Shown here in pieces: positions 1 to 64,000 of a DNA stretch of 64,000 nt. The notes under the pieces are model-generated. The model saw only the letters and a program-made list of their open reading frames with translations. It made no database searches and had not been told where the DNA came from. Source of the stretch: Deltaproteobacteria bacterium (GTDB lineage Bacteria; UBA10199; SPLOWO2-01-44-7); NCBI GenBank assembly GCA_016203765.1, contig JACQMB010000145.1, forward strand, positions 72,964 to 136,963, given 5' to 3'. The stretch's first letter is position 1. Each line of letters begins with the position of its first letter. Both the position numbers and the translations under genes were made by a program.

Positions 1-2
1 TC

Positions 3-344
3 CTTGCCGAGGCCCTGCGGGCCGGGGAGGAAGTGGCAGATCCAAGATGGCGGCGGTATCTGCTGGGGCCGCGCTTTATGGATTTCAGTCTCAGTCCCTC
101 GTTGCAGAGAAAATTCAAGGGGTTTGAAATGGTCGACGCCAAGGGGAGGCGGATCTTGGACCATCGCTCCATGTGGGTTGCTTTCATGAAGCTGGCCGGC
201 ATCTGGGAAGAATTCAAGAAAAGGGGGGATGTGGACCCGAAACTCATTCAATACTTTGAATCGGACTGTGCAAACGAGATTCGGTTTTTTGAGGCGGCGA
301 TTCGCGCCGCCAGGGATTATTTTCCGACCTTGGAACCACGTTGA
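3..344 (+). CDS. Hypothetical protein, C-terminal part of a gene starting upstream of the window
   Basis: Open frame from the window edge to the stop at 344. No recognisable motif. Confidence 0.3.
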   Translation, partial: LAEALRAGEEVADPRWRRYLLGPRFMDFSLSPSLQRKFKGFEMVDAKGRRILDHRSMWVAFMKLAGIWEEFKKRGDVDPKLIQYFESDCANEIRFFEAAIRAARDYFPTLEPR

Positions 345-359
345 AATTTAAAGTTGTTG

Positions 360-375
360 TTTTTTTTTTTTTTTT
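360..375. repeat. Homopolymeric poly-T tract (16 T) between two genes, just upstream of the 390 start
   Basis: Read directly: gttgttg followed by 16 T then gataaaATG. Confidence 0.9.
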
Positions 376-389
376 GATAAAATGCGGCT

Positions 390-2444
390 ATGCCTCGGAA
401 ACGGCTTTTCGCTGTTTTTATCCTTCTTCCCCTCGTTTTCGCCGCCGGCTCCGCCCTCGGTTTGGGTGACAGGGGCCAACCCGCGCCGAAAAAGCCTGAT
501 AAAAGGGTGATCCAGCGGATCGATGAGAAACCCCGGGAGAAGGGCTTTTTTGAAAAATTCACCATCCGGCTGAAGGCCCTGGTTTTCACGGTCCGGCGTT
601 GCGGGAACGATCGTGTAGAGGAGGGGGAGGAGTGCGATGACGGCAACCGGCTCAACGGCGACGGATGCACCTGCTCTTGCAAATGGGAGCCGGTTCCTCG
701 TGATCACTGCGGAAACAACGTTTGTGAGACAGGGGAAGCCAACGTCCGTGTCAACGGAGAGGTTCCCCTGGAAGGATGGCCGACCATTTGTTCTGGAGAT
801 TGCACCGGTTCCGTAAAGGCCGAATCTCCTCCTCATGTTTATAATGTTGTCTGCGGGAATTGTTTAATCGACGGGACGGGGGAAGAATGCGACGACGGCA
901 ATACCGTCTCCGGTGACGGCTGTAATTCCATCTGCCGCAGGGAGCCGGTTTGCGGGAACGGAGTCGTGGACGAGGAACTGGACGAGGTCTGCGACGACGG
1001 CAACACCAACGACCTGGACGGATGCCGCAACGACTGCCAGGCCTCCCGGTGCGGTGACGGGTTGGTAACCGTTTGGGAATCGTGTGATGACGGCAATCTT
1101 GCCAACGGCGACGGTTGCAACGCCCTCTGCCTCAACGAACCGGACGGGCCGCCTGATATTCCCGAATGCCCCACGGATCTTCCCTTTGTGGATGAGGAAG
1201 ATTGCGAGTGTGATGAAGATACGCCTCCCGCCTCCTGCAACCACAACGGCATCGTGGAGACCGGAGAAGAATGTGACGACGGCAACGACGACGACTCGGA
1301 TGGCTGCTCCTCGGATTGCCGGGAAGCCTGCCGCCTGATCGCCTGCGGGTGCGAGACGCGGTTTTGGACGCGAGAATTCGAGACGGAGCGCGCCGAACCA
1401 TATGGATTAGTAAAAACAGATGATTGGGGGAGTACCTATGCCTTTACTGGCGGGAAGATTTTAAAGCTTGACGCTTGCGGTTTTCGGCGTTGGGAGCGAG
1501 ACAATGCGGCTACACAGTCATTTGTTGGCGAAACAGGGGTCGTTGACTCCAGCGGTTACAGTTATGTTGCTTTCCAGTTCTCGTCGTCACCGGGCGGAGT
1601 TCAGGACAGTTTTCGCGTCAAGAAAATCTCGCCGTGTGGAACGTTTTTGTGGGATCGGCTCCAAACAGGAATTACACCCGGCTATCGCATAGGCGTTGTA
1701 GGCGATCTCCGCCTGGATGAGGCAGGAAACCTTTTTGCACTTTTTATCGAAGAAACAGGTGAATTGGATTTTAAATGGCGGATTCATAAATATTCGGCGG
1801 CCACGGGAAGCCCCGCCGGCCCGCCTTGGCCCTTGGAACTTCCTGATGAAACTGGAAGTTATCTTATGGACGTTGGGCCGGATGGCAACCTTGCCTTGGT
1901 TTTTCGAGATGATGCGGATGCCACCCTTACGATCAGGAAGATTTCTCCGATGGGCGCGGCGATTGCCGGCTTTGGCACATCCTTGGGTGAAACTTCTTTC
2001 TCACTTCCGGCCGGAGGCGAACTGCGTCAGCTAAAAACAGATGCCGCCGGGAATATTTATCTCTTTGCATACTGGGTTATTGGCCGGGTGGCGGCCATCA
2101 AAAAATTTAACCCCTTCGGTATCCCCCTTGCCGAGATTCCAATTGGGGAATATAATATGGATGAAAGGTATGCCATCGACCGAGACGGGTTTATCTATTC
2201 CGCTGAACACATCTTAAATCCTTTGGGAGACGGAGTGGATCTGCAGGCCGTGGTTTCCAAGTGGACCCCTGCGGGTGAGCTGGTCTGGACCAACTCCGAT
2301 CGATTTTCATCTTCTATTCGGACGACGAGTAGAGGTATTGGTGTTGGTCCGGATGGCTCTATTCATATGGGTGCATACGATTACGGGTCAGGAGGAAGAT
2401 CCTTCATCCGCAAACTGACTCCCGACGGGGTCACCGGGCCCTAA
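390..2444 (+). CDS. Secreted cysteine-rich repeat protein (Myxococcus-type CDDGN..DGC repeats) with a C-terminal beta-propeller-like region
   Basis: N-terminal signal peptide MPRKRLFAVFILLPLVFAAGSALG. Six or more repeats of the form C..DDGN...GDGC..C (for example ECDDGNRLNGDGCTCSC, VCDDGNTNDLDGCRNDCQ). The C-terminal 350 aa has a repetitive beta-strand pattern (SGYSYVAF, DEAGNLFALF, GPDGNLALVF, DAAGNIYLFAY). Confidence 0.7.
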   Translation: MPRKRLFAVFILLPLVFAAGSALGLGDRGQPAPKKPDKRVIQRIDEKPREKGFFEKFTIRLKALVFTVRRCGNDRVEEGEECDDGNRLNGDGCTCSCKWEPVPRDHCGNNVCETGEANVRVNGEVPLEGWPTICSGDCTGSVKAESPPHVYNVVCGNCLIDGTGEECDDGNTVSGDGCNSICRREPVCGNGVVDEELDEVCDDGNTNDLDGCRNDCQASRCGDGLVTVWESCDDGNLANGDGCNALCLNEPDGPPDIPECPTDLPFVDEEDCECDEDTPPASCNHNGIVETGEECDDGNDDDSDGCSSDCREACRLIACGCETRFWTREFETERAEPYGLVKTDDWGSTYAFTGGKILKLDACGFRRWERDNAATQSFVGETGVVDSSGYSYVAFQFSSSPGGVQDSFRVKKISPCGTFLWDRLQTGITPGYRIGVVGDLRLDEAGNLFALFIEETGELDFKWRIHKYSAATGSPAGPPWPLELPDETGSYLMDVGPDGNLALVFRDDADATLTIRKISPMGAAIAGFGTSLGETSFSLPAGGELRQLKTDAAGNIYLFAYWVIGRVAAIKKFNPFGIPLAEIPIGEYNMDERYAIDRDGFIYSAEHILNPLGDGVDLQAVVSKWTPAGELVWTNSDRFSSSIRTTSRGIGVGPDGSIHMGAYDYGSGGRSFIRKLTPDGVTGP
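2403..2444. repeat. Direct repeat copy A (42 nt) covering the last 13 codons plus stop of the 390..2444 gene
   Basis: ttcatccgcaaactgacTcccgacggggtcaccgggccctaa recurs at 3732..3773 with one mismatch. Confidence 0.85.
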
Positions 2445-2530
2445 ACTTCCAAAAGTGTAATTTTTCATTGGGGATCGAGGGATTCAAAAAATAATTGACT
2501 TTTCTGTAGTTCTTATACAGAATAGTCAAT

Positions 2531-3724
2531 ATGGAGATAAAGCGGAGTGTTTTTAATAAGTTATACAATGACCTTTCCGTACGTCAGATAACAATCCTTG
2601 TCGGCCCGAGGCAAGTCGGTAAAACTTTTTTACTAAGGGAATTGGATCGACGATTTCAAAAAAAAGGGTTGAAGACCGCCTTTTTTGATTTGGAACAGCC
2701 CTCCGATTTGGCCCGTTTTAACGAGCCGGACGCACAAATTATTGAGTGGTTGAGCAAGGCAGGCGATGTCATTTTTATCGATGAATTTCATTATTTGAAA
2801 AACGCGTCAAAGATTTTCAAAGCCTTGTATGACCGGGAGGCAAGGGTTAAGATTTATGCTTCGGGCTCCTCAGCGCTGGAGATTCACACCCACCTCAAGG
2901 AATCCTTGGCAGGCAGAAAATTTGTCTACCACATTTTTCCCTGCAGTCTTGAAGAGATGGAACAGGCCGTGCCGAAGGAGACTTTTTGTTATTATTGCAT
3001 ATACGGCGGCATGCCGGGGACCATTCATTTTTCTTCGGAAGAGATGAAAAAACAGCTTTTAGCCGATATTTTGCAATCGTATCTCCTAAAAGATATCAAG
3101 GCGTTGATCCGGGAGGAAAATTTACGCGCCTTTAATCATCTTCTCTACCTATTGGCCCAATTTCAGGGAAATATTGTCTCCGTGGAAAGTCTTGGTAAAG
3201 AAGTGGGGCTTACGGCCCATACGATCAGTTCTTATTTGGATATTATGGGGCAGACCTATGTCAATTTTCCGATCTATAGTTACAGCCGCAATTATGGAAA
3301 TGAGTTGAAAAAATCAAAAAAATATTACCTCTTTGACATTGGAATTAGAAATACCCTATTGAAAAATTTTGCTCCCCTTGAAGAGCGGGAGGATGCGGGG
3401 CCGATTGTGGAATCCTATGTTTTTAGTCAATTGCAAAGGCAGTTATCTCCCGAAACAGAGATACGATTTTGGCGTTTGAAGGGAGGAGAGGAAGTCGATT
3501 TTGTTTGGATAAAAAACAGGCAAGCCTATCCCATCGAGGTAAAACTGAAATGGAAAGGAGGCGAAATTCCAAGCGGATTGAAATCTTATTTGCGCAGATA
3601 TCCCAAGACAAAGAAGGCGTTTGTCGTAAGCGGGCAGAGCGGGGAGCAAATCACTTTTGAGGCGATACCGGTTCAGTTTAAAAGTTTTCAGGAGGCGGGC
3701 TCCATTCCGAAAGAAATAGGCTGA
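2531..3724 (+). CDS. AAA+ ATPase of the DUF4143 family
   Basis: Walker A LVGPRQVGKTFLL. Walker B-like VIFIDEFHYL. The overall layout matches AAA14 plus DUF4143 proteins. The gene is flanked by the 42-nt direct repeat. Confidence 0.75.
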   Translation: MEIKRSVFNKLYNDLSVRQITILVGPRQVGKTFLLRELDRRFQKKGLKTAFFDLEQPSDLARFNEPDAQIIEWLSKAGDVIFIDEFHYLKNASKIFKALYDREARVKIYASGSSALEIHTHLKESLAGRKFVYHIFPCSLEEMEQAVPKETFCYYCIYGGMPGTIHFSSEEMKKQLLADILQSYLLKDIKALIREENLRAFNHLLYLLAQFQGNIVSVESLGKEVGLTAHTISSYLDIMGQTYVNFPIYSYSRNYGNELKKSKKYYLFDIGIRNTLLKNFAPLEEREDAGPIVESYVFSQLQRQLSPETEIRFWRLKGGEEVDFVWIKNRQAYPIEVKLKWKGGEIPSGLKSYLRRYPKTKKAFVVSGQSGEQITFEAIPVQFKSFQEAGSIPKEIG

Positions 3725-3731
3725 AGGAATT

Positions 3732-3773
3732 TTCATCCGCAAACTGACCCCCGACGGGGTCACCGGGCCCTAA
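3732..3773. repeat. Direct repeat copy B (42 nt, duplicated 3' end of the 390..2444 gene)
   Basis: ttcatccgcaaactgacCcccgacggggtcaccgggccctaa. It retains the reading frame ...FIRKLTPDGVTGP stop. Confidence 0.85.
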
Positions 3774-3781
3774 GCTTAAAA

Positions 3782-4483
3782 CTAAACAATCTTCCTGACC
3801 AGCTGAAAGGCCTCCACTTTGGGAAGGCCCACCGCCATGCCGCGAAACTGGCTTAAGGTTTCCAAACCGGTGTCGGAACGGGGGAAGGGGAACCGTTTGT
3901 TTTCGCCCTTGTAGTGATGCCAGGCGTTCAATTTTTTTTCCCAGGTGTCCGAGATATCGACAAAGGTATTCGGCTGAAAAGTCGATTGAAAGCCCCAATG
4001 ACTGCTACAGACGATTTCAAACGTGTAGATTTCTTTGGGATTGTATTTTCCCGTCGCGCGGCAGGCGGTCTCCACCGCCTTATAGGTAATGCCGTGATCC
4101 ACATTCACGTCGCAGAGGTGATGGGTGAAAAGGATCGTGGGACGAAGGCGCTCGATGTGGCTTTCGATCTCCTTGACGAGGGTAATCAACGGGATCGTGT
4201 CGAATTGACACGCCTTCCGCTCGAAATTGAAAGTGATGTCCGACACCCCCAGATAATTAAGCGCCATTTTGGCCCCCTCAATCCGCGTGGCGCTTTGCTT
4301 GCGAAACTCCTCGGAATCGTATTCGCCGAAGGGAAAGCGGGCCGAAATTCCCTCGCCCAAAAAACAAACGGCGACTTTTGCCCCCCGGTCTATCGCCTTG
4401 GCCATCGTTCCGCCGCAACCCAGGACTTCATCGTCGGGATGGGCGGCAACGACCAAAAGACGGGCCTCTCGATCGAACTGCAT
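3782..4483 (-). CDS. PIG-L / LmbE family N-acetylglucosaminyl deacetylase
   Basis: AAHPDDEVLGCGGT motif near the N-terminus and a HxxH-containing core. Size is 233 aa. Confidence 0.8.
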   Translation of the reverse strand: MQFDREARLLVVAAHPDDEVLGCGGTMAKAIDRGAKVAVCFLGEGISARFPFGEYDSEEFRKQSATRIEGAKMALNYLGVSDITFNFERKACQFDTIPLITLVKEIESHIERLRPTILFTHHLCDVNVDHGITYKAVETACRATGKYNPKEIYTFEIVCSSHWGFQSTFQPNTFVDISDTWEKKLNAWHHYKGENKRFPFPRSDTGLETLSQFRGMAVGLPKVEAFQLVRKIV

Positions 4484-4580
4484 CGGCCCTGTCTAATCAC
4501 TTTTGGGGGGGTTGTCAATCGCCGATACGTTGACTTGCGGCGAGGATTGAGTATATAAAACCGTTCTTCTAGGGGTTTTC

Positions 4581-5225
4581 ATGGCAACCGAAAATGTCAT
4601 TTGGGTGACGTGGGACAGACCTTCCGTCCTGCTCAGGATCAAGCGTCTTTTCGATTTTCTTTTTGCCCTTGTTTTATTGATGCTCCTGTTCCCCTTGCTG
4701 ATGGTGCTCGGCCTCTTCGTCAAACTCACCTCTCGCGGCCCCGTTTTTTATTGTGATGAGCGGGTCGGCCAGAACGGGCGCCTGTTCAGGATGTATAAAT
4801 TTAGAACCATGTACCGGGACGCGGACCGGATCAAACATCAGTTGCTGGACCAAAATGAGATGTCCGGCCCGGTTTTTAAGATGCGGAGGGATCCGCGGGT
4901 GACCCCGCTCGGTTTTTTTCTGCGAAAGCACAGTCTGGATGAGCTTCCCCAGCTTTGGAATATTCTCAGGGGGGATATGAGCATGGTGGGCCCAAGGCCG
5001 CCGCTTCCCAAAGAGGTGGAGCAATATGAGCCGTGGCACCGGCAACGCCTGTTGGTCAAACCGGGGGCCACCTGCCTCTGGCAAATTCTGGGAAGAAACG
5101 ACATCGCGGAATTCGATGAGTGGGTTCGCCTCGATTTGCACTATATTCAAAACTGGTCTCTCCGGCTTGATTTCAAAATTGTCTGTCGGACCGTCTGGGC
5201 CGTGATCCGGGGGACCGGCTGTTGA
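4581..5225 (+). CDS. Polyprenyl-phosphate sugar-1-phosphate transferase (bacterial sugar transferase, small PglC/WbaP C-terminal type)
   Basis: Single N-terminal TM segment, then [20 protein letters not shown] and [22 protein letters not shown], the hallmark of the Bac_transf family. Confidence 0.85.
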
Positions 5226-6142
5226 ACATGGAAAACCGGCTCTGTCTGATTATCCCCACCAAGGATCATCCCGAAATTTTGGGGCGCTTTTTGGAAAGTG
5301 TGCGGCGGCAAACGGTCAAGCCGGGGCTCTTGCTCCTGGTGGACGGGGGAGACCGGACGATCGAACATCTCCTGGGGCGTTTTCCCGACTTGAGTTTTCA
5401 ATACCTCCGCGTCTACCCGCCGGGCCTGTGCAAACAGCGTAACGCGGGGATCCGGGCGGTGCCGCCCGAATACAACCTGGTCGGATTTTTTGACGACGAC
5501 TATGTCTTGTTTGATGACGCGATCGAAAAAATGATGGGCTTTTGGAGCCGTCAGAACGGCAGGGTCGGGGGGGCCTCTTTCAATACCATGGATTCCGGCT
5601 GTATGCCGCACGACCGCCGGCTTTTTTTGCGCCGCCTCTTCGGCTTAAGCCGCGGGCGGGGAGGGGACATTTTGCCCTCCGGGATCGGGACGGCCCAATA
5701 CCCTTGTGAAAAAACCTATCGCTCCCAATGGTTGAGCGGCGGTTCCACCGTTTGGCGCAGGCCGGTGCTGGCAAAATTTTCTTTTGATGAATGGTTTGCC
5801 AAACACGGCGTGTTGGATGATCTGGATTTTTGCTGGCGGGCCAACAAGGAATACGAACTCTATGTGGTGGCTCAGGCCAGGGTCTTTCACCGCCAGCTTT
5901 CCAAAAGGGAGTTTGCCGCCGGCAAAATCACCGTCGTCAATAATTTTTATTTTGTCTCCAAACATCCGGGTTTTTCCAAACCCAAGTTGATTTGGGCCTA
6001 CCTGGGCAAAATTTTGTTTCAACTTTTTTCTTTTTTGAAAACGGGAAGGACGGATCCTCTCAAGAGGGCGGCGGGCTATCTGGCCGGATTCCGCTGCGGG
6101 ATGGGGCGAAAGATCGCCAAATTCGATCAGCATGTCAGTTAA
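5222..6142 (+). CDS. Glycosyltransferase family 2
   Basis: CLIIPTKDHPEIL...VDGG and a FFDDDY (DxD) motif. Start overlaps the upstream stop. Confidence 0.6.
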   Translation: MNMENRLCLIIPTKDHPEILGRFLESVRRQTVKPGLLLLVDGGDRTIEHLLGRFPDLSFQYLRVYPPGLCKQRNAGIRAVPPEYNLVGFFDDDYVLFDDAIEKMMGFWSRQNGRVGGASFNTMDSGCMPHDRRLFLRRLFGLSRGRGGDILPSGIGTAQYPCEKTYRSQWLSGGSTVWRRPVLAKFSFDEWFAKHGVLDDLDFCWRANKEYELYVVAQARVFHRQLSKREFAAGKITVVNNFYFVSKHPGFSKPKLIWAYLGKILFQLFSFLKTGRTDPLKRAAGYLAGFRCGMGRKIAKFDQHVS

Positions 6143-7013
6143 ATCGATTCAATCTTTTTGGGGGACGGAGGCGTGCGGGTCCCATTTTGTCGCGGCCCGG
6201 CCCGGCACCAGGGAGTTTTACGGGCAATACCGCGCCTTTCGCTATCGGACCGAGTGGCATATTCCGGAATGGGTTCCCTTCGCGGAGGCGAAGGGAAAAA
6301 AAGTGCTGGAGATCGGCTGCGGCAACGGGGCCGACGGGGTTTTGTTCGCCCGGGCGGGGGCGGAATACACGGGGGTCGATTTGACGGGGACGGCGGTCGA
6401 GGCGATCCGGAAACATTTTGAGGTTGAGGGTCTTCCCGGAACGTTTCAAATTGACAACGCCGAGGCCCTCTCTTTTCCCGACGCCTCTTTTGACTGGGTC
6501 TATTCCTACGGGGTTTTGCACCACACGGACCGTCCGGAAAAAGCCTTTGCGGAAGTTTTTCGGGTGCTGAAACCGGGCGGCCGCGCCTATCTGATGCTCT
6601 ATCATAAAAACAGTTTTAATTATTATGTCCGGATCATGGGATATATGCGCCTCCGTCTGTTATTAAAAATTTTGAAAGGGCAAAACGGCGGGGTCGCGCC
6701 GGAAAATGTTCGCGGCAACCAAGGCAAGGCGGTCTGGGACATTCACCGTCAAAATTTTTTGAAAGAGGGATGGCGTTATTTAAAGGCCGAAAACTTTGTT
6801 CACCACGCCACCGACGGCCCCGATTGTCCCACGGCCTTCGTATTCACCAAGGCTCAGGCCAAAAAATTTTTTTCCCCTTTTCAATCCGTTCAATGCCGTG
6901 TTTATCATTTTCCGATCCGAAAATACCCGGCGGGCCGTTGGGTGCCGAGGCCGGTGGAGGCTTTTTTGGCCAGGCATCTGGGATGGTATCTTTGTCTAAC
7001 CCTTGAAAAATGA
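6132..7013 (+). CDS. Class I SAM-dependent methyltransferase
   Basis: Motif I VLEIGCGNGADG and post-I VLKPGGRAYL. Confidence 0.75.
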   Translation: MSVKSIQSFWGTEACGSHFVAARPGTREFYGQYRAFRYRTEWHIPEWVPFAEAKGKKVLEIGCGNGADGVLFARAGAEYTGVDLTGTAVEAIRKHFEVEGLPGTFQIDNAEALSFPDASFDWVYSYGVLHHTDRPEKAFAEVFRVLKPGGRAYLMLYHKNSFNYYVRIMGYMRLRLLLKILKGQNGGVAPENVRGNQGKAVWDIHRQNFLKEGWRYLKAENFVHHATDGPDCPTAFVFTKAQAKKFFSPFQSVQCRVYHFPIRKYPAGRWVPRPVEAFLARHLGWYLCLTLEK

Positions 7014-9016
7014 ATCCCGTCGACGCCTTTCCCGAATATTTGACCCGTCAGAGTTTGTGGCTGTTTGCTCTTCATTTTACCTTCGTCGCGCTGGTTTTTT
7101 CCGGTCAGTATTTTTTGTGCCTGCGGATCCAAGAAAGAAAAAAAATATTCGGATGCGTTCTCGTTGAATCTTTTTTCTTTATCCCCTTTTTTCTCTCTCC
7201 CCTGAGTTGTTTGTTCGCCTGGCTTGAGTGGGGCAATGCCTTTTACGGCGTCGTCCAGGCCCTCTTCGTTCTCTTAGGCCTCGCCGGTCTTTACCGCGCC
7301 CGCCGCCGATGGAACCCGCGGGGGTTGAAGGCCGTCGGGCTGACCGAATGGATTCTCTACGGGCTCATTTTCACGGTCGGCGTTTTTGGCTGGCTGGTTC
7401 CCATCCCGGACAACTGGAACGGCCACGGCCACGTCCTTTGGAATGTCTTGACCCGGATGCTCCACACGGGAGGCTACGATTTTTTGCCGCGCTCGGCCCT
7501 TTCCGCCGATGATATCATCCAGCTCTTCTTCCCGCCCCATTTCACCTTTTTTTTAAGATGGTATTGCTTGAATCATCCCCTGTTTTTTTACCGGTCGGCC
7601 TTTTTGGTTACCATGATCGTGGGATGCCTGCTGGTTCGAGTCGCGGTCAACATCTGTAAAATTTTCAACCTCCCCAAGGAGGCCGGTCTGCTGGGGCTGT
7701 TGGCCGTCTTCGGAACCTATTTTAACGCCATGATTCTTTATGAAGTTCAGTATGATCTCCTCTCCCTCCTGATGCTCCTGTATGCGATTTATCTTTTCGG
7801 CAAAATGGCGGCGGCAAGGGAAGCGGTTTGGAGCAATTTCGCGGTCTTGCTGGTTTTTGCGTTTTTAATCCGGGCCCAAATTTTCGTCATTCTCTTGGCC
7901 GCGGCCTGCCTGTTTTTTTTGGTCTATTGCCGGCGCCTGAAAGGTTTAGGGAGGGTCCGCCCCGTTTTCTTGTCGCTGGCGTTTTTGCCCCTATTGCTTT
8001 GGCTGGGGATCGCTTGGGTCCGATACGATCACCCCCTGTGGCCCCTGTCACGCGGGGTTGTGGAGAGGATCTATCAGAAGATTGGCCCCGGATATCCGCG
8101 AAAGCTGATGATCGCACCGGAAGAAATTCCCGTCGTTGCCCAGGCCCAGGGAGAAAAAGACCGCTATGGGGCAAGGACCGGATATTTCATGAATTTATTG
8201 CAACCCATCCGGCCTTTTATTGAAAAAGTGATTCCCGGAATTCTATTTTTCATCCGTGCCGGGCCTCTGGCCTTGTCGCTGGCGTGCCTATTTTTTATTT
8301 TGTTGTTCCTGCGGAAGATCAAGCGGCCCGAAAACGCGTTTCTGGTCGTCGAGGGCCTTTTGATTTTGGGATGGCTGGTGGAGTACGTCGTTTTGTATTG
8401 GGGGCACAATAAGTTTCCCCAATATCTCGCCGCCATGACTTTTTTGCCGGCCGGCCTGATGTTGTTTCGCCTTCAGCAGAAGTTTTTCAGGGCCCTTCCC
8501 GTTCTGCTGGCCGGTCTTTTTTTGTTTGAGTTTAACGTCTTTTTGTTTGGCCACGGCAACATCGGCTTTACCCTGGAACCGGCCCGGATTCTTCTTGGGC
8601 GGAGGACCTTTATTGAAAAATTGGCCTACAAAAGCAACCGGGGCGTGGAAGAGACCGAAACAATGGCGATGGAATTGGATCGCGCCTATCGGTCGGGAAG
8701 AAAGATCCTGCATATGGATGTGGAGCCGGGCGGCCTGCTCCCCTCGTTGATGGGAAAGGAATTTTTCTGGGAGATGCTCTATTTTAATCCGATCGATTAT
8801 CCCCTGCGGGATTTGCTGACGGCAAAAAACAAGGGAGACTTTGCCGAGGCGTTACGGAAAAGAAATATCGGATTTATTTTTTTCCCCCAAAGAAGCCGGG
8901 AGATGCTCGACCGGCACCCCTTGTTTCAAGCCCTGGCAAAAATTAAACGGGATTCCCGGCACCTTTTGATCGTGCCGGTGGAGGAAGTTCTGGCGGTTAT
9001 CCGATTTTCCGGATGA
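7010..9016 (+). CDS. Polytopic integral membrane protein, possibly a GT-C-like glycosyltransferase or polymerase
   Basis: At least 12 hydrophobic segments followed by a ~150 aa soluble C-terminal domain. Located in the glycan locus. No diagnostic motif recognised. Confidence 0.45.
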   Translation: MNPVDAFPEYLTRQSLWLFALHFTFVALVFSGQYFLCLRIQERKKIFGCVLVESFFFIPFFLSPLSCLFAWLEWGNAFYGVVQALFVLLGLAGLYRARRRWNPRGLKAVGLTEWILYGLIFTVGVFGWLVPIPDNWNGHGHVLWNVLTRMLHTGGYDFLPRSALSADDIIQLFFPPHFTFFLRWYCLNHPLFFYRSAFLVTMIVGCLLVRVAVNICKIFNLPKEAGLLGLLAVFGTYFNAMILYEVQYDLLSLLMLLYAIYLFGKMAAAREAVWSNFAVLLVFAFLIRAQIFVILLAAACLFFLVYCRRLKGLGRVRPVFLSLAFLPLLLWLGIAWVRYDHPLWPLSRGVVERIYQKIGPGYPRKLMIAPEEIPVVAQAQGEKDRYGARTGYFMNLLQPIRPFIEKVIPGILFFIRAGPLALSLACLFFILLFLRKIKRPENAFLVVEGLLILGWLVEYVVLYWGHNKFPQYLAAMTFLPAGLMLFRLQQKFFRALPVLLAGLFLFEFNVFLFGHGNIGFTLEPARILLGRRTFIEKLAYKSNRGVEETETMAMELDRAYRSGRKILHMDVEPGGLLPSLMGKEFFWEMLYFNPIDYPLRDLLTAKNKGDFAEALRKRNIGFIFFPQRSREMLDRHPLFQALAKIKRDSRHLLIVPVEEVLAVIRFSG

Positions 9017-9951
9017 TGAAACAAAAAGCCATTCTATTGACGGTCTCCGTGCTTGTTTGCCTTTTCGTGGGGGAGGTCTTCTGCCGGATAATGATCGGCC
9101 GGCGGCTTATTCCCCATCAGGAGGAAAACGGGCTCTATTACTTTAAGCCCGGTCAACGGGGATGGTATCTGCTCGGATTCCCCCCGGCGAAAATCAATAA
9201 TCTCGGCGCCCGCGGCGAAAATGTCGATGTCCCAGCCGCCGCCCGGAGAAAAAAATTTTTGTTTTTCGGGGATTCCTTCACCTTCGGCTGGATGGTGGCC
9301 GATGATGAGACGATCCCGCATATTTTCATGAAAGAGATGGGGCTGACGCCGGAGGAGGTTCTCAATTTCGGCAATGGGGGGTTCGGCATCGATCATATGA
9401 AGGCCCTCTACCTTAGGCAACGGGAGCTGTGGAACCGGCGGGATACGATCATTGCCATCCTCATCGCGCAGGATTTGAACCGGCCCATGAGGCCCCCGAC
9501 TCCCAGCCGGCTGAAAGAAGCCTTTTGGCGGGTTAGAAGTAAATCCTCTTTTATATCATGGGGTTACGTTGTTTCGCGGAATGCGTGGCTTCGGTGGAGA
9601 CCGTCGCCGGCCGATGAGCCTTCTTCTCCTCCACCCCCTCCCTTGACATCGGCTCTTCTGGAGAGGCAACTTCTGCCTTTTGCCCGTTTGGTTGGGGGCA
9701 GCGGCCAGGAACTTATTTTTATTTTTTATGAGTTTAAAAAATCGGCCTATTCGGATAGGGGTGGGGCGTTCTGCGCGAAATACGGCCTGGTCTGTATGAC
9801 CGACGTTTGGCGTCACACGGACAAGGTTCGAAAAGAGGGAAACGGGCTTTATGCCTGGGATGAAGCCCATCCCTCCGCTGTTTTAAACCAGGAGGTGGGC
9901 AAGGCGATCGCCCGGTTCATCGATGAAAACAGTCATTCTATGCGGCGGTGA
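9013..9951 (+). CDS. SGNH/GDSL-like hydrolase (possible glycan acyl-esterase or transferase)
   Basis: N-terminal TM or signal segment, then FLFFGDSFTFGW (GDS block I) and a C-terminal WDEAHPS (DxxH-like). Confidence 0.55.
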   Translation: MMKQKAILLTVSVLVCLFVGEVFCRIMIGRRLIPHQEENGLYYFKPGQRGWYLLGFPPAKINNLGARGENVDVPAAARRKKFLFFGDSFTFGWMVADDETIPHIFMKEMGLTPEEVLNFGNGGFGIDHMKALYLRQRELWNRRDTIIAILIAQDLNRPMRPPTPSRLKEAFWRVRSKSSFISWGYVVSRNAWLRWRPSPADEPSSPPPPPLTSALLERQLLPFARLVGGSGQELIFIFYEFKKSAYSDRGGAFCAKYGLVCMTDVWRHTDKVRKEGNGLYAWDEAHPSAVLNQEVGKAIARFIDENSHSMRR

Positions 9952-10627
9952 GGGGACGCGGCTCAATGAGCTGACGGAGAGCATCCCCAAGCCCTTGGTG
10001 GAAATAGGGGGGAAACCGATCTTGTGGCATGTCATGAAGATCTACGCCCGCCACGGCTTTAACCGGTTTGTCTTGTGCCTGGGGTATAAGGGGAATTTGA
10101 TCGAGGACTATTTCGGCAAAAACCGGGAGCCCGGATGGGAAATCGTTTTCGCGGATACCGGCCTAAAAACCAATACCGGCGGGCGAATCAAAAAAATCGA
10201 AAAGCATATCGATGACGACTTGTTTTTCGCCACCTACGGGGACGGCCTGGCCGATATTGATTTAAAAAAACTTCTCGATTACCACAAACAAAAAGGGATG
10301 ACCACCACCGTCACTTGCGTCAATCCCGTTTCTCAATTTGGCGTCATCGATACGGATGAAAATGATTTGATCGTCCGGTTCAGGGAAAAACCGAGGGTCC
10401 ATCAATGGATCAATGGCGGTTTTTTTGTTTTCAACAAGGCGATTTTTAACGTCTTAACGGAGGAGGATGTTTTGGAGAGAAGGCCGTTTGAGCTTTTGGC
10501 GGAGAAGAAAGAAATTGCCGCGTACAAATTCAAGGGTTTTTGGGACTGCATGGACACTTTCAAAGATATGCAGTTATTGAATAATTTGTGGAATGAGAAC
10601 AAGGCCCCCTGGAAGGTTTGGTCATGA
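9923..10627 (+). CDS. rfbF: Glucose-1-phosphate cytidylyltransferase
   Basis: MKTVILCGGEGTRL...PKPLVEIGGKPILWHVMKIY. Closely matches the RfbF/DdhA N-terminus and length (234 aa). Confidence 0.85.
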   Translation: MKTVILCGGEGTRLNELTESIPKPLVEIGGKPILWHVMKIYARHGFNRFVLCLGYKGNLIEDYFGKNREPGWEIVFADTGLKTNTGGRIKKIEKHIDDDLFFATYGDGLADIDLKKLLDYHKQKGMTTTVTCVNPVSQFGVIDTDENDLIVRFREKPRVHQWINGGFFVFNKAIFNVLTEEDVLERRPFELLAEKKEIAAYKFKGFWDCMDTFKDMQLLNNLWNENKAPWKVWS

Positions 10628-11685
10628 CGCGTTTTTGGGAAAAGAAAAGGGTTTTGATAACCGGTCACACGGGCTTTAAAGGTTCTTGGCTCTCCATCCG
10701 ACTGCGGGAGGAGGGGGCCGATCTTTTGGGAGTCGGCCTGAAATCAAGGCATGCATTGGATAATTTTTCCGTCTCCGGTCTGGAATCAAAGGTCACAACC
10801 GCCTATCAGGACATCAGGGATTTTGAAGGGCTCAGTCGTATTTTCCGGGACTTCAAGCCTGAAATCGTCTTTCACCTCGCCGCGCAGTCTTTGGTGGCGA
10901 CAAGCTATGACCGGCCCAAGGAGACTTTTGAAACCAACACCATGGGGACTCTGCATGTTCTGGAGGCGATCCGCCGGTGTCCCGCCGTGAAAAGCGCGGT
11001 GCTGATTACCAGTGATAAATGCTATCAAAACGTTGAGCGGGTTTTGGGTTACCGGGAAGAGGATCGGCTGGGCGGCGACGACCCCTACAGCGCCAGCAAG
11101 GCCGCGGCGGAACTGGTCATCCAAAGCTACCGGCAATGTTATTTCAACGACGGCCGGCCCCTGATCGCCTCCTGCCGGGCCGGCAATGTGGTCGGGGGAG
11201 GGGACTGGTCCGAACATCGCATCGTCCCCGATTGTTTTCGCTCTCTCTTTGCCGGAAATCCGGTTGTGATTCGCAATCCCAAGGCCACCCGGCCCTGGCA
11301 GTTTGTTTTGGAGCCGTTGCGCGGTTACATGATGCTGGCGGAGAAATTGTTTGATGGGCAAAGGAAATTTTCCGCCGCTTGGAACTTCGGCCCTTCCCTG
11401 GAAAAAGCGTACACCGTTCAGGAAGTGACCGATGCCATCCTCAAAGATTGGGGCGGGGGAAAAGTCATGATCGAGCCGAATCCGTTGTTTCACGAATCGA
11501 ATCTGCTCCAGCTGGATTGCGCGAAGGCCGGCAGGGAACTGGGATGGAAACCCCGGCTGACCTTTGAGGAATCAATCCGTTGGACCACGCAATGGTACAA
11601 GGCGCTCCGCGCCGACCCCAAAAAAGAGATGTATGATTTTTGCGTGCGGCAGATCCGGGACTACCGGGGGACCGAAACAGAATGA
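10618..11685 (+). CDS. rfbG: CDP-glucose 4,6-dehydratase
   Basis: WEKKRVLITGHTGFKGSWLS Rossmann motif, the YSASKAAAE catalytic YxxxK, and length 355 aa. Confidence 0.85.
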   Translation: MVMTRFWEKKRVLITGHTGFKGSWLSIRLREEGADLLGVGLKSRHALDNFSVSGLESKVTTAYQDIRDFEGLSRIFRDFKPEIVFHLAAQSLVATSYDRPKETFETNTMGTLHVLEAIRRCPAVKSAVLITSDKCYQNVERVLGYREEDRLGGDDPYSASKAAAELVIQSYRQCYFNDGRPLIASCRAGNVVGGGDWSEHRIVPDCFRSLFAGNPVVIRNPKATRPWQFVLEPLRGYMMLAEKLFDGQRKFSAAWNFGPSLEKAYTVQEVTDAILKDWGGGKVMIEPNPLFHESNLLQLDCAKAGRELGWKPRLTFEESIRWTTQWYKALRADPKKEMYDFCVRQIRDYRGTETE

Positions 11686-12923
11686 AAGCGGTGCATTGCA
11701 GAATCTGCCTGGCAACGGGGCTGACGCCGGTTCTGGATTACGGCCGCGTCGCCCTTTCGGACAGTTTTTTGGCCGGGCGGGAAGAGGCCCGAAAGGAGAA
11801 AAAATTTCCCTTAAAATTGTGCATTTGCCCCCACTGCCGGCATTTGCAAATTGATGAGATCGTCGATCCCCGTCTGCTGTTCGCGCACTATCCCTGGGAA
11901 ACGGGCATTTCCAAGTCGGTCCTTTGTTTCGCGCAAGAGTTATATCAAACGGCGATCCGTTTTTATCGCCTCCTCCCCGCGGAACAGGCGCCGAAGGTTT
12001 TGGAGATCGCCAGCAATGACGGGTCTGTTTTGTCCGTGTTTCAAAAGAACGGCTGTGAAGTATTGGGGATAGATCCGGCGGAAAATATCGTTCAAATTGC
12101 CAACGGGCGGGGAATACGCTCGCTCCCCGAGTTTTTTGATTTGAATTGCGCGAAGGCCGTCGTGTCGGAATACGGGCAATGGGACATCGGTTTGGCCCGC
12201 AATGTCCTGGCCCATGTCAAGGATTTGCATGGGCTCGCGGAAGGGATCAGAACAATTCTTAACCGGGAAGGTTTTGTCATTATTGAAGTGCCCCATCTCA
12301 AGACCATGTTCCGGGAGCTTCAGTATGATCAGGTCTTTCATGAGCATTTAGGCTACCATTCGTTGGACAGCGTCCAAAAACTTTTTTTTGGCCACGGGAT
12401 GGAGATTTTTGACGTGGAGGAGGTATGGATCCACGGCGGTTCCATTCGGGTGTTTTTGCAGCATGAGGGAGGTCCAAGACCGGTCGGCGAAAACGTGCGA
12501 AGGGTTTTGGAGGAAGAAAAAAAACTTGGGCTTTATCGGGAGGAGGCCTGGGGCCGGTTTGCCCGGCGGGCCGCGGCCCACCGGGACGCCTTGCGGGGGG
12601 AGCTGAAAAAATTAAAGGGAGACCAGCGCAAGATAGCCGTCTATGGGGCCTCCGGAAAGGGGCAGTCTCTTCTCCAGTTTTGCGGGTTGGATGGGCGCCT
12701 GATCGATTATGTGGTTGATAAGAGCGCGATGAAACAAAACAAATGGACCCCCGGCACCCATCTCCCTATTTTCTCCCCCGCCCGTCTCTATGAAGAGAGG
12801 CCGGATGTCGTTTTGTTGTGCGCCTGGAATTTCGCCAAGGAAATCGTCGAACAGGAAAAAAGGTTTGTGGAAGAGGGGGGACGGTTTCTTCACCCCTTCC
12901 CCATGCCCCATTACTTGCCATGA
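11682..12923 (+). CDS. SAM-dependent NDP-hexose C-methyltransferase (TylCIII-like family, Zn-ribbon N-terminus)
   Basis: N-terminal CRIC...CPHC zinc-binding pattern, methyltransferase motif VLEIASNDGS, and a C-terminal C-methyltransferase-type domain. ATG overlaps the rfbG stop (ATGA). Confidence 0.65.
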   Translation: MKAVHCRICLATGLTPVLDYGRVALSDSFLAGREEARKEKKFPLKLCICPHCRHLQIDEIVDPRLLFAHYPWETGISKSVLCFAQELYQTAIRFYRLLPAEQAPKVLEIASNDGSVLSVFQKNGCEVLGIDPAENIVQIANGRGIRSLPEFFDLNCAKAVVSEYGQWDIGLARNVLAHVKDLHGLAEGIRTILNREGFVIIEVPHLKTMFRELQYDQVFHEHLGYHSLDSVQKLFFGHGMEIFDVEEVWIHGGSIRVFLQHEGGPRPVGENVRRVLEEEKKLGLYREEAWGRFARRAAAHRDALRGELKKLKGDQRKIAVYGASGKGQSLLQFCGLDGRLIDYVVDKSAMKQNKWTPGTHLPIFSPARLYEERPDVVLLCAWNFAKEIVEQEKRFVEEGGRFLHPFPMPHYLP

Positions 12924-13576
12924 AAATGAAAACGGTCGTCTGTCTGCCTACTTATAACGAGGAAGAAAGCCTGCAGGAGATGATCGATCAAATCCGGGGA
13001 CTGGGGTTCGACCTGTTTGTCGTGGATGCCGGTTCCGGAGATCAAACCGTTGCCATTGCCCAACAAAACAGGGTCCCTGTTTATCAGCGGGACGGGAAGG
13101 GAAAGGGATGGGGGGTCCGCAAGGCGATCGCGGTGGCCAAACAACAGGGTTTCGACAATCTGGTCCTGATTGATTGCGACTGCACCTATCCGCCGCAATC
13201 GATTCCGGACTTGTTGACGCATCTTCCGGCCTATGACATGGCGGTAGGCCAAAGAAGGATAACCGATATTCCCAAAAGGAATCGTCTCCCCAACAAGTTT
13301 TTTACCGCCTTCGTGAATTTGCTGTTCGGCTCCCGTTTGCGCGACGTCAATTCGGGAATGAGGGTTTTTAAAGTGGAAGGAATGCCGCCGTTGGACGCCG
13401 AAGAATTTGAAGTGGAAGCGCAGATGACGATTCGGGCCTTGAAAAAAAAGTTGAAGATCAAGGAGGTCCCCATTGAGTACCGCGTTCGCAAAGGAGAGAC
13501 CAAGGTCAGGGTCCGGGACGGGTTCGTTATCTTGTGGGGGATTCTCAAGGAAAAATTCGGGGGATGCGACGGGTGA
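12920..13576 (+). CDS. Glycosyltransferase family 2, polyprenyl-phosphate sugar synthase-like (DPM1/GtrB-like)
   Basis: MKTVVCLPTYNEEESL, DAGSGDQT and a DCD motif. Size is 218 aa. Confidence 0.75.
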   Translation: MKMKTVVCLPTYNEEESLQEMIDQIRGLGFDLFVVDAGSGDQTVAIAQQNRVPVYQRDGKGKGWGVRKAIAVAKQQGFDNLVLIDCDCTYPPQSIPDLLTHLPAYDMAVGQRRITDIPKRNRLPNKFFTAFVNLLFGSRLRDVNSGMRVFKVEGMPPLDAEEFEVEAQMTIRALKKKLKIKEVPIEYRVRKGETKVRVRDGFVILWGILKEKFGGCDG

Positions 13577-13700
13577 TGCTGTCGGCGTGTTACATCCTGG
13601 GCGTGGGGGGGATTTTTTTGCTGGCCCATGCCCTTTGCGCCCGGCGGTTCGACATCGGAAAACTTTTCACCGTTTCGATGGCCTGGACCCTGGGGGCGGG

Positions 13701-13804
13701 TCAGATTTCCTTGGCGAGCTCGCCGATATCGGCCGCCTCCACCCGACTGAGAATTTCCCGAATGGTCTTTTGTTCGTTATAAACGGGGATCACCACGGAA
13801 AGCT

Positions 13805-13808
<4 letters not shown>
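13701..13808 (-). pseudogene. Remnant of a GT2 glycosyltransferase N-terminus (35 codons then stop)
   Basis: [35 protein letters not shown] followed by a stop. Its ATG overlaps the UXS stop (ATGA). Confidence 0.35.
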
Positions 13809-14729
<921 letters not shown>

Positions 14730-14755
<26 letters not shown>

Positions 14756-16046
14756 AGCTCGCGTAAAAAAACCCGGATGCTTTTAATTTTTGCGGGTTGT
14801 AGAGATTCCGTCCGTCAAAAATCACCGGCCGGCGCATCCGCCGCTTCATTTTTTCGAAATCCGGGCTTCGAAACTCATTCCATTCCGTGCAGATCACCAG
14901 GGCATCGGCCTCCTCCAGGCAGGCGTAGTTGTTGGAGACCCATTCGACCTTTTTTCCGATGGGCGTCTCCCGCGCTTTGGGACCGGCCACCGGATCAAAG
15001 GCGCGGATCATGGCCCCCCCCTCGCTCAATTTTTCCATCAAATAGAGGGCCGGGGCCTCGCGAACGTCATCGGTCTCCGGTTTGAAGCTGATTCCCCAAA
15101 AGGCGATCCTTTTGCCCCGCAAGTTTTTTGATGAGCCGAAATGGCCGATGATTTTTTCAAAAAAGATTTTCCTCTGCTTTTTGTTGACGGTATCAACGGC
15201 TTGAAGCAGGGAAAGCGGATAGTCTTTGTCCGCCCCCAGCTGCAAGAGGGCGGCCACGTCCTTGGGGAGGCACGATCCCCCGTACCCCAGCCCCGGAAAC
15301 AAAAAATGGGGGCCGACGCGATGATCCCATCCGAGGGCCTCGCGGACCTTGTCGATGTCCGCCCCCGCGCGTTCGCACAAATTGGCCATTTCATTCATGA
15401 AGGAAATGCGGCAGGCCAGCATGGCGTTGGCGACGTATTTGGTCAGTTCCGCCGAAGGGATGTCCATCACCAAAAAACGCTCCCGTTTGCGCATGAAAGG
15501 GGCGTAGAGCTCCCGAAGGACCTCGGCGTCTTCCGGCCGTTCCACTCCCACCACGATCCGATCGGGGTGGCTGAAATCCTGAACCGACGTTCCTTCTTTC
15601 AAAAATTCCGGGTTGGAGGCGACGGGCACTTCCCATTTTTTTTTAAGCCGTTCTTTTATTTTTAAAGTGGTTCCGACCGGCACCGTGCTTTTGGTGACAA
15701 CGAGGGTGGAAGGTTCCAATGCCGCGCTCAAGGCCTCCGCGGCGGCAAAGACATTGGTTAAATCGGTTGTGCCGTCATGGTTGGACGGCGTGTCGACGGT
15801 GAGAAAACAGATGTCCGCTTTCTCCATGGCCGGCGCGAGGGCGGTTGTAAAAAAAAGACGTTCCTCCGTGATCCCGCGTTTGACCAATGAATCCAGCCCC
15901 GGCTCATAAATGGGGATAATCCCATCCGACAGCTTCCTTATCTTTTCCTCGTTTTTATCCGAACACCAGACTTCGTTGCCGGCATCCGCCAAACAAGCGC
16001 CGGTCACCAAGCCGACATATCCCGTTCCGATAATCGAGATTTTCAT
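14730..16046 (-). CDS. ugd: UDP-glucose 6-dehydrogenase
   Basis: [20 protein letters not shown] and the catalytic GGSCLPKD motif. The ORF-track start at 16289 is read-through. The true ATG at 16044..16046 overlaps the MIPS stop. Confidence 0.85.
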
Positions 16047-17359
16047 TCGTAATATTCGGTTCCCAAATGCGTGATCGGCTCCTCGCCCATCATATGCCGG
16101 AGCGTGTTTTTGAGCTTCATCTGCTGGATGAAAAGATTGTGCTCGGGGTAGAGCCCCTCCGCCACCATGGGGGATTTGTAATAAAAAGAGAGCCACTCCT
16201 GAACCCCTTTCATGCCGGCGCGCTTGGCCAAATCCATCAACAAGACCAAATCCAAAACAATGGGGGCGGCCAAAATAGAATCGCGGCATAAAAAATTGAT
16301 TTTGAGTTGCATGGGATAACCCAGCCAGCCGAAGAGATCGATATTATCCCAACTCTCCTTGTTGTCGCCGCGGGGGGGATAGTAGTTGATCCGCACCTTG
16401 TGGTAGAGATTGCCGTAGAGTTCCGGTTGAAGTTCCGGCTGTAAAATCGTGTCCAAAACGGAGAGCTTGCTCTCTTCTTTCGTCTTGAAATTTTCCGGAT
16501 CGTCCAGGACTTCGCCGTCGCGATTCCCCAAAATATTGGATGAAAACCAGCCGTTGATCCCCAGCAGACGGGCCCTTAGGCCGGGGGCGATAATTGTTTT
16601 CATCAATGTTTGGCCGGTCTTAAAATCTTTGCCGGAGATCGGCGCGGCCGTTTCGATGGCCAGCGTTTGCAAGGCCGGTGTGTCGACCGTCAAATTGGGG
16701 GCGCCGTTGGCAAAAGGTATCCCCAGCTTCAAGGCCGCGTAGGCATAAATCATGCTGGGGGCGATATTCGGGTCGTTTTCTTTCAGCCCCTTTTCGAAAC
16801 TTTCCAGGGAGGCGTGGACGGCGGCCGGCTGGCGATAAGCCTCCGTGGAGGCGCACCAGATCATGTTCAACCGGTCGCATTTTTTTTCGTCTTTGAATCG
16901 AAGGATATCTTCGGTCAGTTGCTGGGCCAGATCCCATTTGGTTTTGGCCTGTTTGGCGTGCGTTCCATCCAGCCGGCGCACGTAATTTTTGTCGAAGACC
17001 GCCTTCCAGGGGCGCAAGACTTGCAGATCCTCTTTCAAATCCTCGATCTGGTTTTTTTCCAAAACGCCGGCATTAACCGCCGAGGTGTAGGCGTCATCGG
17101 CAAAAATATCCCACGCCCCAAAAACCAAATCCTCCATGTTCGCCAAGGGGACAAAGTCTTTGACCAGGGGGCTCTTATGCTCGGTTCGTTTGCCCAGCCG
17201 GATGGTCCCCATCTGGGTCAAGGAACCAAAAGGCCGGGCCAGGCCCCTCAGGCTTGCCAAAACACCGGCCACAAAGGTGGTGGAGACCGCCCCGAGGCCT
17301 ACTATCATAACCCCCAGTTTTCCTTGAGGTTTTTGGATTTTTGTTCGGATCTCAGTCAT
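16043..17359 (-). CDS. ino1: myo-Inositol-1-phosphate synthase
   Basis: Hallmark MIPS blocks GLGAVSTTFVAG, NGAPNLT, SKLSVLD and NYYPPRGDN. Confidence 0.85.
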   Translation of the reverse strand: MTEIRTKIQKPQGKLGVMIVGLGAVSTTFVAGVLASLRGLARPFGSLTQMGTIRLGKRTEHKSPLVKDFVPLANMEDLVFGAWDIFADDAYTSAVNAGVLEKNQIEDLKEDLQVLRPWKAVFDKNYVRRLDGTHAKQAKTKWDLAQQLTEDILRFKDEKKCDRLNMIWCASTEAYRQPAAVHASLESFEKGLKENDPNIAPSMIYAYAALKLGIPFANGAPNLTVDTPALQTLAIETAAPISGKDFKTGQTLMKTIIAPGLRARLLGINGWFSSNILGNRDGEVLDDPENFKTKEESKLSVLDTILQPELQPELYGNLYHKVRINYYPPRGDNKESWDNIDLFGWLGYPMQLKINFLCRDSILAAPIVLDLVLLMDLAKRAGMKGVQEWLSFYYKSPMVAEGLYPEHNLFIQQMKLKNTLRHMMGEEPITHLGTEYYE

Positions 17360-17672
17360 GGTTTGACGTTCCTTAGCATATTGGTGTATTTTGGCCACAA
17401 AATAATTTTTCGTTTTTCGCGTTTTTTTAAGCAACTTTTTTGGGGCTCCGCCGATAAGGTAAGTGAGATGATCAAGTGGTTCCAAAATTGGGTGAAGGGG
17501 AAAGCGGCCGGGGAGTCGACCCTTTTCGATGTGGCCCACGAGGTTTTGAGGCCCTCCTTTTTCAACCGCGAACTGAAAAAACAAAAGGTCAAAACGCAGA
17601 TCAAAAAGTTTTCCTCTTTTCCCATTATGGACGACGCCTCTTTTGAAATGGTCGAAGAAATCACCGAAACCG

Positions 17673-18422
17673 TCACCGAGGCCTGCGAGGCCGACCCGAA
17701 AGTGAACCGTCTTTTTGAAGATTCCTGATTGCCTGTTCAGCCTTTTCCAAGTCCTCCGGCGTGTCAATCTCCAGCCAGCGAATCCCTGAAGTGTCGGCGA
17801 TCGTGATCGGTTCGCCCCGGGCGGCCAGGTCCCCCAAAATCATCTCCACGGAGGCCTTGGGACCAAGTTTAGCCAACGCCGTTTCCCGTGCCGAAAGATA
17901 AGTGGAGAGTTTGGAGGCAGGGCAATAAGTCATTCCAATATAACCCCCATCATAATCTTTTAATGTTTTGTGAATGGCTTGAATTGTCCCCTGCCGACCC
18001 CTTTTGATTTTCATGTCATCGGCAACCAGGGGGCGATCAAAGTCACAGGCGGCCGTGATCCCTTTGCTTTGTTTTAGCAACACGTCGAGAAGGTGCTTGG
18101 GATAGATATGATCTGCATTGCATAATAAAAAATCATCATCCAAAATGGAGAGGGTGCATTGCATGCCTAAGAGACTCCCTTTATCAAAATGGGGTGTTTG
18201 AAAAATGCGAACGGAAGGGTAGTGTTTTTTCAGAAAATCAATGCAAAGGGGGGCTTGATAGCCAACGACCACCCCGATTTCAGCAATACGGCTGTTTTGA
18301 AGAAATTCCAAGGTATAGCTGATTAACGCTCGTCCGGCAACGTTCACTAAAACCTTCGGTTGGTTCTGGGTTAGGTGATTCAAACGATCACCCTGGCCGC
18401 CTGCTAAAATGAGTGCCTTCAT
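17673..18422 (-). CDS. Sugar/alcohol-phosphate nucleotidyltransferase, candidate CTP:inositol-1-phosphate cytidylyltransferase
   Basis: MKALILAGGQGDRL...PKVLV NTP-transferase signature. Size is 249 aa. It lies between MIPS and the CDP-alcohol phosphatidyltransferase. Confidence 0.6.
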   Translation of the reverse strand: MKALILAGGQGDRLNHLTQNQPKVLVNVAGRALISYTLEFLQNSRIAEIGVVVGYQAPLCIDFLKKHYPSVRIFQTPHFDKGSLLGMQCTLSILDDDFLLCNADHIYPKHLLDVLLKQSKGITAACDFDRPLVADDMKIKRGRQGTIQAIHKTLKDYDGGYIGMTYCPASKLSTYLSARETALAKLGPKASVEMILGDLAARGEPITIADTSGIRWLEIDTPEDLEKAEQAIRNLQKDGSLSGRPRRPR

Positions 18423-18440
18423 AATAGAAAATCCTCGCTG

Positions 18441-19151
18441 TTAGAATATTACTTTCAATTCGACAAGAGTGGAAATAACCATCGCCTTGGGGAAATGGTT
18501 TTGAAAATCTTTGGCCGAAAACAACCCCACTTTGCCGATAAAATCGATCCCGTTTTCTTCGGCGCGCTCCCCGTCCTTGAGGGAATCGCCGATAAAGACC
18601 GTCTCCTCGCGGCGGACTCCCCACCGGTTTAAAACATAAAGGAAATGATCCGCCCCCTTGGCGAAATTTTTCCGCCACCCCAGGGCCAGGTCGCAGGGGA
18701 TTTCCAGTTGATGCGCCAGTTTTTCCACCAGGTCGGCGGCGCTGTTGGACGAGATCGCCACCGCGTATTTTTTTTCTTTCAGATATTGCAGGGTCGGTTT
18801 GCAGTCGTCAAAAGGGATCTGCTCAAAATAGTTTTTCCTCTTTTTGGCTTCAAAATCGGCATTGGCCCGGGCGTTTTTCGTTTTTTCTTTGGGAAAAAGA
18901 ACGGCCATCTGGTCGCAAAAGGCCAGCCCCGAAGTTTGAACGTAGAGCCGGCGCCCCTCCGCGGGGGGCAGGTCGTAATGCTCCGCCATCACGCCGGCCG
19001 CCAGGTCGGCCAGCCAATTCATCGAATCGACGAGGGTTCCGTCGAAGTCGAAGCAGAGAATTTTTTTAGAGGACCAGGGACCATGGACCAGGGACCAAGG
19101 ACCCTCATTTTGGTTTATGGCCTGATTCTTTGTTTCCATTTTAACCATAGT
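18441..19151 (-). CDS. HAD-superfamily phosphatase
   Basis: Motif I ILCFDFDGTLVDS and a C-terminal GDSLKD (motif IV). The 357-aa ORF-track frame is read-through. Start chosen at MVKMETK. Confidence 0.6.
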   Translation of the reverse strand, partial: TMVKMETKNQAINQNEGPWSLVHGPWSSKKILCFDFDGTLVDSMNWLADLAAGVMAEHYDLPPAEGRRLYVQTSGLAFCDQMAVLFPKEKTKNARANADFEAKKRKNYFEQIPFDDCKPTLQYLKEKKYAVAISSNSAADLVEKLAHQLEIPCDLALGWRKNFAKGADHFLYVLNRWGVRREETVFIGDSLKDGERAEENGIDFIGKVGLFSAKDFQNHFPKAMVISTLVELKVIF

Positions 19152-19807
19152 AATATCCCATTGGACAGCCAGATGCCGACGGCGGCGATGTAAAGCCAGG
19201 CGGGCAAAATGCCGACCAGGGCAAAGAGAAAAAACATCAGTGAAAAAACGTCTTTCCGCATGAAGACGCGCCCGTAGCGGATGAAGGTCATCAAAAAAGA
19301 ACCGCTCTGGATCGGCAGTTTGGAGAGATATTCCTTGTCGAAAGTCACCAGGCTGGCTGATTTTGTGTTTCGCTTTAAAAAAAGAATAATTTGGAAAAAT
19401 AAAACGGCCAGGCCGGAAACGAGCAAGAGGGCCAAACCCCAGCCAAAGTTTGCCGCCAGCAGACCGGCAAAAAAACTGATCAACGCCCCGTTGTCGCTGA
19501 TGGAGTCGAGCCATTCACCCAACTTGGAGGTCATCCCGCGCAGTTTGGCCACCTCGCCGTCACAGCCATCAAAGATGGAAGCCATTTGAAAAAGAAAACC
19601 GCCCAAAAGGTAAAAAGGGTAGGTTCCTTGAGCCGTGAAAAAACCGGTGCTCCAGCCGAGGGTAATGTTGAAGGCGGAGATCCAATTGGGATGCACCCCC
19701 CATTTGGCCAACTGCCAGCTGATCGGCAGGGAAATGCGTTTGTTTAGGTGTCTCGCCACCGGTCCCGGTGTGGCCAGGCGGATGGCTTCCAGGCGTTTTT
19801 TGTCCAT
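19115..19807 (-). CDS. CDP-alcohol phosphatidyltransferase family protein, candidate DIPP synthase-like
   Basis: Signature DGCDGEVAKLRGMTSKLGEWLDSISDNG, matching D-G-x2-A-R-x8-G-x3-D-x3-D. Multiple TM segments. Confidence 0.8.
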   Translation of the reverse strand: MDKKRLEAIRLATPGPVARHLNKRISLPISWQLAKWGVHPNWISAFNITLGWSTGFFTAQGTYPFYLLGGFLFQMASIFDGCDGEVAKLRGMTSKLGEWLDSISDNGALISFFAGLLAANFGWGLALLLVSGLAVLFFQIILFLKRNTKSASLVTFDKEYLSKLPIQSGSFLMTFIRYGRVFMRKDVFSLMFFLFALVGILPAWLYIAAVGIWLSNGILLWLKWKQRIRP

Positions 19808-19886
19808 CCATCTCGAATATAGGCATCCGTGTCAGGACGCAACTATTTTTTGCAATGGGCGAAAATCTTTGGTAGGGAAGGGAAAA

Positions 19887-21350
19887 ATGGTCCAGAATCT
19901 ATTTTCCATCGGTATATTGGGGGGGCAGGCGGCGGCTGGTGTTGCGGGTGCGGCGGGTGCCGCGGAGGTCATCGATGCCGCGGCCCTGGACGTGACCGTT
20001 TTGACGGCGGCGGAGGCCGATGCCTTTGTGATGGGAAACAGCCCTTTCGTTCGGCTCGCCGGTTTGGTGAGGGGCGGGGCGGCTGTCTCTCCCCACGCTG
20101 GCTATCTGGCCATCTATCTGAGGGCGCCACAGCCTATCAAAGGTCAAATTTTGCGTGGGGAGGAAAAGGCGGTCTTGCTGAAAAAGGGAGAAATGGATCG
20201 TCATTTATCAAGACTCGGCCTTTGCGCCAGAGATTTGGCCCGGGTTTTTTCTTTTTCCGAGGCGGCTGTTTCCACGTGGCGTACCGGGCAGATTTCGTTG
20301 CCGGCCGGCGTCCTGCGTCTTATCAAAGAAGCGGAAAACAAAACAGAGGCTCTGGAAAACCTGAAGACATTTGTTGCCGGGGCAATGCGGGACTATGTGG
20401 AACGAACCCCCTATTGGGAACAGGTCTTTACCCTTCACCGGATTTTGGCTGAGAAAAAATTGTCTTTAATCTCTTTATTTGGAAGAAGTATCAGTAGGTG
20501 TAGTAGAAAATTAAGAGGTCAAAGAGACATTCAAGCCGTCATCGATATTGTCAAGCGGGATATTTCGCCGGTCGAAATGAAACGAAAAATCCTGGAGGCT
20601 TTAGGGATTAGACATTATAATAGAAGAGTCCATTTTTACCGGGAGGAGAGGGCCAATCGCGCGTTGAGGATGGCCCCGGCTAAATTCCAAACAACGCGGC
20701 GCGCCTTGGCCGGTTGGCTGGGGATCAGCCAAAATAGGTATGATACGCTTGCCATGGGCGAGAATCCCGTCTCCCCCAAACGCGCCGAACAAATTCGGAC
20801 CCTGGAGGAGTCGGCGACTTTAGTCGAATTAAGGGGACGGCTCGCCCTCCTTCCCCCCGTGCGGCCGCCGGCCTCCAATGGGGAGAGACGGTTGGGACCC
20901 GCCGAGGCGGAAGGAGAGCTTAAAACCTGCATGGCCCGCTATCGTCCCCTGGTCTTCCACATGGCCGGAAAAGGCCTGCGACGGTTCGGACTCAATTCAA
21001 GGGAAAACGTCGAGGAGACAGTCCAAGATGTTTTTATCGCTCTTCATACGACGTTGCGGAGGAGAGGAGCGAAGATTGAAATAACGAAGGGGTGGTTTTA
21101 CCGCGTCGTTCGCAACAAGGTCTTCGACAAGCTCATGGCGGTTCGGGGCATCAATAAGGATGATATTAATTTCTATTTTCGGATGCGGCGGTTCGCTTTG
21201 ATAACGGTGGAGGCCCTGATGGCCCGGGATCCGATGCTGACTCTTGAAGATGCCGAAGCCAACCTCCGGCGCTACCGGGCGATTCAGCTGCGGATGCACG
21301 GGGATGTTCCCATCGAGGATCTCCCCGAGGGCCTGCGGCGTAAAATTTAG
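19887..21350 (+). CDS. Putative transcriptional regulator (HTH domain plus sigma-70 region-2-like segment)
   Basis: HTH-like LSRLGLCARDLARVFSFSEAAVSTWRTGQ. A later block VQDVFIALHTTLRRRGAKIEITKGWFYRVVRNKVFD resembles ECF sigma region 2. The ORF-track N-terminus overlaps the opposite-strand gene, so the start was moved to MVQNLF. Confidence 0.4.
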   Translation: MVQNLFSIGILGGQAAAGVAGAAGAAEVIDAAALDVTVLTAAEADAFVMGNSPFVRLAGLVRGGAAVSPHAGYLAIYLRAPQPIKGQILRGEEKAVLLKKGEMDRHLSRLGLCARDLARVFSFSEAAVSTWRTGQISLPAGVLRLIKEAENKTEALENLKTFVAGAMRDYVERTPYWEQVFTLHRILAEKKLSLISLFGRSISRCSRKLRGQRDIQAVIDIVKRDISPVEMKRKILEALGIRHYNRRVHFYREERANRALRMAPAKFQTTRRALAGWLGISQNRYDTLAMGENPVSPKRAEQIRTLEESATLVELRGRLALLPPVRPPASNGERRLGPAEAEGELKTCMARYRPLVFHMAGKGLRRFGLNSRENVEETVQDVFIALHTTLRRRGAKIEITKGWFYRVVRNKVFDKLMAVRGINKDDINFYFRMRRFALITVEALMARDPMLTLEDAEANLRRYRAIQLRMHGDVPIEDLPEGLRRKI

Positions 21351-21406
21351 TTTTTCCAACCTGCGGTTGACTCTTAAAATCGCTCCGTGATAGGCTCCCG
21401 CCGGCT

Positions 21407-22381
21407 ATGCCCACAAACGGTTCCAACGGTCACCGCCCCTCTCCCCCCCGCTGGCGCGGGTTTGTCTATTATCTGCGCTGTAAGCTCCAGCACCGGCCCT
21501 ATCTGGTCAACGTCGAGTTTACCAAGCTGTGCAACGCCAAGTGTTTTTTCTGTCACTGCTGGCAGTTGGAATCGCCCGATGAATTGCAGGACTACGGGCC
21601 GGTGATTCAACGCTTTCGGCCCGTCCTCTGTTCCGTCTCCGGGGGCGAGCCGATGTTGCGCAAAAACTATCCCGACCTGTTGAAAAAAATGCGCCCCTGG
21701 TGTCATTACATGATGATTATCACGAACGGGGCGTTATTGAACGAAGACTCGGCCGAAAAACTGCGTTGGGCCGGCGTCGATCAGATCACCATCTCGCTCG
21801 ATTATTTGAGCAAAAAACACGACGAGGTTCGAAAAATCGACGGACTCTTTGAGCATATTTCAACCGTCGCGCCAAAACTCCGCTCCCAAGGCTACAAAAT
21901 TTGTTTCAACTCGATCATCATGGAATCGAACCTCGACGAGATTTTGCCTCTGGCCCGCAAGGCCCTGGGGTGGGACTGTTTTATTTCGTTCAGCTCCTTT
22001 TGCACGCTGAAGGCCAACGAGGAGAGCGAGTGGGTGCGTGAGGAACGGATGAAACAGTTGGCTGAAATCGTGGGCGAGTTAAAAGAAATGAAACGGGAAT
22101 ACCGCCACATCAAAAATTCGAACTATTATCTGGACCATATCGTTCCTTATTTCAAAGAGGGGGGGGTGGCCGACTGCAAGGCGGGACACAATTTCATCCA
22201 AATCACGCCGGACGGCTACGTCCAGCGCTGTTCCGAAATGCCCCGGATGGCCCACTACACAAAATACTGGCCGACCCAGGTCGGCGAAACCTTGTGCACC
22301 AAATGCTGGTACGGTTGCCGCGGCGAGACCGAATCAAACCTGATCGCCCCGGGCCGCCTTAAAGACCTCCTTCGAGCCTAA
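21407..22381 (+). CDS. Radical SAM enzyme with a Cys-rich C-terminal (SPASM/twitch-like) extension
   Basis: CNAKCFFC matches CxxxCxxC. The C-terminal cysteines are CKAGHN...CSEM...CTKCWYGC. Confidence 0.7.
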   Translation: MPTNGSNGHRPSPPRWRGFVYYLRCKLQHRPYLVNVEFTKLCNAKCFFCHCWQLESPDELQDYGPVIQRFRPVLCSVSGGEPMLRKNYPDLLKKMRPWCHYMMIITNGALLNEDSAEKLRWAGVDQITISLDYLSKKHDEVRKIDGLFEHISTVAPKLRSQGYKICFNSIIMESNLDEILPLARKALGWDCFISFSSFCTLKANEESEWVREERMKQLAEIVGELKEMKREYRHIKNSNYYLDHIVPYFKEGGVADCKAGHNFIQITPDGYVQRCSEMPRMAHYTKYWPTQVGETLCTKCWYGCRGETESNLIAPGRLKDLLRA

Positions 22382-22411
22382 TGTAGTTTGGGAACATCGA
22401 ACCCGCCACGT

Positions 22412-22432
22412 CGAAATAAGTATCGTGTCCCC
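22412..22432. repeat. REP-like half element (cgaaataagtatcgtgtcccc)
   Basis: Matches one arm of the hairpins at 32437, 33995 and 63373. Confidence 0.6.
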
Positions 22433-22442
22433 AAAAGATGCA

Positions 22443-23330
22443 TCATTTTCTAGCGGTTGTGCGGCGGAGATTTTCCAGGTGTTTGGTGAGCATCTTGGCC
22501 CTGTTGTTGTTGGAGGGATGGGAGGAGTAAATACTCGATTGAAAATTGATCACGCTTTTGATCCCTTTGTTCCCCGATTTTTTGGCCGCCCTGTCCCATA
22601 CTTGAATTGCCTTTTCCGGATTGTAGCCGGCTCCCATCATTGTAATCATCCCCTCCAAATCGGCGGCGGCCTCATTTTTTCTGGAGTAGGCGGGAAGATA
22701 AATCCCCGTGCTCGCATCAAAGACTGAATCAAAAATTTTGCCGACGTCAGTACCGATCGCTCCGGTCGCCACCGAACCGATGGCCCCAATCATGCGAAGG
22801 GTCTGTCTTTTTTTGTAGCCTTTATATCCGTGTCGCAGGGTCGCATGGGCAATTTCATGGCCCATCACCGCCGCGATTTCGTCGTTGCTCTTTGCGTCAA
22901 CCAACCCGTAATGGGGATCGAACAGCCCCTTGAAAAACATAATCCCGCCGCCGGGATAGCAAACGGCATTGACGACTGACGTATCGATATAATGCACTTC
23001 ATAAGGGATGTCGGGGATGAGAGATTTTTTCTTGAGCCGGTTCATAATCGTTATGAGGCGGCCAACCATCTGAGGGTCATTATCCACTTTGATCCCTTTT
23101 TGTTTCATGATGTCGATTTGGTTGTGGTAAATCTGTCTCCCCGTTTGCAAATCCCACTGAATCCCATCTTTGTTGGTTGTTGACCGGACGGTTTCGCTCT
23201 CTCCCTTGTTGGGTTGTTTGGCGATCGAATCCGATGGGGCAAAACTCAATGCCAATGGAATGAGCAAAAATGCTAACCCCAAGAGTTTGAGTGCCAGCCT
23301 TTTATGCTTTTTGGTAGTTGGTTTTGACAT
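22443..23330 (-). CDS. M48-family zinc metallopeptidase, secreted or lipoprotein
   Basis: HEIAHATLRH matches HExxH. Signal peptide MSKPTTKKHKRLALKLLGLAFLLIPLAL. AAGGAGG RBS 6 nt upstream of the ATG at 23330. Confidence 0.8.
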   Translation of the reverse strand: MSKPTTKKHKRLALKLLGLAFLLIPLALSFAPSDSIAKQPNKGESETVRSTTNKDGIQWDLQTGRQIYHNQIDIMKQKGIKVDNDPQMVGRLITIMNRLKKKSLIPDIPYEVHYIDTSVVNAVCYPGGGIMFFKGLFDPHYGLVDAKSNDEIAAVMGHEIAHATLRHGYKGYKKRQTLRMIGAIGSVATGAIGTDVGKIFDSVFDASTGIYLPAYSRKNEAAADLEGMITMMGAGYNPEKAIQVWDRAAKKSGNKGIKSVINFQSSIYSSHPSNNNRAKMLTKHLENLRRTTARK

Positions 23331-23340
23331 GACTTCCTCC

Positions 23341-23372
23341 TTAAACGGGTTTTTTACTATGAAACACCGGTT
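23341..23372 (-). promoter_or_regulatory. Conserved ~32-nt motif TTAAACGGGYTTTTTACTATGAMAYCCCGGTT upstream of the M48 peptidase gene
   Basis: A near-identical copy sits at 31530..31561 upstream of the alpha-2-macroglobulin gene. Confidence 0.4.
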
Positions 23373-23387
23373 TGTCAATCATTGTAG

Positions 23388-25711
23388 TTATTCCGCCGCT
23401 TCTACCTCGATTTTTGCCGCATCGGAGCGTCCGTGATCGTCGACGGCGCGCAGGATGAAATTGCCGGGGTGCATTTTCCAATAGAAGGGCTCCTGACCGG
23501 GTGAGGTTCCCAAATATCCTTCATTGATAAACCAATGAATTCCCCTGACATCCGCGTCGGCAACCGCCATCAAGGAAAGGGTGGTTTCTTTTTTGGAATC
23601 GAGCCGGAGTTGATAGACAAGGTTTTTCTTTGGTGAGGTGATTTTAGGCGGGAGTCCCCGGTCCGTTTGGACGTTCAGCGGGCAAACTTTTTGGTAGGGA
23701 GGGGGGATGCGCCTCGGGATGCCTGCGACTTGAAAGATCTTCAGCAGATCGGAGGGCCAGAATTCGTAGACTTCTTTTTGGGTCGCGGTAGTTGCTTGGC
23801 AGGCCCGCAGTCCCGTATCGGCATCGATTAGAATTTCCCGGTGAATCTCACAAACTTGAATGGGGGATTTGCCTGGAATGAAAAATGTGGGGAGGGTATG
23901 CGGACAAAAAGGGCCGGGAATCTGGCCCGAAACCGAACAGACATCGACTTTTTTAATATCGAGCCTGTCGGAAATGAAGGGCTCCGTTAATTTTTTTTCT
24001 TCTCCCTTGATCGCATCAATGATTTGAAACATCAGCGGTGCCGCCGCTTCTCTTCCGAGGAAAGCGGGATTGCTCTTGCCGTCAAAATTTCCCACCCAAA
24101 CCCCCAGGACATAGGGTCCGAAAATTCCAATCGACCAGGCATCCCGGAAGGCGTAAGAAGTGCCCGTCTTCCAGGCGACCGGTAGCGGATTGTTGGTCCA
24201 TTCGGGGCGAAAACCCTCCCCCGGCCTCGGATTTTTTTTGAGCATATCCAGGATAAGGAAGCCCGCCTCCCGACTGAGAAAACGACCCGTCGTTTTTCCC
24301 TCTTCTTCTTCTAATTTTCGCAAAGGCTGAAGATTCCCCTGATTGGGAAGCATGGCATAAAGCCCGACCAGCTCCTCCATAGTAACTTCAACGCCGCCTA
24401 GGACCAGGGCCAATCCGTAGAAATCCTCTTCGCGAAGCCCGGATATTCCGGTTTTCTTCAAAAAGTCATAAAGACCTGGTTGTGCGAGTTGATTGGCGAC
24501 ATAAATGGCCGGAAGATTGCGGCTGTTGATGAGGGCCTCCGTCGCCTTTACCGGCCCGGTAAATTTGCCGTCGAAATTTTCGGGACTGTAGTCGCCGAAA
24601 TGAATTGGGGAATCCTTCAACATCGTCATCGGATGGATCACCCCCTGATCGATCCCCAGTGCGTAAATAAAGGGTTTTAGAGCTGATCCAGGGGAGCGCT
24701 TGGCCTGTGTTCCGTTCACCTGTCCTTCTATAGCATCGTTGAAAAAATCGGCGGAACCGAGCATCGCCTTGACCGACATATCCCGGTGGTCAACCAAAAG
24801 GGAGGCGGCATTTTGAATGCCGAACGGTTTTTTCTTTTTGATATAGCGGACCGCCTGTCTCTCCAAAATTTTTTGCAATTTTAGGTCGAGTGTCGTAGTC
24901 AAAGTTCCTTCGTCAGGAAATTCCTTTAAGACGGCATCGACAAAGTGGGGGGCATGAAAGGGGAGGTTTTTTCTTTGCGAGATGGCAAAGGGAAGATCCA
25001 ATTGAGATTTTTTCCCGGCATCATCGGGATATTTTTGAATCCATTGGGCAAAAAGTTCGTTGCGCGCCTCCAAAAGCCTGTTGTTTTTGTCCACCTGGTT
25101 TCCCTTTGGAGACCTTCGCAGGGGGCTTTGCGGGATGACGGCCAGGGTCAAGGCCTCCGGCAAGGTCAGTTGATCCACGTTTTTATGAAAATAGATGAGA
25201 CTTGCCGCTTTCGCTCCTTCAATATTGCCCCCATAGGAAACCAGACTGAAATAGGCGGCTAGAATCTCTTCTTTGGAATAGTGTCGTTCCAATTGAATCG
25301 ACCTTAGAATCTGTTTAAGTTTCCCAAAAATAGTGTGAGTGGGGATATCAAAACGAAGCCTGGCCACCTGCATGGTAATGGTGGAGGCGCGCCGGTGCGC
25401 CGGCTCCGGGCGAGATACGTTTGCCATGCGGCACGGAACAGAGAAAACGGATTGAATCCCGGATGCCCGTAAAAATAGCGGTCCTCTTTTAGTAGGGTGG
25501 CCTCTTTCAAATAAGGAGAGATTTCGTTGAGAGAGGTTTGAAGACGAAATTTGTCATCCGTGGAGAGGGTCAGTCTTAATAATCGGTGATTTTGGTCGTA
25601 GATTGCTTTTGAAAAAGAGTAGGGTTTCAAAAGGTCGGGTCTGGGAACAGCAAAGAGAGCGGCGCCTCCAAGAGCAGCCAATAAAAGCAAGACAAAAAAT
25701 CTTTGTTTCAT
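23388..25711 (-). pseudogene. pbpC: Penicillin-binding protein 1C (transglycosylase-transpeptidase) disrupted by a +1 frameshift
   Basis: N-terminal piece 25304..25711 has a signal peptide and the GT51 motif KEDRYFYGHPGFNP...RAAWQTY. The rest (23388..25427) continues in another frame with ASTITMQVARL, SxxK (SPGSALKPF) and a PbpC C-terminal domain. Removing one base in the GGCGCGCC run near 25388..25395 restores ...RRTGASTITMQ. Confidence 0.7.
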
Positions 25712-28700
25712 TCTCTTTCGGTAACTACCATTTGACCGCCAAGTGTTCTCGCTTTGACACTGCGGTTATACATCGCCTCGCCGAAAGTGGGGGGCACTTG
25801 ATAGGTGCCTGCGTTGGTGGCGCGGACTCGGTAGACATATTCCTGGGTGGAACTGCCCACAAAACCGTAGAGAATCACTCGGTCTCCCCGGATCTCGACA
25901 TGTTCGGGGATCCAGCCGGTCTCCGAGTTGCGCGAGGCCTCGATGTCGACTTCAAAACCTCCCGGGAGCAAATCGACGATGGCGATATTCTGGCAACCGC
26001 TTTCTTGGATAGAGCGGAATTTAAGATGAACATCGACGTTGGCTCCGACTTCTGTCTTGTCGATTTCACTCCCCTCTTCATTGCGGTACTCCCGGTAGAC
26101 CTCTAGTTTGTCCTTGATCTGATTTTCAGGCAGGTTTCGGTCAAAACCGGCCTCGGTCATCTGGTAGAAAATGGATTGTTCAGCCTTTCCCTCAAAACGA
26201 ATTTTTTCAGCCTGCTCGGAAAAGGAAGCGGCGGGAAATGTTCCTTCCGGAAGCAAAAGGAGCTTGGATTGGCCGCCGGGCAGAATTTCGCTAACGGAGA
26301 CCTTGGCCAATTCGGCCTCCGGGACGGCATCCATATAGGCATCCAGCGCCATAATCGTGTAAGCGGAAGTGATCGTATTATAATGACCCTCCATAAGGGG
26401 TTGCAGTATTTGCATGATTTGGCCGCCGGTAAATCTTTTTAAATTTTCCGGAAAATGGCGGGCCACAATATAAAGATATTGGCTGTTATGATCGAAAGGC
26501 TCGCAGGAAGCGTGATGATCGGTTGTGCTGACGGCAGTGGCGGAAACTTTTGCGATGATGTCTTGAGCCTGGCTCTCTTTTTGCAAGAGTTGATAAGTCG
26601 CCGCGACGTAGAGACCGCTCAAATCTTTTTTCCAGGTTTTTGGATATTCCTTTTCCAGGGATTCGATTAAAACCGTTAACTCGTTTGTGGTGACAATCCC
26701 GTTACGGGTTAAGATATAAATGGCGTAGGCTTGATTTCTGGCTTTTGCAAGGGATGCCGGCACTTGATTCGACAGGTTTTTAAGAAACCCCAATCCTTTT
26801 TCCAGCAAACGGATCGGAACGGGGTAGCCCGATTCCTTGGCCTCGGTCAAAAAGTGGAGAGCATAGACACTTTGGAAATTGTCGACATGGGAATTGGCCG
26901 CCCAAAAGCCGAAGGCCCCCTCTTCATTTTGTCTTGCCTGCAAGATACGGATCGTCCGCCCCAAATTTGCTTCCGCCTTTTCGGGTTCAAAGCCGAAGTC
27001 GGGGCGATTGCGAAGCAACAGGGCCGGAACGGCTTGACTGACTATTTGCTCAGTACAACCGTAGGGAAATTCCTTTAGAAAATGGATCAATCCGTGCGCC
27101 AAACCTAAGGGGACCATTGAGGCGGATGCTTCCAGCTTTCGATGATGGGGATACATTTCTCGGGTGACGGGGACATCTTTTGTCCCTTTTTTAACAAATC
27201 CGGATGTCAGCGTTGTCACATAAGGCGTGGCCGGTCGGACGCTCAGATCGATTGTATATTGACTTTTTTTATTATCCAGCAACGCGGAGAAGGTAAAGCG
27301 GCCAGAGCCCAAAATGTCATTGGCCTTCACCTTAAAACGGGCTGTTTTCTCTTTCCCCTCCGGCACGTTGATTTTTTTGTTTGCCTCCTCCAAAATTTGG
27401 ACATGCTCGGAGGTTGCAAGGGCTAAGGTCACTAGGGCCGCCTCTCCTGAATTTTTAACATTATTCGTTACGGCAACACTGACCTCGAACGTATCACCAG
27501 GGGCCACGAAGGTCGGAACATTGGGGCTCATAATAAGATCGCCCCGGATAAAAGATTTTTTCTCGTCGACACCGATAGTCGAGGGGGAGACTGCAACGGC
27601 CATTACACGGAGGGTGCCGTTGAAGTGATCGGGAATATGGTAAACCAATTCCCTTTCTTTGCTGTCGAGATCAATAATCCCAGACCAAAAGATCGCCGGT
27701 TTCAATTTTTTTCTTTTAAAGGGATTCAGGTTAGCGCCCAAAGCCTCCGCTTCTCCGCCACCGGCTGCCGACAAGAATTGTTCCGAAACAAACTCCGGCA
27801 GGATAAGATCCAAAATCTGCGCGGTTGTCATCTCCAAGGCCCGCTTGCGAAAAAAGTGGTCGAGCGGCTTGGGGGTTTGATACTTGGCCACCTGCAATAT
27901 CCCTTCATCAACGGCAAAAATAATCGCCTTGGCGGGATGGGCCCCTTTATATTTAATGGGGAAGGGTTCTCCCGGCTTGGCCGTGTCGGGTGCGCTGATC
28001 TGAATCGGATGGATTCTCCTTGCCCGGCTGACCGTAAAAGGAGCCACCCCATAGCTCAAGGGACTCATGTAGATCTCTTTGGAATCGAGCGAGCGGACGA
28101 AGCTGACATTAATATAGGCATTTCCTTCCAGGTCGTTCGGCACGCGGATCGTTTGAACGGAGCCGGTGGTTTTGGTTTGAAACCATTTGAAGGCAAAAAC
28201 ACGGTCCCGCTCAATCGTTAGGAGTCCGCTGCCGGTATAGGGGGCCTTGATACTGACTTCTATCTCTTCTGCCGGATTAAAGTCGGTCTTGTTGAGTTTG
28301 ATGGTCAGTTCGGCATGTTTTTCCAGACTGCGGCCCAGATCAGCCTCGCCCACCACGCTAAACTCGATCCGGTTGAGTTCGGTATCGTTTTCATCACGAA
28401 CAATCAAGGCAAAATCGCCGGCATCTTTTGTGGGGAGTTCGTAGAGAAGACCATCCGCGGGAATGGCAAGCGGTTTTTTGGCTCGCCTCGTTTCTTTTCT
28501 GACCGATTCGTATTTGTAAACGCCGCTTTCCTGTTTGGTTAAGACCGAAACGTATTGAAGCTCCACGAAATCAAAAGTGAGTCCGGAGCTTGCGATTTTC
28601 GACAAGGCAGGATCGACGGCAACGAGATGCACGCTTCTTTCGCTCTCTTTGCGGATATAACGAAGATCCCCGTCCGGCTTGAAGCCGACCAGGAATTCCA

Positions 28701-31452
28701 GCGGGGAGACCAGAGTAGAGCTTTGAGAAACGACCGATCTGCCGCCGGCGGCTTCATAGCCTTCGGCGGTAAAGGTGAGATGATAGGCTGCCTTGCCAAA
28801 ACGTTTCAAATCGAGATCAAATTCACACTCTCCCTCTTCATTGGTCGTTTGATCTTTAAGGCGCTCGCTGATCTTGTTTTCTTCTTTAAAGGGATCGGTA
28901 AAAATATAATCGCGGTATTCTTGAAACTCAAAGGCCATTTGGGGCCGAAGCAAGATGTATCCGGCAACGCGCCGGTTGGCCGCGGGTGTGCCGAAGAGAT
29001 TTTTTAGTGTGACCCGGCCTTTCAAATTTTCGGGCAAAACCCAGCCTTTCTCTCTTTCTAAAGAAAGGGCGGAGGTGATTTTCATTCGGTCCGGAAGAAA
29101 TTCTTCCACTCTGACGGACGTTTCTCCAAGCCAGCTGCGCTTATCGTCGTCTTTGACCACATAGGCATCGACCCGGTAAATACCCGTGGGGGAGGTCTCC
29201 TCGGTTTGATAGGCAATCTCTTCAAAGGCCTGGCCTGATAGGAAAATCTTTTCCCTTTGTACCTCCAGACCCCGGGCGTCGCTGACGACGATTTCCAATG
29301 GAATATCGGCAAGCTTTTTGCTCCAGTCGGAGGTTTTGACGATGATGCCGATATGAAAAGTTTCACCCGGCCGGTAGATGCCCCGGTCCGAAAAAAGAAA
29401 GGCATCAAGGCGTTCTTTCCCGTAGGATGAGGTGCCGATGCCGCCAATATCGAAGCGGGAGAAGTTCAAGTCCCGGTCGCGCCGGTCGTAGGTTAAAAAG
29501 GAAAGGTCCTTTCCCTTGCGGACGACATAAACCGTCGGCTCTTTGTCACGCTTGAAATCCTTGAGCGAGGGAATGAGGGCGTGTCCTTGATCGTCCGTCT
29601 TTTTGGTTGCAATCGGCAGGCCGTTTTTGCCGAGGACTTCGACGGTTGCTCCCGTGACCGGGCGCCCCTGATCGATGGATTGAACAAAAACATCGTGGGT
29701 GCCGTGAGGGGAATCCTTGACCAGAAGACCGAGGTCGGTCACCAGGATAAAACGGTGGTCTTGGGAACCGATGAATTTCTTTTCTTCGGGGCGGTAACCG
29801 GAAACGGTAACGAAAAAGAGGCCGTGGTCAGAGGCGCCTTTGAGATAATCGGTGAAATCAAAGGCGCTGTATTGGGGTTTTTTCGACGCGGAGTCGGCCA
29901 GTTCGCGTATTTCGGTATAGCGCTCCGTAATATTGTCGCGGTCGAATTTGTAATAGTGAAAGTCGGGGTGATCAAAATTCCCGGCGGTTTGACTTACCAG
30001 ATGATTGACCTGATTTGGCAAGACCCTGCCGATTTCGAAATGGAGAGCGGGCACGCCGCGGGAGACGACCGTGATCGTCCTCTTGCCGGCCAGACTCAAC
30101 ACCGCCCCCTCATGCAGGATTTTGGCCTCCTTGGGAAGCGGCGGAACTTTCAAAATTTTGTCATGTTCCTTGGCCAGGATGTAGCCGCCATGGGATGAAA
30201 TACCCTTTTTAAGTTTGAGATAAAGATAACGGTCTTCTTCGGCCTCAAATTTAAAACTGTGAAGAGTGGAATATTCTTTGTCGGTGGGGATTGCCTCCAG
30301 TTTTAAAGGTGCGGCCGCATCCAAAACTTCGGGGCCTACTTCCGATGGGCTTTGCCAGCGATAATTTTTCTCAACCTCTCCTCCTTCCAGCAGGGGAGGA
30401 CGATCCAAGGGCAAAAGATAGGCTTCCAAATTTTTTTGAAAATCCTGAGACAAAACCCCGTCCGTCATCTCAAAAACCAAAACCTGTTCAGCCTCCAACA
30501 GTTTGTTGTAGGCGTGGGTCAGCGAGGCCTTCTCAAGCCTAAAAAAATTGTAAACACCTGGAATTCCCACTTGGAAAGCAATTTCTTCTTTTGTTGGCGG
30601 GCCGCCTTTGGCTGAGCGAATCCCTTTTTGAACAGTCACGATCATCTCTGCATCTTGCAACGGGATTGTGACGGTATTGGTATGAATGTAAGCCTCGCTT
30701 TTGAATTCATTGTAGGTGACGCGATAACCGAAATCCTTTTTCTTCTTCTCCTCTTTCATTTGAACCTGGATACGTTTCTCCAGACTGGCCGGATCGACCG
30801 GATGGCTAAAGCGGAGGGTTGCGAGGATCTTTTTGTTTTTGGGATCTCTCGGGTCTTGATAAAATTCCTTCTTGGCGAGTTCGGTCTGAAATGAAGCCGA
30901 TTGGAAGCGGTGCTCATATTTTTTAAGAAGGATGTGTTCGGGAAAAAGGGTTTTCGCGAAGGCGACATCAAATTCCTGGCCCACCGGCCAATCTTCTTTG
31001 GGAGTAAAAACGAGTTGCCGGTCGGATTCCCATTTCCAGGTCCCTTCTAATCCCGGTGAGAGTTGAATGCCTTGTGATATCTCTTGTCCGACCTGTTTTA
31101 GTTGGGCCACCGAGTTGTTAAAAATAATCCTGGCCGGATAGGGCTTGGCATCTTTTTCCATCGGCGTTGCGGAAGGGTTGTTTACATAAAAGGTGTATCG
31201 GACCGGCTTGGGAAGGATTTTATACCAAATAATCCCCCCGCTACCGCAGGCAATCAGCAACACCGAGAGCATGTGAAATGTCCAAAACCTGCGCGGGTGA
31301 TGGTGTTTTAGGGAGGTATAACGTGCAACCATCCGGGAACAGGGTTGCTTGATGCCGGTTTTAATGGAGACGAGCCATTTTGGAGGCATCCAGGAAACCT
31401 CACCAAAGACGGCCTTGAAAATTTTGAGGCCCTGTTTTTGATCAGATGCCAT
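25708..31452 (-). CDS. Bacterial alpha-2-macroglobulin family lipoprotein (YfhM/ECAM-like) with a thioester
   Basis: 1914 aa. Lipobox LLIACGSG. Thioester motif GCTEQ in FPYGCTEQIV. Stop overlaps the pbpC start, the classic A2M-PbpC pairing. Confidence 0.85.
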   Translation of the reverse strand: MASDQKQGLKIFKAVFGEVSWMPPKWLVSIKTGIKQPCSRMVARYTSLKHHHPRRFWTFHMLSVLLIACGSGGIIWYKILPKPVRYTFYVNNPSATPMEKDAKPYPARIIFNNSVAQLKQVGQEISQGIQLSPGLEGTWKWESDRQLVFTPKEDWPVGQEFDVAFAKTLFPEHILLKKYEHRFQSASFQTELAKKEFYQDPRDPKNKKILATLRFSHPVDPASLEKRIQVQMKEEKKKKDFGYRVTYNEFKSEAYIHTNTVTIPLQDAEMIVTVQKGIRSAKGGPPTKEEIAFQVGIPGVYNFFRLEKASLTHAYNKLLEAEQVLVFEMTDGVLSQDFQKNLEAYLLPLDRPPLLEGGEVEKNYRWQSPSEVGPEVLDAAAPLKLEAIPTDKEYSTLHSFKFEAEEDRYLYLKLKKGISSHGGYILAKEHDKILKVPPLPKEAKILHEGAVLSLAGKRTITVVSRGVPALHFEIGRVLPNQVNHLVSQTAGNFDHPDFHYYKFDRDNITERYTEIRELADSASKKPQYSAFDFTDYLKGASDHGLFFVTVSGYRPEEKKFIGSQDHRFILVTDLGLLVKDSPHGTHDVFVQSIDQGRPVTGATVEVLGKNGLPIATKKTDDQGHALIPSLKDFKRDKEPTVYVVRKGKDLSFLTYDRRDRDLNFSRFDIGGIGTSSYGKERLDAFLFSDRGIYRPGETFHIGIIVKTSDWSKKLADIPLEIVVSDARGLEVQREKIFLSGQAFEEIAYQTEETSPTGIYRVDAYVVKDDDKRSWLGETSVRVEEFLPDRMKITSALSLEREKGWVLPENLKGRVTLKNLFGTPAANRRVAGYILLRPQMAFEFQEYRDYIFTDPFKEENKISERLKDQTTNEEGECEFDLDLKRFGKAAYHLTFTAEGYEAAGGRSVVSQSSTLVSPLEFLVGFKPDGDLRYIRKESERSVHLVAVDPALSKIASSGLTFDFVELQYVSVLTKQESGVYKYESVRKETRRAKKPLAIPADGLLYELPTKDAGDFALIVRDENDTELNRIEFSVVGEADLGRSLEKHAELTIKLNKTDFNPAEEIEVSIKAPYTGSGLLTIERDRVFAFKWFQTKTTGSVQTIRVPNDLEGNAYINVSFVRSLDSKEIYMSPLSYGVAPFTVSRARRIHPIQISAPDTAKPGEPFPIKYKGAHPAKAIIFAVDEGILQVAKYQTPKPLDHFFRKRALEMTTAQILDLILPEFVSEQFLSAAGGGEAEALGANLNPFKRKKLKPAIFWSGIIDLDSKERELVYHIPDHFNGTLRVMAVAVSPSTIGVDEKKSFIRGDLIMSPNVPTFVAPGDTFEVSVAVTNNVKNSGEAALVTLALATSEHVQILEEANKKINVPEGKEKTARFKVKANDILGSGRFTFSALLDNKKSQYTIDLSVRPATPYVTTLTSGFVKKGTKDVPVTREMYPHHRKLEASASMVPLGLAHGLIHFLKEFPYGCTEQIVSQAVPALLLRNRPDFGFEPEKAEANLGRTIRILQARQNEEGAFGFWAANSHVDNFQSVYALHFLTEAKESGYPVPIRLLEKGLGFLKNLSNQVPASLAKARNQAYAIYILTRNGIVTTNELTVLIESLEKEYPKTWKKDLSGLYVAATYQLLQKESQAQDIIAKVSATAVSTTDHHASCEPFDHNSQYLYIVARHFPENLKRFTGGQIMQILQPLMEGHYNTITSAYTIMALDAYMDAVPEAELAKVSVSEILPGGQSKLLLLPEGTFPAASFSEQAEKIRFEGKAEQSIFYQMTEAGFDRNLPENQIKDKLEVYREYRNEEGSEIDKTEVGANVDVHLKFRSIQESGCQNIAIVDLLPGGFEVDIEASRNSETGWIPEHVEIRGDRVILYGFVGSSTQEYVYRVRATNAGTYQVPPTFGEAMYNRSVKARTLGGQMVVTERE

Positions 31453-31529
31453 AAGAAACAGAAGTGCGGTTTGGCCCTCTTTTTATGCAATAAAATTCCC
31501 CTTGGCAACCAGAGAATTTGGATTGTAAC

Positions 31530-31561
31530 TTAAACGGGCTTTTTACTATGACATCCCGGTT
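31530..31561 (-). promoter_or_regulatory. Second copy of the conserved motif, upstream of the alpha-2-macroglobulin gene
   Basis: ttaaacgggctttttactatgacatcccggtt, compared with 23341..23372. Confidence 0.4.
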
Positions 31562-31657
31562 GCTATGTTTGAGTAACCGCGGATTTTAGAAAGACAATGT
31601 CTTCGTCGTGTCGTTCGACTTTGTCAGCGACACCATTCAATTTTTGTTTGATTTCCT

Positions 31658-32383
31658 TTACGTCGGTTTCAATGATCTCAACTGACCTTCCCCCGATTTA
31701 TACTTAATGATACACGCGAGGGTAGAGCCCTCCTTCACGAAGCTCTTCACATCGGCGAAAAAAATATCGGTGTCGTACTCGCAGGCGCGGGCCACGTGCG
31801 CGTAGTCCTGGCTAGCTACGAGCTTGCCTTCCTTCACTTCGAACTTGAGGTCGTTGTCGAGGAGTTGCTCATCGGTGTAGTAATCCTTGCATCCCTCCAT
31901 ATCAGGTGGAATATTGGCGAGCATCTTTTCCACAACCAAATGCTTGAAGACTTTCAGGTCACGAACCTGATCTTCAATGGCCACTTTTTCACCGCTGCGC
32001 AGGTCATAGAACGAAGTCCTAATGCCGGCATCCGGGTAAGGACCGCCACAATAGAAGTCGTAGCTACTAGTGATGGCCAGGGCTTCCTGATTGGCGAAGG
32101 TCACCTTGGGGGCGAGGTTCGATTCCATGTTCTTGCGTCGCTTGGGATCGGCGTCACAGATGTACCTCTTGGCTTCTTTCAACAGCGAGGTGTTCAGCTT
32201 ATTGCGAATCGCGCGGTTGGTGAGTTTGCGGGTGAGCTGTACGTACTGAATGCTAAATTTTCCGCGATTATCGTTTCCGCGAATCCGCTTGATTACGGTG
32301 AGTCCGGGTTGGATCTCTGCATGAGCCACGAGACCCGAGCCGAGAGCGCTAAGTGAGAGGGTGAGCAAAAAGACTTTCTTCAT
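31658..32383 (-). CDS. Secreted hypothetical protein
   Basis: Signal peptide MKKVFLLTLSLSALGSGLVAHA. No recognised domain. Confidence 0.45.
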   Translation of the reverse strand: MKKVFLLTLSLSALGSGLVAHAEIQPGLTVIKRIRGNDNRGKFSIQYVQLTRKLTNRAIRNKLNTSLLKEAKRYICDADPKRRKNMESNLAPKVTFANQEALAITSSYDFYCGGPYPDAGIRTSFYDLRSGEKVAIEDQVRDLKVFKHLVVEKMLANIPPDMEGCKDYYTDEQLLDNDLKFEVKEGKLVASQDYAHVARACEYDTDIFFADVKSFVKEGSTLACIIKYKSGEGQLRSLKPT

Positions 32384-32436
32384 AATTTCATCAATCGACT
32401 TGACCCCTTATACAAATTCGGGGGACAAAATTCGGA

Positions 32437-32484
32437 GGACACGATACTTAATTCCTCATAGGCCGAAATAAGTATCGTGTCCCC
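32437..32484. repeat. REP-like palindromic hairpin (GGACACGATACTT stem, ~21-nt loop)
   Basis: ggacacgatacttaattcctcataggccgaaataagtatcgtgtcccc. A perfect 13-bp inverted repeat. Confidence 0.8.
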
Positions 32485-32537
32485 TGATATCCACTATAGT
32501 TCGCCGCCTTGCATCCCCGCTTGCATTAAAGCACTTG

Positions 32538-33146
32538 CTACTTGCCGTTTTTTATTTTTTTGTCTCGTAAATATTTGTCAATGTTCGCAATAACTTTGTA
32601 TCCTCTGTCATAGTCGAAAATACAACTGTCCTTTTGTAAGCTGTTTCCTTTTTGGTCAATTAATTTATATTCTTTGCCAATTATCTTGAGGTCAGTGTCG
32701 TAGTACTCCGTTTTTGTCTCGTATGCAACATCGTCAGTGCAAATGCTGTTAAAAAAAATTGTCTGGCGTTCAAAAGCAAAAGTTTTTCCGTCTTTGTCAA
32801 AGTAATGAGAAAAGGTTATGTCCCAGTCCCCGCTTTCACTGTAAGGCATTTCTCTAGCAACAATAAGTTTTCCGTTGTTGCCTTTAAATAAGTTGTAAGT
32901 AGTTTCAATACTGTCTGGCCACTTTTCATTTTCTATTTGCACTAAATCATTCTTGTCAGCCAATTTTACAAAGACAATTATTTTATTTCTGTTGTTGTTG
33001 AAAAGGGTATCTACTTCTGCTTTCCGATGTTTAAGTTGCCCAATGTCTGTTTTGGAAATAAGTTGCAAAGTGTGCGTCTCAGAATTGCTAAAACTGCACA
33101 AAATCAACAGTCCGAAAAAAGTTGTCAGTATGTAAAAGTGTCTCAT
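32538..33146 (-). CDS. AT-rich small secreted hypothetical protein (possible orphan immunity or accessory gene)
   Basis: Signal peptide MRHFYILTTFFGLLILCSF. Markedly lower GC than the flanking DNA. Confidence 0.4.
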   Translation of the reverse strand: MRHFYILTTFFGLLILCSFSNSETHTLQLISKTDIGQLKHRKAEVDTLFNNNRNKIIVFVKLADKNDLVQIENEKWPDSIETTYNLFKGNNGKLIVAREMPYSESGDWDITFSHYFDKDGKTFAFERQTIFFNSICTDDVAYETKTEYYDTDLKIIGKEYKLIDQKGNSLQKDSCIFDYDRGYKVIANIDKYLRDKKIKNGK

Positions 33147-33206
33147 TTTAAAATGGCAAGTAACTGACCAGCCCCCGATATCGCGAAAGTGGCGATTCTC
33201 TTATAT

Positions 33207-33974
33207 TCAATCCGTCACCTGATAGATCAGAAGGACTATATTTTTCGGAAGAAACTCTTTTCTGAAATGGTCATAATAATGCTCACATATACCCCGCCAC
33301 CAAGGAGCATCGGCTCCCTCAGGTTGCAAAATCTTTTGATCGCTCAAGTATTTCTTAAATAAGGTTTGGAGTTTCTGAGGGGTATCCCATTGAGAGTTAT
33401 AGCTAGCTAAACTGATATGCCCACATGTGGAATAGTTTTCATCGACGAAAAGCGCAATAGCCGGTTTTTGGAGTAATGTCAGTTCTTTTTTATTCAAAAC
33501 AACTACGGGAGCAACGCCAATCACCTGACAACTGACAATATGGGCCTTTTTAACTGTGGCCAGATTTACTTTGATTCTTTCCGACTCTAATGTTGCAGTG
33601 AACGAAGTTCTTTTCTCAAGGAGATAATCGGCCCCATCACAGCAAATTTTATCCCGCTTTTCGGGAATGTAAGCAATAGAATAGATTTTCTGGAAAAGGG
33701 CCACTTCCTCGTCTGCGCCCTTTTTTATGAATCTCTTTAAAAAGGCCTCGTCGTTCAGAACAACTTTTTCAAAATTGTCACCTCTAACAACATACTGATT
33801 CCCTTTCTTAACGCAGCCACCATAACCACTGCTCTCTAAAAAGCCGGAAGTTGTTCTTCCATTCTTCATTTCCAAATCCGTTTTGATAATAAACGTTTCG
33901 GGAATATCCGCATAACACAAGGAAATCATGCCAAGCTGGGATAAAAACAATAAGAAAGCCAGTTTTTTCATCAT
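33207..33974 (-). CDS. AT-rich secreted hypothetical protein
   Basis: Signal peptide MMKKLAFLLFLSQLGMISLCYA. The ORF-track N-terminal extension runs through a REP hairpin, so the start was set at MMKK. Confidence 0.4.
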   Translation of the reverse strand: MMKKLAFLLFLSQLGMISLCYADIPETFIIKTDLEMKNGRTTSGFLESSGYGGCVKKGNQYVVRGDNFEKVVLNDEAFLKRFIKKGADEEVALFQKIYSIAYIPEKRDKICCDGADYLLEKRTSFTATLESERIKVNLATVKKAHIVSCQVIGVAPVVVLNKKELTLLQKPAIALFVDENYSTCGHISLASYNSQWDTPQKLQTLFKKYLSDQKILQPEGADAPWWRGICEHYYDHFRKEFLPKNIVLLIYQVTD

Positions 33975-33994
33975 TTGAAATCGGGGGCAATAGA

Positions 33995-34043
33995 GGGACA
34001 CGATACTTAATTCCTCATAGGCCGAAATAAATATCGTGTCCCC
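33995..34043. repeat. REP-like hairpin (same family, one mismatch)
   Basis: gggacacgatacttaattcctcataggccgaaataaatatcgtgtcccc. Confidence 0.8.
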
Positions 34044-34051
34044 TGATTTCG

Positions 34052-34097
34052 GGGGACACAATATCTATTTTTCGATGGAATTGTGTATTGTGTCCCC
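34052..34097. repeat. Variant REP-like hairpin (GGGGACACAATA stem)
   Basis: ggggacacaatatctatttttcgatggaattgtgtattgtgtcccc. 12-bp perfect inverted repeat. Confidence 0.75.
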
Positions 34098-34505
34098 GGA
34101 TTTCCTCTTTATACTGTTTTTATATTTTTTAATGGCTTGAGTAAAAGCATCGGATGAGAAGCCTGGATAATTTAACCTGTTATTTGGATGTGGGATGATT
34201 TCCCCAGGTGCCCACGGTCTAGCATCTAATAGCTGCGCAATATTTTTAATCGATAGGGAAACGTTTTTTCTGCTCTTCAATTTTTTTGTCAGTTCGAACC
34301 GCCCATCGATTCCCCTAATCCATCCACCTTTAACCAACCTGCATAGCCCGCTTTCGAATTCCTCCCGGGTGAAAATGGCATGATTAATGGCGTCCCCTGC
34401 GGCAATGATTTGCCAAAACTCAGCGGGCCCTTCCATGGCGGCAGTTCCAATGGCAACAAGTAGCCACGCATCAGACCATCGGTATCTGATTTGATCATTG
34501 TTCAT
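34065..34505 (-). CDS. Hypothetical protein, AT-rich (possible immunity or orphan module)
   Basis: 146-aa ORF in the AT-rich island downstream of RHS-1. Its 3' end overlaps the REP hairpin. Confidence 0.35.
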   Translation of the reverse strand: MNNDQIRYRWSDAWLLVAIGTAAMEGPAEFWQIIAAGDAINHAIFTREEFESGLCRLVKGGWIRGIDGRFELTKKLKSRKNVSLSIKNIAQLLDARPWAPGEIIPHPNNRLNYPGFSSDAFTQAIKKYKNSIKRKSGDTIHNSIEK

Positions 34506-34545
34506 AGTACCCGTAGTCGCTTATGACCATGTCATCAAAATTGGG

Positions 34546-34833
34546 TCAGAAGTCCAACTTGACCCCTTTTCTTTTTCTTATCTTAATTATTGGCAATCCC
34601 ATATAAGATTTGGGCAAAATGACTTTGCCTCCACCTTTTCTTAAGGTTACTACAACACTAGGAACTTCTCCGATTCCATATCTGTCAACAACAACATTAA
34701 CAACTTTTTTAAAACTAAATTCACTCAAAAAAGATTTTTGGATGTTCTTAAATAAAGCTTTATCTCCAAGAGAGTGACAAAGGTAATCAGTTTTTTCCTC
34801 ATCGCTCAGTTTTTTAAATTTCTCAAAGTTCAT
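34546..34833 (-). CDS. Putative immunity protein for the RHS-1 C-terminal toxin
   Basis: 95-aa ORF starting 1 nt after the RHS-1 stop. AT-rich like the toxin tip. Confidence 0.5.
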   Translation of the reverse strand: MNFEKFKKLSDEEKTDYLCHSLGDKALFKNIQKSFLSEFSFKKVVNVVVDRYGIGEVPSVVVTLRKGGGKVILPKSYMGLPIIKIRKRKGVKLDF

Positions 34834-34834
34834 T

Positions 34835-37800
34835 TCAATTAACTATAAAAATTTCATCAGTTTTAATTGGCCCCTCTACTTTAAACTGTGGAATTCCCTT
34901 TGGGCCCATATTTGTTTTGCCAGCAGGTTTTACCCGAACAGATGGTTTTACTTCAATCAATTCTCCCCCCTTTTCAAAGTATTTTCTAATTTTTGGATCC
35001 TTCTGAAGGTTCTTGTTATAAATTGTTTTAATAATATCATCAGGTTTGCTTAAATCAACCTTCCTAAGATCATCAAACTTTCCTACTGTCGGCCAATTCT
35101 TCTTAGGTAGTCCTCCTTCCTTTATTATTTTCTCATATGCACCTTTAGGAATAATTTTCCCATAGGCTTTGGTAACATCACTCCCCTTATCCACCGCTTT
35201 GATAAGTTTGGCGCCCTTGTTGACAAATTTCCCACCAGTGGCCACCCAGCCGGCGAAGGGGATGGCGGCGCCGGCGGAGAGGGCGGCATTTGTATAATCG
35301 CCCCTGGCAGTGTAAATGCCGGCATTAAGTAAATCCAGAGGCTCGCCAATGCCGGGGATGAGGCCACCCACATCAAGTACAAATTGGCCAACATCTAGAA
35401 GGGTCTCAACGAGTTCGTTTTTCTTCCCCTTCTCTGTTCCAAAGGAATCAATCCAATTCAACGGGTCGTTGGTAGCATACGCATACACATTGGGTCCATC
35501 GATCATGCCTAAGGGGTCCTTGGAGGTAAATTGGCCGAGGGTGGGGGAGTAGTAGCGGTTTTTGTAATAGTAGAGTCCTGTTTCAGCGTCGAAGTATTGG
35601 CCGGTGTAGGTGAGGGGGTTGGAGATGGGGGCGATGGGGGCCAGGTCGGAGGCCTTGGCGGCGGCGGTGCGGAGTTTTGGTTGCGGCTCCGGTCCCCGCG
35701 CGGTCAGCGCGCCGTATTCGCCATACTCGTAGCGCTGGGCCATCCGGCCGTGTTCATCGCTCAAGCCGGTGATGGAGCCGAGGCGGTCGCGGTGATAATA
35801 AAAAAGCCGCCCGCCCGACTTTAACGCCACCGGTTCATCGAGGGATTTGCCGTGGATGTAGACGTTGCCGAGCTGGCCGTTTTCGTATTCTTCGATGAGG
35901 TTCCAGTTGTCATAGACAAACTCGATGGAACGGATGTAGGGACCCGCGTCGGCGGCCTCATTCGAAACGGCTGTCTCGTTCGCTGCCACCGGCCCCATCC
36001 TTACGTTCTCAAAGAAGACCTGTTTTTTGACTCTCCGGTTGTGGGCGTCGTAGGTGTATTTGGCAACGAGCTTGCCGGTGGCCTTGTCCTTGACCTGGGT
36101 TAAGCGATTGAAGGGGTCATATTCGAAAAGGTATTGAGTGTTGAGGGAGGTAAGATTACCGCGTTCGTCGTAGGCTAGGGGATCGCCGTTGAAGGAGGCG
36201 TATTGAAACCCCGCGCCGGAGGCGATGTTTGTGACTTCTTCTTTCTTCTTGCCGTCTTTCTCAATAATGCTTCGCCACTGGCCCTCGGCGGCGTAGGTGT
36301 ATTCGCGTTTGGTTGCGGCCAGCGACCAGGCCTGATCCCATGAATTTTTGTTCCCTCTGGGACCTTCGGTCTTCCCTACTTTTTCCAGTTGATCCAAATT
36401 ATTGTAGCCAAAGACCTCCCAGGTCTTTTGTTTGACGTCTTCTTTTAAAATCACCCTCCCTTTGAGATCGTAGGCGTAGGCCAGTTTGGAGAGAATATTC
36501 TTTTCTTTTTGGTAGTTTTCCTCCACCAGTTGCATCAGCGAATCGTAATTCAAGTTTTTGGTAATGCCGTTGCCCAGTGTTTCTTTTTGGGTAAATCCCA
36601 ACAGGGCGTATTGATACTGGCTGACACTTTGGCCGTTCACCTGGATATTTTCCAGCCAGCCCGCGGGATCAAAACTCTGCGTTACTTCTTCGCCCGAAGG
36701 ATAGAAGAGGGCGGTCTTTTGGCCCCGAATGTCGAAACGTTTTTTTAAGGTGCGGCCGGCTAAAGTTTCTTGAACAAGATTGCCAAGATTGTCATAGCCA
36801 AATTGGGAGGTGATATCATCGGTGGGATCGGCGGGGTCGTTCAAATCAGTGCCGGCCGTCAGCCGGCCCAAGGGATCGTAGCCGTAAGTTTGCTTGTAGG
36901 CGCCGCTGGCCCTTTCAATCAAACGATTGAGGGCGTCATAGGTATAGTCATACTTCGTTTGGCCCGCGGTCAGCGAGGTAAGGTTGCCCGCCGCGTCGTA
37001 GGCGTATTCCCTGCGCACGCCGTCGGCTCCCACTTCGGTTTTTTTGCGCCCCTGGCTGTCATAAGTGTATTGGACTTTATTGCCCTGACCATCGAGGAAG
37101 GCCTCCAAGACTTCATTATTCCACAAAAGTTTTCGCTCCCTTGTCCCTTGCGCCTCTTTGAGCAAGCGTCCGATCCCGTCATAATAATAGAGCGTCTCCT
37201 GGTTTAAGGGATCGATCTCTTTAATGAGCTGGCCCAGGCTGTTATAGATTTTTTGGTAACTCGCCCCCTTGGCATCGGTTTGGGAGACAATCTGGCCCAG
37301 GGCGTCATATTGATAGCGCTCCGATAGGGAATGTAACCCCTTGGCGATCTTTCGCTCCGTGATCAGCCCTCTGGAATCGTAGCTTAATTGAATCGCGTTG
37401 CCCGAGGCGTCTTCAATGGCGGCGACTTCGCCGAAGGAATTATAGCCAAACTTTTGCGCCAGCCCCAGCGGGTCACGGATTTCCTTCAGCAGGGGACCCG
37501 CGTAGACAAATTCCTTTTTCACCCAATCTTGCGTCCCTTCCGCCGAGCCGACCAGCCTCTCTTCCTCGGAGACTTTGCGCCCCAGGGCGTCATAGGCAAA
37601 CCGGACTTCCTTTAAGATGGCGGCCTTGGCGTCTTTAAACTGATAACCGGCGATCTCCCCCAGCCCGGTGTAGTCAATCTCCAAATGACTGCCCAACGGA
37701 TCAATAAACTTGGCAACGCGCGAGAGCGAATCCCTTTGGTATTCCTTCCGGTTTCCCTTGGCATCGCTCTCGGCAATCAAAAAACCGTCCGCGTCGTATT

Positions 37801-40800
37801 CGAGCTTTCTCTGCGTCTCGCCTCCGGCCTTCTCCTCCGTCACCCGGTTGAAGGGGTCGTAGACGAATTCCCTCGCGGTCCCGTCGATCCCTTTAATCCG
37901 CGTCAGGTTTTCATTGAGATCGTAGGCGTATTCCTCCGCCACCCACTTCTCTCTGTTGACCTGGAGTTCCTTCTTAATGAGATTGTCTAAAACGTCGTAG
38001 TTGTAGCGCTCTCTTAATTGATAACCGAGGTCGGCCGCGTTTAAGGCCCCCGCCACGTCGCGAGTAACTTCCATCAAGTTATCATTGGCATCGTAGCGAT
38101 AATAGGTCTTGTTCTTTAACGCGTCCTCCTTTTGCGCCACCAGATTGTCGGCGCTGACCCAGTAGCGGGTCTGGTTCCCCATAGGGTCCGTCACCGCCTG
38201 AATGTTGCCCCGCAAATCGTAGGCCAAACGCAGGGCGCGGCTCGCCTCCCCGGCGGTCTCCGTCAGACTGACCAAATCGGCCCCCTGATAACCGTAGCGC
38301 CTTGCCTTTTGACCCTCGCTCTCCGCTATCAACTGGCCGTGTTCGTTATATTCAAACACCGTAACCAAATCCCCACGCCTGATCTCCTTGAGCAGGCCCG
38401 AAGGGGTGTAGGCGTATTCCTCGCGGCGCTTTTCGGCGCCCGAAATCATTTCCCGAAAGAGGGGCTTGTGCAATTCCTTGTCATAGCCATAACGCACCTG
38501 AATCGTTTTGCCGTCTTCCCCCTTGACCCGCTGTTCCACCAGGTCCCGCCCCTCATAGCTAAACAGCTCTTCCTTCCCGCTGGGATAAATATGTTTAGTA
38601 ACAAGCCCAACATTATTATATTCAAACTTTTCAGGCGAATTCTTCTCCGCCTGATGGCTCAAGCGCAAGCCTTGGGCGTTGTGCTCATAGGTATGTTGAA
38701 CCCCTTTTCTGTCCCAAACCGTCGTCCGGCTTAACGCCGTGTTGACCGTCGGCTTCGAAGCCTTCAACGCCTGGTACTCCACGCGCATCTGAAGGCTCTC
38801 TTTCCCGCCGAACAACTGCGCCGTGATCTTGTCCTTCTCCAATCCCTCGGCCCCGTAGACATTCTTTAAATAGACCTGGCCTTTAGGGTCCATGATCATG
38901 TTAAGATTGTGATTGAGCCTCGGCTCCAGCAGGCCGCCGCTATAGGCATAGCGGGTTGTTTTGCCTTGAGGAAATTCATCCGAAACCGGCGAGCGGACCG
39001 ACACAAGGTCTTTTTGAACGTCATGGGTATAAACCACTTCTCTTCCAAAAGAATCCGCCACCGAGGCCAGCAGACCCTCATCACTATAGCGGTACTCCAC
39101 CGCCCGCCCCAGCGTGTCCACCACGCGCACCAAAACAATCGCGCTCCCGCTCAGACCGTATTCAAATCGAAGCGCGTTTCCATGGGGGTCTTCAATCTTC
39201 GTCAGCCGCCCCTCGCTGTTGAAATAATGCCGACTCGCGTCGGCTTGTTTCAAAACATATCCCCCCTCCGTCTTGCCCAGCTCCGTGAAAAAACCGCGCG
39301 GCGAATTAAAACCCTGCCTCTTTTCGTTAAAACGATACCAGTAGCGCAAACCTTCCGCGCTCTGATGGACCACATCTTTGTTGGAAGGATTTAAGATCAG
39401 CTTCTCGTCGTAATTGTGCGTCCAGTTGTAGCCCAGCGGCCCCATCCGCTCCCATTGATTCCGGTAATAACGCTTCAACTCATAGTCGAGGCCCCGGCCT
39501 CTCAATTTTAAGTCGGCCGCCTCCAACGCGTACTCCCCGCTGTACAAAATAACAGGGTCCAAAGGCGAATCGCTGTCGGCTTGAGGTGATTCATCAGTGG
39601 CCCCGGTCTGATCCTCCTTCGAGGCTACTTTTACTTCTTCATACCCGCAGGCCTCTTCGTCCCCCTCCGCGCAGGCCTGGGATTTTTCCTCCCCTTCCTG
39701 CTCCGGCGTTTCGTAACCCTCCTCCGGAGCCTTCCCCAAGGCCACGATCTGCTCGTCCATTTGGACTTTGAAATCGCTCAAGCCGCCCATGATCTCATCC
39801 AATTTCTCCTTGGCCTTCGACGGGTCCATTTTTTCAGAGAGGCCTTCCGCCATTTTAGCCAGCTCTTCCAGCTTGGCCTTCTGTTCGGGGGTCAATCCCT
39901 TCGCCCCATGCCCCCCGAATATCCCGCGCCCAGCAAAATCCCCGCCGATCATCATAAACGACCGAGGCTTCTTTTCCAATTGCCAGATCAAATGCTTGAT
40001 TAAATTGATTCCCGACTTGACCTCTTCGATGTCGATCCAAATGCAACACTTCACAGACCTCCTAAAGTGCTCGTGCGCCGCTACCGCCCATATCCCCGCC
40101 ATCGCGGGAGAGGGTATCTCGATGTCCGGAATGCCTAGCGTCGGCACTCCCTTCAGCTTGTGAAACTGATGTCCCAGATAATCCCCCGCCGACAAATTAA
40201 AAGGATTGGGCAGCTTTGACCCCTCCAGCATATCCTTCAAATTCGCCTCAATCGCCGCCAAATCGATATTCTTAACCGAATCCATCTTGTCCTTGATCGA
40301 CTCCATCGTATCCGCCGCCCCTTGGGTCAGATCATTCAGCTTCTGTTCAAAATTCGCCCCCAGCATGTCAAACATCTCTTTATCAATAAAATCCTTCATC
40401 CCATCCTTCGTCGCCAGGCCCATTTTTTCGGATAACTGGTTTTGAAGCGGCCCCACAAAACCGGCCGGATCGTCCGTCATGTTTCCGCCAAAAGTCCCCC
40501 TCGTCCATTCATGAAACGTCTTGTCAACCATTTCCCCCAAGCCATTTGTTGCCTGGTCGGTCACCGAGCTGATCATCTGCTGAACCTTCGCCGCCCCGTC
40601 CCCGGCAATATCCGCCCCCTTTAACACGTTATTGCGCATGAACTGATCCACCATCCCGGGAAATTGGATCTGCATCTGATTCTTGAATTCCTGCTTTAAA
40701 AATTCCCGGTATTCGCCGCTCCCCTCCCAGGGTTGGGACACTCGCATCGGCATGTTAACATCTCCGGGAGTATGCTCGCCTAGCGGCTTGGTTGGAACGT

Positions 40801-41080
40801 AACGGTCCCCATATTTCGCCACCCACTTCTCCCTGGCCTGCACCGCCCAGGACCTCATCTGGTCCGTCACCGCCGGCTGACTTAAAAATTTGTTCGCCTC
40901 GCCGCGGGCATACTTTCTCAGTTTCCCCATATCCATTGCCGTCTGATAATTAAACGAACGCAGGGATTGAATGCTTTCATTGATATCCTGGCTTTGGATG
41001 GATGAGACGAACGGCGCGGAGAGAAAGATGACGGCGGTGAGAATGACAACCCTCAATGACATTGTTGCTTTATTCCACAT
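34835..41080 (-). CDS. RHS/YD-repeat polymorphic toxin 1 (signal peptide, N-terminal domain, YD-repeat shell, RHS core, variable C-terminal toxin)
   Basis: Many YD repeats (YDALGR, YDANDNL, YDPFNR and others). RHS core end motif PLTYTGQYFDAETGLYYYKNRYYSPTLGQFTSKDPLGMIDGPNVYAY. AT-rich ~210-aa C-terminal tip. Start set at MWNK with a GGAGG RBS. The ORF-track upstream 37 aa is read-through. Confidence 0.9.
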   Translation of the reverse strand: MWNKATMSLRVVILTAVIFLSAPFVSSIQSQDINESIQSLRSFNYQTAMDMGKLRKYARGEANKFLSQPAVTDQMRSWAVQAREKWVAKYGDRYVPTKPLGEHTPGDVNMPMRVSQPWEGSGEYREFLKQEFKNQMQIQFPGMVDQFMRNNVLKGADIAGDGAAKVQQMISSVTDQATNGLGEMVDKTFHEWTRGTFGGNMTDDPAGFVGPLQNQLSEKMGLATKDGMKDFIDKEMFDMLGANFEQKLNDLTQGAADTMESIKDKMDSVKNIDLAAIEANLKDMLEGSKLPNPFNLSAGDYLGHQFHKLKGVPTLGIPDIEIPSPAMAGIWAVAAHEHFRRSVKCCIWIDIEEVKSGINLIKHLIWQLEKKPRSFMMIGGDFAGRGIFGGHGAKGLTPEQKAKLEELAKMAEGLSEKMDPSKAKEKLDEIMGGLSDFKVQMDEQIVALGKAPEEGYETPEQEGEEKSQACAEGDEEACGYEEVKVASKEDQTGATDESPQADSDSPLDPVILYSGEYALEAADLKLRGRGLDYELKRYYRNQWERMGPLGYNWTHNYDEKLILNPSNKDVVHQSAEGLRYWYRFNEKRQGFNSPRGFFTELGKTEGGYVLKQADASRHYFNSEGRLTKIEDPHGNALRFEYGLSGSAIVLVRVVDTLGRAVEYRYSDEGLLASVADSFGREVVYTHDVQKDLVSVRSPVSDEFPQGKTTRYAYSGGLLEPRLNHNLNMIMDPKGQVYLKNVYGAEGLEKDKITAQLFGGKESLQMRVEYQALKASKPTVNTALSRTTVWDRKGVQHTYEHNAQGLRLSHQAEKNSPEKFEYNNVGLVTKHIYPSGKEELFSYEGRDLVEQRVKGEDGKTIQVRYGYDKELHKPLFREMISGAEKRREEYAYTPSGLLKEIRRGDLVTVFEYNEHGQLIAESEGQKARRYGYQGADLVSLTETAGEASRALRLAYDLRGNIQAVTDPMGNQTRYWVSADNLVAQKEDALKNKTYYRYDANDNLMEVTRDVAGALNAADLGYQLRERYNYDVLDNLIKKELQVNREKWVAEEYAYDLNENLTRIKGIDGTAREFVYDPFNRVTEEKAGGETQRKLEYDADGFLIAESDAKGNRKEYQRDSLSRVAKFIDPLGSHLEIDYTGLGEIAGYQFKDAKAAILKEVRFAYDALGRKVSEEERLVGSAEGTQDWVKKEFVYAGPLLKEIRDPLGLAQKFGYNSFGEVAAIEDASGNAIQLSYDSRGLITERKIAKGLHSLSERYQYDALGQIVSQTDAKGASYQKIYNSLGQLIKEIDPLNQETLYYYDGIGRLLKEAQGTRERKLLWNNEVLEAFLDGQGNKVQYTYDSQGRKKTEVGADGVRREYAYDAAGNLTSLTAGQTKYDYTYDALNRLIERASGAYKQTYGYDPLGRLTAGTDLNDPADPTDDITSQFGYDNLGNLVQETLAGRTLKKRFDIRGQKTALFYPSGEEVTQSFDPAGWLENIQVNGQSVSQYQYALLGFTQKETLGNGITKNLNYDSLMQLVEENYQKEKNILSKLAYAYDLKGRVILKEDVKQKTWEVFGYNNLDQLEKVGKTEGPRGNKNSWDQAWSLAATKREYTYAAEGQWRSIIEKDGKKKEEVTNIASGAGFQYASFNGDPLAYDERGNLTSLNTQYLFEYDPFNRLTQVKDKATGKLVAKYTYDAHNRRVKKQVFFENVRMGPVAANETAVSNEAADAGPYIRSIEFVYDNWNLIEEYENGQLGNVYIHGKSLDEPVALKSGGRLFYYHRDRLGSITGLSDEHGRMAQRYEYGEYGALTARGPEPQPKLRTAAAKASDLAPIAPISNPLTYTGQYFDAETGLYYYKNRYYSPTLGQFTSKDPLGMIDGPNVYAYATNDPLNWIDSFGTEKGKKNELVETLLDVGQFVLDVGGLIPGIGEPLDLLNAGIYTARGDYTNAALSAGAAIPFAGWVATGGKFVNKGAKLIKAVDKGSDVTKAYGKIIPKGAYEKIIKEGGLPKKNWPTVGKFDDLRKVDLSKPDDIIKTIYNKNLQKDPKIRKYFEKGGELIEVKPSVRVKPAGKTNMGPKGIPQFKVEGPIKTDEIFIVN

Positions 41081-41411
41081 ATTGACCTCCTGATCAAGTT
41101 CCAAGGCCGTTATTTTTATTCTTGGCGGAACTTGATGAAAAGTTGCTTTATTGCACGAAAGTAAAGCAAAATTCGTGCCAGAAAATAGCAATATATTTTT
41201 TATTATAAATCATATAGATAGAAAATGCGTTTGACGTTGAATCGTGGTAATGTGTCTTTGGTTGGGACACAGTGTGCTAAAAGTAGGACACTTTTTGCAT
41301 GAGGCGCCCTCTTGGGCAGGTTATTATAAGTAATTGACAGTTTTAGGCTTTTTTTAATAATCTGAGGCGCACGGCGGTTGGCATTTGGTTTGCAGTTGCA
41401 AGAGAAGGTAC

Positions 41412-42164
41412 ATGGGGACAAAGAAAAAAACAGTAATAGCCCTGACCGCCCTCCTTTTTTTGGCCCCCGCCTGGGCCGGCGAGAAAGAATCAAAAAAGAA
41501 AAGCGAAATTTGGCTTTCCAATCCCGACCAGTATGTCTTCGACAAAATCGAGTTTCAGGAATCTTTTTTCATGCCGAAGACCGACCTGGTCGCAGGGCCG
41601 CAGACGGTCTACGGCTGGTTTGACCGTCTCACGCACCATTTCAGCTATGAGCAGGGAAACAATGTCCTGCTCCATTTCGAAGGAAAACATTATTCCAAAA
41701 AGTCGGGGGGTGTTTTGCCCAATTACGCGGTCCAGCTGAACATAGAAATTCCCCGGGGCCGCTTTAAGTCATGGGAGCGGATTGAGGCAAAGGATTTGAA
41801 GGGCTATCTCTCCTGGATACACCCCGATTTTCCCAAGGGGGATCTTTACATTCCGATCGCGGGGGGGTACGTTCAAATTCAGAAGGTCAAGGAGGGAAAA
41901 CTTTACGGCCACCTGGATTTGAAATTCGGGCACGAAAAACTGAAAGAGCCGATTCACATTTATGGCGGGCGCATCCGGGCCGGACGGCTCACCCGCCAGC
42001 AATACGCCTCCCTGCAGGAGGGGATGACGGAATCTCTCTACAAGGAGGCGGAAGGACTGGAGGAGATGCCGGTGCCGAAAGATCTGTTGAAGCCGGCCCG
42101 GAAGCGTTCCCGGCGCGGAGGGCCCAAAAAAGAGGAAGAGGCCCGAGGCTCGACGGCTTGGTAA
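41412..42164 (+). CDS. Secreted hypothetical protein, first gene of the Tad-like operon
   Basis: Signal peptide MGTKKKTVIALTALLFLAPAWA. Divergent from RHS-1. Confidence 0.45.
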   Translation: MGTKKKTVIALTALLFLAPAWAGEKESKKKSEIWLSNPDQYVFDKIEFQESFFMPKTDLVAGPQTVYGWFDRLTHHFSYEQGNNVLLHFEGKHYSKKSGGVLPNYAVQLNIEIPRGRFKSWERIEAKDLKGYLSWIHPDFPKGDLYIPIAGGYVQIQKVKEGKLYGHLDLKFGHEKLKEPIHIYGGRIRAGRLTRQQYASLQEGMTESLYKEAEGLEEMPVPKDLLKPARKRSRRGGPKKEEEARGSTAW

Positions 42165-42202
42165 TAAAGTTTTTTAAAAAACAAAATAAAGGAGGTGTTA
42201 TT

Positions 42203-42406
42203 ATGAAGTTCAAAGGACTCAAAAGAGATCAGCGGGGTCAAACCGCCACCGAGTATATGCTGATTATCGCGGTGGTGGTGCTGGGAGCTGTCGCCGGAGC
42301 CTCGATATTAATTCCGGAGTTTCGGGATGGGGTGACGCAGCTCTCCGCAAAAATTAAGAATATTCTAACGAATACTTCTACCCCAACGGCTCCAATTAAT
42401 CCGTAA
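42203..42406 (+). CDS. flp: Flp-family type IVb pilin
   Basis: 67 aa. Flp motif RGQTATEYMLIIAVVVLGA. AAGGAGG RBS 9 nt upstream. Confidence 0.8.
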   Translation: MKFKGLKRDQRGQTATEYMLIIAVVVLGAVAGASILIPEFRDGVTQLSAKIKNILTNTSTPTAPINP

Positions 42407-42434
42407 GCCTAAGGCGAAAAGGAGTTTTTAATAA

Positions 42435-42893
42435 GTGAGGGACGAAACGGGTCAGACAGTTACGGAGTTCATGCTGGTCCTCCCTTTTTTTCTGATGGTG
42501 GTTTTTACCGTCATGCTGTTGGCCTTCGCGGTGATCAAGGCAGAAATGGTCACGTATGCCACATTTTGGGGGGCACGGGTGGCAGAGGTGGGAGGGGGCC
42601 GCGCGGCGGAGGTGGACGACGACTACCAACAGGCCGCCCAGGAGGTATTGCCCGGTATCGCGATGAGCAAACAAAAACTCTTTGGGGTGGTTTATCGCAT
42701 GAACGGCTCTTACCACTTCAACCCCATTTTGGGAAAGGCCGGCGGCGAAGACAGCCTCAATTCCCCGCTGGCCGACCTGAATAATTTGGAAACGTGGGTT
42801 CCGCTCCACCTTTTTCCGAAGTCCAGACCTTGCGTTATTTTGGGAAATGACAACCCGATCGGCCATGATCCCTGCTACCCAAAAGAATTTTAA
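42435..42893 (+). CDS. TadE-like pseudopilin
   Basis: N-terminus ETGQTVTEFMLVLPFFLMVVFTVMLLAF matches the TadE-like pattern. Confidence 0.6.
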   Translation: MRDETGQTVTEFMLVLPFFLMVVFTVMLLAFAVIKAEMVTYATFWGARVAEVGGGRAAEVDDDYQQAAQEVLPGIAMSKQKLFGVVYRMNGSYHFNPILGKAGGEDSLNSPLADLNNLETWVPLHLFPKSRPCVILGNDNPIGHDPCYPKEF

Positions 42894-43791
42894 CGAACGA
42901 GGCCAGTTGGCGGTGCTTCTGGCCATGATCTTCCCGATGCTGATCATGCTCTTGGCCTTTTTCGTGAATTTGAGCCTGTTGATTCACAAAAAGGTAAAAC
43001 TGCAGACCGCCGTCGATGTCGGGGTCTATTCCGGCGCGGCCTCCCTGGCCTACGACCTCAATCACATCGCCCAGCTCAACCGCGAAATCAATGAACTCTA
43101 TCAGGGTGATCCGTTCGCCAACAAGGAATGCAAGTGGAATTCCCTCTCCCTGAAAGAGTATCTCGAAAAAGACAGCCTCCACATGTACTATATCGAAAGA
43201 AAATACATGCAGTATCTCAACGAGTTTCAGTCTTGTCTCGACACGATCGACGACATCAACAAGGAAGCGGTGGACAAGGCCCTCGCCTTCGCGCAAGAGG
43301 CCGCGCGGTGGACCTACTACAACGGGAAACCGCCCGCCGAGGACCCGGCCCGCTTCGAATTTGACACCCTCTATAAAAAGAGCGGCGACCCCATGATGGA
43401 ATACCGGTTTTACGTCACCACCGAATCGGGAGAAAAAATCGTCTGTAAAAAGTACGACAAGGTCACCTGCTTCGATTTTTGGCACGATGAGGGAAAGGAG
43501 ACGTACACCAAAGACGTCAACCTTCCCATCGCCAAGACCAGCCCGGTTTTTTTCGTGGGGCAGGCCTCCGCCAATGTCGGTTTCGGCAATCTCTGGTCGG
43601 AGAATTTCCGGGTGGCCGGCCGGCATTATGACGAGACCGGGAGCGGCCAAATCCGCCTCAAGACCTACGCCGCCGGCCAGCCGTTCGGCGGCTCCGTGGC
43701 CGGTTTTGACGACAAATATCGGGCGACGCTGGTCCCGATCGAAAACACCAAAGTCAAGGTGGGGGATTATCCGAATGGTTTTTGGCACTGA
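42847..43791 (+). CDS. TadG-like Flp-pilus assembly protein
   Basis: N-terminus RGQLAVLLAMIFPMLIMLLAFFVNLSLL...AVDVGVYSGAASLA fits the TadG N-terminal domain. Confidence 0.55.
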   Translation: MTTRSAMIPATQKNFNERGQLAVLLAMIFPMLIMLLAFFVNLSLLIHKKVKLQTAVDVGVYSGAASLAYDLNHIAQLNREINELYQGDPFANKECKWNSLSLKEYLEKDSLHMYYIERKYMQYLNEFQSCLDTIDDINKEAVDKALAFAQEAARWTYYNGKPPAEDPARFEFDTLYKKSGDPMMEYRFYVTTESGEKIVCKKYDKVTCFDFWHDEGKETYTKDVNLPIAKTSPVFFVGQASANVGFGNLWSENFRVAGRHYDETGSGQIRLKTYAAGQPFGGSVAGFDDKYRATLVPIENTKVKVGDYPNGFWH

Positions 43792-44104
43792 CAAAAAAGA
43801 AAATCAAAAGGGATTTGCCTCCTTTGAGTTTGCCTGGGCGGCCTTTTTTCTGACCCTTTTGATCATTGTCTTTTTTCGGTTTTTCGATATGTTGAACAAA
43901 ACCACCCGCGCCCTGATTGTGGCGCGCCATCGGGCCTTTGAAACGGTGGGCCGGCCGGCGGGGGGCGCGGTCAGGCAGGGCGAGATACCGAGCAGTGTCC
44001 CGCTCGATTGTGAGGATGGCCGTTGCCGGTTCAGCGCGTCGCCGGTGAGCCCGTTTTTTCCGGAGGGCGGTGAGCAGAACGTTTTTTTGGTTTTAAATCC
44101 CTGA
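43775..44104 (+). CDS. Second TadE-like protein
   Basis: GFASFEFAWAAFFLTLLIIVFF N-terminal pattern. The ORF-track upstream extension overlaps tadG in another frame. Confidence 0.45.
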   Translation: MVFGTDKKENQKGFASFEFAWAAFFLTLLIIVFFRFFDMLNKTTRALIVARHRAFETVGRPAGGAVRQGEIPSSVPLDCEDGRCRFSASPVSPFFPEGGEQNVFLVLNP

Positions 44105-44114
44105 AAGGAAAACC

Positions 44115-44942
44115 ATGGACTTGAAAAAGAAATTGATCTTCTCCGGCGTGCTGGGAGTACTGGCCTTTATCGGCATTCTCTCCTACGTGCGCAACAAGGA
44201 GCAACATCTCCTCCAGCTTAGTGAAATGACCTATGTCCTGGCGGCCGCCAAGGATATTCTGGCCAACACCCAGATCGATGAGACGATGGTCGGCCGGATT
44301 CAGGTCCCCAGGAAATTTGTTCAACCGATGGCGTTAACCAGCCTGCGAGACGCGATCGGCCGGGTCGCCTTCGCCCCCATTCACGAAGGGGAGCAGATTT
44401 TGGGAACAAAACTGATCCAGCTGGGCTCGCAGACCGGCCTGGCCATGAAAATCCCGGTCGGGTTCCGGGCCGTCTCCATCGCGGTCAACGAGGTGACGGG
44501 GGTCGCCCACCTGATCCGCGCCGACGATTTTATCGATGTGTTGGGGAGTTTTGATTTCGGCGACCAGGCCCAGGCCAAAAAATATACCTACACCCTTTTT
44601 GAAAATATCCAGGTCCTGGCGGTGGAACAGAATATGGGCGAGGGTTTTACCACGGGCCTCCCCAAGGAGGAAAAGGGGGAGGGCGTGTTGAGCCGCCTGA
44701 TCGCCGAGCAGAAGGCGGGGGGGCAGGGGATGACGCTGACGCTGGCCATGTCCCCGGAGGATGCCCAGCGCCTCGTTCTGTCCCAGGAAACGGGATCGAT
44801 CTCCGTGGCCTTGCGCCCCCGCTTCGGTTCGGACAACATCTTGAAGCTGGAACCGGTCACGCCGTATGACCTGACCGGTTTGAAATCATTGATCCGGCAG
44901 TCCAAACAACCGACCTACATGGAATATAGAGGGGGGCGATAA
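44115..44942 (+). CDS. cpaB: Flp pilus assembly protein CpaB/RcpC
   Basis: N-terminal TM, a SAF-like segment, then a CpaB-type C-terminal region. Positioned before the secretin. Confidence 0.75.
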   Translation: MDLKKKLIFSGVLGVLAFIGILSYVRNKEQHLLQLSEMTYVLAAAKDILANTQIDETMVGRIQVPRKFVQPMALTSLRDAIGRVAFAPIHEGEQILGTKLIQLGSQTGLAMKIPVGFRAVSIAVNEVTGVAHLIRADDFIDVLGSFDFGDQAQAKKYTYTLFENIQVLAVEQNMGEGFTTGLPKEEKGEGVLSRLIAEQKAGGQGMTLTLAMSPEDAQRLVLSQETGSISVALRPRFGSDNILKLEPVTPYDLTGLKSLIRQSKQPTYMEYRGGR

Positions 44943-44944
44943 AC

Positions 44945-46357
44945 ATGAGCACAAGGAAAATCATCTGCACACCGCTGTTGATCCTGATGTTGTTGTTGCC
45001 GTGGAAGGGCCGGGGGCAGGTCGCCGACCAGCAGTTGGTGGTGGGCCGGGCCAAGACCCTGACCACCGCCTACGAAGTCGGCGACATCGCCATGAGCAAC
45101 GTGGAGATATGCTCTTTTGTGGTGAGGGAAAATCGGCGGGAGATTTATTTGAATCCGTTGACGGAGGGGAGTACCACCCTGACCATTTGGGACACGGAGG
45201 GTAAAAAAAGAGACAGCTCCCTGCTGACCGTGGTGGCCGTGGACGTCGATGCCGGCCTGAAAGCGGCCCAGGATTTCACCAGAAACATTCCGGGGGTGAG
45301 GGTCTATCTGGAGGGTTCGACGGTCGTCCTTGGCGGCGAGGTCCATACCCCGGCCCATCTCAAACAACTGGAGGGCTATGCCGAAACGCATCCCGAGGCC
45401 CGTTCGGAGGTGAAGCTCTCCAGCCAGGCCATGAACGTGATCGCCAAGCGGATCGAGGAGGCGATCAATACGCCGGGCATCCAGGTGCGGGCGGTGCGCG
45501 ACAAACTGATCATGGAGGGGTTGACCTACTCCGACGATATTTACAAAAAAATCGATACCATCGCCAAACTCTATGCCCCGGAAATCATCAACCTGGTGGA
45601 GGTCCGCGAGGCCAACCGCCGCCCCGGTTACGACAAAACCGTCCGCTTCGACATCTACTTTATGGAGGTCAAAAACTCGGCGCTCCGGGCGTTCGGAATC
45701 AACTGGGCCCCGGGGGCGGTCATCCAACAGCAGGCTGAAAAGGGTGGGGGGTCCGGCGGAGGCGGTTTCCTTGGGGGCGGGTTCAACGCCATGATCGGTT
45801 TTGTGATGAATCTGGTGCCGAAAATCCGGTGGATTCATCAGACCGGCCGCGGCAGGATTTTGGAAAAGCCCTCTTTTATCGTGAAGAGCGGCGAGCCGGT
45901 CAACTTCTTCAGCGGCACGCAGGTCCCCTATTACGGGGAACAGGGGGTTTCCTTCAAGGAGGTGGGGATTAAGGTGAATGCCGAGCCGATTGCCGCGGGC
46001 GACGAGATCGACTTGAAGGTCACGGTCGACGTCTCCACCCTCTCCTCGACGGTCGCCGAAGGGATCGACACCAACAACGTGACCACCTCGGTCTTCGTGA
46101 AGTCGGGCCAGGCGGTGGTGTTGGGGGGACTGGTCCGCAACGCCGATGTCAAGACCTATAACAAGGTCCCGAAGAATCTGGATACGACCTCGGCCATCTT
46201 CACCCTGTTTTTATCGAGGGATTTTCAGACCAATAAATCGCAGTTCTATGTCTTCCTCGTTCCCGAGGTGCTGGAACAGCCCCAGGCGGCCGAGATGAAG
46301 CTGAAACGCTGGCTTGAAATCAACAAGGAAATCGAGCTGTCGCGAAAATTTAAATGA
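44945..46357 (+). CDS. cpaC: Tad secretin CpaC/RcpA
   Basis: Signal peptide. C-terminal secretin blocks FFSGTQVPY, VFVKSGQAVVLGGLV and FVFLVPEVL. Confidence 0.8.
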   Translation: MSTRKIICTPLLILMLLLPWKGRGQVADQQLVVGRAKTLTTAYEVGDIAMSNVEICSFVVRENRREIYLNPLTEGSTTLTIWDTEGKKRDSSLLTVVAVDVDAGLKAAQDFTRNIPGVRVYLEGSTVVLGGEVHTPAHLKQLEGYAETHPEARSEVKLSSQAMNVIAKRIEEAINTPGIQVRAVRDKLIMEGLTYSDDIYKKIDTIAKLYAPEIINLVEVREANRRPGYDKTVRFDIYFMEVKNSALRAFGINWAPGAVIQQQAEKGGGSGGGGFLGGGFNAMIGFVMNLVPKIRWIHQTGRGRILEKPSFIVKSGEPVNFFSGTQVPYYGEQGVSFKEVGIKVNAEPIAAGDEIDLKVTVDVSTLSSTVAEGIDTNNVTTSVFVKSGQAVVLGGLVRNADVKTYNKVPKNLDTTSAIFTLFLSRDFQTNKSQFYVFLVPEVLEQPQAAEMKLKRWLEINKEIELSRKFK

Positions 46358-48498
46358 GTGCGGCGGTCATCAGCATTGTCGGCACCAAAGATGCGTGCGG
46401 GGCCTCGACCTTTGCCGCGAACCTGGGATTCCTCCTTCAAAAATTGTCCCACAAAAAAGTCCTCCTCTTTGATTACGATTTCAGCTATTGCGGCGACCTC
46501 CATCTTTCCCTCGACCAAAAGGAGTCCGCCTACGCCACCGATCTGATCGGCCTGGCCGGCAAGAAGGGGGCCCAAAAGATGCTGGAGGGTTTTATCCCCC
46601 GGCATCCGCGGGGCGTGCACCTCCTCCAGGCCTTCGATCCGCAGAAAAAGACGCACCGGTTTTCACCGGAGGATTTCGCCGGGGTCTTCTCCCTGCTGGC
46701 CGAGGCCTTCGATTATATTCTGGTGGATGGGGGGAGCAGTTGGACCCCCTATCATCTCCATCCCTTTTTGGGGTCCGGTCTTATCTTTTTGGTGGCCCAG
46801 CCGACGCGGGCTCTCCTCCGGGAGGCCTCGCATAAAACCGGCCGCCTCATGTCCGGTTTTATTCCGAAGAGCAAGCTGAACATCATTTTGAACAGGGTTG
46901 TGCAGACGGACGGGTTGAACACGCGGCAGATGGAGGAGCACTTTTCCGGATTAAACTGTTTTTATCTTCCGGACCGGCCCGGCAAAATGGAAGAGGCCTC
47001 CGGGGAACCGCTTTGCCTTCTGGACGTGCGCGACCCCTACACCCTGGGGATTGAGAAGATCGTCCGGGAGGCCCTCTTGAAGAAAAAACTGCCCTCCTTC
47101 CGTTTGGAGGAACATTCGGCGCCGGAATGGGGGGCCTTTGTCCCTTTCTGGGCGGCCTTCAACGGAGGGCCGACGGCCGCCGCGGCACCCGCGCGCGGCG
47201 CGGCTCAGGCCCCGCCGGTTGAAGAATGGGACCAATTGAAAGGCCAAATTTTAAAACAGTTGTTGAAGATGGTCGATTTTAAATCGATGGGGCTGGAACA
47301 GGCCAAGGATCAGAAAAACGAACAGGCCCTGCGGGAAAAAACCAGGGAGGCGATCCTGAAAATCCTCAACGCGATGGGGGAGGATGCCGTTGAACAAAGC
47401 AAAAAAAAACAACTGGTCGCGGAGGTTTTGGACGAGGCGCTCGGGCTGGGGCCGCTGGAGGTGCTCCTCGCCGATCCCAAACTCACCGAGATCATGATCA
47501 ACGGCAAGGACCATATCTACGTCGAAGAACGCGGAAAATTAAAGCGAACCCCGCTTCGTTTCAGTTCGGAGGATCAGCTCTCGGCGGTCATTGAAAGGAT
47601 CGTCGCCCCCATCGGCCGCCGGATCGATGAATCGACCCCCCTGGTCGACGCCCGGCTTCGGGACGGCTCCCGGGTGAATATCATCATTCCCCCCCTCTCT
47701 CTGGTCGGCCCGGTGGTGACCATCCGCCGTTTTTCCCAAACCCCGCTACAGGTGAGTGACCTGGTGGGCTTTGGCAGTCTCTCCGAGGGGATGGCCGAGT
47801 TTTTGCGCGCCGCCATTGAGGCGCGATTAAATATCGTGGTTTCCGGAGGAACCGGTTCGGGAAAAACAACCCTGCTCAACGTTTTGTCCTCTTTCATCGG
47901 GAACGATCAGCGGATTGTCACCATCGAGGACGCGGCCGAGTTGAGGCTCGGCCAGGAACACGTGATTTCTCTGGAATCGAGGCCCCCCAACATCGAGGGG
48001 AAGGGGGATATCCCGATCCGGACCCTGTTGAAGAACGCGCTCCGGATGCGGCCGGACCGGATCGTGATCGGGGAGTGCCGGGGAGGGGAGGCGCTGGATA
48101 TGCTCCAGGCGATGAACACCGGCCACGACGGCTCGCTCACCACCGTCCACGCCAACACGCCGCGCGATTGCGTCTCCCGTCTGGAAACCCTGGTGATGTA
48201 CGCGGGGGTGCAGCTCCCCTCCAAGGCCATCCGGGGCCAGATCGCCGCGGCCATCGACATGATTGTCCAGCTCAACCGGCTCTCCGACGGTAGCCGCAGG
48301 ATCACCAAGATCAGCGAGATCACCGGCATGGAGGGGGATGTGATCACCCTGCAGGATATCTTTGTCTTCAACCAGGAAAAAGTGGATGCCGACAAAAAGG
48401 TGATCGGCAAACACGCCCCGACCGGGGTGGTCCCCCGTTTTGTGGAAACGCTCCGCCAGCGGGGGATTGAGCTTTCCAGAAAGTATTTTCAGATATGA
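46354..48498 (+). CDS. Fused CpaE/TadZ-like (ParA/MinD-fold) plus CpaF/TadA secretion ATPase
   Basis: Residues 1-300 have the deviant ParA-like pattern GTKDACGAST...ILVDGG. Residues 330-714 carry the VirB11/TadA N-domain and Walker A VVSGGTGSGKTTLLN, plus Walker B and His box. Confidence 0.8.
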   Translation: MSAAVISIVGTKDACGASTFAANLGFLLQKLSHKKVLLFDYDFSYCGDLHLSLDQKESAYATDLIGLAGKKGAQKMLEGFIPRHPRGVHLLQAFDPQKKTHRFSPEDFAGVFSLLAEAFDYILVDGGSSWTPYHLHPFLGSGLIFLVAQPTRALLREASHKTGRLMSGFIPKSKLNIILNRVVQTDGLNTRQMEEHFSGLNCFYLPDRPGKMEEASGEPLCLLDVRDPYTLGIEKIVREALLKKKLPSFRLEEHSAPEWGAFVPFWAAFNGGPTAAAAPARGAAQAPPVEEWDQLKGQILKQLLKMVDFKSMGLEQAKDQKNEQALREKTREAILKILNAMGEDAVEQSKKKQLVAEVLDEALGLGPLEVLLADPKLTEIMINGKDHIYVEERGKLKRTPLRFSSEDQLSAVIERIVAPIGRRIDESTPLVDARLRDGSRVNIIIPPLSLVGPVVTIRRFSQTPLQVSDLVGFGSLSEGMAEFLRAAIEARLNIVVSGGTGSGKTTLLNVLSSFIGNDQRIVTIEDAAELRLGQEHVISLESRPPNIEGKGDIPIRTLLKNALRMRPDRIVIGECRGGEALDMLQAMNTGHDGSLTTVHANTPRDCVSRLETLVMYAGVQLPSKAIRGQIAAAIDMIVQLNRLSDGSRRITKISEITGMEGDVITLQDIFVFNQEKVDADKKVIGKHAPTGVVPRFVETLRQRGIELSRKYFQI

Positions 48499-49361
48499 GC
48501 ATCGGCGCGGTTTTGGTCAGTCTGTTTTCCGCGGGGTCGGTCGGCCTCCTCTTTTCTTTATGGCTCCAGGAGCTGGCCAAATTTTTGCGCCGGCAGATCG
48601 AGGCCGAAGAGGCCGCCTGCGAGGTTTGGCTCGCCAAATCGCTCATTGAATTGAAGGGGGCGGAAAAAAAGCTGTTTTGCCTTTGCGGGCCTCTGTTGGG
48701 CATTATCCTTTCCTTTTTGCTCCTCCCCGGCGTTTTTTGGAAGATCGCCGGGGCCTTGCTCTCCGCCCTCATCCTCAAGCGGCTGGGAAGGAGACTGGCC
48801 CGCCGTCTTTACCGGCGGCGGATCAAGGAGATTCAAAACGTTTTTGTCGACACCCTCGGGCTGGTGGGGAATGCCCTCCGCTCGGGACTCTCCCTTTATC
48901 AGGGTTTTGAGATGGCGGTCGAACAGATGCCCGGCCCGATCGCGCAGGAATTAAACCAGGTCCTGTCGGAGAACCGCCTCGGCCAGACCCTGGAGGCGGC
49001 CCTCGTCAACATGAAAAACCGGGTTCCCCTCAAAGAGGTGGCCAGCATGGTCGACTCGGTCTTGATCTTGAGGGAGACCGGAGGCAACCTGGTGGAGACC
49101 TTCGAGACGCTGATCAATACCCTGCGGGAAGAACAAAGGGTGCAGGACAAAATCAAAACATTGACCACCCAGGGCCTGGCCCAAGCGGTGGTGATTGTCC
49201 TCCTCCCGTTTGGTCTGGGAGGGGCCCTCTACTGGGTCTCCCCCGATTATATGTCGCCCTTGTGGAGCCACTGGCTGGGCTGGATCTGCATTTTGCTTAT
49301 CCTGTTTCTGCAGGGGCTGGGGGCTTTTTTGATGAAAAAAATTATTTCGATCAGGATTTAA
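48495..49361 (+). CDS. tadB: TadB-like inner-membrane platform protein (T2SS-F domain)
   Basis: Three TM segments with a T2SSF-like central domain, immediately after the ATPase. Confidence 0.7.
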   Translation: MSIGAVLVSLFSAGSVGLLFSLWLQELAKFLRRQIEAEEAACEVWLAKSLIELKGAEKKLFCLCGPLLGIILSFLLLPGVFWKIAGALLSALILKRLGRRLARRLYRRRIKEIQNVFVDTLGLVGNALRSGLSLYQGFEMAVEQMPGPIAQELNQVLSENRLGQTLEAALVNMKNRVPLKEVASMVDSVLILRETGGNLVETFETLINTLREEQRVQDKIKTLTTQGLAQAVVIVLLPFGLGGALYWVSPDYMSPLWSHWLGWICILLILFLQGLGAFLMKKIISIRI

Positions 49362-49363
49362 CG

Positions 49364-50218
49364 ATGCGAAAATTTTTAACCGTCCTTTTGATGTTAATCT
49401 CTTTTTCCCTCTTCGGCGGCGATGCGGAGGAGGTCCTGCTCCAGTTTCGTCCGACGCCGCGCCCCCTCAGTTATCTGGCCGCCTTTCATCTTCAGGAAAC
49501 CGACCTCATGAATATCGCCATGGAAACGGGGGAAAGCAAAATCCTGCAACGGGAGAAGAAACACTACATGGAAATTCGCAAGGATCTGACCCGCCGGGGC
49601 AGTCAGACCGATATCCCCTTTACGGAGACGGCGGTCCAGGCCTCCCTTTTGGACAACACCGCGAAGATTCATATCCTCAAGAACGAGTCGGGAGAGGGGC
49701 GGACCGCCAAGCCAAGGACGATGGTCACCAGCCAGTTTATCAACGGCCGGCTGGTCCAGCCCTTCGACCTCGCCGATTTGAGCGCGGCCGGTCTGCCGCT
49801 TTTGTTTTCCGATCAAAAGGTGAAACAGGGGAGCCTATGGGAACGCCCGATCGATTTCAAAAGGGAAAACCTCCCCCCGCTGGCCTTCAACACGAAATAC
49901 GAGGTCGTCGCGTTTCAACACCTGGCCGGGCACCCCGTGGCGGTAGTAACCTACACGTTCAAGGCCGCTTTGCAATCCACCCTGATCAGCCAGGATCCCC
50001 TCATCCAGCAAAAGGTGGCCGAATTAAAAAGGGAGAACGTGGAGAGCGTAGCGTATAAGGGAGAGGGAAGGTTCACGTTTGACTACCGCGAGGGTTTGTT
50101 GCTGACCCACAGCCTGACGATGAGCGAGAAAATCAGCAAATCCTATATCGAGGGGCGGCAAAGAAAATTGCAGGATATCGTTCGCATTTATGAATATTCG
50201 GAGGCGTTGATTCCGTAA
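49364..50218 (+). CDS. Secreted hypothetical protein
   Basis: Signal peptide MRKFLTVLLMLISFSLFGG. The ORF-track upstream part is read-through. Confidence 0.45.
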   Translation: MRKFLTVLLMLISFSLFGGDAEEVLLQFRPTPRPLSYLAAFHLQETDLMNIAMETGESKILQREKKHYMEIRKDLTRRGSQTDIPFTETAVQASLLDNTAKIHILKNESGEGRTAKPRTMVTSQFINGRLVQPFDLADLSAAGLPLLFSDQKVKQGSLWERPIDFKRENLPPLAFNTKYEVVAFQHLAGHPVAVVTYTFKAALQSTLISQDPLIQQKVAELKRENVESVAYKGEGRFTFDYREGLLLTHSLTMSEKISKSYIEGRQRKLQDIVRIYEYSEALIP

Positions 50219-50223
50219 CACCG

Positions 50224-51141
50224 ATGGCGCTGATTTTTTACAACCTGATCTTCTCGGCGGCGGCCGGCTTCTGGGGGCTGACCCTTTATGAAATGTCGCA
50301 ACAACGCCGCGCCCAGCGGCGGCTGACCCAGCGGGAGGAGGCGGTCGACAAAAAAAGCCTGGTCGACTACACGTTTCGCCCCATTTTTACTTCCTACAGC
50401 CATCTCTTCAAAAAAATCCACCTGGAATACTACCGCCGCTTCTTGAGGCGAAAATTCGTGCAGGGGGCGGTCGCGCGCAAATACAATGAGGAAATCTTCT
50501 GGGCCTTTCAAATTTTCATGGGGTTTTTGTTCGTCGCCCTCTACTACGGGCTGGCGGCCTATTGCCGTTTTCTTGGGTTGGCAATCCCCACCCCGTTCTG
50601 GCTGATGGTCATGGTTTTTGCCGCGGGGCTCGGTTATCCTCTCCTCTGGCTCCATTCCCTGACCAAAAAGAGGCTGGGGGAGATCGTGCGTCTTTTTCCG
50701 GAATTTGTCACCAACCTGGCCCTCGCGGTGGAGGCGGGAATGGATTTTTTCAGCGCCATGGGCCGTTACGCGAAAAATTTCGAACAGAATCCGCTGGGCC
50801 GCGAGCTCCAAACCGTCATCACCGAGGTGCAGTTGGGGGCCTCGCGCGAGGAGGCGCTCCGGCACCTGGCCGGGCGGCTTCAAATCAGGCCGGTCAGCGC
50901 CTTTGTCTCGGTGATGGTGCAGACGACCCGGCTGGGGACCTCCGTTGGCCAGGTCCTGCGGGTTCAGGCCGAACAACTGAGGCGGGAACGCTTCGAGGCG
51001 GCCGAACGGGCCGGGGTGAAGGCCTCGCAAAAGATTTTGTTTCCCCTGGTTTTTTTCATCATGCCCGCCGTCTTTTTGCTGATCTTCGGGCCCCTGATCG
51101 TCAAATTATTGACCGGCGGGATTGAAGCGTTGTTCCTGTAG
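50224..51141 (+). CDS. tadC: TadC-like inner-membrane platform protein (T2SS-F domain)
   Basis: TM topology and the T2SSF block LALAVEAGMDFFSAM...LRVQAEQL. Confidence 0.7.
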   Translation: MALIFYNLIFSAAAGFWGLTLYEMSQQRRAQRRLTQREEAVDKKSLVDYTFRPIFTSYSHLFKKIHLEYYRRFLRRKFVQGAVARKYNEEIFWAFQIFMGFLFVALYYGLAAYCRFLGLAIPTPFWLMVMVFAAGLGYPLLWLHSLTKKRLGEIVRLFPEFVTNLALAVEAGMDFFSAMGRYAKNFEQNPLGRELQTVITEVQLGASREEALRHLAGRLQIRPVSAFVSVMVQTTRLGTSVGQVLRVQAEQLRRERFEAAERAGVKASQKILFPLVFFIMPAVFLLIFGPLIVKLLTGGIEALFL

Positions 51142-51148
51142 GAGGAAA

Positions 51149-52306
51149 ATGGAAAAAGATTACGCGATGCTGTTGAGAGACAGAACGGAGGGCCTGATCA
51201 AAAAGGTCAGGGAGATGTCCTGGGTGCAGAAGGCCGTCCGGTATTTCCTGACCCTCGAGTGGTCGGAAAAGATTCTGTTCCTTTTCGGCGTGACGTTTTT
51301 TCTGCTGATGATGACTGGCCCCTACGCACTGCTCTACCGGCAGACGGGGGCGCTCCTTTCGGAGGCCCAACTGCGGGGATTGACCCTGGCCCGCTATTTG
51401 GCCGCCGGCAACCAGGCCGCCTTTACCCGGAAACAGGAGGTCCTCTATTCGGTGGAGGGGGTGATCCATGAACGGGGCGTGGAGGATGCCATGATCACCG
51501 ATCTGGAAGGGACCATCCTTTCCCCCGTGGAACGTTTTGGCCAAACTCTGCCTTTGACCCGGAAGGTTGAAAACCCCAACCAGTGCCAGCGTTTTAAAAA
51601 GGGTTTCGATCTTGAGTTTGTCTGCCCCCTGTTCCGGTGGCTTGAATCCTCGGACGGTTTTTCGAGGCAAACCATCGGCCTGGCCTATCTGAAATACAAT
51701 GCCCGGGAAAGCCTTGACCTTTTGGGTTCGCAAACTTTTCAGATGATCAAATACATATTTTTGTTCGCCTTTTTGATCGGGCTGACCGCCTACGCCTTTT
51801 TGGCTTTGACCCAAAAATCGCTCCTCGATTTTAAATTCGCCGTCCGGACGGCCGCGCGAAGCGGGAATCCGCTCGACATCCCCAGGCATTTTAAGGCCCT
51901 GCGCGAGATCGCCCTGGAAATCCAGGAACTCCAACAGCAAAAGGCCGCGGTGGGGCGCGCCGACTCCCCCGCCCCCGCCGACGCCTCCTCGCTCGCGGGA
52001 GAGATGATGGCATGGCTGGGGCCTCTTCTGAAAGAGCCGGTCCTGCTTTTGGACGAACGACAGCAGATTGTCCATTGCTCCAAGCCGCTCCGGGAAAAGT
52101 GGAAGGCCGCCCCGGAGGGCCACATCCTTCGCGCCCTAAAGGACTCCCCCTTCATGGAGCCCCTCATCGATTTTGTTGGGGCGTTGGGCGAAAATCCGGA
52201 GGAACCCCACACGCAAACCATCAAGGGCCTGGGATCCCTGCGGGGGGAATCCCTCAACCTCCAGGGAAAAAAATATTTTCTTATTCGAAAGGGGGGAACG
52301 GAATAA
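51149..52306 (+). CDS. Bitopic membrane protein with a periplasmic domain between two TM segments
   Basis: TM1 ILFLFGVTFFLLMMTGPYALLY and TM2 IFLFAFLIGLTAYAFLAL. No catalytic motif. Confidence 0.4.
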   Translation: MEKDYAMLLRDRTEGLIKKVREMSWVQKAVRYFLTLEWSEKILFLFGVTFFLLMMTGPYALLYRQTGALLSEAQLRGLTLARYLAAGNQAAFTRKQEVLYSVEGVIHERGVEDAMITDLEGTILSPVERFGQTLPLTRKVENPNQCQRFKKGFDLEFVCPLFRWLESSDGFSRQTIGLAYLKYNARESLDLLGSQTFQMIKYIFLFAFLIGLTAYAFLALTQKSLLDFKFAVRTAARSGNPLDIPRHFKALREIALEIQELQQQKAAVGRADSPAPADASSLAGEMMAWLGPLLKEPVLLLDERQQIVHCSKPLREKWKAAPEGHILRALKDSPFMEPLIDFVGALGENPEEPHTQTIKGLGSLRGESLNLQGKKYFLIRKGGTE

Positions 52307-52852
52307 ATGCTCAGCACGGAGGGTAAAAAATTATTTAAAAAGGCCCTGATCGGGATGGGCGGCTTTTTTTGCGTTCTCCTGATCCTGCGCCTTTTTATCT
52401 CCCCTAAAAAACCGTCGCCGGCCGCGGAGACTGGACGGGACGAGAGTTTTTTTCAGCTCTCTGAAATGGAAATCGAAAAACTGCCGGACACAAAGGAAGA
52501 TGCGGCAACCTACAGCGCGAATCAGAGACTGGTCCATCTCCTCCACTCCTATGCCTTCAACTATTTTCAATCCAAACGCCTGAAAAACGCGATCTCCCTT
52601 TGGGAAACCGCCGGCTACCTGGAGCCGGGCAACGCGGTGATCGGGCTTCGGCTGGAGCAGGCCCGGGAGGCCCTCAACTACCTGGTGCAGGAGAATATCG
52701 CCTTGGGGATGCGCGATTTTAAGTATCTCCGCTATGCCGAGGCGATCGAGCATTGGCGCCGGGCTTCCAATCTGGTCGCCGGCATCGATCCCGCGGCCCA
52801 TGAAAAAATCAAGCGGTGGATCACCAAGGCCGAAAGGAAACTGAGACAATGA
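52307..52852 (+). CDS. Small membrane-anchored TPR-like protein (TadD-like candidate)
   Basis: N-terminal TM followed by TPR-like helices. Confidence 0.35.
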   Translation: MLSTEGKKLFKKALIGMGGFFCVLLILRLFISPKKPSPAAETGRDESFFQLSEMEIEKLPDTKEDAATYSANQRLVHLLHSYAFNYFQSKRLKNAISLWETAGYLEPGNAVIGLRLEQAREALNYLVQENIALGMRDFKYLRYAEAIEHWRRASNLVAGIDPAAHEKIKRWITKAERKLRQ

Positions 52853-54210
52853 GTTTTACCTTTGATTATCAATTCCGGGGGAAAAGGGGGATTCTGGAGA
52901 TCGAAAAGGCCGGCGTTTTTTATTTGGACCTGTCGGAGGAGAGGCCGATCGCCTATTCCAACCCCGCCGCCGGCCCCCCTTTTCTGATTCTCTGCGGCCG
53001 GCAGGAGGTCTTTGCGGTATGGGAGGGGAAGGGACACCGCCTTGCCCCCGAACAACCCTTTTCAGCAGGGGGGCTGACCCTTTCCTGGCGGCCCGAGGAG
53101 ATTGCCTGGGGGAGGATACAACCCTATTTACAAACGGTCCTTCATTGGATACAGACCGAGAGAAAGAAGGCGCTGGGGTTGGGTTCGGCAGTACTCGTCC
53201 TGCTGGTGATCGGAGTGATTCTGGCGGGTTCCAAGGAGGGGAAATTGACGCAGGAAACCGTGGTCCAGGCCACCCAGGAGTTGAAAGGGAATGCCCTTTT
53301 TGCCGTGCGCCTTAAATTGTCTGAACAGGCTCTTGAAGAAAAAAATTATCCGTTGGCCGCGGAGTTGGCCGACAAGGTCCTCACAGCCTCGCCCGCGAAT
53401 CCCCAGGCCATGGCCCTGAAAGAAAAGGCGCTGGCCTCCTTGGAGGCCTCGCAGAAGGAATCCCAAATAGAGGTAAAAAAAGAAATCCGCTTTAAGGAAA
53501 TTTTAGACCAGGTTACCGCCCTGATGGCGGCCAAGGATTATCATGGCGCCCTCTTCCGGGTTCAGCAGGTCCTGGAGGCCGACCCGGGACATGCCGAGGC
53601 CTTCCGCATGCATGAGGCGATTCAAAAGGAACTGGCGAATCTGGAACAAAAAGAGATCCAAACCGTGGGCGCCGATGCCGAAAGTTTGGAACGAGCGGAG
53701 GAACTTTGGAAGAGCGGGAAGGGGGCCTTCGACGCCGAAAATTACGGGCGGGCCTGGCGGAATTTTATCGACGCCCTGGCTTTGCTTAAAGAAAGAAACC
53801 TGCATCCCCCGTTCCGCGTTGATCTCAATGAGCTTTTGACGCAAACCGAGGCCGCCCTGGCCGACCAGGCCCGGCCCATGGTGGATCAGGCCCGTGAATT
53901 AAGAAACCTGGGCCAGAACAGCCAGGGTCAAAAGAGGGCCGAATATTTTTCGGAGGCCCTGACCCGCTACTACGCGGCCGAAAAAATTTATCCCGAATTT
54001 GAAGGACTCCGCAATGAAATCGGAATGGTCATCGAACGCCTCAACAAGGCGGTGGAGCCCTTCTTTGTGGAGGCCCAGACCATGAAGGATCTGGAGGGGT
54101 GCTGTCCCTCCCATCCCCATTTCAAAAAGGTCATGGGTCTTGCCAAATACGAATCGGTTCCGTTATACAAACAAGCCAAGGAGATGCTGGAGATATGTCC
54201 GTGCCGGTAA
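52849..54210 (+). CDS. TPR-repeat protein with a central TM segment
   Basis: TM LGLGSAVLVLLVIGVILAGS followed by TPR-like repeats. Confidence 0.4.
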   Translation: MSFTFDYQFRGKRGILEIEKAGVFYLDLSEERPIAYSNPAAGPPFLILCGRQEVFAVWEGKGHRLAPEQPFSAGGLTLSWRPEEIAWGRIQPYLQTVLHWIQTERKKALGLGSAVLVLLVIGVILAGSKEGKLTQETVVQATQELKGNALFAVRLKLSEQALEEKNYPLAAELADKVLTASPANPQAMALKEKALASLEASQKESQIEVKKEIRFKEILDQVTALMAAKDYHGALFRVQQVLEADPGHAEAFRMHEAIQKELANLEQKEIQTVGADAESLERAEELWKSGKGAFDAENYGRAWRNFIDALALLKERNLHPPFRVDLNELLTQTEAALADQARPMVDQARELRNLGQNSQGQKRAEYFSEALTRYYAAEKIYPEFEGLRNEIGMVIERLNKAVEPFFVEAQTMKDLEGCCPSHPHFKKVMGLAKYESVPLYKQAKEMLEICPCR

Positions 54211-55757
54211 AAAAAATTTTGATTCTCCTCTGCGCGGGTCTTTTTCCCTGGAGCGGTCCCTGGGCCAAGCCGGCCGTCGAGCCGATCTATATCCCGCTCG
54301 ATCATGTCCGCGTCCCCCATCCGGGCGCCGGCTGGAATTACCGGGTCGGCTCCGACCAACTGCGCATCGAATTCAAGGAAGAGGCCTCCCTCCGCAACGG
54401 GGCCTACCCGAGCGTTGTCCTCCTCTCGCGCCGGATCGTGGATGCCTCCCCCTACGCCGCGGCCTGGCAGCGCGCGGAACTCAAGGGTCTCCCGAAACGC
54501 TACCAGGTTGAAGCCGGCGACGCGGCGGCGGCGGATGCCTTTCAGATCAACTATTCCTTCACCCAAAACCTGATGCGCGTGGAGGGGGCCCGGTTCTACA
54601 AGCCGCAGGGCCACTGGCTTTACCTGTGGGAGTGTCAGCGGGAACAGGGCGGGGGCGTTGATTTGAAAAAATGGTGCCGGGACCTGTTCGCGAACATCCA
54701 ATGGTCGGAGGATATCGCGATCGCGTCGCCCGAACAGGTGGACGATTTGGATGCACTGGTCGCGAAGATGTCCTTTGCCCCCCCTCAATTGCAAAAACAG
54801 GAAACGGATCTGATCGCGGGCCTGCAAAAAACCCCGCTGACCTTCAACGACCTGATGGCCTACGGGGCCTTTCTGATGGTCCGCTCGCTCCTCTATCCTC
54901 CCCCCGAAGGACAGCAGGGGGACCTGATCGAGAATTTCAAAAAGATGTCGCTGATTTTCAGAAAAGATCCGCGCTACCGGACGGTGAGCGAATGGTTTGC
55001 GGTGCACGCCGAGGTCCTGGGAGGCCTGTTTAATTTGAAAAAGGCCAAAGAGGTGGCGCAGTCGAACGAGCGGCCTCCCTTCTGGCTGTTGAGCTTGTGG
55101 GTGGAGCCCCTCTCCCCGGGGATCGCCGCGAGCATGATCGCCCGCGAGGATTTTGACAAGGGCCTGGAACACTACGTGCAGGGGACGCTCCTTCATAAGA
55201 CCGGTCATGGGGACGAGGCCCTCACTCCTTTGAACAAGTCGGCCGGCCAATTTGGGGCGCTGGCTTGGGAACAGATGGCGCGCATCCATCTTGAAAAACA
55301 AGACCGCGATAAGGCGAAAATTTACGTTGAAAAAATCCTGAAAAAAAGTCCGGACCATGTCGGCGCGAAACTCCTTCTGGCCCGCATTTTGGAGGCGACC
55401 GAGGAGCCCCCCCAACTGGAGGAGGCCCAGAAGATCTACGCTGACTTGACCGCAAAGAAAGACCTCTCCGGGGACGAAAAACTGAATATCTTTTTGCAAA
55501 AGGCCAAAAACAGCATCCATCCCGAAATCCAGACGGAGTATTATGAAAAGGTTTTGGAGATTGACCCGAATCATCTGGACGCCATCTACGCGCTGGGCCG
55601 CCTCTATCTTTTGGAATATAATGACAAAAAGAAGGGGGTCCAATATTTTGAAAAATTCATTGCGAAGGCCCCCAAGGAAGACGAACGCGTGCAGGAATTG
55701 ACCGCCATGGTGCGCGATCTCCGCCATGAGATCTATTCGAGTCAAATTCCGGAATAG
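54195..55757 (+). CDS. Secreted TPR-repeat protein
   Basis: Signal peptide MSVPVKKILILLCAGLFPWSGPWA and C-terminal TPR repeats. Confidence 0.45.
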   Translation: MSVPVKKILILLCAGLFPWSGPWAKPAVEPIYIPLDHVRVPHPGAGWNYRVGSDQLRIEFKEEASLRNGAYPSVVLLSRRIVDASPYAAAWQRAELKGLPKRYQVEAGDAAAADAFQINYSFTQNLMRVEGARFYKPQGHWLYLWECQREQGGGVDLKKWCRDLFANIQWSEDIAIASPEQVDDLDALVAKMSFAPPQLQKQETDLIAGLQKTPLTFNDLMAYGAFLMVRSLLYPPPEGQQGDLIENFKKMSLIFRKDPRYRTVSEWFAVHAEVLGGLFNLKKAKEVAQSNERPPFWLLSLWVEPLSPGIAASMIAREDFDKGLEHYVQGTLLHKTGHGDEALTPLNKSAGQFGALAWEQMARIHLEKQDRDKAKIYVEKILKKSPDHVGAKLLLARILEATEEPPQLEEAQKIYADLTAKKDLSGDEKLNIFLQKAKNSIHPEIQTEYYEKVLEIDPNHLDAIYALGRLYLLEYNDKKKGVQYFEKFIAKAPKEDERVQELTAMVRDLRHEIYSSQIPE

Positions 55758-55761
55758 GACG

Positions 55762-56109
55762 ATGGGGGTTGCCCTGGCCGAGGGGCGGCTGGCCAGGCTT
55801 TTGGGAATGAGTTTTCGCGGCGCGTGGAAGAAAGAAGGGATGCTGTTTGTTTTTAAAAAACAGGGCCGCTATCCTTTTTGGATGTGGGGGATGCGCCTGC
55901 CGATCGATCTGGTCTGGTTAAAGAAACGGACGGTGGTCGGTTTTGAGGAAAATCTCCAGCCCCCGGCCTCCCGTTGGCACCTGCTCTTTCCCTTTCTGCT
56001 GAGGCGCTACCGTCCGCCGGAGGCCGTGGACGGCGTGCTGGAAGTTCCGGCCGGGTTTTGCCGGCAGAACCGGCTGAAAAGGGGGGAGGTACTCGATGCG
56101 CAAAATTAA
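55762..56109 (+). CDS. DUF192 (COG1430) family protein
   Basis: GMLFVF...YPFWMWGMRLPIDLVWL matches the DUF192 core. Confidence 0.5.
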   Translation: MGVALAEGRLARLLGMSFRGAWKKEGMLFVFKKQGRYPFWMWGMRLPIDLVWLKKRTVVGFEENLQPPASRWHLLFPFLLRRYRPPEAVDGVLEVPAGFCRQNRLKRGEVLDAQN

Positions 56110-56662
56110 CAACAGACAAGGACAAGCCGCCGTGGGTTATGCCCTGGCCCTGGCCGTCGTGGCGGTCGGCATGGGTGTGGTTTTAAACAGCCCCGAGCTG
56201 AGGCAGGGGATTGCCGAATTTTACACCAACGCCGCCACCCGCGTTATTCATGGCGGAAAATTCGGCGAATCCGATTTGACCGCCGCCAAGGATGAAACAT
56301 GGGGATCAGCGCCTTCGGATGAAACGGCCGGAACGCCGACTGAAAGCGGAACTCCCTCCGGCGGGGACGGCACGGGTGCCGGAGATGGTTCCTCAGGCGG
56401 TTCTTCGGATTCCGGGCAGACCACCCAGACAGGGGGCGGCGGCTTGGGGACCGGGGGGGTGAATACCCCGGGAACGGTTCCGGGCGAGACGACTGCTTCC
56501 ACGGGTCCCTCGACGCAACCCACCGCGCCAACGGGCTCCGTCCCGCCGGAACCCGGCGCGCCGAAAGGTCCCTTTGCCGATCAAAATATGTCTTCCGCCC
56601 CGGTTGAAAATCCGCAGGAGCCGGCGCAATGCGAAGCGGCGGCGGATAGCGCCGGAATATGA
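56096..56662 (+). CDS. Pilin-like protein with a non-canonical Flp-type N-terminus and a Gly/Ser/Thr-rich tail
   Basis: NNRQGQAAVGYALALAVVAVG resembles the Flp G/xxxxEY motif with E replaced by G. The C-terminal ~120 aa is G/S/T/P-rich. Stop overlaps the RHS-2 start. Confidence 0.45.
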   Translation: MRKINNRQGQAAVGYALALAVVAVGMGVVLNSPELRQGIAEFYTNAATRVIHGGKFGESDLTAAKDETWGSAPSDETAGTPTESGTPSGGDGTGAGDGSSGGSSDSGQTTQTGGGGLGTGGVNTPGTVPGETTASTGPSTQPTAPTGSVPPEPGAPKGPFADQNMSSAPVENPQEPAQCEAAADSAGI

Positions 56663-59600
56663 TGAAAAAACAAGTGAGCGCAAAACTTGTTTCATCGGGG
56701 GCCGTGATTTTAGGCTTGGCATTTTTTGTTTTTGTTTCCGGTCCGTTCGTCTCATCCATCCAAAGCCAGGATATCGATCAAAGCATTCAATCCCTGCGGT
56801 CGTTTGACTACCAGAAGGCGACCGACCTGGGAAAACTGGAGGACTACGCCAAGAAAGAGGCGCGGAAGTTCATGGGCCAGGCGGAGGTCAAGGAGAAGAT
56901 GGAGAGTTGGGTGAATGAGGCCAAGGAGGCTTGGACGGACGCGCACGGCAAGATGTATCAATTGCCGGCTCGGGGGGCCTCTGTTCCCTGGGAGTCGAGG
57001 CCGGAATACCGCGACTATTTGAAAAAAGAATTGACCAACCAGATGCAGGTGAAATTTCCGGGCATGATGGATCAGTTCATGAAGAACAACGTCTTGCAAG
57101 GGGCGCAGGTCGCGGCGGAGGAGGCGGCGAAGGTGGAGAAGATGATCGGGGAGGTGACCGACCAGACCCTGAAGAACGTGGAGGGGATCGTGGGGGGAGC
57201 GATCGACCATTGGGGAGAGACCATACAAAGCGGCGGGGGGATGTTGACGGACAAGTTATTGGAGCCCGCCGCCTTTTTGGGCGAGATGCAGGAGAAGCTG
57301 GCCGGCAAGATGGGGGAGGCGACCAAGCTGGGGATGAAGGAATTTATCGACAAAGAGATGATCGGTCTGCTGGGGGAGAATTTTGAGCAGAAGCTGACCG
57401 ATCTGACCCAAGGGGCGGCGGAGACGTTGGAGGGGATCAAAGACAAGCTGGCGGACATCAAGCACATCGATTTAACCTCGATCGAGCAAAACCTGCAGGG
57501 GATATTGGACGCCTCCGGTCTTCCGAATCCTTTTAATTTATCGGCCGGCGATTATTTGGGACATCAGTTTCACAAGCTGAAGGGACTGCCCCCGGCGACC
57601 CTTCCGGACATCGAGATTCCCTCCCCGGCGATGGCGGGGATTTGGGCCTCTTCGGCGGCGAAGCATTTTGCCAAGGCCTTCGTGAAGTTTGATGAGCTCC
57701 GTGCCGGGATCAACCTGATCAAGCATTTGATTTGGCAGATGGAGAAGAAGCCTCGGTCGTTCATGATGTTTGGGGGTGATTTTGCGGGGCGCGGTATCTT
57801 TGGCGCGCACGGGGCGGCGGGGCTGACGCCGGAGCAGAAGGCCAAGCTGGAGGCGCTGATCGCGGAGGCGGAGGGCCTGCCGGAAGACATGGATCCGACG
57901 AAGATGAAGGAGAAGCTGGAGGGATTCAGGGATATTTTGGGCGAGTTCAAGGTGGAGATGGACAAGCAGATTTTGGCGATGGGGAAGCCCAACGAGGGTT
58001 ACGATCAACCCGATTTGGAGGGTGAGGAGAAGGAAAAAGATTGCGAGAAGGACCCGGAGCGGGAGGAGTGTCAATACGAGGAGGTAAAAGTAGCCAGCAA
58101 GGAGGATCAGACCGGGGCGACGGAGGAATCCCCTGAGGCCGACAGCGATTCGCCTTTGGACCCTGTTATTTTGTACAGCGGGGAGTACGCGTTAAAAGCG
58201 ACTGATTTGAAATTAAGGGGCCGGGGCCTCGATTTTGAACTGACCCGCCACTACCGCAACCAATGGGAGCGGATGGGGCCGCTGGGATACAACTGGACGC
58301 ACAACTACGATGAGAAACTGATTCTCGATTCCCAAAAGCGGGACATCGTGCATCAATCGCCGGAAGGCCAGCGTTATTGGTATCGCTGGGATGAGAAAAA
58401 ACAGCGCTTTGATTCTCCGCGCGGCTTTTTCACGAAGCTGACCCCAACCGAAGGGGGATTTGTTCTAAAGCAATCCGAAGGGCTTAACTATTATTTCAAC
58501 GGCGAAGGGCGGATGACCAGGATTGAAGACGCTCATCAGAACGCCCTGCGATTTGAATACGGCCTCGCGGGCGAGACAATGGTTTTGGTGCGCGTGATAG
58601 ACACGCTGGGGCGCGCGGTGGAGTACCGTTACAATGATGAGGGTTTGATTGCCTCGGTGGTGGATCCCTTTGGAAGGGAAGTGGTTTATACCCATGACGC
58701 TCAAAAAGACCTTGTGTCTGTCCGCTCGCCGGTGAGCGATCAATATCCGCAGGGGAAGACAACCCGCTACGCTTACAGCGGCGGGCTGTTGGAGCCGAGG
58801 CTCAATCACAATCTCAACATGATCATGGATCCGAAGGGGCAGATTTATTTAAAAAACGTCTACGGGGCCGAGGGATTGGAAAAGGACAAGATCACGGCGC
58901 AGTTGTTCGGGGGAAAAGAGAGCCTTCAGATGCGGGTGGAATACGAGGCGTTAAAGGCCAGCAAGCCGACGGTCAACACGGCGTTAAGCCGGACGACGGT
59001 CTGGGACCGCAAGGGGGTTCAACATAGCTATGAGCACAACGCCTGGGGCCTGCGTTTGAGTGAGCGGGCGGGAGAAAATCCGGCCGAGCAGTTTGAATAT
59101 AACCAGGACGGGCTTTTAACCAAACACGTTTATCCCGGCGGCAAGGAGGAGATTTTTACCTACGAAGGGAATCATCTCAAAGAATATCAACTGAAAGGCG
59201 AGGATGGAAAATCCCTGCTGGGCCGTTATGGCTATGACAAGCAATGGAATAAGGTTGCCTTTGAAGAAAGGATCTCCGGCACCGAGGTTCGCCGGAAAGA
59301 ATACGCGTACAATGACGCGGGGCTTTTGAGCGAGGCGCGTGAGGGGGGTGTCACCACCCGGTATGAGTACGATCCCTACGGCCGGATTGTTAAAAAGATC
59401 GAAGGGGAAAAGACGCGGACCTACGCCTATGACAAGGCCAACCCCATTGTTATTACGGACAGCACGGAGGGGGGAAGCCGCAGTATCACCATCGGTTACG
59501 ATCTTTACGGCAACATTCAGGCGGTGACCGATCCTGCGGGGAACCGGACCCGCTATTGGCTGAATGCCAACAACCTGGTGGTGCAGAAGGAAGATGCCTT

Positions 59601-62600
59601 GGGCCACAAGACCCATTACGCTTACGATGCCAATGACAATTTGGCCGAGGTGACCCGCGACGTGGCCGGAGCGCTGAACATCTCCGATCTCGGTTATCAA
59701 TTAAGAGAGCGCTACAACTACGATGTTTTGGATAACTTGGTCAAAAAAGAGTCGCAGGTCAACCGGGAGAAGTGGGTGGCGGAGGAGTATGCCTACGATC
59801 TCAATGAAAACCTGACGCGGATTAAGGGGATCGACGGGACCGCGAGGGAATTCGTCTACGACCCCTTCAACCGCGTGACGGAGGAGAAGGCCGGAGGCGA
59901 GACGCAGAGAAAGCTCGAATACGACGCGGACGGTTTTTTGATTGCCGAGAGCGACGCCAAGGGAAACCGGAAGGAATATCAAAGGGATTCGCTTTCACGG
60001 ATTGCCAAGTTTATCGATCCGTTGGGGAGTCAGCTGGCCCTGAATTACACCGGCCTGGGCGAGATTGCCGGGTATCAGTTTAAAGACGCCAAGGCCGCCA
60101 TTTTAAAGGAGGTCCGGTTTGCCTACGACGCCCTGGGGCGCAAAGTCTCCGAGGAAGAGAGGCTGGTCGGCTCGGCGGAAGGGACGCGGGATTGGGTGAA
60201 AAAGGAGTTTGTTTACGCGGGGCCCTTCTTAAAGGAAGTTAGAGATTCGCTGGGGCTGGTGCAGAAGTTTGGCTACAATTCCTTCGGCGAGGTCGCCGCC
60301 ATTGAAGATGCCTCCGGCAATGCCATTCAGCTTAGCTATGATTCGCGGGGTCTGATGACTCAAAGACAAATCACCAAAGCAACGCGTTCCTTAACCGAGC
60401 GCTATCAATACGATGCCTTGGGCCAGCTCATCAGCCAAACCGATGCCAAGGGGGCGAGTTTAAAAAGGGTTTATAACAGCTTGGGCCAGTTGATTAAAGA
60501 GATCGACCCTCTCAATCAGGAGACCCTCTATTATTATGACGGGATCGGAAGACTCCTAAAGGAAGTGCAGGGCGAAAGAGAGCGAAAACTTCTGTGGAAT
60601 GCCGACCAAATGCTGGAGGCTTTTATCGACGGCCAGGGCAATAAGGTCCAATACACTTACGACAACCAGGGGCGCAAAAAGGCCGAAGTGGGAACCGACG
60701 GCGTTCGGAGGGAATACGGCTACGACGCGGCGGGCAACCTGGCCTCTCTGACCGCCGGCGCCGCAAAGTATGACTACACCTATGACGCCCTCAATCGTTT
60801 GATCGCGAGGGCCAGCGGTGATTACAAACAAACTTACGGCTATGATCCGTTGGGGAGGCTGGTCGCCAGCACGGATCTCAATGACCCTGCCGATCCGGCA
60901 GACGACACCACCGCCCGGTTTGAATACGACCCTCTTGGCAATCTGGTCAAGGAAACTCAGGGTGAGCGGGTGTTAAGCAAGCATTTCAACATCCGGGGCC
61001 AAAAAACCGCCCTCTTCTACCCTTCGGGCGAAGAAGTAACGCAAAGTTTTGATCCCGCGGGCTGGCTGGAAAATATCCAGGTCAACGGCCAAACGATCAG
61101 CCAATATCAATACGCCCTGTTGGGTTTTACCCAAAAAGAAACCTTGGGCAACGGCATTACCAAAAACTTGAATTATGACAACTTAATGCGGCTGGTGGAG
61201 GAGAACTACCAAAAAGAAAAGAATATTCTCTCCAAACTGGCTTATGCCTACGATCTCAAAGGGAGAGTGATTTTAAAAGAGGATGTAAAGCAAAAGACCT
61301 GGGAAGTCTTTGGCTACAATAATTTGGATCAACTGGAAAAAGTAGGGAAGACCGAAGGTCCCAGAGGGAACAAAAATTCATGGGATCAGGCCTGGGCGCT
61401 GGCCGCAACCAAACGCGAATACACCTACGCCGCCGAGGGTCAGTGGCGAAGCATTATTGAGAAAGACGGAAAGAAGAAAGAAGAAGTCACAAACATCGCC
61501 TCCGGCGCGGGGTTTCAATACGCCTCCTTCAACGGCGAGTCCCTGGCCTATGATGAGCGCGGCAATCTCGCCTCCCTTAACAATAAACTTTCCTTTGAAT
61601 ACGATCCCTTCAACCGCTTAACCCAAGTCAAAGACAAGGCCACCAATAAGCTCGTCGCCAAATACACCTACGACGCCCACAATCGCAGAGTCAAAAAACA
61701 GATTTTCTTTGAAAACGTAAGGATGGGGCCGTTCGCGGCGAATGAGGCGGCGGTTTCGGATGAGGCCGCTGACGCGGGCCCCTACATCCGTTCCATCGAG
61801 TTCGTCTATGACAACTGGAACCTCATCGAAGAATACGAAAACGGCCAGCTCGGCAACGTCTACATCCACGGCAAATCGCTCGATGAACCCGTCGCGTTAA
61901 AGAGCAACGGCAAGATCTTCTATTACCACAGAGACCGCTTGGGATCGGTGACGGGCTTGAGCGATGAGCACGGCCGGATGGCCCAGCGCTATGAGTACAC
62001 AGAGTACGGCGCGCTGACCGCGCGGGGGCCCGAACCGCAACCAAAACTCCGCTACGCCGCCGCTAAGGCCTCCGATCTCGCCCCTATCGCCCCCATCGAC
62101 AACCCCCTCACCTACACCGGCCAATATTTCGACGCCGAAACAGGGCTCTACTATTATAAGAATCGCTACTACGCCCCCCAACTCGGCCAATTCACCTCGA
62201 AGGATCCTTTGGGCATGGTGGATGGGCCGAATGTGTATGCGTATGTAAATAGCGACCCGTTAAACTGGGTGGATCCGACGGGGACGTTTATTGGGTATCA
62301 TAGTAGTGGTGAAAAGGTAGGCACTCTAGCTAATGCTAGAGCAGAGATTGATCAGATTGTATGGGCATATGTTGAACAGCGTAGAATTGAAGAAAATAAA
62401 TGTCGAACGGGCGATTATAACGTAAAAGAAAATAAGAACATAAACTATAGTGAGTTGTTAGAAATTCTTACGACTCATTTTGATACAAGCAATAATCGCT
62501 TTTTTTACACATCAAAGGGTGGTTTTATGGATGTGAAGCATGTAGTTGCGGCAACTCAGAAAGCCTATGAATTGCCATGGTACATACCAGACTCTGCAGT

Positions 62601-63009
62601 ATTGGTTGGAGGTATGGAAGTTGAAAGAATTCAATCTAGAGCTGGTGATAAGAGTGCGTGGGGGGCTGAAGATTTAGTGTCAAATAAAGCAGGTGTGAGG
62701 TTTGAAAATAAATTGCCTGATAATTTGGCTGAGTTAGGAGCAACCTTTGAAAATTTTTTCGACAAAAAATATGGTGGACAGGGCGCAACCCCATCACAAT
62801 CTGATATAAGGAAAATGAATCAAGTCCTCAACTTTGGGTACAGACCATTATTATCTCCAGATGACAAAAGAATACTTACAACTGACGATGGAATAAAATA
62901 TCTATCTAGTGGGGACACATTGATTGATATAATCAATTTAAATGAATATAGGGAAGGTCAAAAAAACCCACAACCTATGCATCCTCCTTTTGAATCGTTT
63001 AATTTATAA
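56659..63009 (+). CDS. RHS/YD-repeat polymorphic toxin 2 (paralog of RHS-1 with a different C-terminal toxin domain)
   Basis: Same architecture as RHS-1, with a near-identical YD shell and core. After DPLGMVDGPNVYAYVNSDPLNWVD it diverges into an AT-rich ~240-aa tip. Confidence 0.9.
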   Translation: MMKKQVSAKLVSSGAVILGLAFFVFVSGPFVSSIQSQDIDQSIQSLRSFDYQKATDLGKLEDYAKKEARKFMGQAEVKEKMESWVNEAKEAWTDAHGKMYQLPARGASVPWESRPEYRDYLKKELTNQMQVKFPGMMDQFMKNNVLQGAQVAAEEAAKVEKMIGEVTDQTLKNVEGIVGGAIDHWGETIQSGGGMLTDKLLEPAAFLGEMQEKLAGKMGEATKLGMKEFIDKEMIGLLGENFEQKLTDLTQGAAETLEGIKDKLADIKHIDLTSIEQNLQGILDASGLPNPFNLSAGDYLGHQFHKLKGLPPATLPDIEIPSPAMAGIWASSAAKHFAKAFVKFDELRAGINLIKHLIWQMEKKPRSFMMFGGDFAGRGIFGAHGAAGLTPEQKAKLEALIAEAEGLPEDMDPTKMKEKLEGFRDILGEFKVEMDKQILAMGKPNEGYDQPDLEGEEKEKDCEKDPEREECQYEEVKVASKEDQTGATEESPEADSDSPLDPVILYSGEYALKATDLKLRGRGLDFELTRHYRNQWERMGPLGYNWTHNYDEKLILDSQKRDIVHQSPEGQRYWYRWDEKKQRFDSPRGFFTKLTPTEGGFVLKQSEGLNYYFNGEGRMTRIEDAHQNALRFEYGLAGETMVLVRVIDTLGRAVEYRYNDEGLIASVVDPFGREVVYTHDAQKDLVSVRSPVSDQYPQGKTTRYAYSGGLLEPRLNHNLNMIMDPKGQIYLKNVYGAEGLEKDKITAQLFGGKESLQMRVEYEALKASKPTVNTALSRTTVWDRKGVQHSYEHNAWGLRLSERAGENPAEQFEYNQDGLLTKHVYPGGKEEIFTYEGNHLKEYQLKGEDGKSLLGRYGYDKQWNKVAFEERISGTEVRRKEYAYNDAGLLSEAREGGVTTRYEYDPYGRIVKKIEGEKTRTYAYDKANPIVITDSTEGGSRSITIGYDLYGNIQAVTDPAGNRTRYWLNANNLVVQKEDALGHKTHYAYDANDNLAEVTRDVAGALNISDLGYQLRERYNYDVLDNLVKKESQVNREKWVAEEYAYDLNENLTRIKGIDGTAREFVYDPFNRVTEEKAGGETQRKLEYDADGFLIAESDAKGNRKEYQRDSLSRIAKFIDPLGSQLALNYTGLGEIAGYQFKDAKAAILKEVRFAYDALGRKVSEEERLVGSAEGTRDWVKKEFVYAGPFLKEVRDSLGLVQKFGYNSFGEVAAIEDASGNAIQLSYDSRGLMTQRQITKATRSLTERYQYDALGQLISQTDAKGASLKRVYNSLGQLIKEIDPLNQETLYYYDGIGRLLKEVQGERERKLLWNADQMLEAFIDGQGNKVQYTYDNQGRKKAEVGTDGVRREYGYDAAGNLASLTAGAAKYDYTYDALNRLIARASGDYKQTYGYDPLGRLVASTDLNDPADPADDTTARFEYDPLGNLVKETQGERVLSKHFNIRGQKTALFYPSGEEVTQSFDPAGWLENIQVNGQTISQYQYALLGFTQKETLGNGITKNLNYDNLMRLVEENYQKEKNILSKLAYAYDLKGRVILKEDVKQKTWEVFGYNNLDQLEKVGKTEGPRGNKNSWDQAWALAATKREYTYAAEGQWRSIIEKDGKKKEEVTNIASGAGFQYASFNGESLAYDERGNLASLNNKLSFEYDPFNRLTQVKDKATNKLVAKYTYDAHNRRVKKQIFFENVRMGPFAANEAAVSDEAADAGPYIRSIEFVYDNWNLIEEYENGQLGNVYIHGKSLDEPVALKSNGKIFYYHRDRLGSVTGLSDEHGRMAQRYEYTEYGALTARGPEPQPKLRYAAAKASDLAPIAPIDNPLTYTGQYFDAETGLYYYKNRYYAPQLGQFTSKDPLGMVDGPNVYAYVNSDPLNWVDPTGTFIGYHSSGEKVGTLANARAEIDQIVWAYVEQRRIEENKCRTGDYNVKENKNINYSELLEILTTHFDTSNNRFFYTSKGGFMDVKHVVAATQKAYELPWYIPDSAVLVGGMEVERIQSRAGDKSAWGAEDLVSNKAGVRFENKLPDNLAELGATFENFFDKKYGGQGATPSQSDIRKMNQVLNFGYRPLLSPDDKRILTTDDGIKYLSSGDTLIDIINLNEYREGQKNPQPMHPPFESFNL

Positions 63010-63014
63010 TTTGC

Positions 63015-63365
63015 ATGGCTAGATGGCTAAATTTTTACATCATTTTGGTTCTAATCTGTATTTCCACGTGCACTCAGAACAAGACTGATCATATTACCCA
63101 AAAAGATCCTTTTGAGATTTGGCGTTCAAAAAATTTAGGAGATCGGGGCAAAGTTGCTTATAAGGTGAGTCAGGAAATTTTAAAAAGAAAGCCGAGTAAA
63201 GATGAGATGCTTCAGTTATTAGGCGACCCCGACTTTAATGAGGGGGAATGTTTTTTGTATAAATATACGGCTTACTATAATTCTATGTATAATGACTGGC
63301 CCGAAACTCTAAGTGTTTGCTATAACCAGAATGGACAACTTCAAAAAGTTTTTCGAATGGATTAA
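63015..63365 (+). CDS. Putative immunity protein for the RHS-2 C-terminal toxin
   Basis: 116-aa AT-rich ORF 6 nt after the RHS-2 stop, with an N-terminal hydrophobic or lipobox-like segment. Confidence 0.5.
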   Translation: MARWLNFYIILVLICISTCTQNKTDHITQKDPFEIWRSKNLGDRGKVAYKVSQEILKRKPSKDEMLQLLGDPDFNEGECFLYKYTAYYNSMYNDWPETLSVCYNQNGQLQKVFRMD

Positions 63366-63372
63366 ATATTCT

Positions 63373-63386
63373 GGGGACACGATACT
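63373..63386. repeat. REP-like half element (ggggacacgatact)
   Basis: Same family as 32437, 33995 and 22412. Lies between the immunity gene and the transposase. Confidence 0.6.
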
Positions 63387-63480
63387 AGAGTGCAGTTTGA
63401 CCGCCCCTTTCCTTTTCGAAATCGGGCCCAGTAAAGGGGTCAAGTCTTGACATTTGCAAGGAGGGTGTTAGGAGGGGGAT

Positions 63481-64000
63481 ATGGCGAGGCCGTTACGGAT
63501 TCAATATAAGGGCGCTTGGTATCATGTGATGAACCGGGGAGGGGGTCGTCAGCGAATTTTTTGTGCGGGCAAGGATTATGAGATTTTCGTGAAACTTTTG
63601 GAGGAGTCGGTTGGACTTTGGGGCATTCGGATTCATGCCTTCAGTTTGTTGCCGAATCATTATCATTTATTGGTGGAGACCCCTCGGGGGAATTTATCGC
63701 GAGCCATGCGGCATATCGATGGAGTTTATACGCAACGGTTTAACAGGAATCACAAACGAGATGGGCATTTGTTTCGAGGGCGATATAGATCGATATTAGT
63801 GGAAGAGGAAGGCTATTTGGTGGAGTTGCTCCGCTACATTCATTTGAATCCGGTACGGGCGGGTTTAGTGAGGAAGCCGCAGGAGCATTGTTGGACGAGC
63901 CATCATGTTTACTTGGGAGGGGCCAAGGATCGCGGGTGGTTAACGACGGAGCGATTGCTTTGGTATTTTGCGAAGAGGTTATCGAAAGCCCGCAGGAAGT
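63481..64000 (+). mobile_element. REP-associated tyrosine transposase (RAYT, IS200/IS605 TnpA-like Y1 HUH), 3' end beyond the window
   Basis: WYHVMNRGGGRQRIF, HUH motif LPNHYHLL, and the catalytic-Tyr region RYIHLNPV. The frame is open to the window edge. Confidence 0.75.

Follow-up and report, generated by a model that had tools for sequence, protein, structure and literature searches.

Genes at the locus

The window, a 64-kb stretch of DNA (64,000 nt), carries two genes for giant RHS proteins, RHS-1 and RHS-2, with a Tad/Flp pilus locus flanked by both of them; a Flp-like gene and RHS-2 overlap by 4 nt. No PAAR, T6SS, T7SS or T9SS markers were found in the window. The genes and domains at the two ends of this locus were as follows:

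56659..62274, plus strand: RHS-2 conserved part, with a Sec-type signal peptide, a header of ~500 aa, DUF6531, RHS repeats and a core ending in DPLGMVDGPNVYAYVNSDPLNWVD
62275..63006, plus strand: RHS-2 toxin tip (244 aa, RHS-2 residues 1873–2116), by sequence a CapCone-1 (Lipocone superfamily) domain; stop codon at 63007..63009
63015..63365, plus strand: ORF116 (116 aa), candidate immunity gene of tip 2, with an N-terminal hydrophobic anchor/signal LNFYIILVLICISTC and a predicted BamE-like periplasmic domain
35447..41191, minus strand: RHS-1 conserved part, with Pfam RHS_repeat (4.7e-71) and DUF6531
35192..35446, minus strand: RHS-1 tip part 1, Gly-rich pre-toxin linker LDVGGLIPGIGEPLDLLNAGIYTARGDYTNAALSAGAAIPFAGWVATGGKFVNKGAK, of normal GC content (54.9%)
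34838..35191, minus strand: RHS-1 tip part 2, Lys-rich domain of 118 aa (19.5% K, pI 9.7; GC 35.0%, GC3 27.1%)
34546..34833, minus strand: ORF95 (95 aa), positional immunity candidate of tip 1, starting 1 nt past the RHS-1 stop codon

RHS-2 matched Pfam RHS_repeat (1.1e-76) and DUF6531 (1.3e-15), and the core end was recognized by TIGR03696 (NCBIfam Rhs_assc_core) in both proteins (RHS-2: 7.1e-26, end at nt 62283; RHS-1: 8.2e-25, end at nt ~35438). The TTG start listed for RHS-1 is probably too far upstream, with the signal peptide beginning at Met37 (nt ~41083). The two proteins are ~85% identical up to the motif DPLNW[I/V]D and unrelated beyond it, as originally predicted: in a MAFFT alignment most 50-column blocks of the core were 80–100% identical, with lower values over the first ~350 columns and at columns ~850–1000, and the identity fell to ~15–25% past the core end, so that the two tips do not match each other. 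The RHS-2 tip had been placed at 62290..63006 with ~240 aa; its size and end were retained, while its start was moved a few codons upstream to 62275. Similarly, the RHS-1 tip, predicted at 34838..~35480 with ~210 aa, was correct overall except for the core-side boundary, which lies a few codons away at 35446 (34838..35446, 203 aa). Both small ORFs following the tips, 63015..63365 and 34546..34833, were present as given. Both RHS genes would code for Sec-exported polymorphic toxins, in which an RHS shell extending to DPLG...DPLNW[I/V]D is followed by a variable toxin domain. By analogy with solved Rhs/Tc proteins, this domain is expected to be cleaved by autoproteolysis and kept within the shell until delivery.

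Composition and boundaries of the AT-rich islands

The GC content of the window is 52.6% and that of the RHS cores 53.5–54.4%, and not the ~60% assumed previously for the background. The predicted AT-richness of the RHS-2 tip and the next ORF was nevertheless evident, with 37.4% GC in the tip and 35.6% in the ORF, and the region 62290–63365 (36.3%) had the lowest value of all 1076-bp windows in the 64 kb. GC3 was 69.7% in the RHS-2 core, but 28.3% in the tip and 36.2% in the ORF following it, indicating a shift at the codon level, beyond the amino-acid composition alone. The maximum-likelihood change points were located at 62287 and 63371; hence, the island corresponds exactly to the tip plus ORF 63015..63365, the boundaries agreeing within ~12 nt. 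At and beyond its downstream end lie two further features:

63370..63384, plus strand: REP-like half-site TCTGGGGACACGATA, exactly where the AT-rich island ends (GC change point 63371)
63481..64000, plus strand: beginning of a gene for a Y1 (IS200/RayT-like) transposase; the gene runs off the window

The half-site occurs 7 times in the window, where 0.08 copies would be expected, and the same transposase gene on another contig (L023) carries PF01797 (Y1_Tnp).

The RHS-1 side was different. The claimed AT-richness of its tip applied from nt ~35159 onward, while the first 85 residues are GC-normal. The AT-rich block starts ~96 residues into the tip, not at DPLNWID, and runs to ~32367; this island of 2.8 kb carries four small ORFs, not one. 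Apart from ORF95 (GC 32.3%), the following features were located in it:

34065..34505, minus strand: ORF146, 146 aa, AT-rich
33207..33974, minus strand: ORF255, 255 aa, signal peptide, AT-rich
32538..33146, minus strand: ORF202, 202 aa, signal peptide, AT-rich
32432..32491, 33995..34050 and 34049..34100: REP-like hairpins between the ORFs

ORF146, ORF255 and ORF202 had no family match and may be orphan immunity genes.

The RHS-2 tip belongs to the CapCone-1 family on sequence evidence

An exhaustive phmmer search with the RHS-2 tip yielded 63 representatives, in most of which the matching part is C-terminal and comes after an RHS/YD core end. A profile built from homologues of the tip (A1) matched all 16 sampled published members of CapCone-1, a family of the Lipocone superfamily (Burroughs, Nicastro & Aravind, eLife 2025; PMC12419801), with E values of 8e-29 to 8e-8, and none of 8 CapCone-2 members. 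On this sequence evidence the RHS-2 tip is a member of the CapCone-1 family. The original statement that neither tip has a nameable toxin motif therefore holds for tip 1, still unnamed, and not for tip 2.

Structure prediction, which had been proposed as a check, produced a confident AlphaFold2 model of the RHS-2 tip (pLDDT 89, pTM 0.87), in which a hairpin directly precedes the helix with the His, and the helices with the Glu and the Asp come after it. Three groups of positions correspond to the published Lipocone site:

62521..62541, plus strand: H2 active-site motif G83-F-M-D86-V-K-H89, where the beta-hairpin clasp ends and helix 87–99 begins
62623..62634, plus strand: H3 positions E117 and Q120, both invariant in A1, in helix 107–122 of the model
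62653..62694, plus strand: H4 motif S127-A-W-G-A-E-D133-L-V-S-N137-K-A-G140, with S127, E132, D133, N137 and G140 invariant

G83, D86 and H89 show no variation in 22 sequences and fit the published rule of a Gly six residues before the H2 His with an upstream xD, while E117 is the counterpart of the H3 Glu and Q120 that of the second polar position in H3. The H4 segment conforms to the published S/GxxSxx-D motif with an Asn at D+4 after a small residue and a Gly cap; the position three before the H4 Asp is Gly130, where the clade usually has Ser. The invariant residues were found across 22 tip-2 sequences sharing 22–39% identity. The hydrophilic tip (GRAVY -0.62) lacks TM-like segments, and a Foldseek search with its model gave no resembling solved structure, TelC included, among the matches listed.

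A BamE-like candidate immunity protein downstream of the RHS-2 tip

A leave-one-out HMM made from five foreign ORFs directly downstream of tip-2 homologues was searched against all 476 ORFs of the window and matched ORF 63015..63365 alone (E 8.4e-10); pairwise phmmer values with the foreign ORFs ranged from 7e-7 to 3e-4. ORFs of this family lie directly downstream of, or overlap, the toxin gene at five loci (L002, L003, L004, L006 and L008), and the loci with ORF116 homologues behind tip homologues come from other metagenomes. A hydrophobic segment is present at the N-terminus of all six family members. Among solved structures, the family profile matched BtiO best (9uu1, E 1e-3), followed by BamE chains, and weak Pfam BamE matches were obtained for 4 of the 6 members, while ORF116 alone reached no Pfam BamE score. 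Judged from these sequence relationships, ORF 63015..63365 likely encodes a membrane-anchored BamE-like protein and is the cognate immunity candidate for tip 2. Its N-terminal anchor would hold the BamE-like domain on the periplasmic side, where it would bind and block the tip. BamE-like immunity proteins are taken as pointing to periplasmic toxin action, and are paired with several unrelated toxin types (PMC12419801).

The RHS-1 tip and the ORF following it

The RHS-1 tip proved to be Lys-rich, as predicted (14.8% K overall), most strongly so in its last 118 residues. Its Gly-rich linker is common to four other toxins (P0001–P0004) at 44–60% identity, each with a different C-terminal domain, P0004 continuing from the linker into a TNT domain (Pfam 4.5e-38). 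The 118-aa domain is without His or Cys and gave no match in Pfam, NCBIfam, PHROG or PDB. Its sole relatives found, by tblastn, are encoded on 8 Leptospira plasmids, where they form the C-terminal ends of RHS proteins (46–51% identity, E 1e-21 to 1e-23). This small, very basic domain would probably act in the cytoplasm, possibly on nucleic acid. ORF95 has no hydrophobic segment (maximum hydropathy 1.21) and is predicted to be cytoplasmic. A homologue in Leptospira interrogans (39% identity, E 5e-9) is stand-alone and adjoins NUDIX and nadE genes, not a toxin.

Interpretation and alternative explanations

Taken as a whole, the data are probably best explained by a CapCone-1 tip of RHS-2 with a BamE-like immunity protein in one cassette and a different cassette in RHS-1. 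The RHS-2 tip and its immunity gene would have come together as a single AT-rich cassette of 1.08 kb joined at the core end, and RHS-1 would bear its own cassette, with the junction lying further downstream, behind a reusable linker. For RHS-2, the original idea of a horizontally exchanged cassette was borne out by three independent lines of evidence: a tip family occurring after RHS/YD cores, the homology of the downstream ORFs and the island boundaries. For RHS-1 it was upheld by the domain shared with Leptospira RHS ends and by the reuse of the linker, while ORF 34546..34833 is a candidate immunity gene solely from where it lies. Local composition effects (Lys/Asn-rich proteins or relaxed selection), with the small ORFs being chance frames, are a very improbable cause of the AT-rich stretches: although the Lys-rich tip 1 and ORF95 lower the GC content and the ORF listing is purely mechanical, GC3 is down by 40 points, the change points match domain and gene boundaries, both ORF116 and ORF95 have significant homologues elsewhere, and unrelated RHS proteins of Verrucomicrobiota, Planctomycetota and Leptospira carry homologues of the tips as fusions. 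There is more room for doubt over ORF95, which is likely the RHS-1 immunity gene, given its start immediately behind the toxin gene, the extreme composition common to it and the toxin domain (32 and 35% GC) and the lack of export signals, consistent with a basic toxin acting in the cytoplasm. The alternative, tentative but to be taken seriously, is that it is a hitch-hiker, the antidote being another ORF of the 2.8-kb island or absent: the island has three more small ORFs, the sole ORF95 homologue is not next to a toxin, and the Leptospira toxins related to tip 1 precede an unrelated ORF of ~245 aa, against which stands the fact that a single toxin family with differing immunity families is known elsewhere (PMC12419801).

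As to the function of the RHS-2 tip, the invariant His89, Glu117, Asp133 and Asn137 are the predicted active site of the superfamily, and this soluble domain would most likely cleave a phosphate-linked lipid head group in the target periplasm. The only characterized toxin of the clade, the distantly related TelC, targets lipid II (PMC12419801); the RHS-2 tip may likewise attack the undecaprenyl-pyrophosphate linkage in lipid II or in a related carrier lipid. A profile-profile comparison (hhalign) of the CapCone-1 tip with prok-TelC aligned just the GxxDxxH motif with a probability of 0.6%, so it is the published analysis that connects the tip with a lipid II phosphoesterase. A phospholipase D-like action on membrane phospholipid or on a lipopolysaccharide/exopolysaccharide carrier lipid is rather unlikely in view of the TelC precedent; it would agree with the presence in the superfamily of the phospholipid head-group exchange enzymes PTDSS1/2, with the authors' remark that toxin families besides TelC may hit other lipids (PMC12419801), and with the H4 motifs of CapCone-1 differing from those of TelC, which the profile comparison failed to join. 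Less probable still is a tip toxic in the periplasm without catalysis, binding an envelope protein as BteO does, with ORF116 as a target mimic. BteO, whose immunity protein BtiO is the solved structure best matched by the ORF116 family profile, is reported to bind OmpA-family C-terminal domains and to be non-enzymatic; it is toxic in the periplasm only and showed no peptidoglycan hydrolase or amidase activity (PMC12541434); the residues given there for its toxicity (R143/H144, H167/E168, D187, D191) resemble K88/H89, E117, D133 and N137 of tip 2 in spacing. However, both the A1 and the CapCone-1 profiles missed the BteO chain (9UU0) in PDB sequences and BteO was absent among the 50 Foldseek matches listed; therefore, homology of tip 2 with BteO is not established. 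Moreover, the pairing of BamE-like immunity proteins with unrelated toxins weakens the BtiO argument, the BteO assays in the sections consulted did not include lipid substrates, and a His/Glu/Asp/Asn set that stays invariant at such low overall identity would rather be expected of a catalytic site.

Comparison with known systems

The published CapCone-1 members have direct sequence similarity to the RHS-2 tip, in which all diagnostic motifs of the family are present, and the family has the same layout, an N-terminal RHS and a downstream gene for a membrane-anchored BamE-like immunity protein; in the eLife dataset an N-terminal RHS is present in 94 and a downstream Imm-BamE in 23 of 237 CapCone-1 loci (PMC12419801). 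The tip and its 21 closest relatives have in addition a conserved C-terminal module of ~95 residues (LGG...IRNFGY.P.L...GI.Y.SSG), in place of which the Bacteroidota-type members retrieved have a different tail. RHS-2 differs from CapCone-1 at large in the Sec signal on the RHS protein and in having no PAAR, T6SS, T7SS or T9SS marker in the window. The class was described only computationally, in 2025, with no biochemical characterization of any CapCone-1 protein in the literature searched, and the RHS-2 pair is an ordinary member of it.

TelC/TipC of Streptococcus intermedius is a lipid II phosphoesterase LXG toxin with a membrane-anchored immunity protein. TelC and CapCone-1 are placed in the same Lipocone clade, both with a His/Glu/Asp pocket, and both are described as acting solely outside the cytoplasm, with the immunity protein on the outside of the membrane (PMC12419801). 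In contrast to the Sec-exported RHS-2, TelC is delivered as an LXG protein by a T7SS, the immunity folds differ, and the relationship was reproduced neither by hhalign nor among the Foldseek hits listed. BteO/BtiO, a T6SS effector-immunity pair of Bacteroides fragilis (PNAS 2025; PDB 9UU0 and 9UU1), resembles the proposed tip 2/ORF116 pair in combining a periplasm-acting toxin with a periplasmic immunity protein; it differs in the T6SS delivery, a TM helix that BteO has of its own and the reported non-enzymatic OmpA binding (PMC12541434).

The Leptospira plasmid RHS proteins (e.g., WP_243828119.1 and WP_126160293.1) are similar to the C-terminal domain of tip 1 in their last ~110 residues (46–51% identity), but lack the Gly-rich linker and are followed by the unrelated ORF instead of ORF95. 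The classical Rhs/YD polymorphic toxins, such as T6SS Rhs effectors, WapA and the Tc toxin TcC, consist of an RHS repeat shell, a TIGR03696 core end (DPxG...DPxxW) and a variable C-terminal tip; an immunity gene lies next to it, within a cassette of distinct composition. While RHS-1 and RHS-2 differ from them in adjoining a Tad/Flp pilus locus without a PAAR/VgrG context, they have in common the shell, the core end, the variable tip, the adjacent candidate immunity gene and the distinct cassette.

RHS Shells and Boundaries of the Variable Tips

The two RHS genes in the window encode shells of the same type, each continuing into a variable C-terminal part (tip).

34835..41191, minus strand: RHS-1, with RHS repeats and DUF6531
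56659..63009, plus strand: RHS-2, with RHS repeats and DUF6531 (NCBI MBI4125687.1, annotated as 'RHS repeat protein' in a 'Deltaproteobacteria bacterium' MAG)

The Pfam RHS_repeat model was matched at 1.1e-76 by RHS-2 and at 4.7e-71 by RHS-1, DUF6531 was matched too, and the RHS core model TIGR03696 was matched at 7.1e-26 and 8.2e-25, exceeding its cut-off of 32.5 bits. Over most of the core the two proteins were 80–100% identical per 50-column block, with lower identity in the first ~350 columns and near columns 850–1000, until the sequence DPLGM[I/V]DGPNVYAY..DPLNW[I/V]D; the DPLG...DPLNW motif is visible at both core ends. Past DPLNW[I/V]D the identity dropped, at the TIGR03696 end, to 15–25%, bearing out the original prediction that the two proteins become unrelated after the core. 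Since the TIGR03696 match ends at nt 62283 in RHS-2 and at ~35438 in RHS-1, the RHS-2 tip (tip 2) was delimited to 62275..63006 (244 aa) and the RHS-1 tip (tip 1) to 34838..35446 (203 aa). Both proposed tips exist, albeit within limits a few codons off those initially drawn.

The GC content was 52.6% in the window, about 54% in the RHS cores and 36.3% in the region 62290..63365, which is the lowest-GC 1076-bp window in all 64 kb; the claimed AT-richness of the tips and the small ORFs behind them holds in kind, while the ~60% GC initially assumed for the background was too high. GC3 was 69.7% in the RHS-2 core and 28.3% in tip 2, which means that amino-acid composition does not account for the shift. 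Change-point analysis delimited the RHS-2 island to 62287..63371, which is exactly tip 2 plus the downstream ORF 63015..63365 (ORF116). In RHS-1 the composition break was located at ~35159, about 96 residues inside tip 1, and the island extends to ~32367, containing the ORF immediately downstream of the toxin gene (ORF95, 34546..34833, minus strand) and three further small ORFs. The RHS-2 tip and ORF116 are a foreign cassette; the interpretation as horizontally exchanged toxin-immunity cassettes was supported, and the observation behind it was confirmed with corrections. RHS tip-plus-immunity cassettes are textbook knowledge and, as such, the finding itself was expected.

RHS-2 Tip as a Predicted CapCone-1 Toxin

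A k-mer-prefiltered search of 5.8 billion proteins with tip 2 returned nothing, and phmmer, run exhaustively against 1.84 billion representatives, returned 63 proteins, the match being C-terminal in almost all of them and following the RHS/YD core end (e.g. RYY.P..GRF...DP.G) in most. Querying the PDB sequences with both tips and with the profiles A1 (from an alignment of tip 2 with 21 full-coverage relatives), A3 and A5 produced chance matches only, and neither the tips nor the small ORFs had a match in PHROGs or NCBIfam. The lead to the Lipocone superfamily paper (Burroughs, Nicastro and Aravind, eLife 2025; PMC12419801) came from a sub-threshold match of tip 2 to DUF4056. The match to CapCone-DUF4056 (PF13265) reached 16.9 bits against a gathering cut-off of 23.6 bits and covered only residues 70–99 (numbered within the tip), and similarly weak matches were found in 8 of the 22 tip 2 relatives; being below the Pfam threshold, tip 2 was not assigned to this family.

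CapCone-1 and CapCone-2 core sequences were taken from the source data of the Lipocone paper, from which 16 and 8 members, respectively, were sampled. The A1 profile matched all 16 CapCone-1 members (E 7.6e-29 to 7.5e-8) and none of the eight CapCone-2 members (all E > 0.04), while the tip 2 sequence alone matched the CapCone-1 member MBK9402640.1 at 4e-16. Alignment of A1 with prok-TelC by hhalign was not significant.

Across the 22 sequences of A1, the residues G83, D86, H89, E117, Q120, S127, E132, D133, N137, G140 and P191 are invariant. The ClaspCone-CapCone-TelC clade is characterized by a His in H2, a Glu in H3 and an Asp in H4, with a beta-hairpin clasp leading into H2; a Gly is located six residues before the H2 His and an xD (DK/xD) motif upstream of the His, while in H4 the Asp is preceded by S/GxxSxx and followed by an Asn at D+4 after a small residue and by a Gly cap (PMC12419801). 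In CapCone-1 the clasp is further expected to be augmented by another strand, with a cap over the site. In tip 2, the H2 pattern is present as the invariant G83, D86 and H89, the H3 pattern as the invariant E117 with a second polar residue, Q120, both in model helix 107–122, and the H4 pattern as S127-A-W-G130-A-E-D133, S136-N137 and G140. The clade's usual Ser at D-3 is kept only partly, being replaced by Gly130 in tip 2 and represented by Ser, Gly or Ala among the relatives. The AlphaFold2 model of tip 2 built on A1 (pLDDT 89, pTM 0.87) contains a hairpin (E76-79/E83-86) directly before the His helix 87–99, three more short strands, the Glu helix 107–122, a helix 133–144 with the Asp, Asn and Gly and, finally, a C-terminal alpha/beta module. 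The tip is hydrophilic (GRAVY -0.62; top 15-residue window 0.91). On the basis of the motifs, the CapCone-1 profile matches, the AlphaFold2 model and the hydrophilicity, tip 2 was filed under CapCone-1; its predicted active site is intact.

In two metagenome loci, L012 (2312..3183) and L013 (2504..3375), the tip 2 homologue goes on in another frame (MMSFLKDNCGSESLPPATAG...), which suggests that these toxin copies are frameshifted and decaying.

Candidate BamE-Like Immunity Protein Downstream of RHS-2

Sixteen loci encoding tip 2 relatives were gathered from genome and metagenome scans. In L002, L003, L004, L006 and L008, an ORF overlapping or directly following the toxin gene encodes a 120–135-aa protein, and these proteins have in common an N-terminal hydrophobic segment and the pattern F(D/S)P..W....P..RG.M ... 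LLG.PD. The two genes overlap or are at most 15 nt apart in these loci, and are separated by a 5-nt gap at RHS-2/ORF116. ORF116 matched the downstream proteins of the foreign loci at E 7e-7 to 3e-4, and an HMM of the five foreign proteins only, run against the 476 stop-to-stop ORFs of the window, had ORF116 as its sole match (E 8.4e-10; next 0.47). Weak matches to Pfam BamE were present in four of the six family members (best E 2.5e-4), ORF116 itself having none, while the family profile retrieved from the PDB BtiO (9uu1, 1e-3), the outer membrane protein 2pxg (0.017) and BamE chains (0.2–1). The hydrophobic N-terminal segment was found in all six members (15-residue hydropathy 2.3–3.2); the ORF116 sequence ICIST|C does not form a canonical lipobox. 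Min-Wnt and CapCone toxins are most often paired with rapidly evolving, membrane-anchored BamE-like immunity proteins, a partner that the Lipocone authors took as evidence for periplasmic action (PMC12419801). Judged by its sequence, ORF116 is probably a protein of this immunity type and a candidate antidote of tip 2.

Proposed Action of the RHS-2 Pair

Rhs and Tc proteins possess an RHS aspartyl autoprotease, and their tip is held in the shell till delivery. By analogy, tip 2 would be freed by such a protease and kept inside the shell until delivery, after which it would work in the periplasm. Its predicted activity there would be the cutting of a phosphate-linked lipid head group, modeled on the action of TelC on lipid II. 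TelC, a lipid II cleaver, is the only characterized toxin of the clade (PMC12419801), and a literature search found no CapCone-1 assay.

Alternatively, tip 2 might be a periplasmic binder without catalysis, as reported for BteO, a Bacteroides fragilis T6SS effector neutralized by BtiO. BteO was reported to be a non-enzymatic OmpA binder, toxic only in the periplasm (PMC12541434). Its essential residues R143/H144, H167/E168, D187 and D191 have a spacing like that of the Lipocone H2-His, H3-Glu, H4-Asp and D+4. The immunity protein BtiO (PDB 9UU1) groups with the BamE-like family of ORF116; searches with the A1 and CapCone-1 profiles, however, did not retrieve the BteO chain (9UU0). BteO may also be an unrecognized Lipocone enzyme instead of a non-enzymatic binder.

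RHS-1 Tip and the Small ORFs of Its Island

The first ~85 residues of tip 1 past DPLNWID form a Gly-rich linker of native GC, which is common to the database proteins P0001–P0004 (44–60% identity), and these then run into different C-terminal domains. One of them, P0004, has a TNT NADase end (Pfam 4.5e-38); tip 1 had no TNT match, and the TNT NAD+ glycohydrolase was rejected for it. The Pfam pre-toxin domain PT-TG, which the linker presumably resembles, was likewise rejected, with no match at E <= 10 in either the linker or P0001–P0004.

The last 118 residues of tip 1 are AT-rich and, as had been predicted, Lys-rich (19.5% lysine), with a pI of 9.7 and no His or Cys. This domain had no match in Pfam, NCBIfam, PHROGs and PDB, and a k-mer-prefiltered search of 5.8 billion proteins gave nothing at E <= 10. 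With tblastn, RHS proteins encoded on eight Leptospira plasmids were found to end in this domain (46–51% identity), the alignment keeping YGKI.P, GLPK..WPT, YNK.LQ, GG..L.E and AG.TN..P.GIPQ. A PD-(D/E)xK nuclease (Tox-REase) was rejected, the motif not being conserved: the Leptospira homologues have NPKE and TLLELT in place of KPDD and ELIEVK. The single-sequence AlphaFold model of tip 1 (pLDDT 43) was too poor to use.

ORF95 begins 1 nt past the RHS-1 stop codon, has an extreme composition like that of the tip 1 domain and lacks export signals, which fits a cytoplasm-acting toxin. None of the ORFs downstream of RHS-1 was related to the ~245-aa ORFs after the Leptospira toxins. ORF95 had a single homologue, on the Leptospira interrogans plasmid p1 (L025, NZ_CP043881.1, 3405..3761; 39% identity, E 5e-9), where it is stand-alone and divergent from a cluster of NUDIX, NAD+ synthase (nadE) and 2OG-Fe(II) oxygenase genes; these neighbors might hint at an NAD-related role. 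A cognate immunity gene downstream is supported by conserved gene pairing for RHS-2 and by position alone for RHS-1, and ORF95 is, by this position, the candidate immunity gene of tip 1. Further AT-rich ORFs lie beyond it:

32538..34505, minus strand: three ORFs, of 146 aa, 255 aa (with signal peptide) and 202 aa (with signal peptide)

None of the three matched a family, and the ORFs of the RHS-1 island showed no relation to the BamE-like family or to one another; the 146-, 255- and 202-aa ORFs might represent orphan immunity genes. In its listed 284-aa form, the 255-aa ORF begins at a TTG and passes through a hairpin, and its true start is probably the ATG at 33974.

Repeats, Transposase and Neighboring Genes

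A REP-like palindrome (core GGGGACACGATA; 55-nt hairpin units 96% identical) is present in 7 copies in the window vs 0.08 expected. In the RHS-1 island the copies separate the small AT-rich ORFs, and another marks the precise end of the RHS-2 island, which is followed by a transposase gene.

32432..32491, 33995..34050, 34049..34100, 63370..63384 and 22421..22435: REP-like repeat
63481..64000, plus strand, continuing off the window: Y1 transposase gene (IS200/RayT-like, PF01797), 116 nt past the candidate immunity ORF
23388..31452, minus strand: alpha-2-macroglobulin-like gene (1914 aa) and PbpC-type penicillin-binding protein gene, directly beside the RHS-1 island

The Y1 transposase may be the enzyme mobilizing the REP-like elements. 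Bacterial alpha-2-macroglobulin and PbpC are a usual periplasmic defence pair.

Tad/Flp Locus Between the Two Toxins

A complete Tad/Flp locus (41385..56662) is flanked by RHS-1 and RHS-2, which are ~85% identical and inverted in orientation.

42158..42406: Flp pilin
Further locus genes: TadE/G-like, RcpC/CpaB, secretin, TadA ATPase, TadB/C and TPR protein
56096..56662, plus strand: Flp-like ORF of 188 aa, overlapping the RHS-2 start codon by 4 nt

The 188-aa product has a pilin-like N-terminus (NRQG|QAAVGYALALAVVAV) and a long Gly/Thr/Ser/Pro-rich tail, with no Pfam match. The 4-nt overlap suggests that RHS-2 is transcribed together with the tad genes, as the last gene of the operon. Both RHS-1 and RHS-2 carry a Sec signal peptide, and none of the T6SS, PAAR, T7SS and T9SS markers was found within the window. 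The Sec-exported RHS-1 and RHS-2 may, with low probability, be the cargo of the Tad/Flp (Kil-like) machine that they flank. If they were, a Tad-type contact-killing apparatus would be tied to identifiable toxins, namely a periplasm-acting CapCone-1 and a cytoplasm-acting tip 1; we know of no such apparatus-to-toxin link for the Myxococcus Kil system. The RHS toxins at both Tad ends raise a testable idea on the exit route of RHS toxins with signal peptides, and the Tad association is the only feature here that could be truly new.

Comparison with Known Systems

Tip 1 illustrates that cassettes are also exchanged at a second junction, past a reusable linker, and its 118-aa domain, recognized by no library, would be a toxin family without a described relative. 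Of the 237 CapCone-1 loci in the network data of the Lipocone paper, 94 have an N-terminal RHS and 23 a downstream Imm-BamE (PMC12419801), so the architecture of the RHS-2 pair has already been described. The RHS-1 toxin domain is unclassified, and the RHS-2 pair is of a kind already described computationally. Tip 2 and ORF116 represent a clean and compact case of the CapCone-1/BamE-like immunity pairing, hitherto defined in silico only. Now that the predicted catalytic residues are mapped along with the limits of the domain and the borders of the cassette, the pair lends itself to testing whether CapCone-1 toxins cleave lipid II or another lipid head group.

Follow-up and report, generated by a model that had tools for sequence, protein, structure and literature searches.

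A probable TIRtron encoding a group 1 RAYT, nested in a split palindromic repeat 3′ of an Rhs gene

Genes and repeats in the window

The window, i.e. the whole 64-kb stretch of DNA analysed here, carries two genes for Rhs/YD toxins and, at its right end, the first part of a transposase gene, in which the ATG at 63481 opens an ORF that is stop-free to 64000 and has 173 codons inside the window. Repeats of two families, referred to below as A and B, are found around this gene and at other places in the window. The features are given here in the order of their window positions, including those that lie past position 64000 and were placed with the metagenome contig L001 described below.

22410..22432, − strand: solo A arm that retains some of the loop, reading GGGGACACGATACTTATTTCG on the − strand and located between convergent genes for a radical-SAM protein and an M48 peptidase
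32398..32409, + strand: solo B-type end ACTTGACCCCTT, 25 nt from an A hairpin
32435..32484, no strand: intact family A hairpin, of the same loop subfamily as the split copy
33994..34043, no strand: intact family A hairpin, aligned with the split copy
34052..34097, no strand: variant family A hairpin, GGGGACACAATA...TATTGTGTCCCC
34557..34568, + strand: solo B-type end ACTTGACCCCTT, inside the small palindrome GGGTCAGAAGTCCAACTTGACCC
34835-41191, − strand: Rhs/YD toxin gene
56659-63009, + strand: Rhs/YD toxin gene
63373..63386, + strand: left half of a split A repeat, GGGGACACGATACT; its partner half lies at 2912-2939 of L001 (window ~64759-64786)
63397..63420, + strand: degenerate remnant of a B-type right end, TTTGACCGCCCCTTTCCTTTTCGAA, outside the unit; read from the sequence
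63434..63458, + strand: left terminal inverted repeat (TIR) of type B, AAGGGGTCAAGTCTTGACATTTGCA, with the palindrome GTCAAGTCTTGAC inside it and its 3′ end 22 nt from the ATG
63470..63475, + strand: Shine-Dalgarno-like AGGAGG, 5 nt before the ATG; read from the sequence
63481..64000, + strand: gene for a TIRYT (group 1 RAYT, see below), first 173 of 326 codons; the gene runs on to ~64461
63658..63666, + strand: HUH motif H60-Y61-H62 within NHYH, in columns invariant among 30 homologues and aligned with the HUH of 4ER8
63835..63837, + strand: predicted catalytic Tyr119 in YIHLNP, invariant in 30 homologues and aligned with YIYINP of 4ER8
~64443-64467 (L001 2596-2620): right TIR of type B, coding for the C-terminal residues (..ANVKT) and including the stop codon

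Both repeats are over-represented in the window. With up to 2 mismatches, GGGGACACGATACT of family A has seven matches (22419−, 32435+, 32471−, 33994+, 34030−, 34084− and 63373+) where 0.33 are expected, a number that none of 100 shuffles attains. The 12-mer ACTTGACCCCTT of family B is present in three exact copies, namely the left TIR and the two solo ends, and has four matches at up to one mismatch against 0.24 expected. The A sites at 22419 and 63373 are single arms, and the hairpins at 32435, 33994 and 34052 fold as single-stranded DNA with z = −5.4 and −5.2. Folded alone, the B arms and the A half-sites give no significant structure, and the hairpin formed by the remnant TTTGACCGCCCCTTTCCTTTTCGAA with the left TIR is not significant either. 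This remnant resembles the B right end of homologue L030 together with the sequence downstream of it (CTTGACCCCTTTCCTTTCCTTTCGAAT).

The transposase

The ORF at the window end matches Pfam family PF01797 (Y1_Tnp) with an E-value of 1.6e-11 (44.8 bits, cutoff 23), and the full-length protein, with 42.9 bits against the same cutoff, belongs to the Y1_Tnp superfamily. In comparison with the NCBIfam equivalog model NF047646 ('REP-associated tyrosine transposase', REP_Tyr_transpos), the window ORF scores 76.6 bits, which is below the cutoff of 80. The motifs YHVMNRG, NHYHLL (HUH) and RYIHLNP can be read in the translation. The only PDB relative of the N-terminal domain is E. coli TnpA_REP (4ER8), a weak match (E 0.16) in which the HUH motif and the tyrosine are in register. 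The context of Tyr119 fits the class 2 / subclass 2.1 signature Y[IV]HLNP (PMC6006769).

The protein is 326 aa long and carries a DnaA-domain-IV-like HTH at the C-terminus. The C-terminal third of a profile built from 30 homologues matches structures of DnaA domain IV (1j1v, E 2.2e-5; 8btg; 2hcb), and many relatives carry PF08299 (Bac_DnaA_C) or the HTH family PF13384; Pfam makes no C-terminal domain call on the window protein alone. The NCBI entry for the same protein is MBI4125688.1, annotated as 'transposase' by PGAP in a Deltaproteobacteria MAG. Other sources label relatives as 'RayT'. Judged by its domains and motifs, the ORF is an intact gene for a RAYT-class HUH/Y1 enzyme. The preliminary description of this DNA had recognized the RAYT hallmarks of the ORF starting at 63481, and the Y1_Tnp match, the HUH motif and the putative catalytic tyrosine are all present.

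Such enzymes have been described before. Di Nocera et al. (2013, PMC3733652) reported RAYT-like genes that have long terminal inverted repeats, instead of REPs, at their flanks, and introduced the terms 'TIRYT' and 'TIRtron' for them. In their study, some TIRs lie at about equal distance from the transposase CDS and others overlap with the gene's 3′ end; a GGGGWSAS head is common to many, and some form modest dispersed families of singles, dimers and clusters. According to Quentin et al. (2018, PMC6006769), such genes belong to subclass 2.1 of TnpA_Y1, corresponding to group 1 of Bertels, with the HuH motif NH[YF]H, the tyrosine motif Y[IV]HLNP, Bac_DnaA_C/HTH tails and no REP nearby. Among the RAYT groups, group 1 has the most members and the widest distribution, and it belongs to the two whose distribution is most IS-like (Bertels et al. 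2017, PMC5581495).

Two nested pairs of inverted repeats

The 116-aa, immunity-like ORF directly upstream of the repeats (63015-63365) was found on two metagenome contigs. Contig L001 (2,947 bp) is identical to the window across the whole 2,153-nt overlap and is therefore a valid extension past 64000, with a window position equal to the L001 position + 61,847. It contains the complete gene (1634-2614, 326 codons), around which two pairs of inverted repeats are nested, A outside and B inside. The A pair consists of GGGGACACGATACT at L001 1526-1539 and of its reverse complement within CCTATGAGGAATTAAGTATCGTGTCCCC at 2912-2939; over 17 nt, the two halves are 94% complementary. The B pair is perfect, 1587-1611 (window 63434-63458) being complementary to 2596-2620 at 25 of 25 positions. 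The half-REP that had been described about 95 nt before the ORF is thus GGGGACACGATACT at 63373-63386, with 94 nt between it and the ATG, and the second inverted REP, the presence of which downstream of the gene had been raised as a question, is found in CCTATGAGGAATTAAGTATCGTGTCCCC.

The two A halves are inverted around the gene and A is dispersed in the window, yet the halves rebuild a single copy of the repeat, outside the conserved unit defined below. The left half aligns with the intact local copies (in reverse orientation) up to ...GATACT, and the right half aligns with them from TTTC(A/G)GCCTATGAGG... / TTTC(A/G)GCCTATGAGGAATTAAGTATCGTGTCC onward, so that only about 2 bases of a complete element are lacking. 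The simplest reading of these alignments is that one A element was split at its arm-loop junction by a segment of ~1.36 kb. This segment includes 46 nt with the B-like remnant, the B-bounded unit and ~280 nt with a small ORF of 98 aa (probably ~85 aa), which encodes a two-to-three-helix membrane protein. Because the inserted segment exceeds the unit on both sides, the splitting of A is not attributable to the unit alone. A composite element whose functional outer end is A would have the same geometry, but the data make this reading less likely.

Boundaries of the unit

The closest relative of the gene (L110, 89% amino acid identity) has purH and purD as its neighbours. At the DNA level, an identity of ~90% to L001 starts exactly at AGGGGTCAAG and stops exactly at CTTGACCCCTT, and there is no relation outside this stretch; neither an A element nor the small downstream ORF is found at this locus. 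Since the similarity is confined between the B ends, the unit can be delimited as 1,034 bp, from window position 63434 to ~64467, and it is bounded by its own perfect 25-bp inverted repeats with the head GGGGTCAAG. Comparison of two insertion sites revealed no target-site signature. Between L001 and L110, dN/dS is 0.13 at a dS of 0.40, and none of the 50 TIR positions has changed while the adjacent leader is heavily substituted. The low dN/dS and the unchanged TIRs, despite this dS, indicate that the protein and its ends are both under selection.

Strong purifying selection is also what may be seen in a domesticated, immobile host gene. In this case the repeats would be operator or regulatory sites for the HTH (autoregulation, transcript structure), and the adjacency of A would be incidental, both merely occupying AT-rich intergenic DNA acquired with toxin cassettes. 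RAYT-class genes are typically low-copy and housekeeping-like (PMC5581495), a single copy of the unit is visible within the 64-kb window, and homologues are rare on plasmids (12 records). In addition, TTGACA is found in the left repeat, a 25-mer that has a single occurrence in the window and is part of the 5′ leader; however, no sigma-70-type promoter is predicted there. The 89% copy sits in an unrelated purH-purD context with similarity stopping exactly at the repeat ends, two different units stand in tandem at one homologue locus (L121), and the dispersed solo B ends and the truncated TIRYT remnants at another locus (L026) look like footprints of movement. Moreover, the IS-like distribution of group 1 speaks for mobility. 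A domesticated gene is therefore considered a very unlikely explanation.

Which repeat belongs to the gene

A homologue search gave more than 7,400 relatives, and a metagenome scan yielded 80 loci at 37-53% identity; closer relatives were fetched singly. Full-length homologues with enough flanking sequence number 69. In 51 of them the gene is enclosed by an exact inverted repeat of 12 nt or more (median 21 nt), and the head is of the GG(G/T)TCA type in 41 of these 51. For the bracketed homologues, the median start of the left arm is 52 nt upstream of the ATG, and a right arm that overlaps with the stop codon, as seen in 40, explains the family-wide C-terminal ..(K/Q)-T-stop. Bracketing repeats are present even around distant plasmid homologues, with the heads GGGGTCAG and GGGTCAG. 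In contrast to this regularity of the B-type ends, 0 cores of A (at up to one mismatch) were found in 87 homologue loci totalling 393 kb. The comparison points to B, rather than A, as the repeat that belongs to the gene. On these sequence features, the locus is a TIRtron encoding a TIRYT (group 1 RAYT), a kind of element already described.

The preliminary description had regarded the hairpin as the cognate REP mobilised by the enzyme, and this part of it is not supported by the comparison: B-type TIRs bracket the gene and most homologues, the 89% copy has no A, and the 27 A loci found in other genomes (see below) have no homologue within ~4 kb, save one with remnants. The score under the NCBI RAYT cutoff and the report that subclass 2.1 / TIRYT genes occur without REPs (PMC6006769) point in the same direction.

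A more elaborate form of the same idea deserves consideration. The GGGGACAC hairpins could be cognate REPs, and the A-flanked segment a REPtron-like master copy that mobilises A in trans and reshapes the Rhs regions; the intact 51-nt hairpins could then be internal-deletion derivatives of the composite. The inverted orientation of the A halves around the gene would fit, as would the A head GGGGACAC, which agrees fully with GGGGWSAS and has GGGGnCAnG in common with the B head. The head of the 32-bp TIRs of a distant TIRYT, on a P. aeruginosa plasmid, is GGGGACAG, and copies of both repeats are clustered 3′ of each Rhs gene. At L026, TIRYT remnants, GGGGAC-type repeats and an A hairpin are found together; a homologue search with the 48-aa TIRYT remnant of this locus, for a clade with GGGGAC-type TIRs, gave no candidates. 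However, the closest homologue has identical B TIRs and no A, with similarity that ends at B, and the homologue loci are devoid of A cores. The 27 A hairpins of other lineages have neither a common neighbour gene nor a TIRYT within ~4 kb, and their loops differ from those in the window, so they do not derive from the window composite. A master copy of this kind is thus unlikely. The explanation that we consider probable is a TIRtron with the B ends as its own repeats, nested inside one copy of A, with the A repeats as neighbours or targets. The A repeats would be at most secondary substrates, through the GGGGWSAS-type head that they have in common with B.

The A hairpin in other genomes

A search for both exact A arms, covering one genome per species, gave 27 loci. 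Exact arms were required and the source genome itself was missed; therefore, these counts are lower bounds. The loci are in MAGs labelled as Acidobacteria, Elusimicrobia, Omnitrophota, SAR324, Thermodesulfobacteriota, Cytophagales and Alpha-, Gamma- and 'Delta'-proteobacteria, i.e. in at least 7 phylum-level lineages, although this spread may be inflated by errors in MAG binning. Two Deltaproteobacteria loci with A (L007 and L024) were considered as possible loci of the source MAG and rejected, their different protein accessions indicating another MAG. In half of the 27 loci the identity extends to 19 nt (..TAATT). The loops and the outer 5-8-nt 'foot' vary among genomes while the foot stays complementary, with 4.8 of 8 positions paired within a locus versus 3.1 of 8 between loci. 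Copies of one genome have common loops (L009, L014, L020), and in five loci (L017, L028, L007, L025, L005) A copies are nested in other A copies.

No neighbour gene common to the 27 loci was found, and within ~4 kb of them there is no homologue of the window protein except the two N-terminal remnants in L026. Rfam scans of the window (at the gathering threshold) and of six hairpin loci (E<=1) gave no family for A or B and returned only tRNAs, 6S RNA and chance microRNA matches on palindromes. A full-text literature search for the hairpin sequence retrieved only an unrelated primer. The 19-mer GGGGACACGATACTTAATT has no match in the viral contigs of IMG/VR and two weak partial matches in plasmids, one of which is the variant GGGGACAGTATACTTAAT on a Thiodictyon plasmid. 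The sequence of hairpin A speaks against its being an integron attC site, an intrinsic terminator, a dif/Xer site or a CRISPR repeat. It has no GTTRRRY/RYYYAAC boxes, no T-run and no array, which we take to be the distinguishing marks of such elements, and it has no conserved neighbour gene.

A plausible origin of the A hairpins, judging from their sequence, is as TIR dimers of some TIRYT lineage. The A head GGGGACAC and the TIR heads of GGGG type on plasmids make a relation in trans between A and the window enzyme conceivable. Going further, the palindrome GGGGACACGATACT(TAATT) might be an undescribed, horizontally spreading miniature element that is mobilised in trans by TIRYTs, by way of the common GGGGWSAS head, and for which the arm-loop junction is a preferred insertion site. 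The features behind this idea are a 14-19-nt stem identical in at least 7 phylum-level lineages, with variable loop and foot. The preferred junction is suggested by the other A copies that are nested at the arm-loop junction and by the transposase cassette that lies there in the window. We think this rather unlikely. If it were true, the locus would capture an enzyme inside its own substrate, and the activity of TIRYTs would be tied to the turnover of Rhs toxin/immunity cassettes.

Association with Rhs genes

All but one of the five A sites, and every exact B 12-mer, are in low-GC stretches (GC 0.42-0.46) immediately 3′ of the Rhs genes, together with small unannotated ORFs that resemble immunity or orphan cassettes. 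The preliminary description of a toxin locus was right about the repetition of the element, and the positions that it gave for the copies deviate by a few bases at most. The product of the large gene at 25708-31452 is not a toxin but an alpha-2-macroglobulin, and the gene is paired with PBP1C. In other genomes, L093 and L049 have an Rhs gene shortly before the TIRYT homologue, and in L026 the TIRYT remnants, an Rhs fragment and an A hairpin are side by side. These cases hint at a recurrent association of TIRYTs with Rhs genes; the numbers are small, and horizontally acquired intergenic DNA also concentrates at such places. Hypothetically, the system might be shaping the toxin locus.

Possible mechanism and significance

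The two domains of the protein suggest how the unit may work. The N-terminal domain would be an HUH/Y1 endonuclease-ligase acting on single-stranded DNA, and the C-terminal one a DnaA-domain-IV-like HTH. The B ends, as well as their solo and dimer copies, are most likely recognised by the protein through the HTH and/or the folded strand; the HTH probably reads the GTCAAGNCTTGAC palindrome in duplex DNA or in the folded strand. One strand would then be cut beside the GGGG head, with Tyr119 forming a 5′-phosphotyrosyl link and the HUH histidines holding the metal, and the cut strand would subsequently be resealed. Cutting and rejoining of this kind would move or maintain the unit and seed short repeats derived from the TIRs. 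To our knowledge, no TIRYT protein has been biochemically characterised, and cleavage and transposition are therefore extrapolated from TnpA of IS608 and from TnpA_REP of E. coli. The earlier suggestion of an 'active or recently active' system is plausible in view of the intact gene, the dN/dS of 0.13, the unchanged TIRs and the cleanly split A copy.

These observations correct a plausible but over-simple annotation, in that the hairpin adjoining a RAYT-class gene is not established as the substrate of its protein. They also provide a clean anatomy of one TIRtron, in which the ends are exactly placed and under selection and the stop codon lies within the right repeat, and such a definition could guide biochemical tests of TIRYT proteins. 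The conservation of hairpin A across phyla and its nesting in itself are the more unusual thread and may matter more. A palindrome with an invariant stem would be a handle on HUH enzymes that spread miniature repeats between distant bacteria, and the A repeats could reveal whether such repeats promote the exchange of cassettes downstream of Rhs toxins.

Comparison with known systems

The locus is most similar to the TIRtrons. Both have a Y1 gene with long TIRs, an upstream TIR at a fixed distance and the other TIR over the 3′ end of the gene, heads that fit or nearly fit GGGGWSAS, and extra TIR copies as singles, dimers and clusters. The defining arrangement, a Y1 gene bracketed by TIRs unrelated to GTAG REPs, is found here with 25 of 25 matching nt and in 51 of 69 homologues. 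The window unit differs in its B head GGGGTCAA, which agrees with GGGGWSAS at 7 of 8 positions (8 of 8 for GGGGTCAG of the relatives and for the outer A head), and in its nesting within a second family of GGGGWSAS-headed palindromes, A, whose identical 14-19-nt arms are found in MAGs of many phyla.

Similarly, the protein resembles subclass 2.1(.2) / group 1 in NHYH and YIHLNP, its length, its Bac_DnaA_C/HTH-like tail, the wide and patchy taxonomy and the lack of a canonical REP next to the gene. The position of the 'W' motif is FR, whereas the listed forms are W[EQ] and FQ. The assignment to subclass 2.1 is based on motifs and domain architecture and not on placement in the published trees.

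The canonical RAYTs or TnpA_REP proteins of REPtrons (E. coli YafM, 4ER8; the REPINs of Pseudomonas) have the HUH/Y1 core and the Y---NP tyrosine motif in common with the window protein, and inverted palindromic repeats likewise flank the gene and are dispersed in intergenic DNA. In contrast, the window protein is about twice as long, has the added HTH, scores 76.6 against the NCBIfam cutoff of 80 and is similar to 4ER8 at an E-value of 0.16; its repeats have no GTAG foot, and a cognate link to the dispersed hairpin is not supported by the comparison.

Finally, TnpA of the IS200/IS605 family (IS608, ISDra2) belongs to the same Y1_Tnp fold family, and cleavage and ligation of single-stranded DNA at structured ends would be expected in both. 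An IS200/IS605 reading of the locus was rejected on the tyrosine motif, the protein length and the end architecture: the window protein has Y---NP and not Y---Q, is 326 aa long versus ~150 aa and has no tnpB nearby, and its ends are true inverted repeats rather than subterminal hairpins on the same strand.

Hairpin A and its relatives

The scan of genome contigs, which demanded an exact match, placed the dispersed palindromic repeat A at 27 loci (L003-L029). Across these loci, which belong to MAGs of at least seven phylum-level lineages, the arms are identical over 14-19 nt, and the loop and outer foot are genome-specific, yet complementary. No neighbour gene is common to the 27 loci, the hairpin has no Rfam family and its sequence was not found in any paper. 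A variant half-site, GGGGACAGTATACTTAAT, with the same aattcc foot, is present at two positions:

L114 3005-3027, Ca. Thiodictyon syntrophicum plasmid pTs485
L021 5176-5195

This variant shows that the A family includes diverged relatives beyond the reach of an exact-match scan. Nearly identical copies, alike in both loop and foot, are carried by contigs of an Omnitrophota MAG (L012 5019-5062) and a Cytophagales MAG (L027 7158-7201), where the adjoining ORF ends share 57% identity over 51 aa. This likeness suggests either that the hairpin was transferred together with adjacent DNA or that a binning artefact is involved.

At five loci, A elements sit inside others of the family, or directly abut them, close to the arm-loop junction:

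L017 2355-2450
L028 2826-2903
L007 2055-2116
L025 1241-1314
L005 ~1890-1967

The A copy in the window is split at the same spot by the transposase-bearing segment.

TIRYT genes and their repeats

Remnants of TIRYT, the group 1 RAYT-type gene, are found beside A at L026. A segment of ~230 nt, duplicated there, holds a truncated TIRYT N-terminus with AATCGGGGACGTGTTCC ahead of it. These remnants share a stretch of less than 2 kb (4990-6760) with GGGGTCAGACCCC palindromes near them, a GGGGACAGAGTTAAATTCTGTCCCC hairpin (6100-6135), an A hairpin and an Rhs/YD fragment.

At L121 8392-10990, two different TIRtrons (TIRYT genes with their own terminal inverted repeats, TIRs) stand in tandem with a 169-aa ORF between them. 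The two TIRs of a unit match each other, reading GGGGTCAAGTATTTACTCTT.. in one TIRtron and GGGGTCAAGTCTTGCGTTTTGCATTT.. in the other; therefore, the arms co-evolve within a unit. The CTGACCCCCGACGGGGTCAC mini-palindrome between convergent genes of the window (3744-3763) consists of two GGGGTCA heads, and may be a dimer of the B type (B being the inverted repeat bracketing the window TIRYT gene) or a terminator.

Rhs genes and small ORFs

The following features accompany Rhs or TIRYT genes:

L093 94-2775, Rhs/YD-repeat gene just upstream of a TIRYT homologue
L049 76-1056, the same arrangement
Window 63015-63365 and 31658-34505, small ORFs that directly follow the 3' ends of the two Rhs genes
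L001 2595-2891 (window ~64442-64738), small unannotated ORF immediately downstream of TIRYT
L111 3104-3373, the same arrangement

A bacterial alpha-2-macroglobulin (1,914 aa) and penicillin-binding protein 1C form a pair at window 23388-31452 (reverse strand). The combination is a classical one, unrelated to the toxin loci, and is not to be taken for an Rhs gene.

The window ORFs 3' of the Rhs genes, with repeats A and B placed between them, lie in DNA of low GC (0.42-0.46) and have no match in Pfam or NCBIfam; immunity or orphan cassettes are their likely identity. Judging by sequence, the L001 and L111 ORFs look like membrane proteins of two to three helices, and the latter has holin-like Pfam matches that are weak and sub-threshold only. 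Both are possibly orphan immunity genes. L093 and L049 are unrelated metagenome loci, and their order, Rhs followed by TIRYT, mirrors that of the window.
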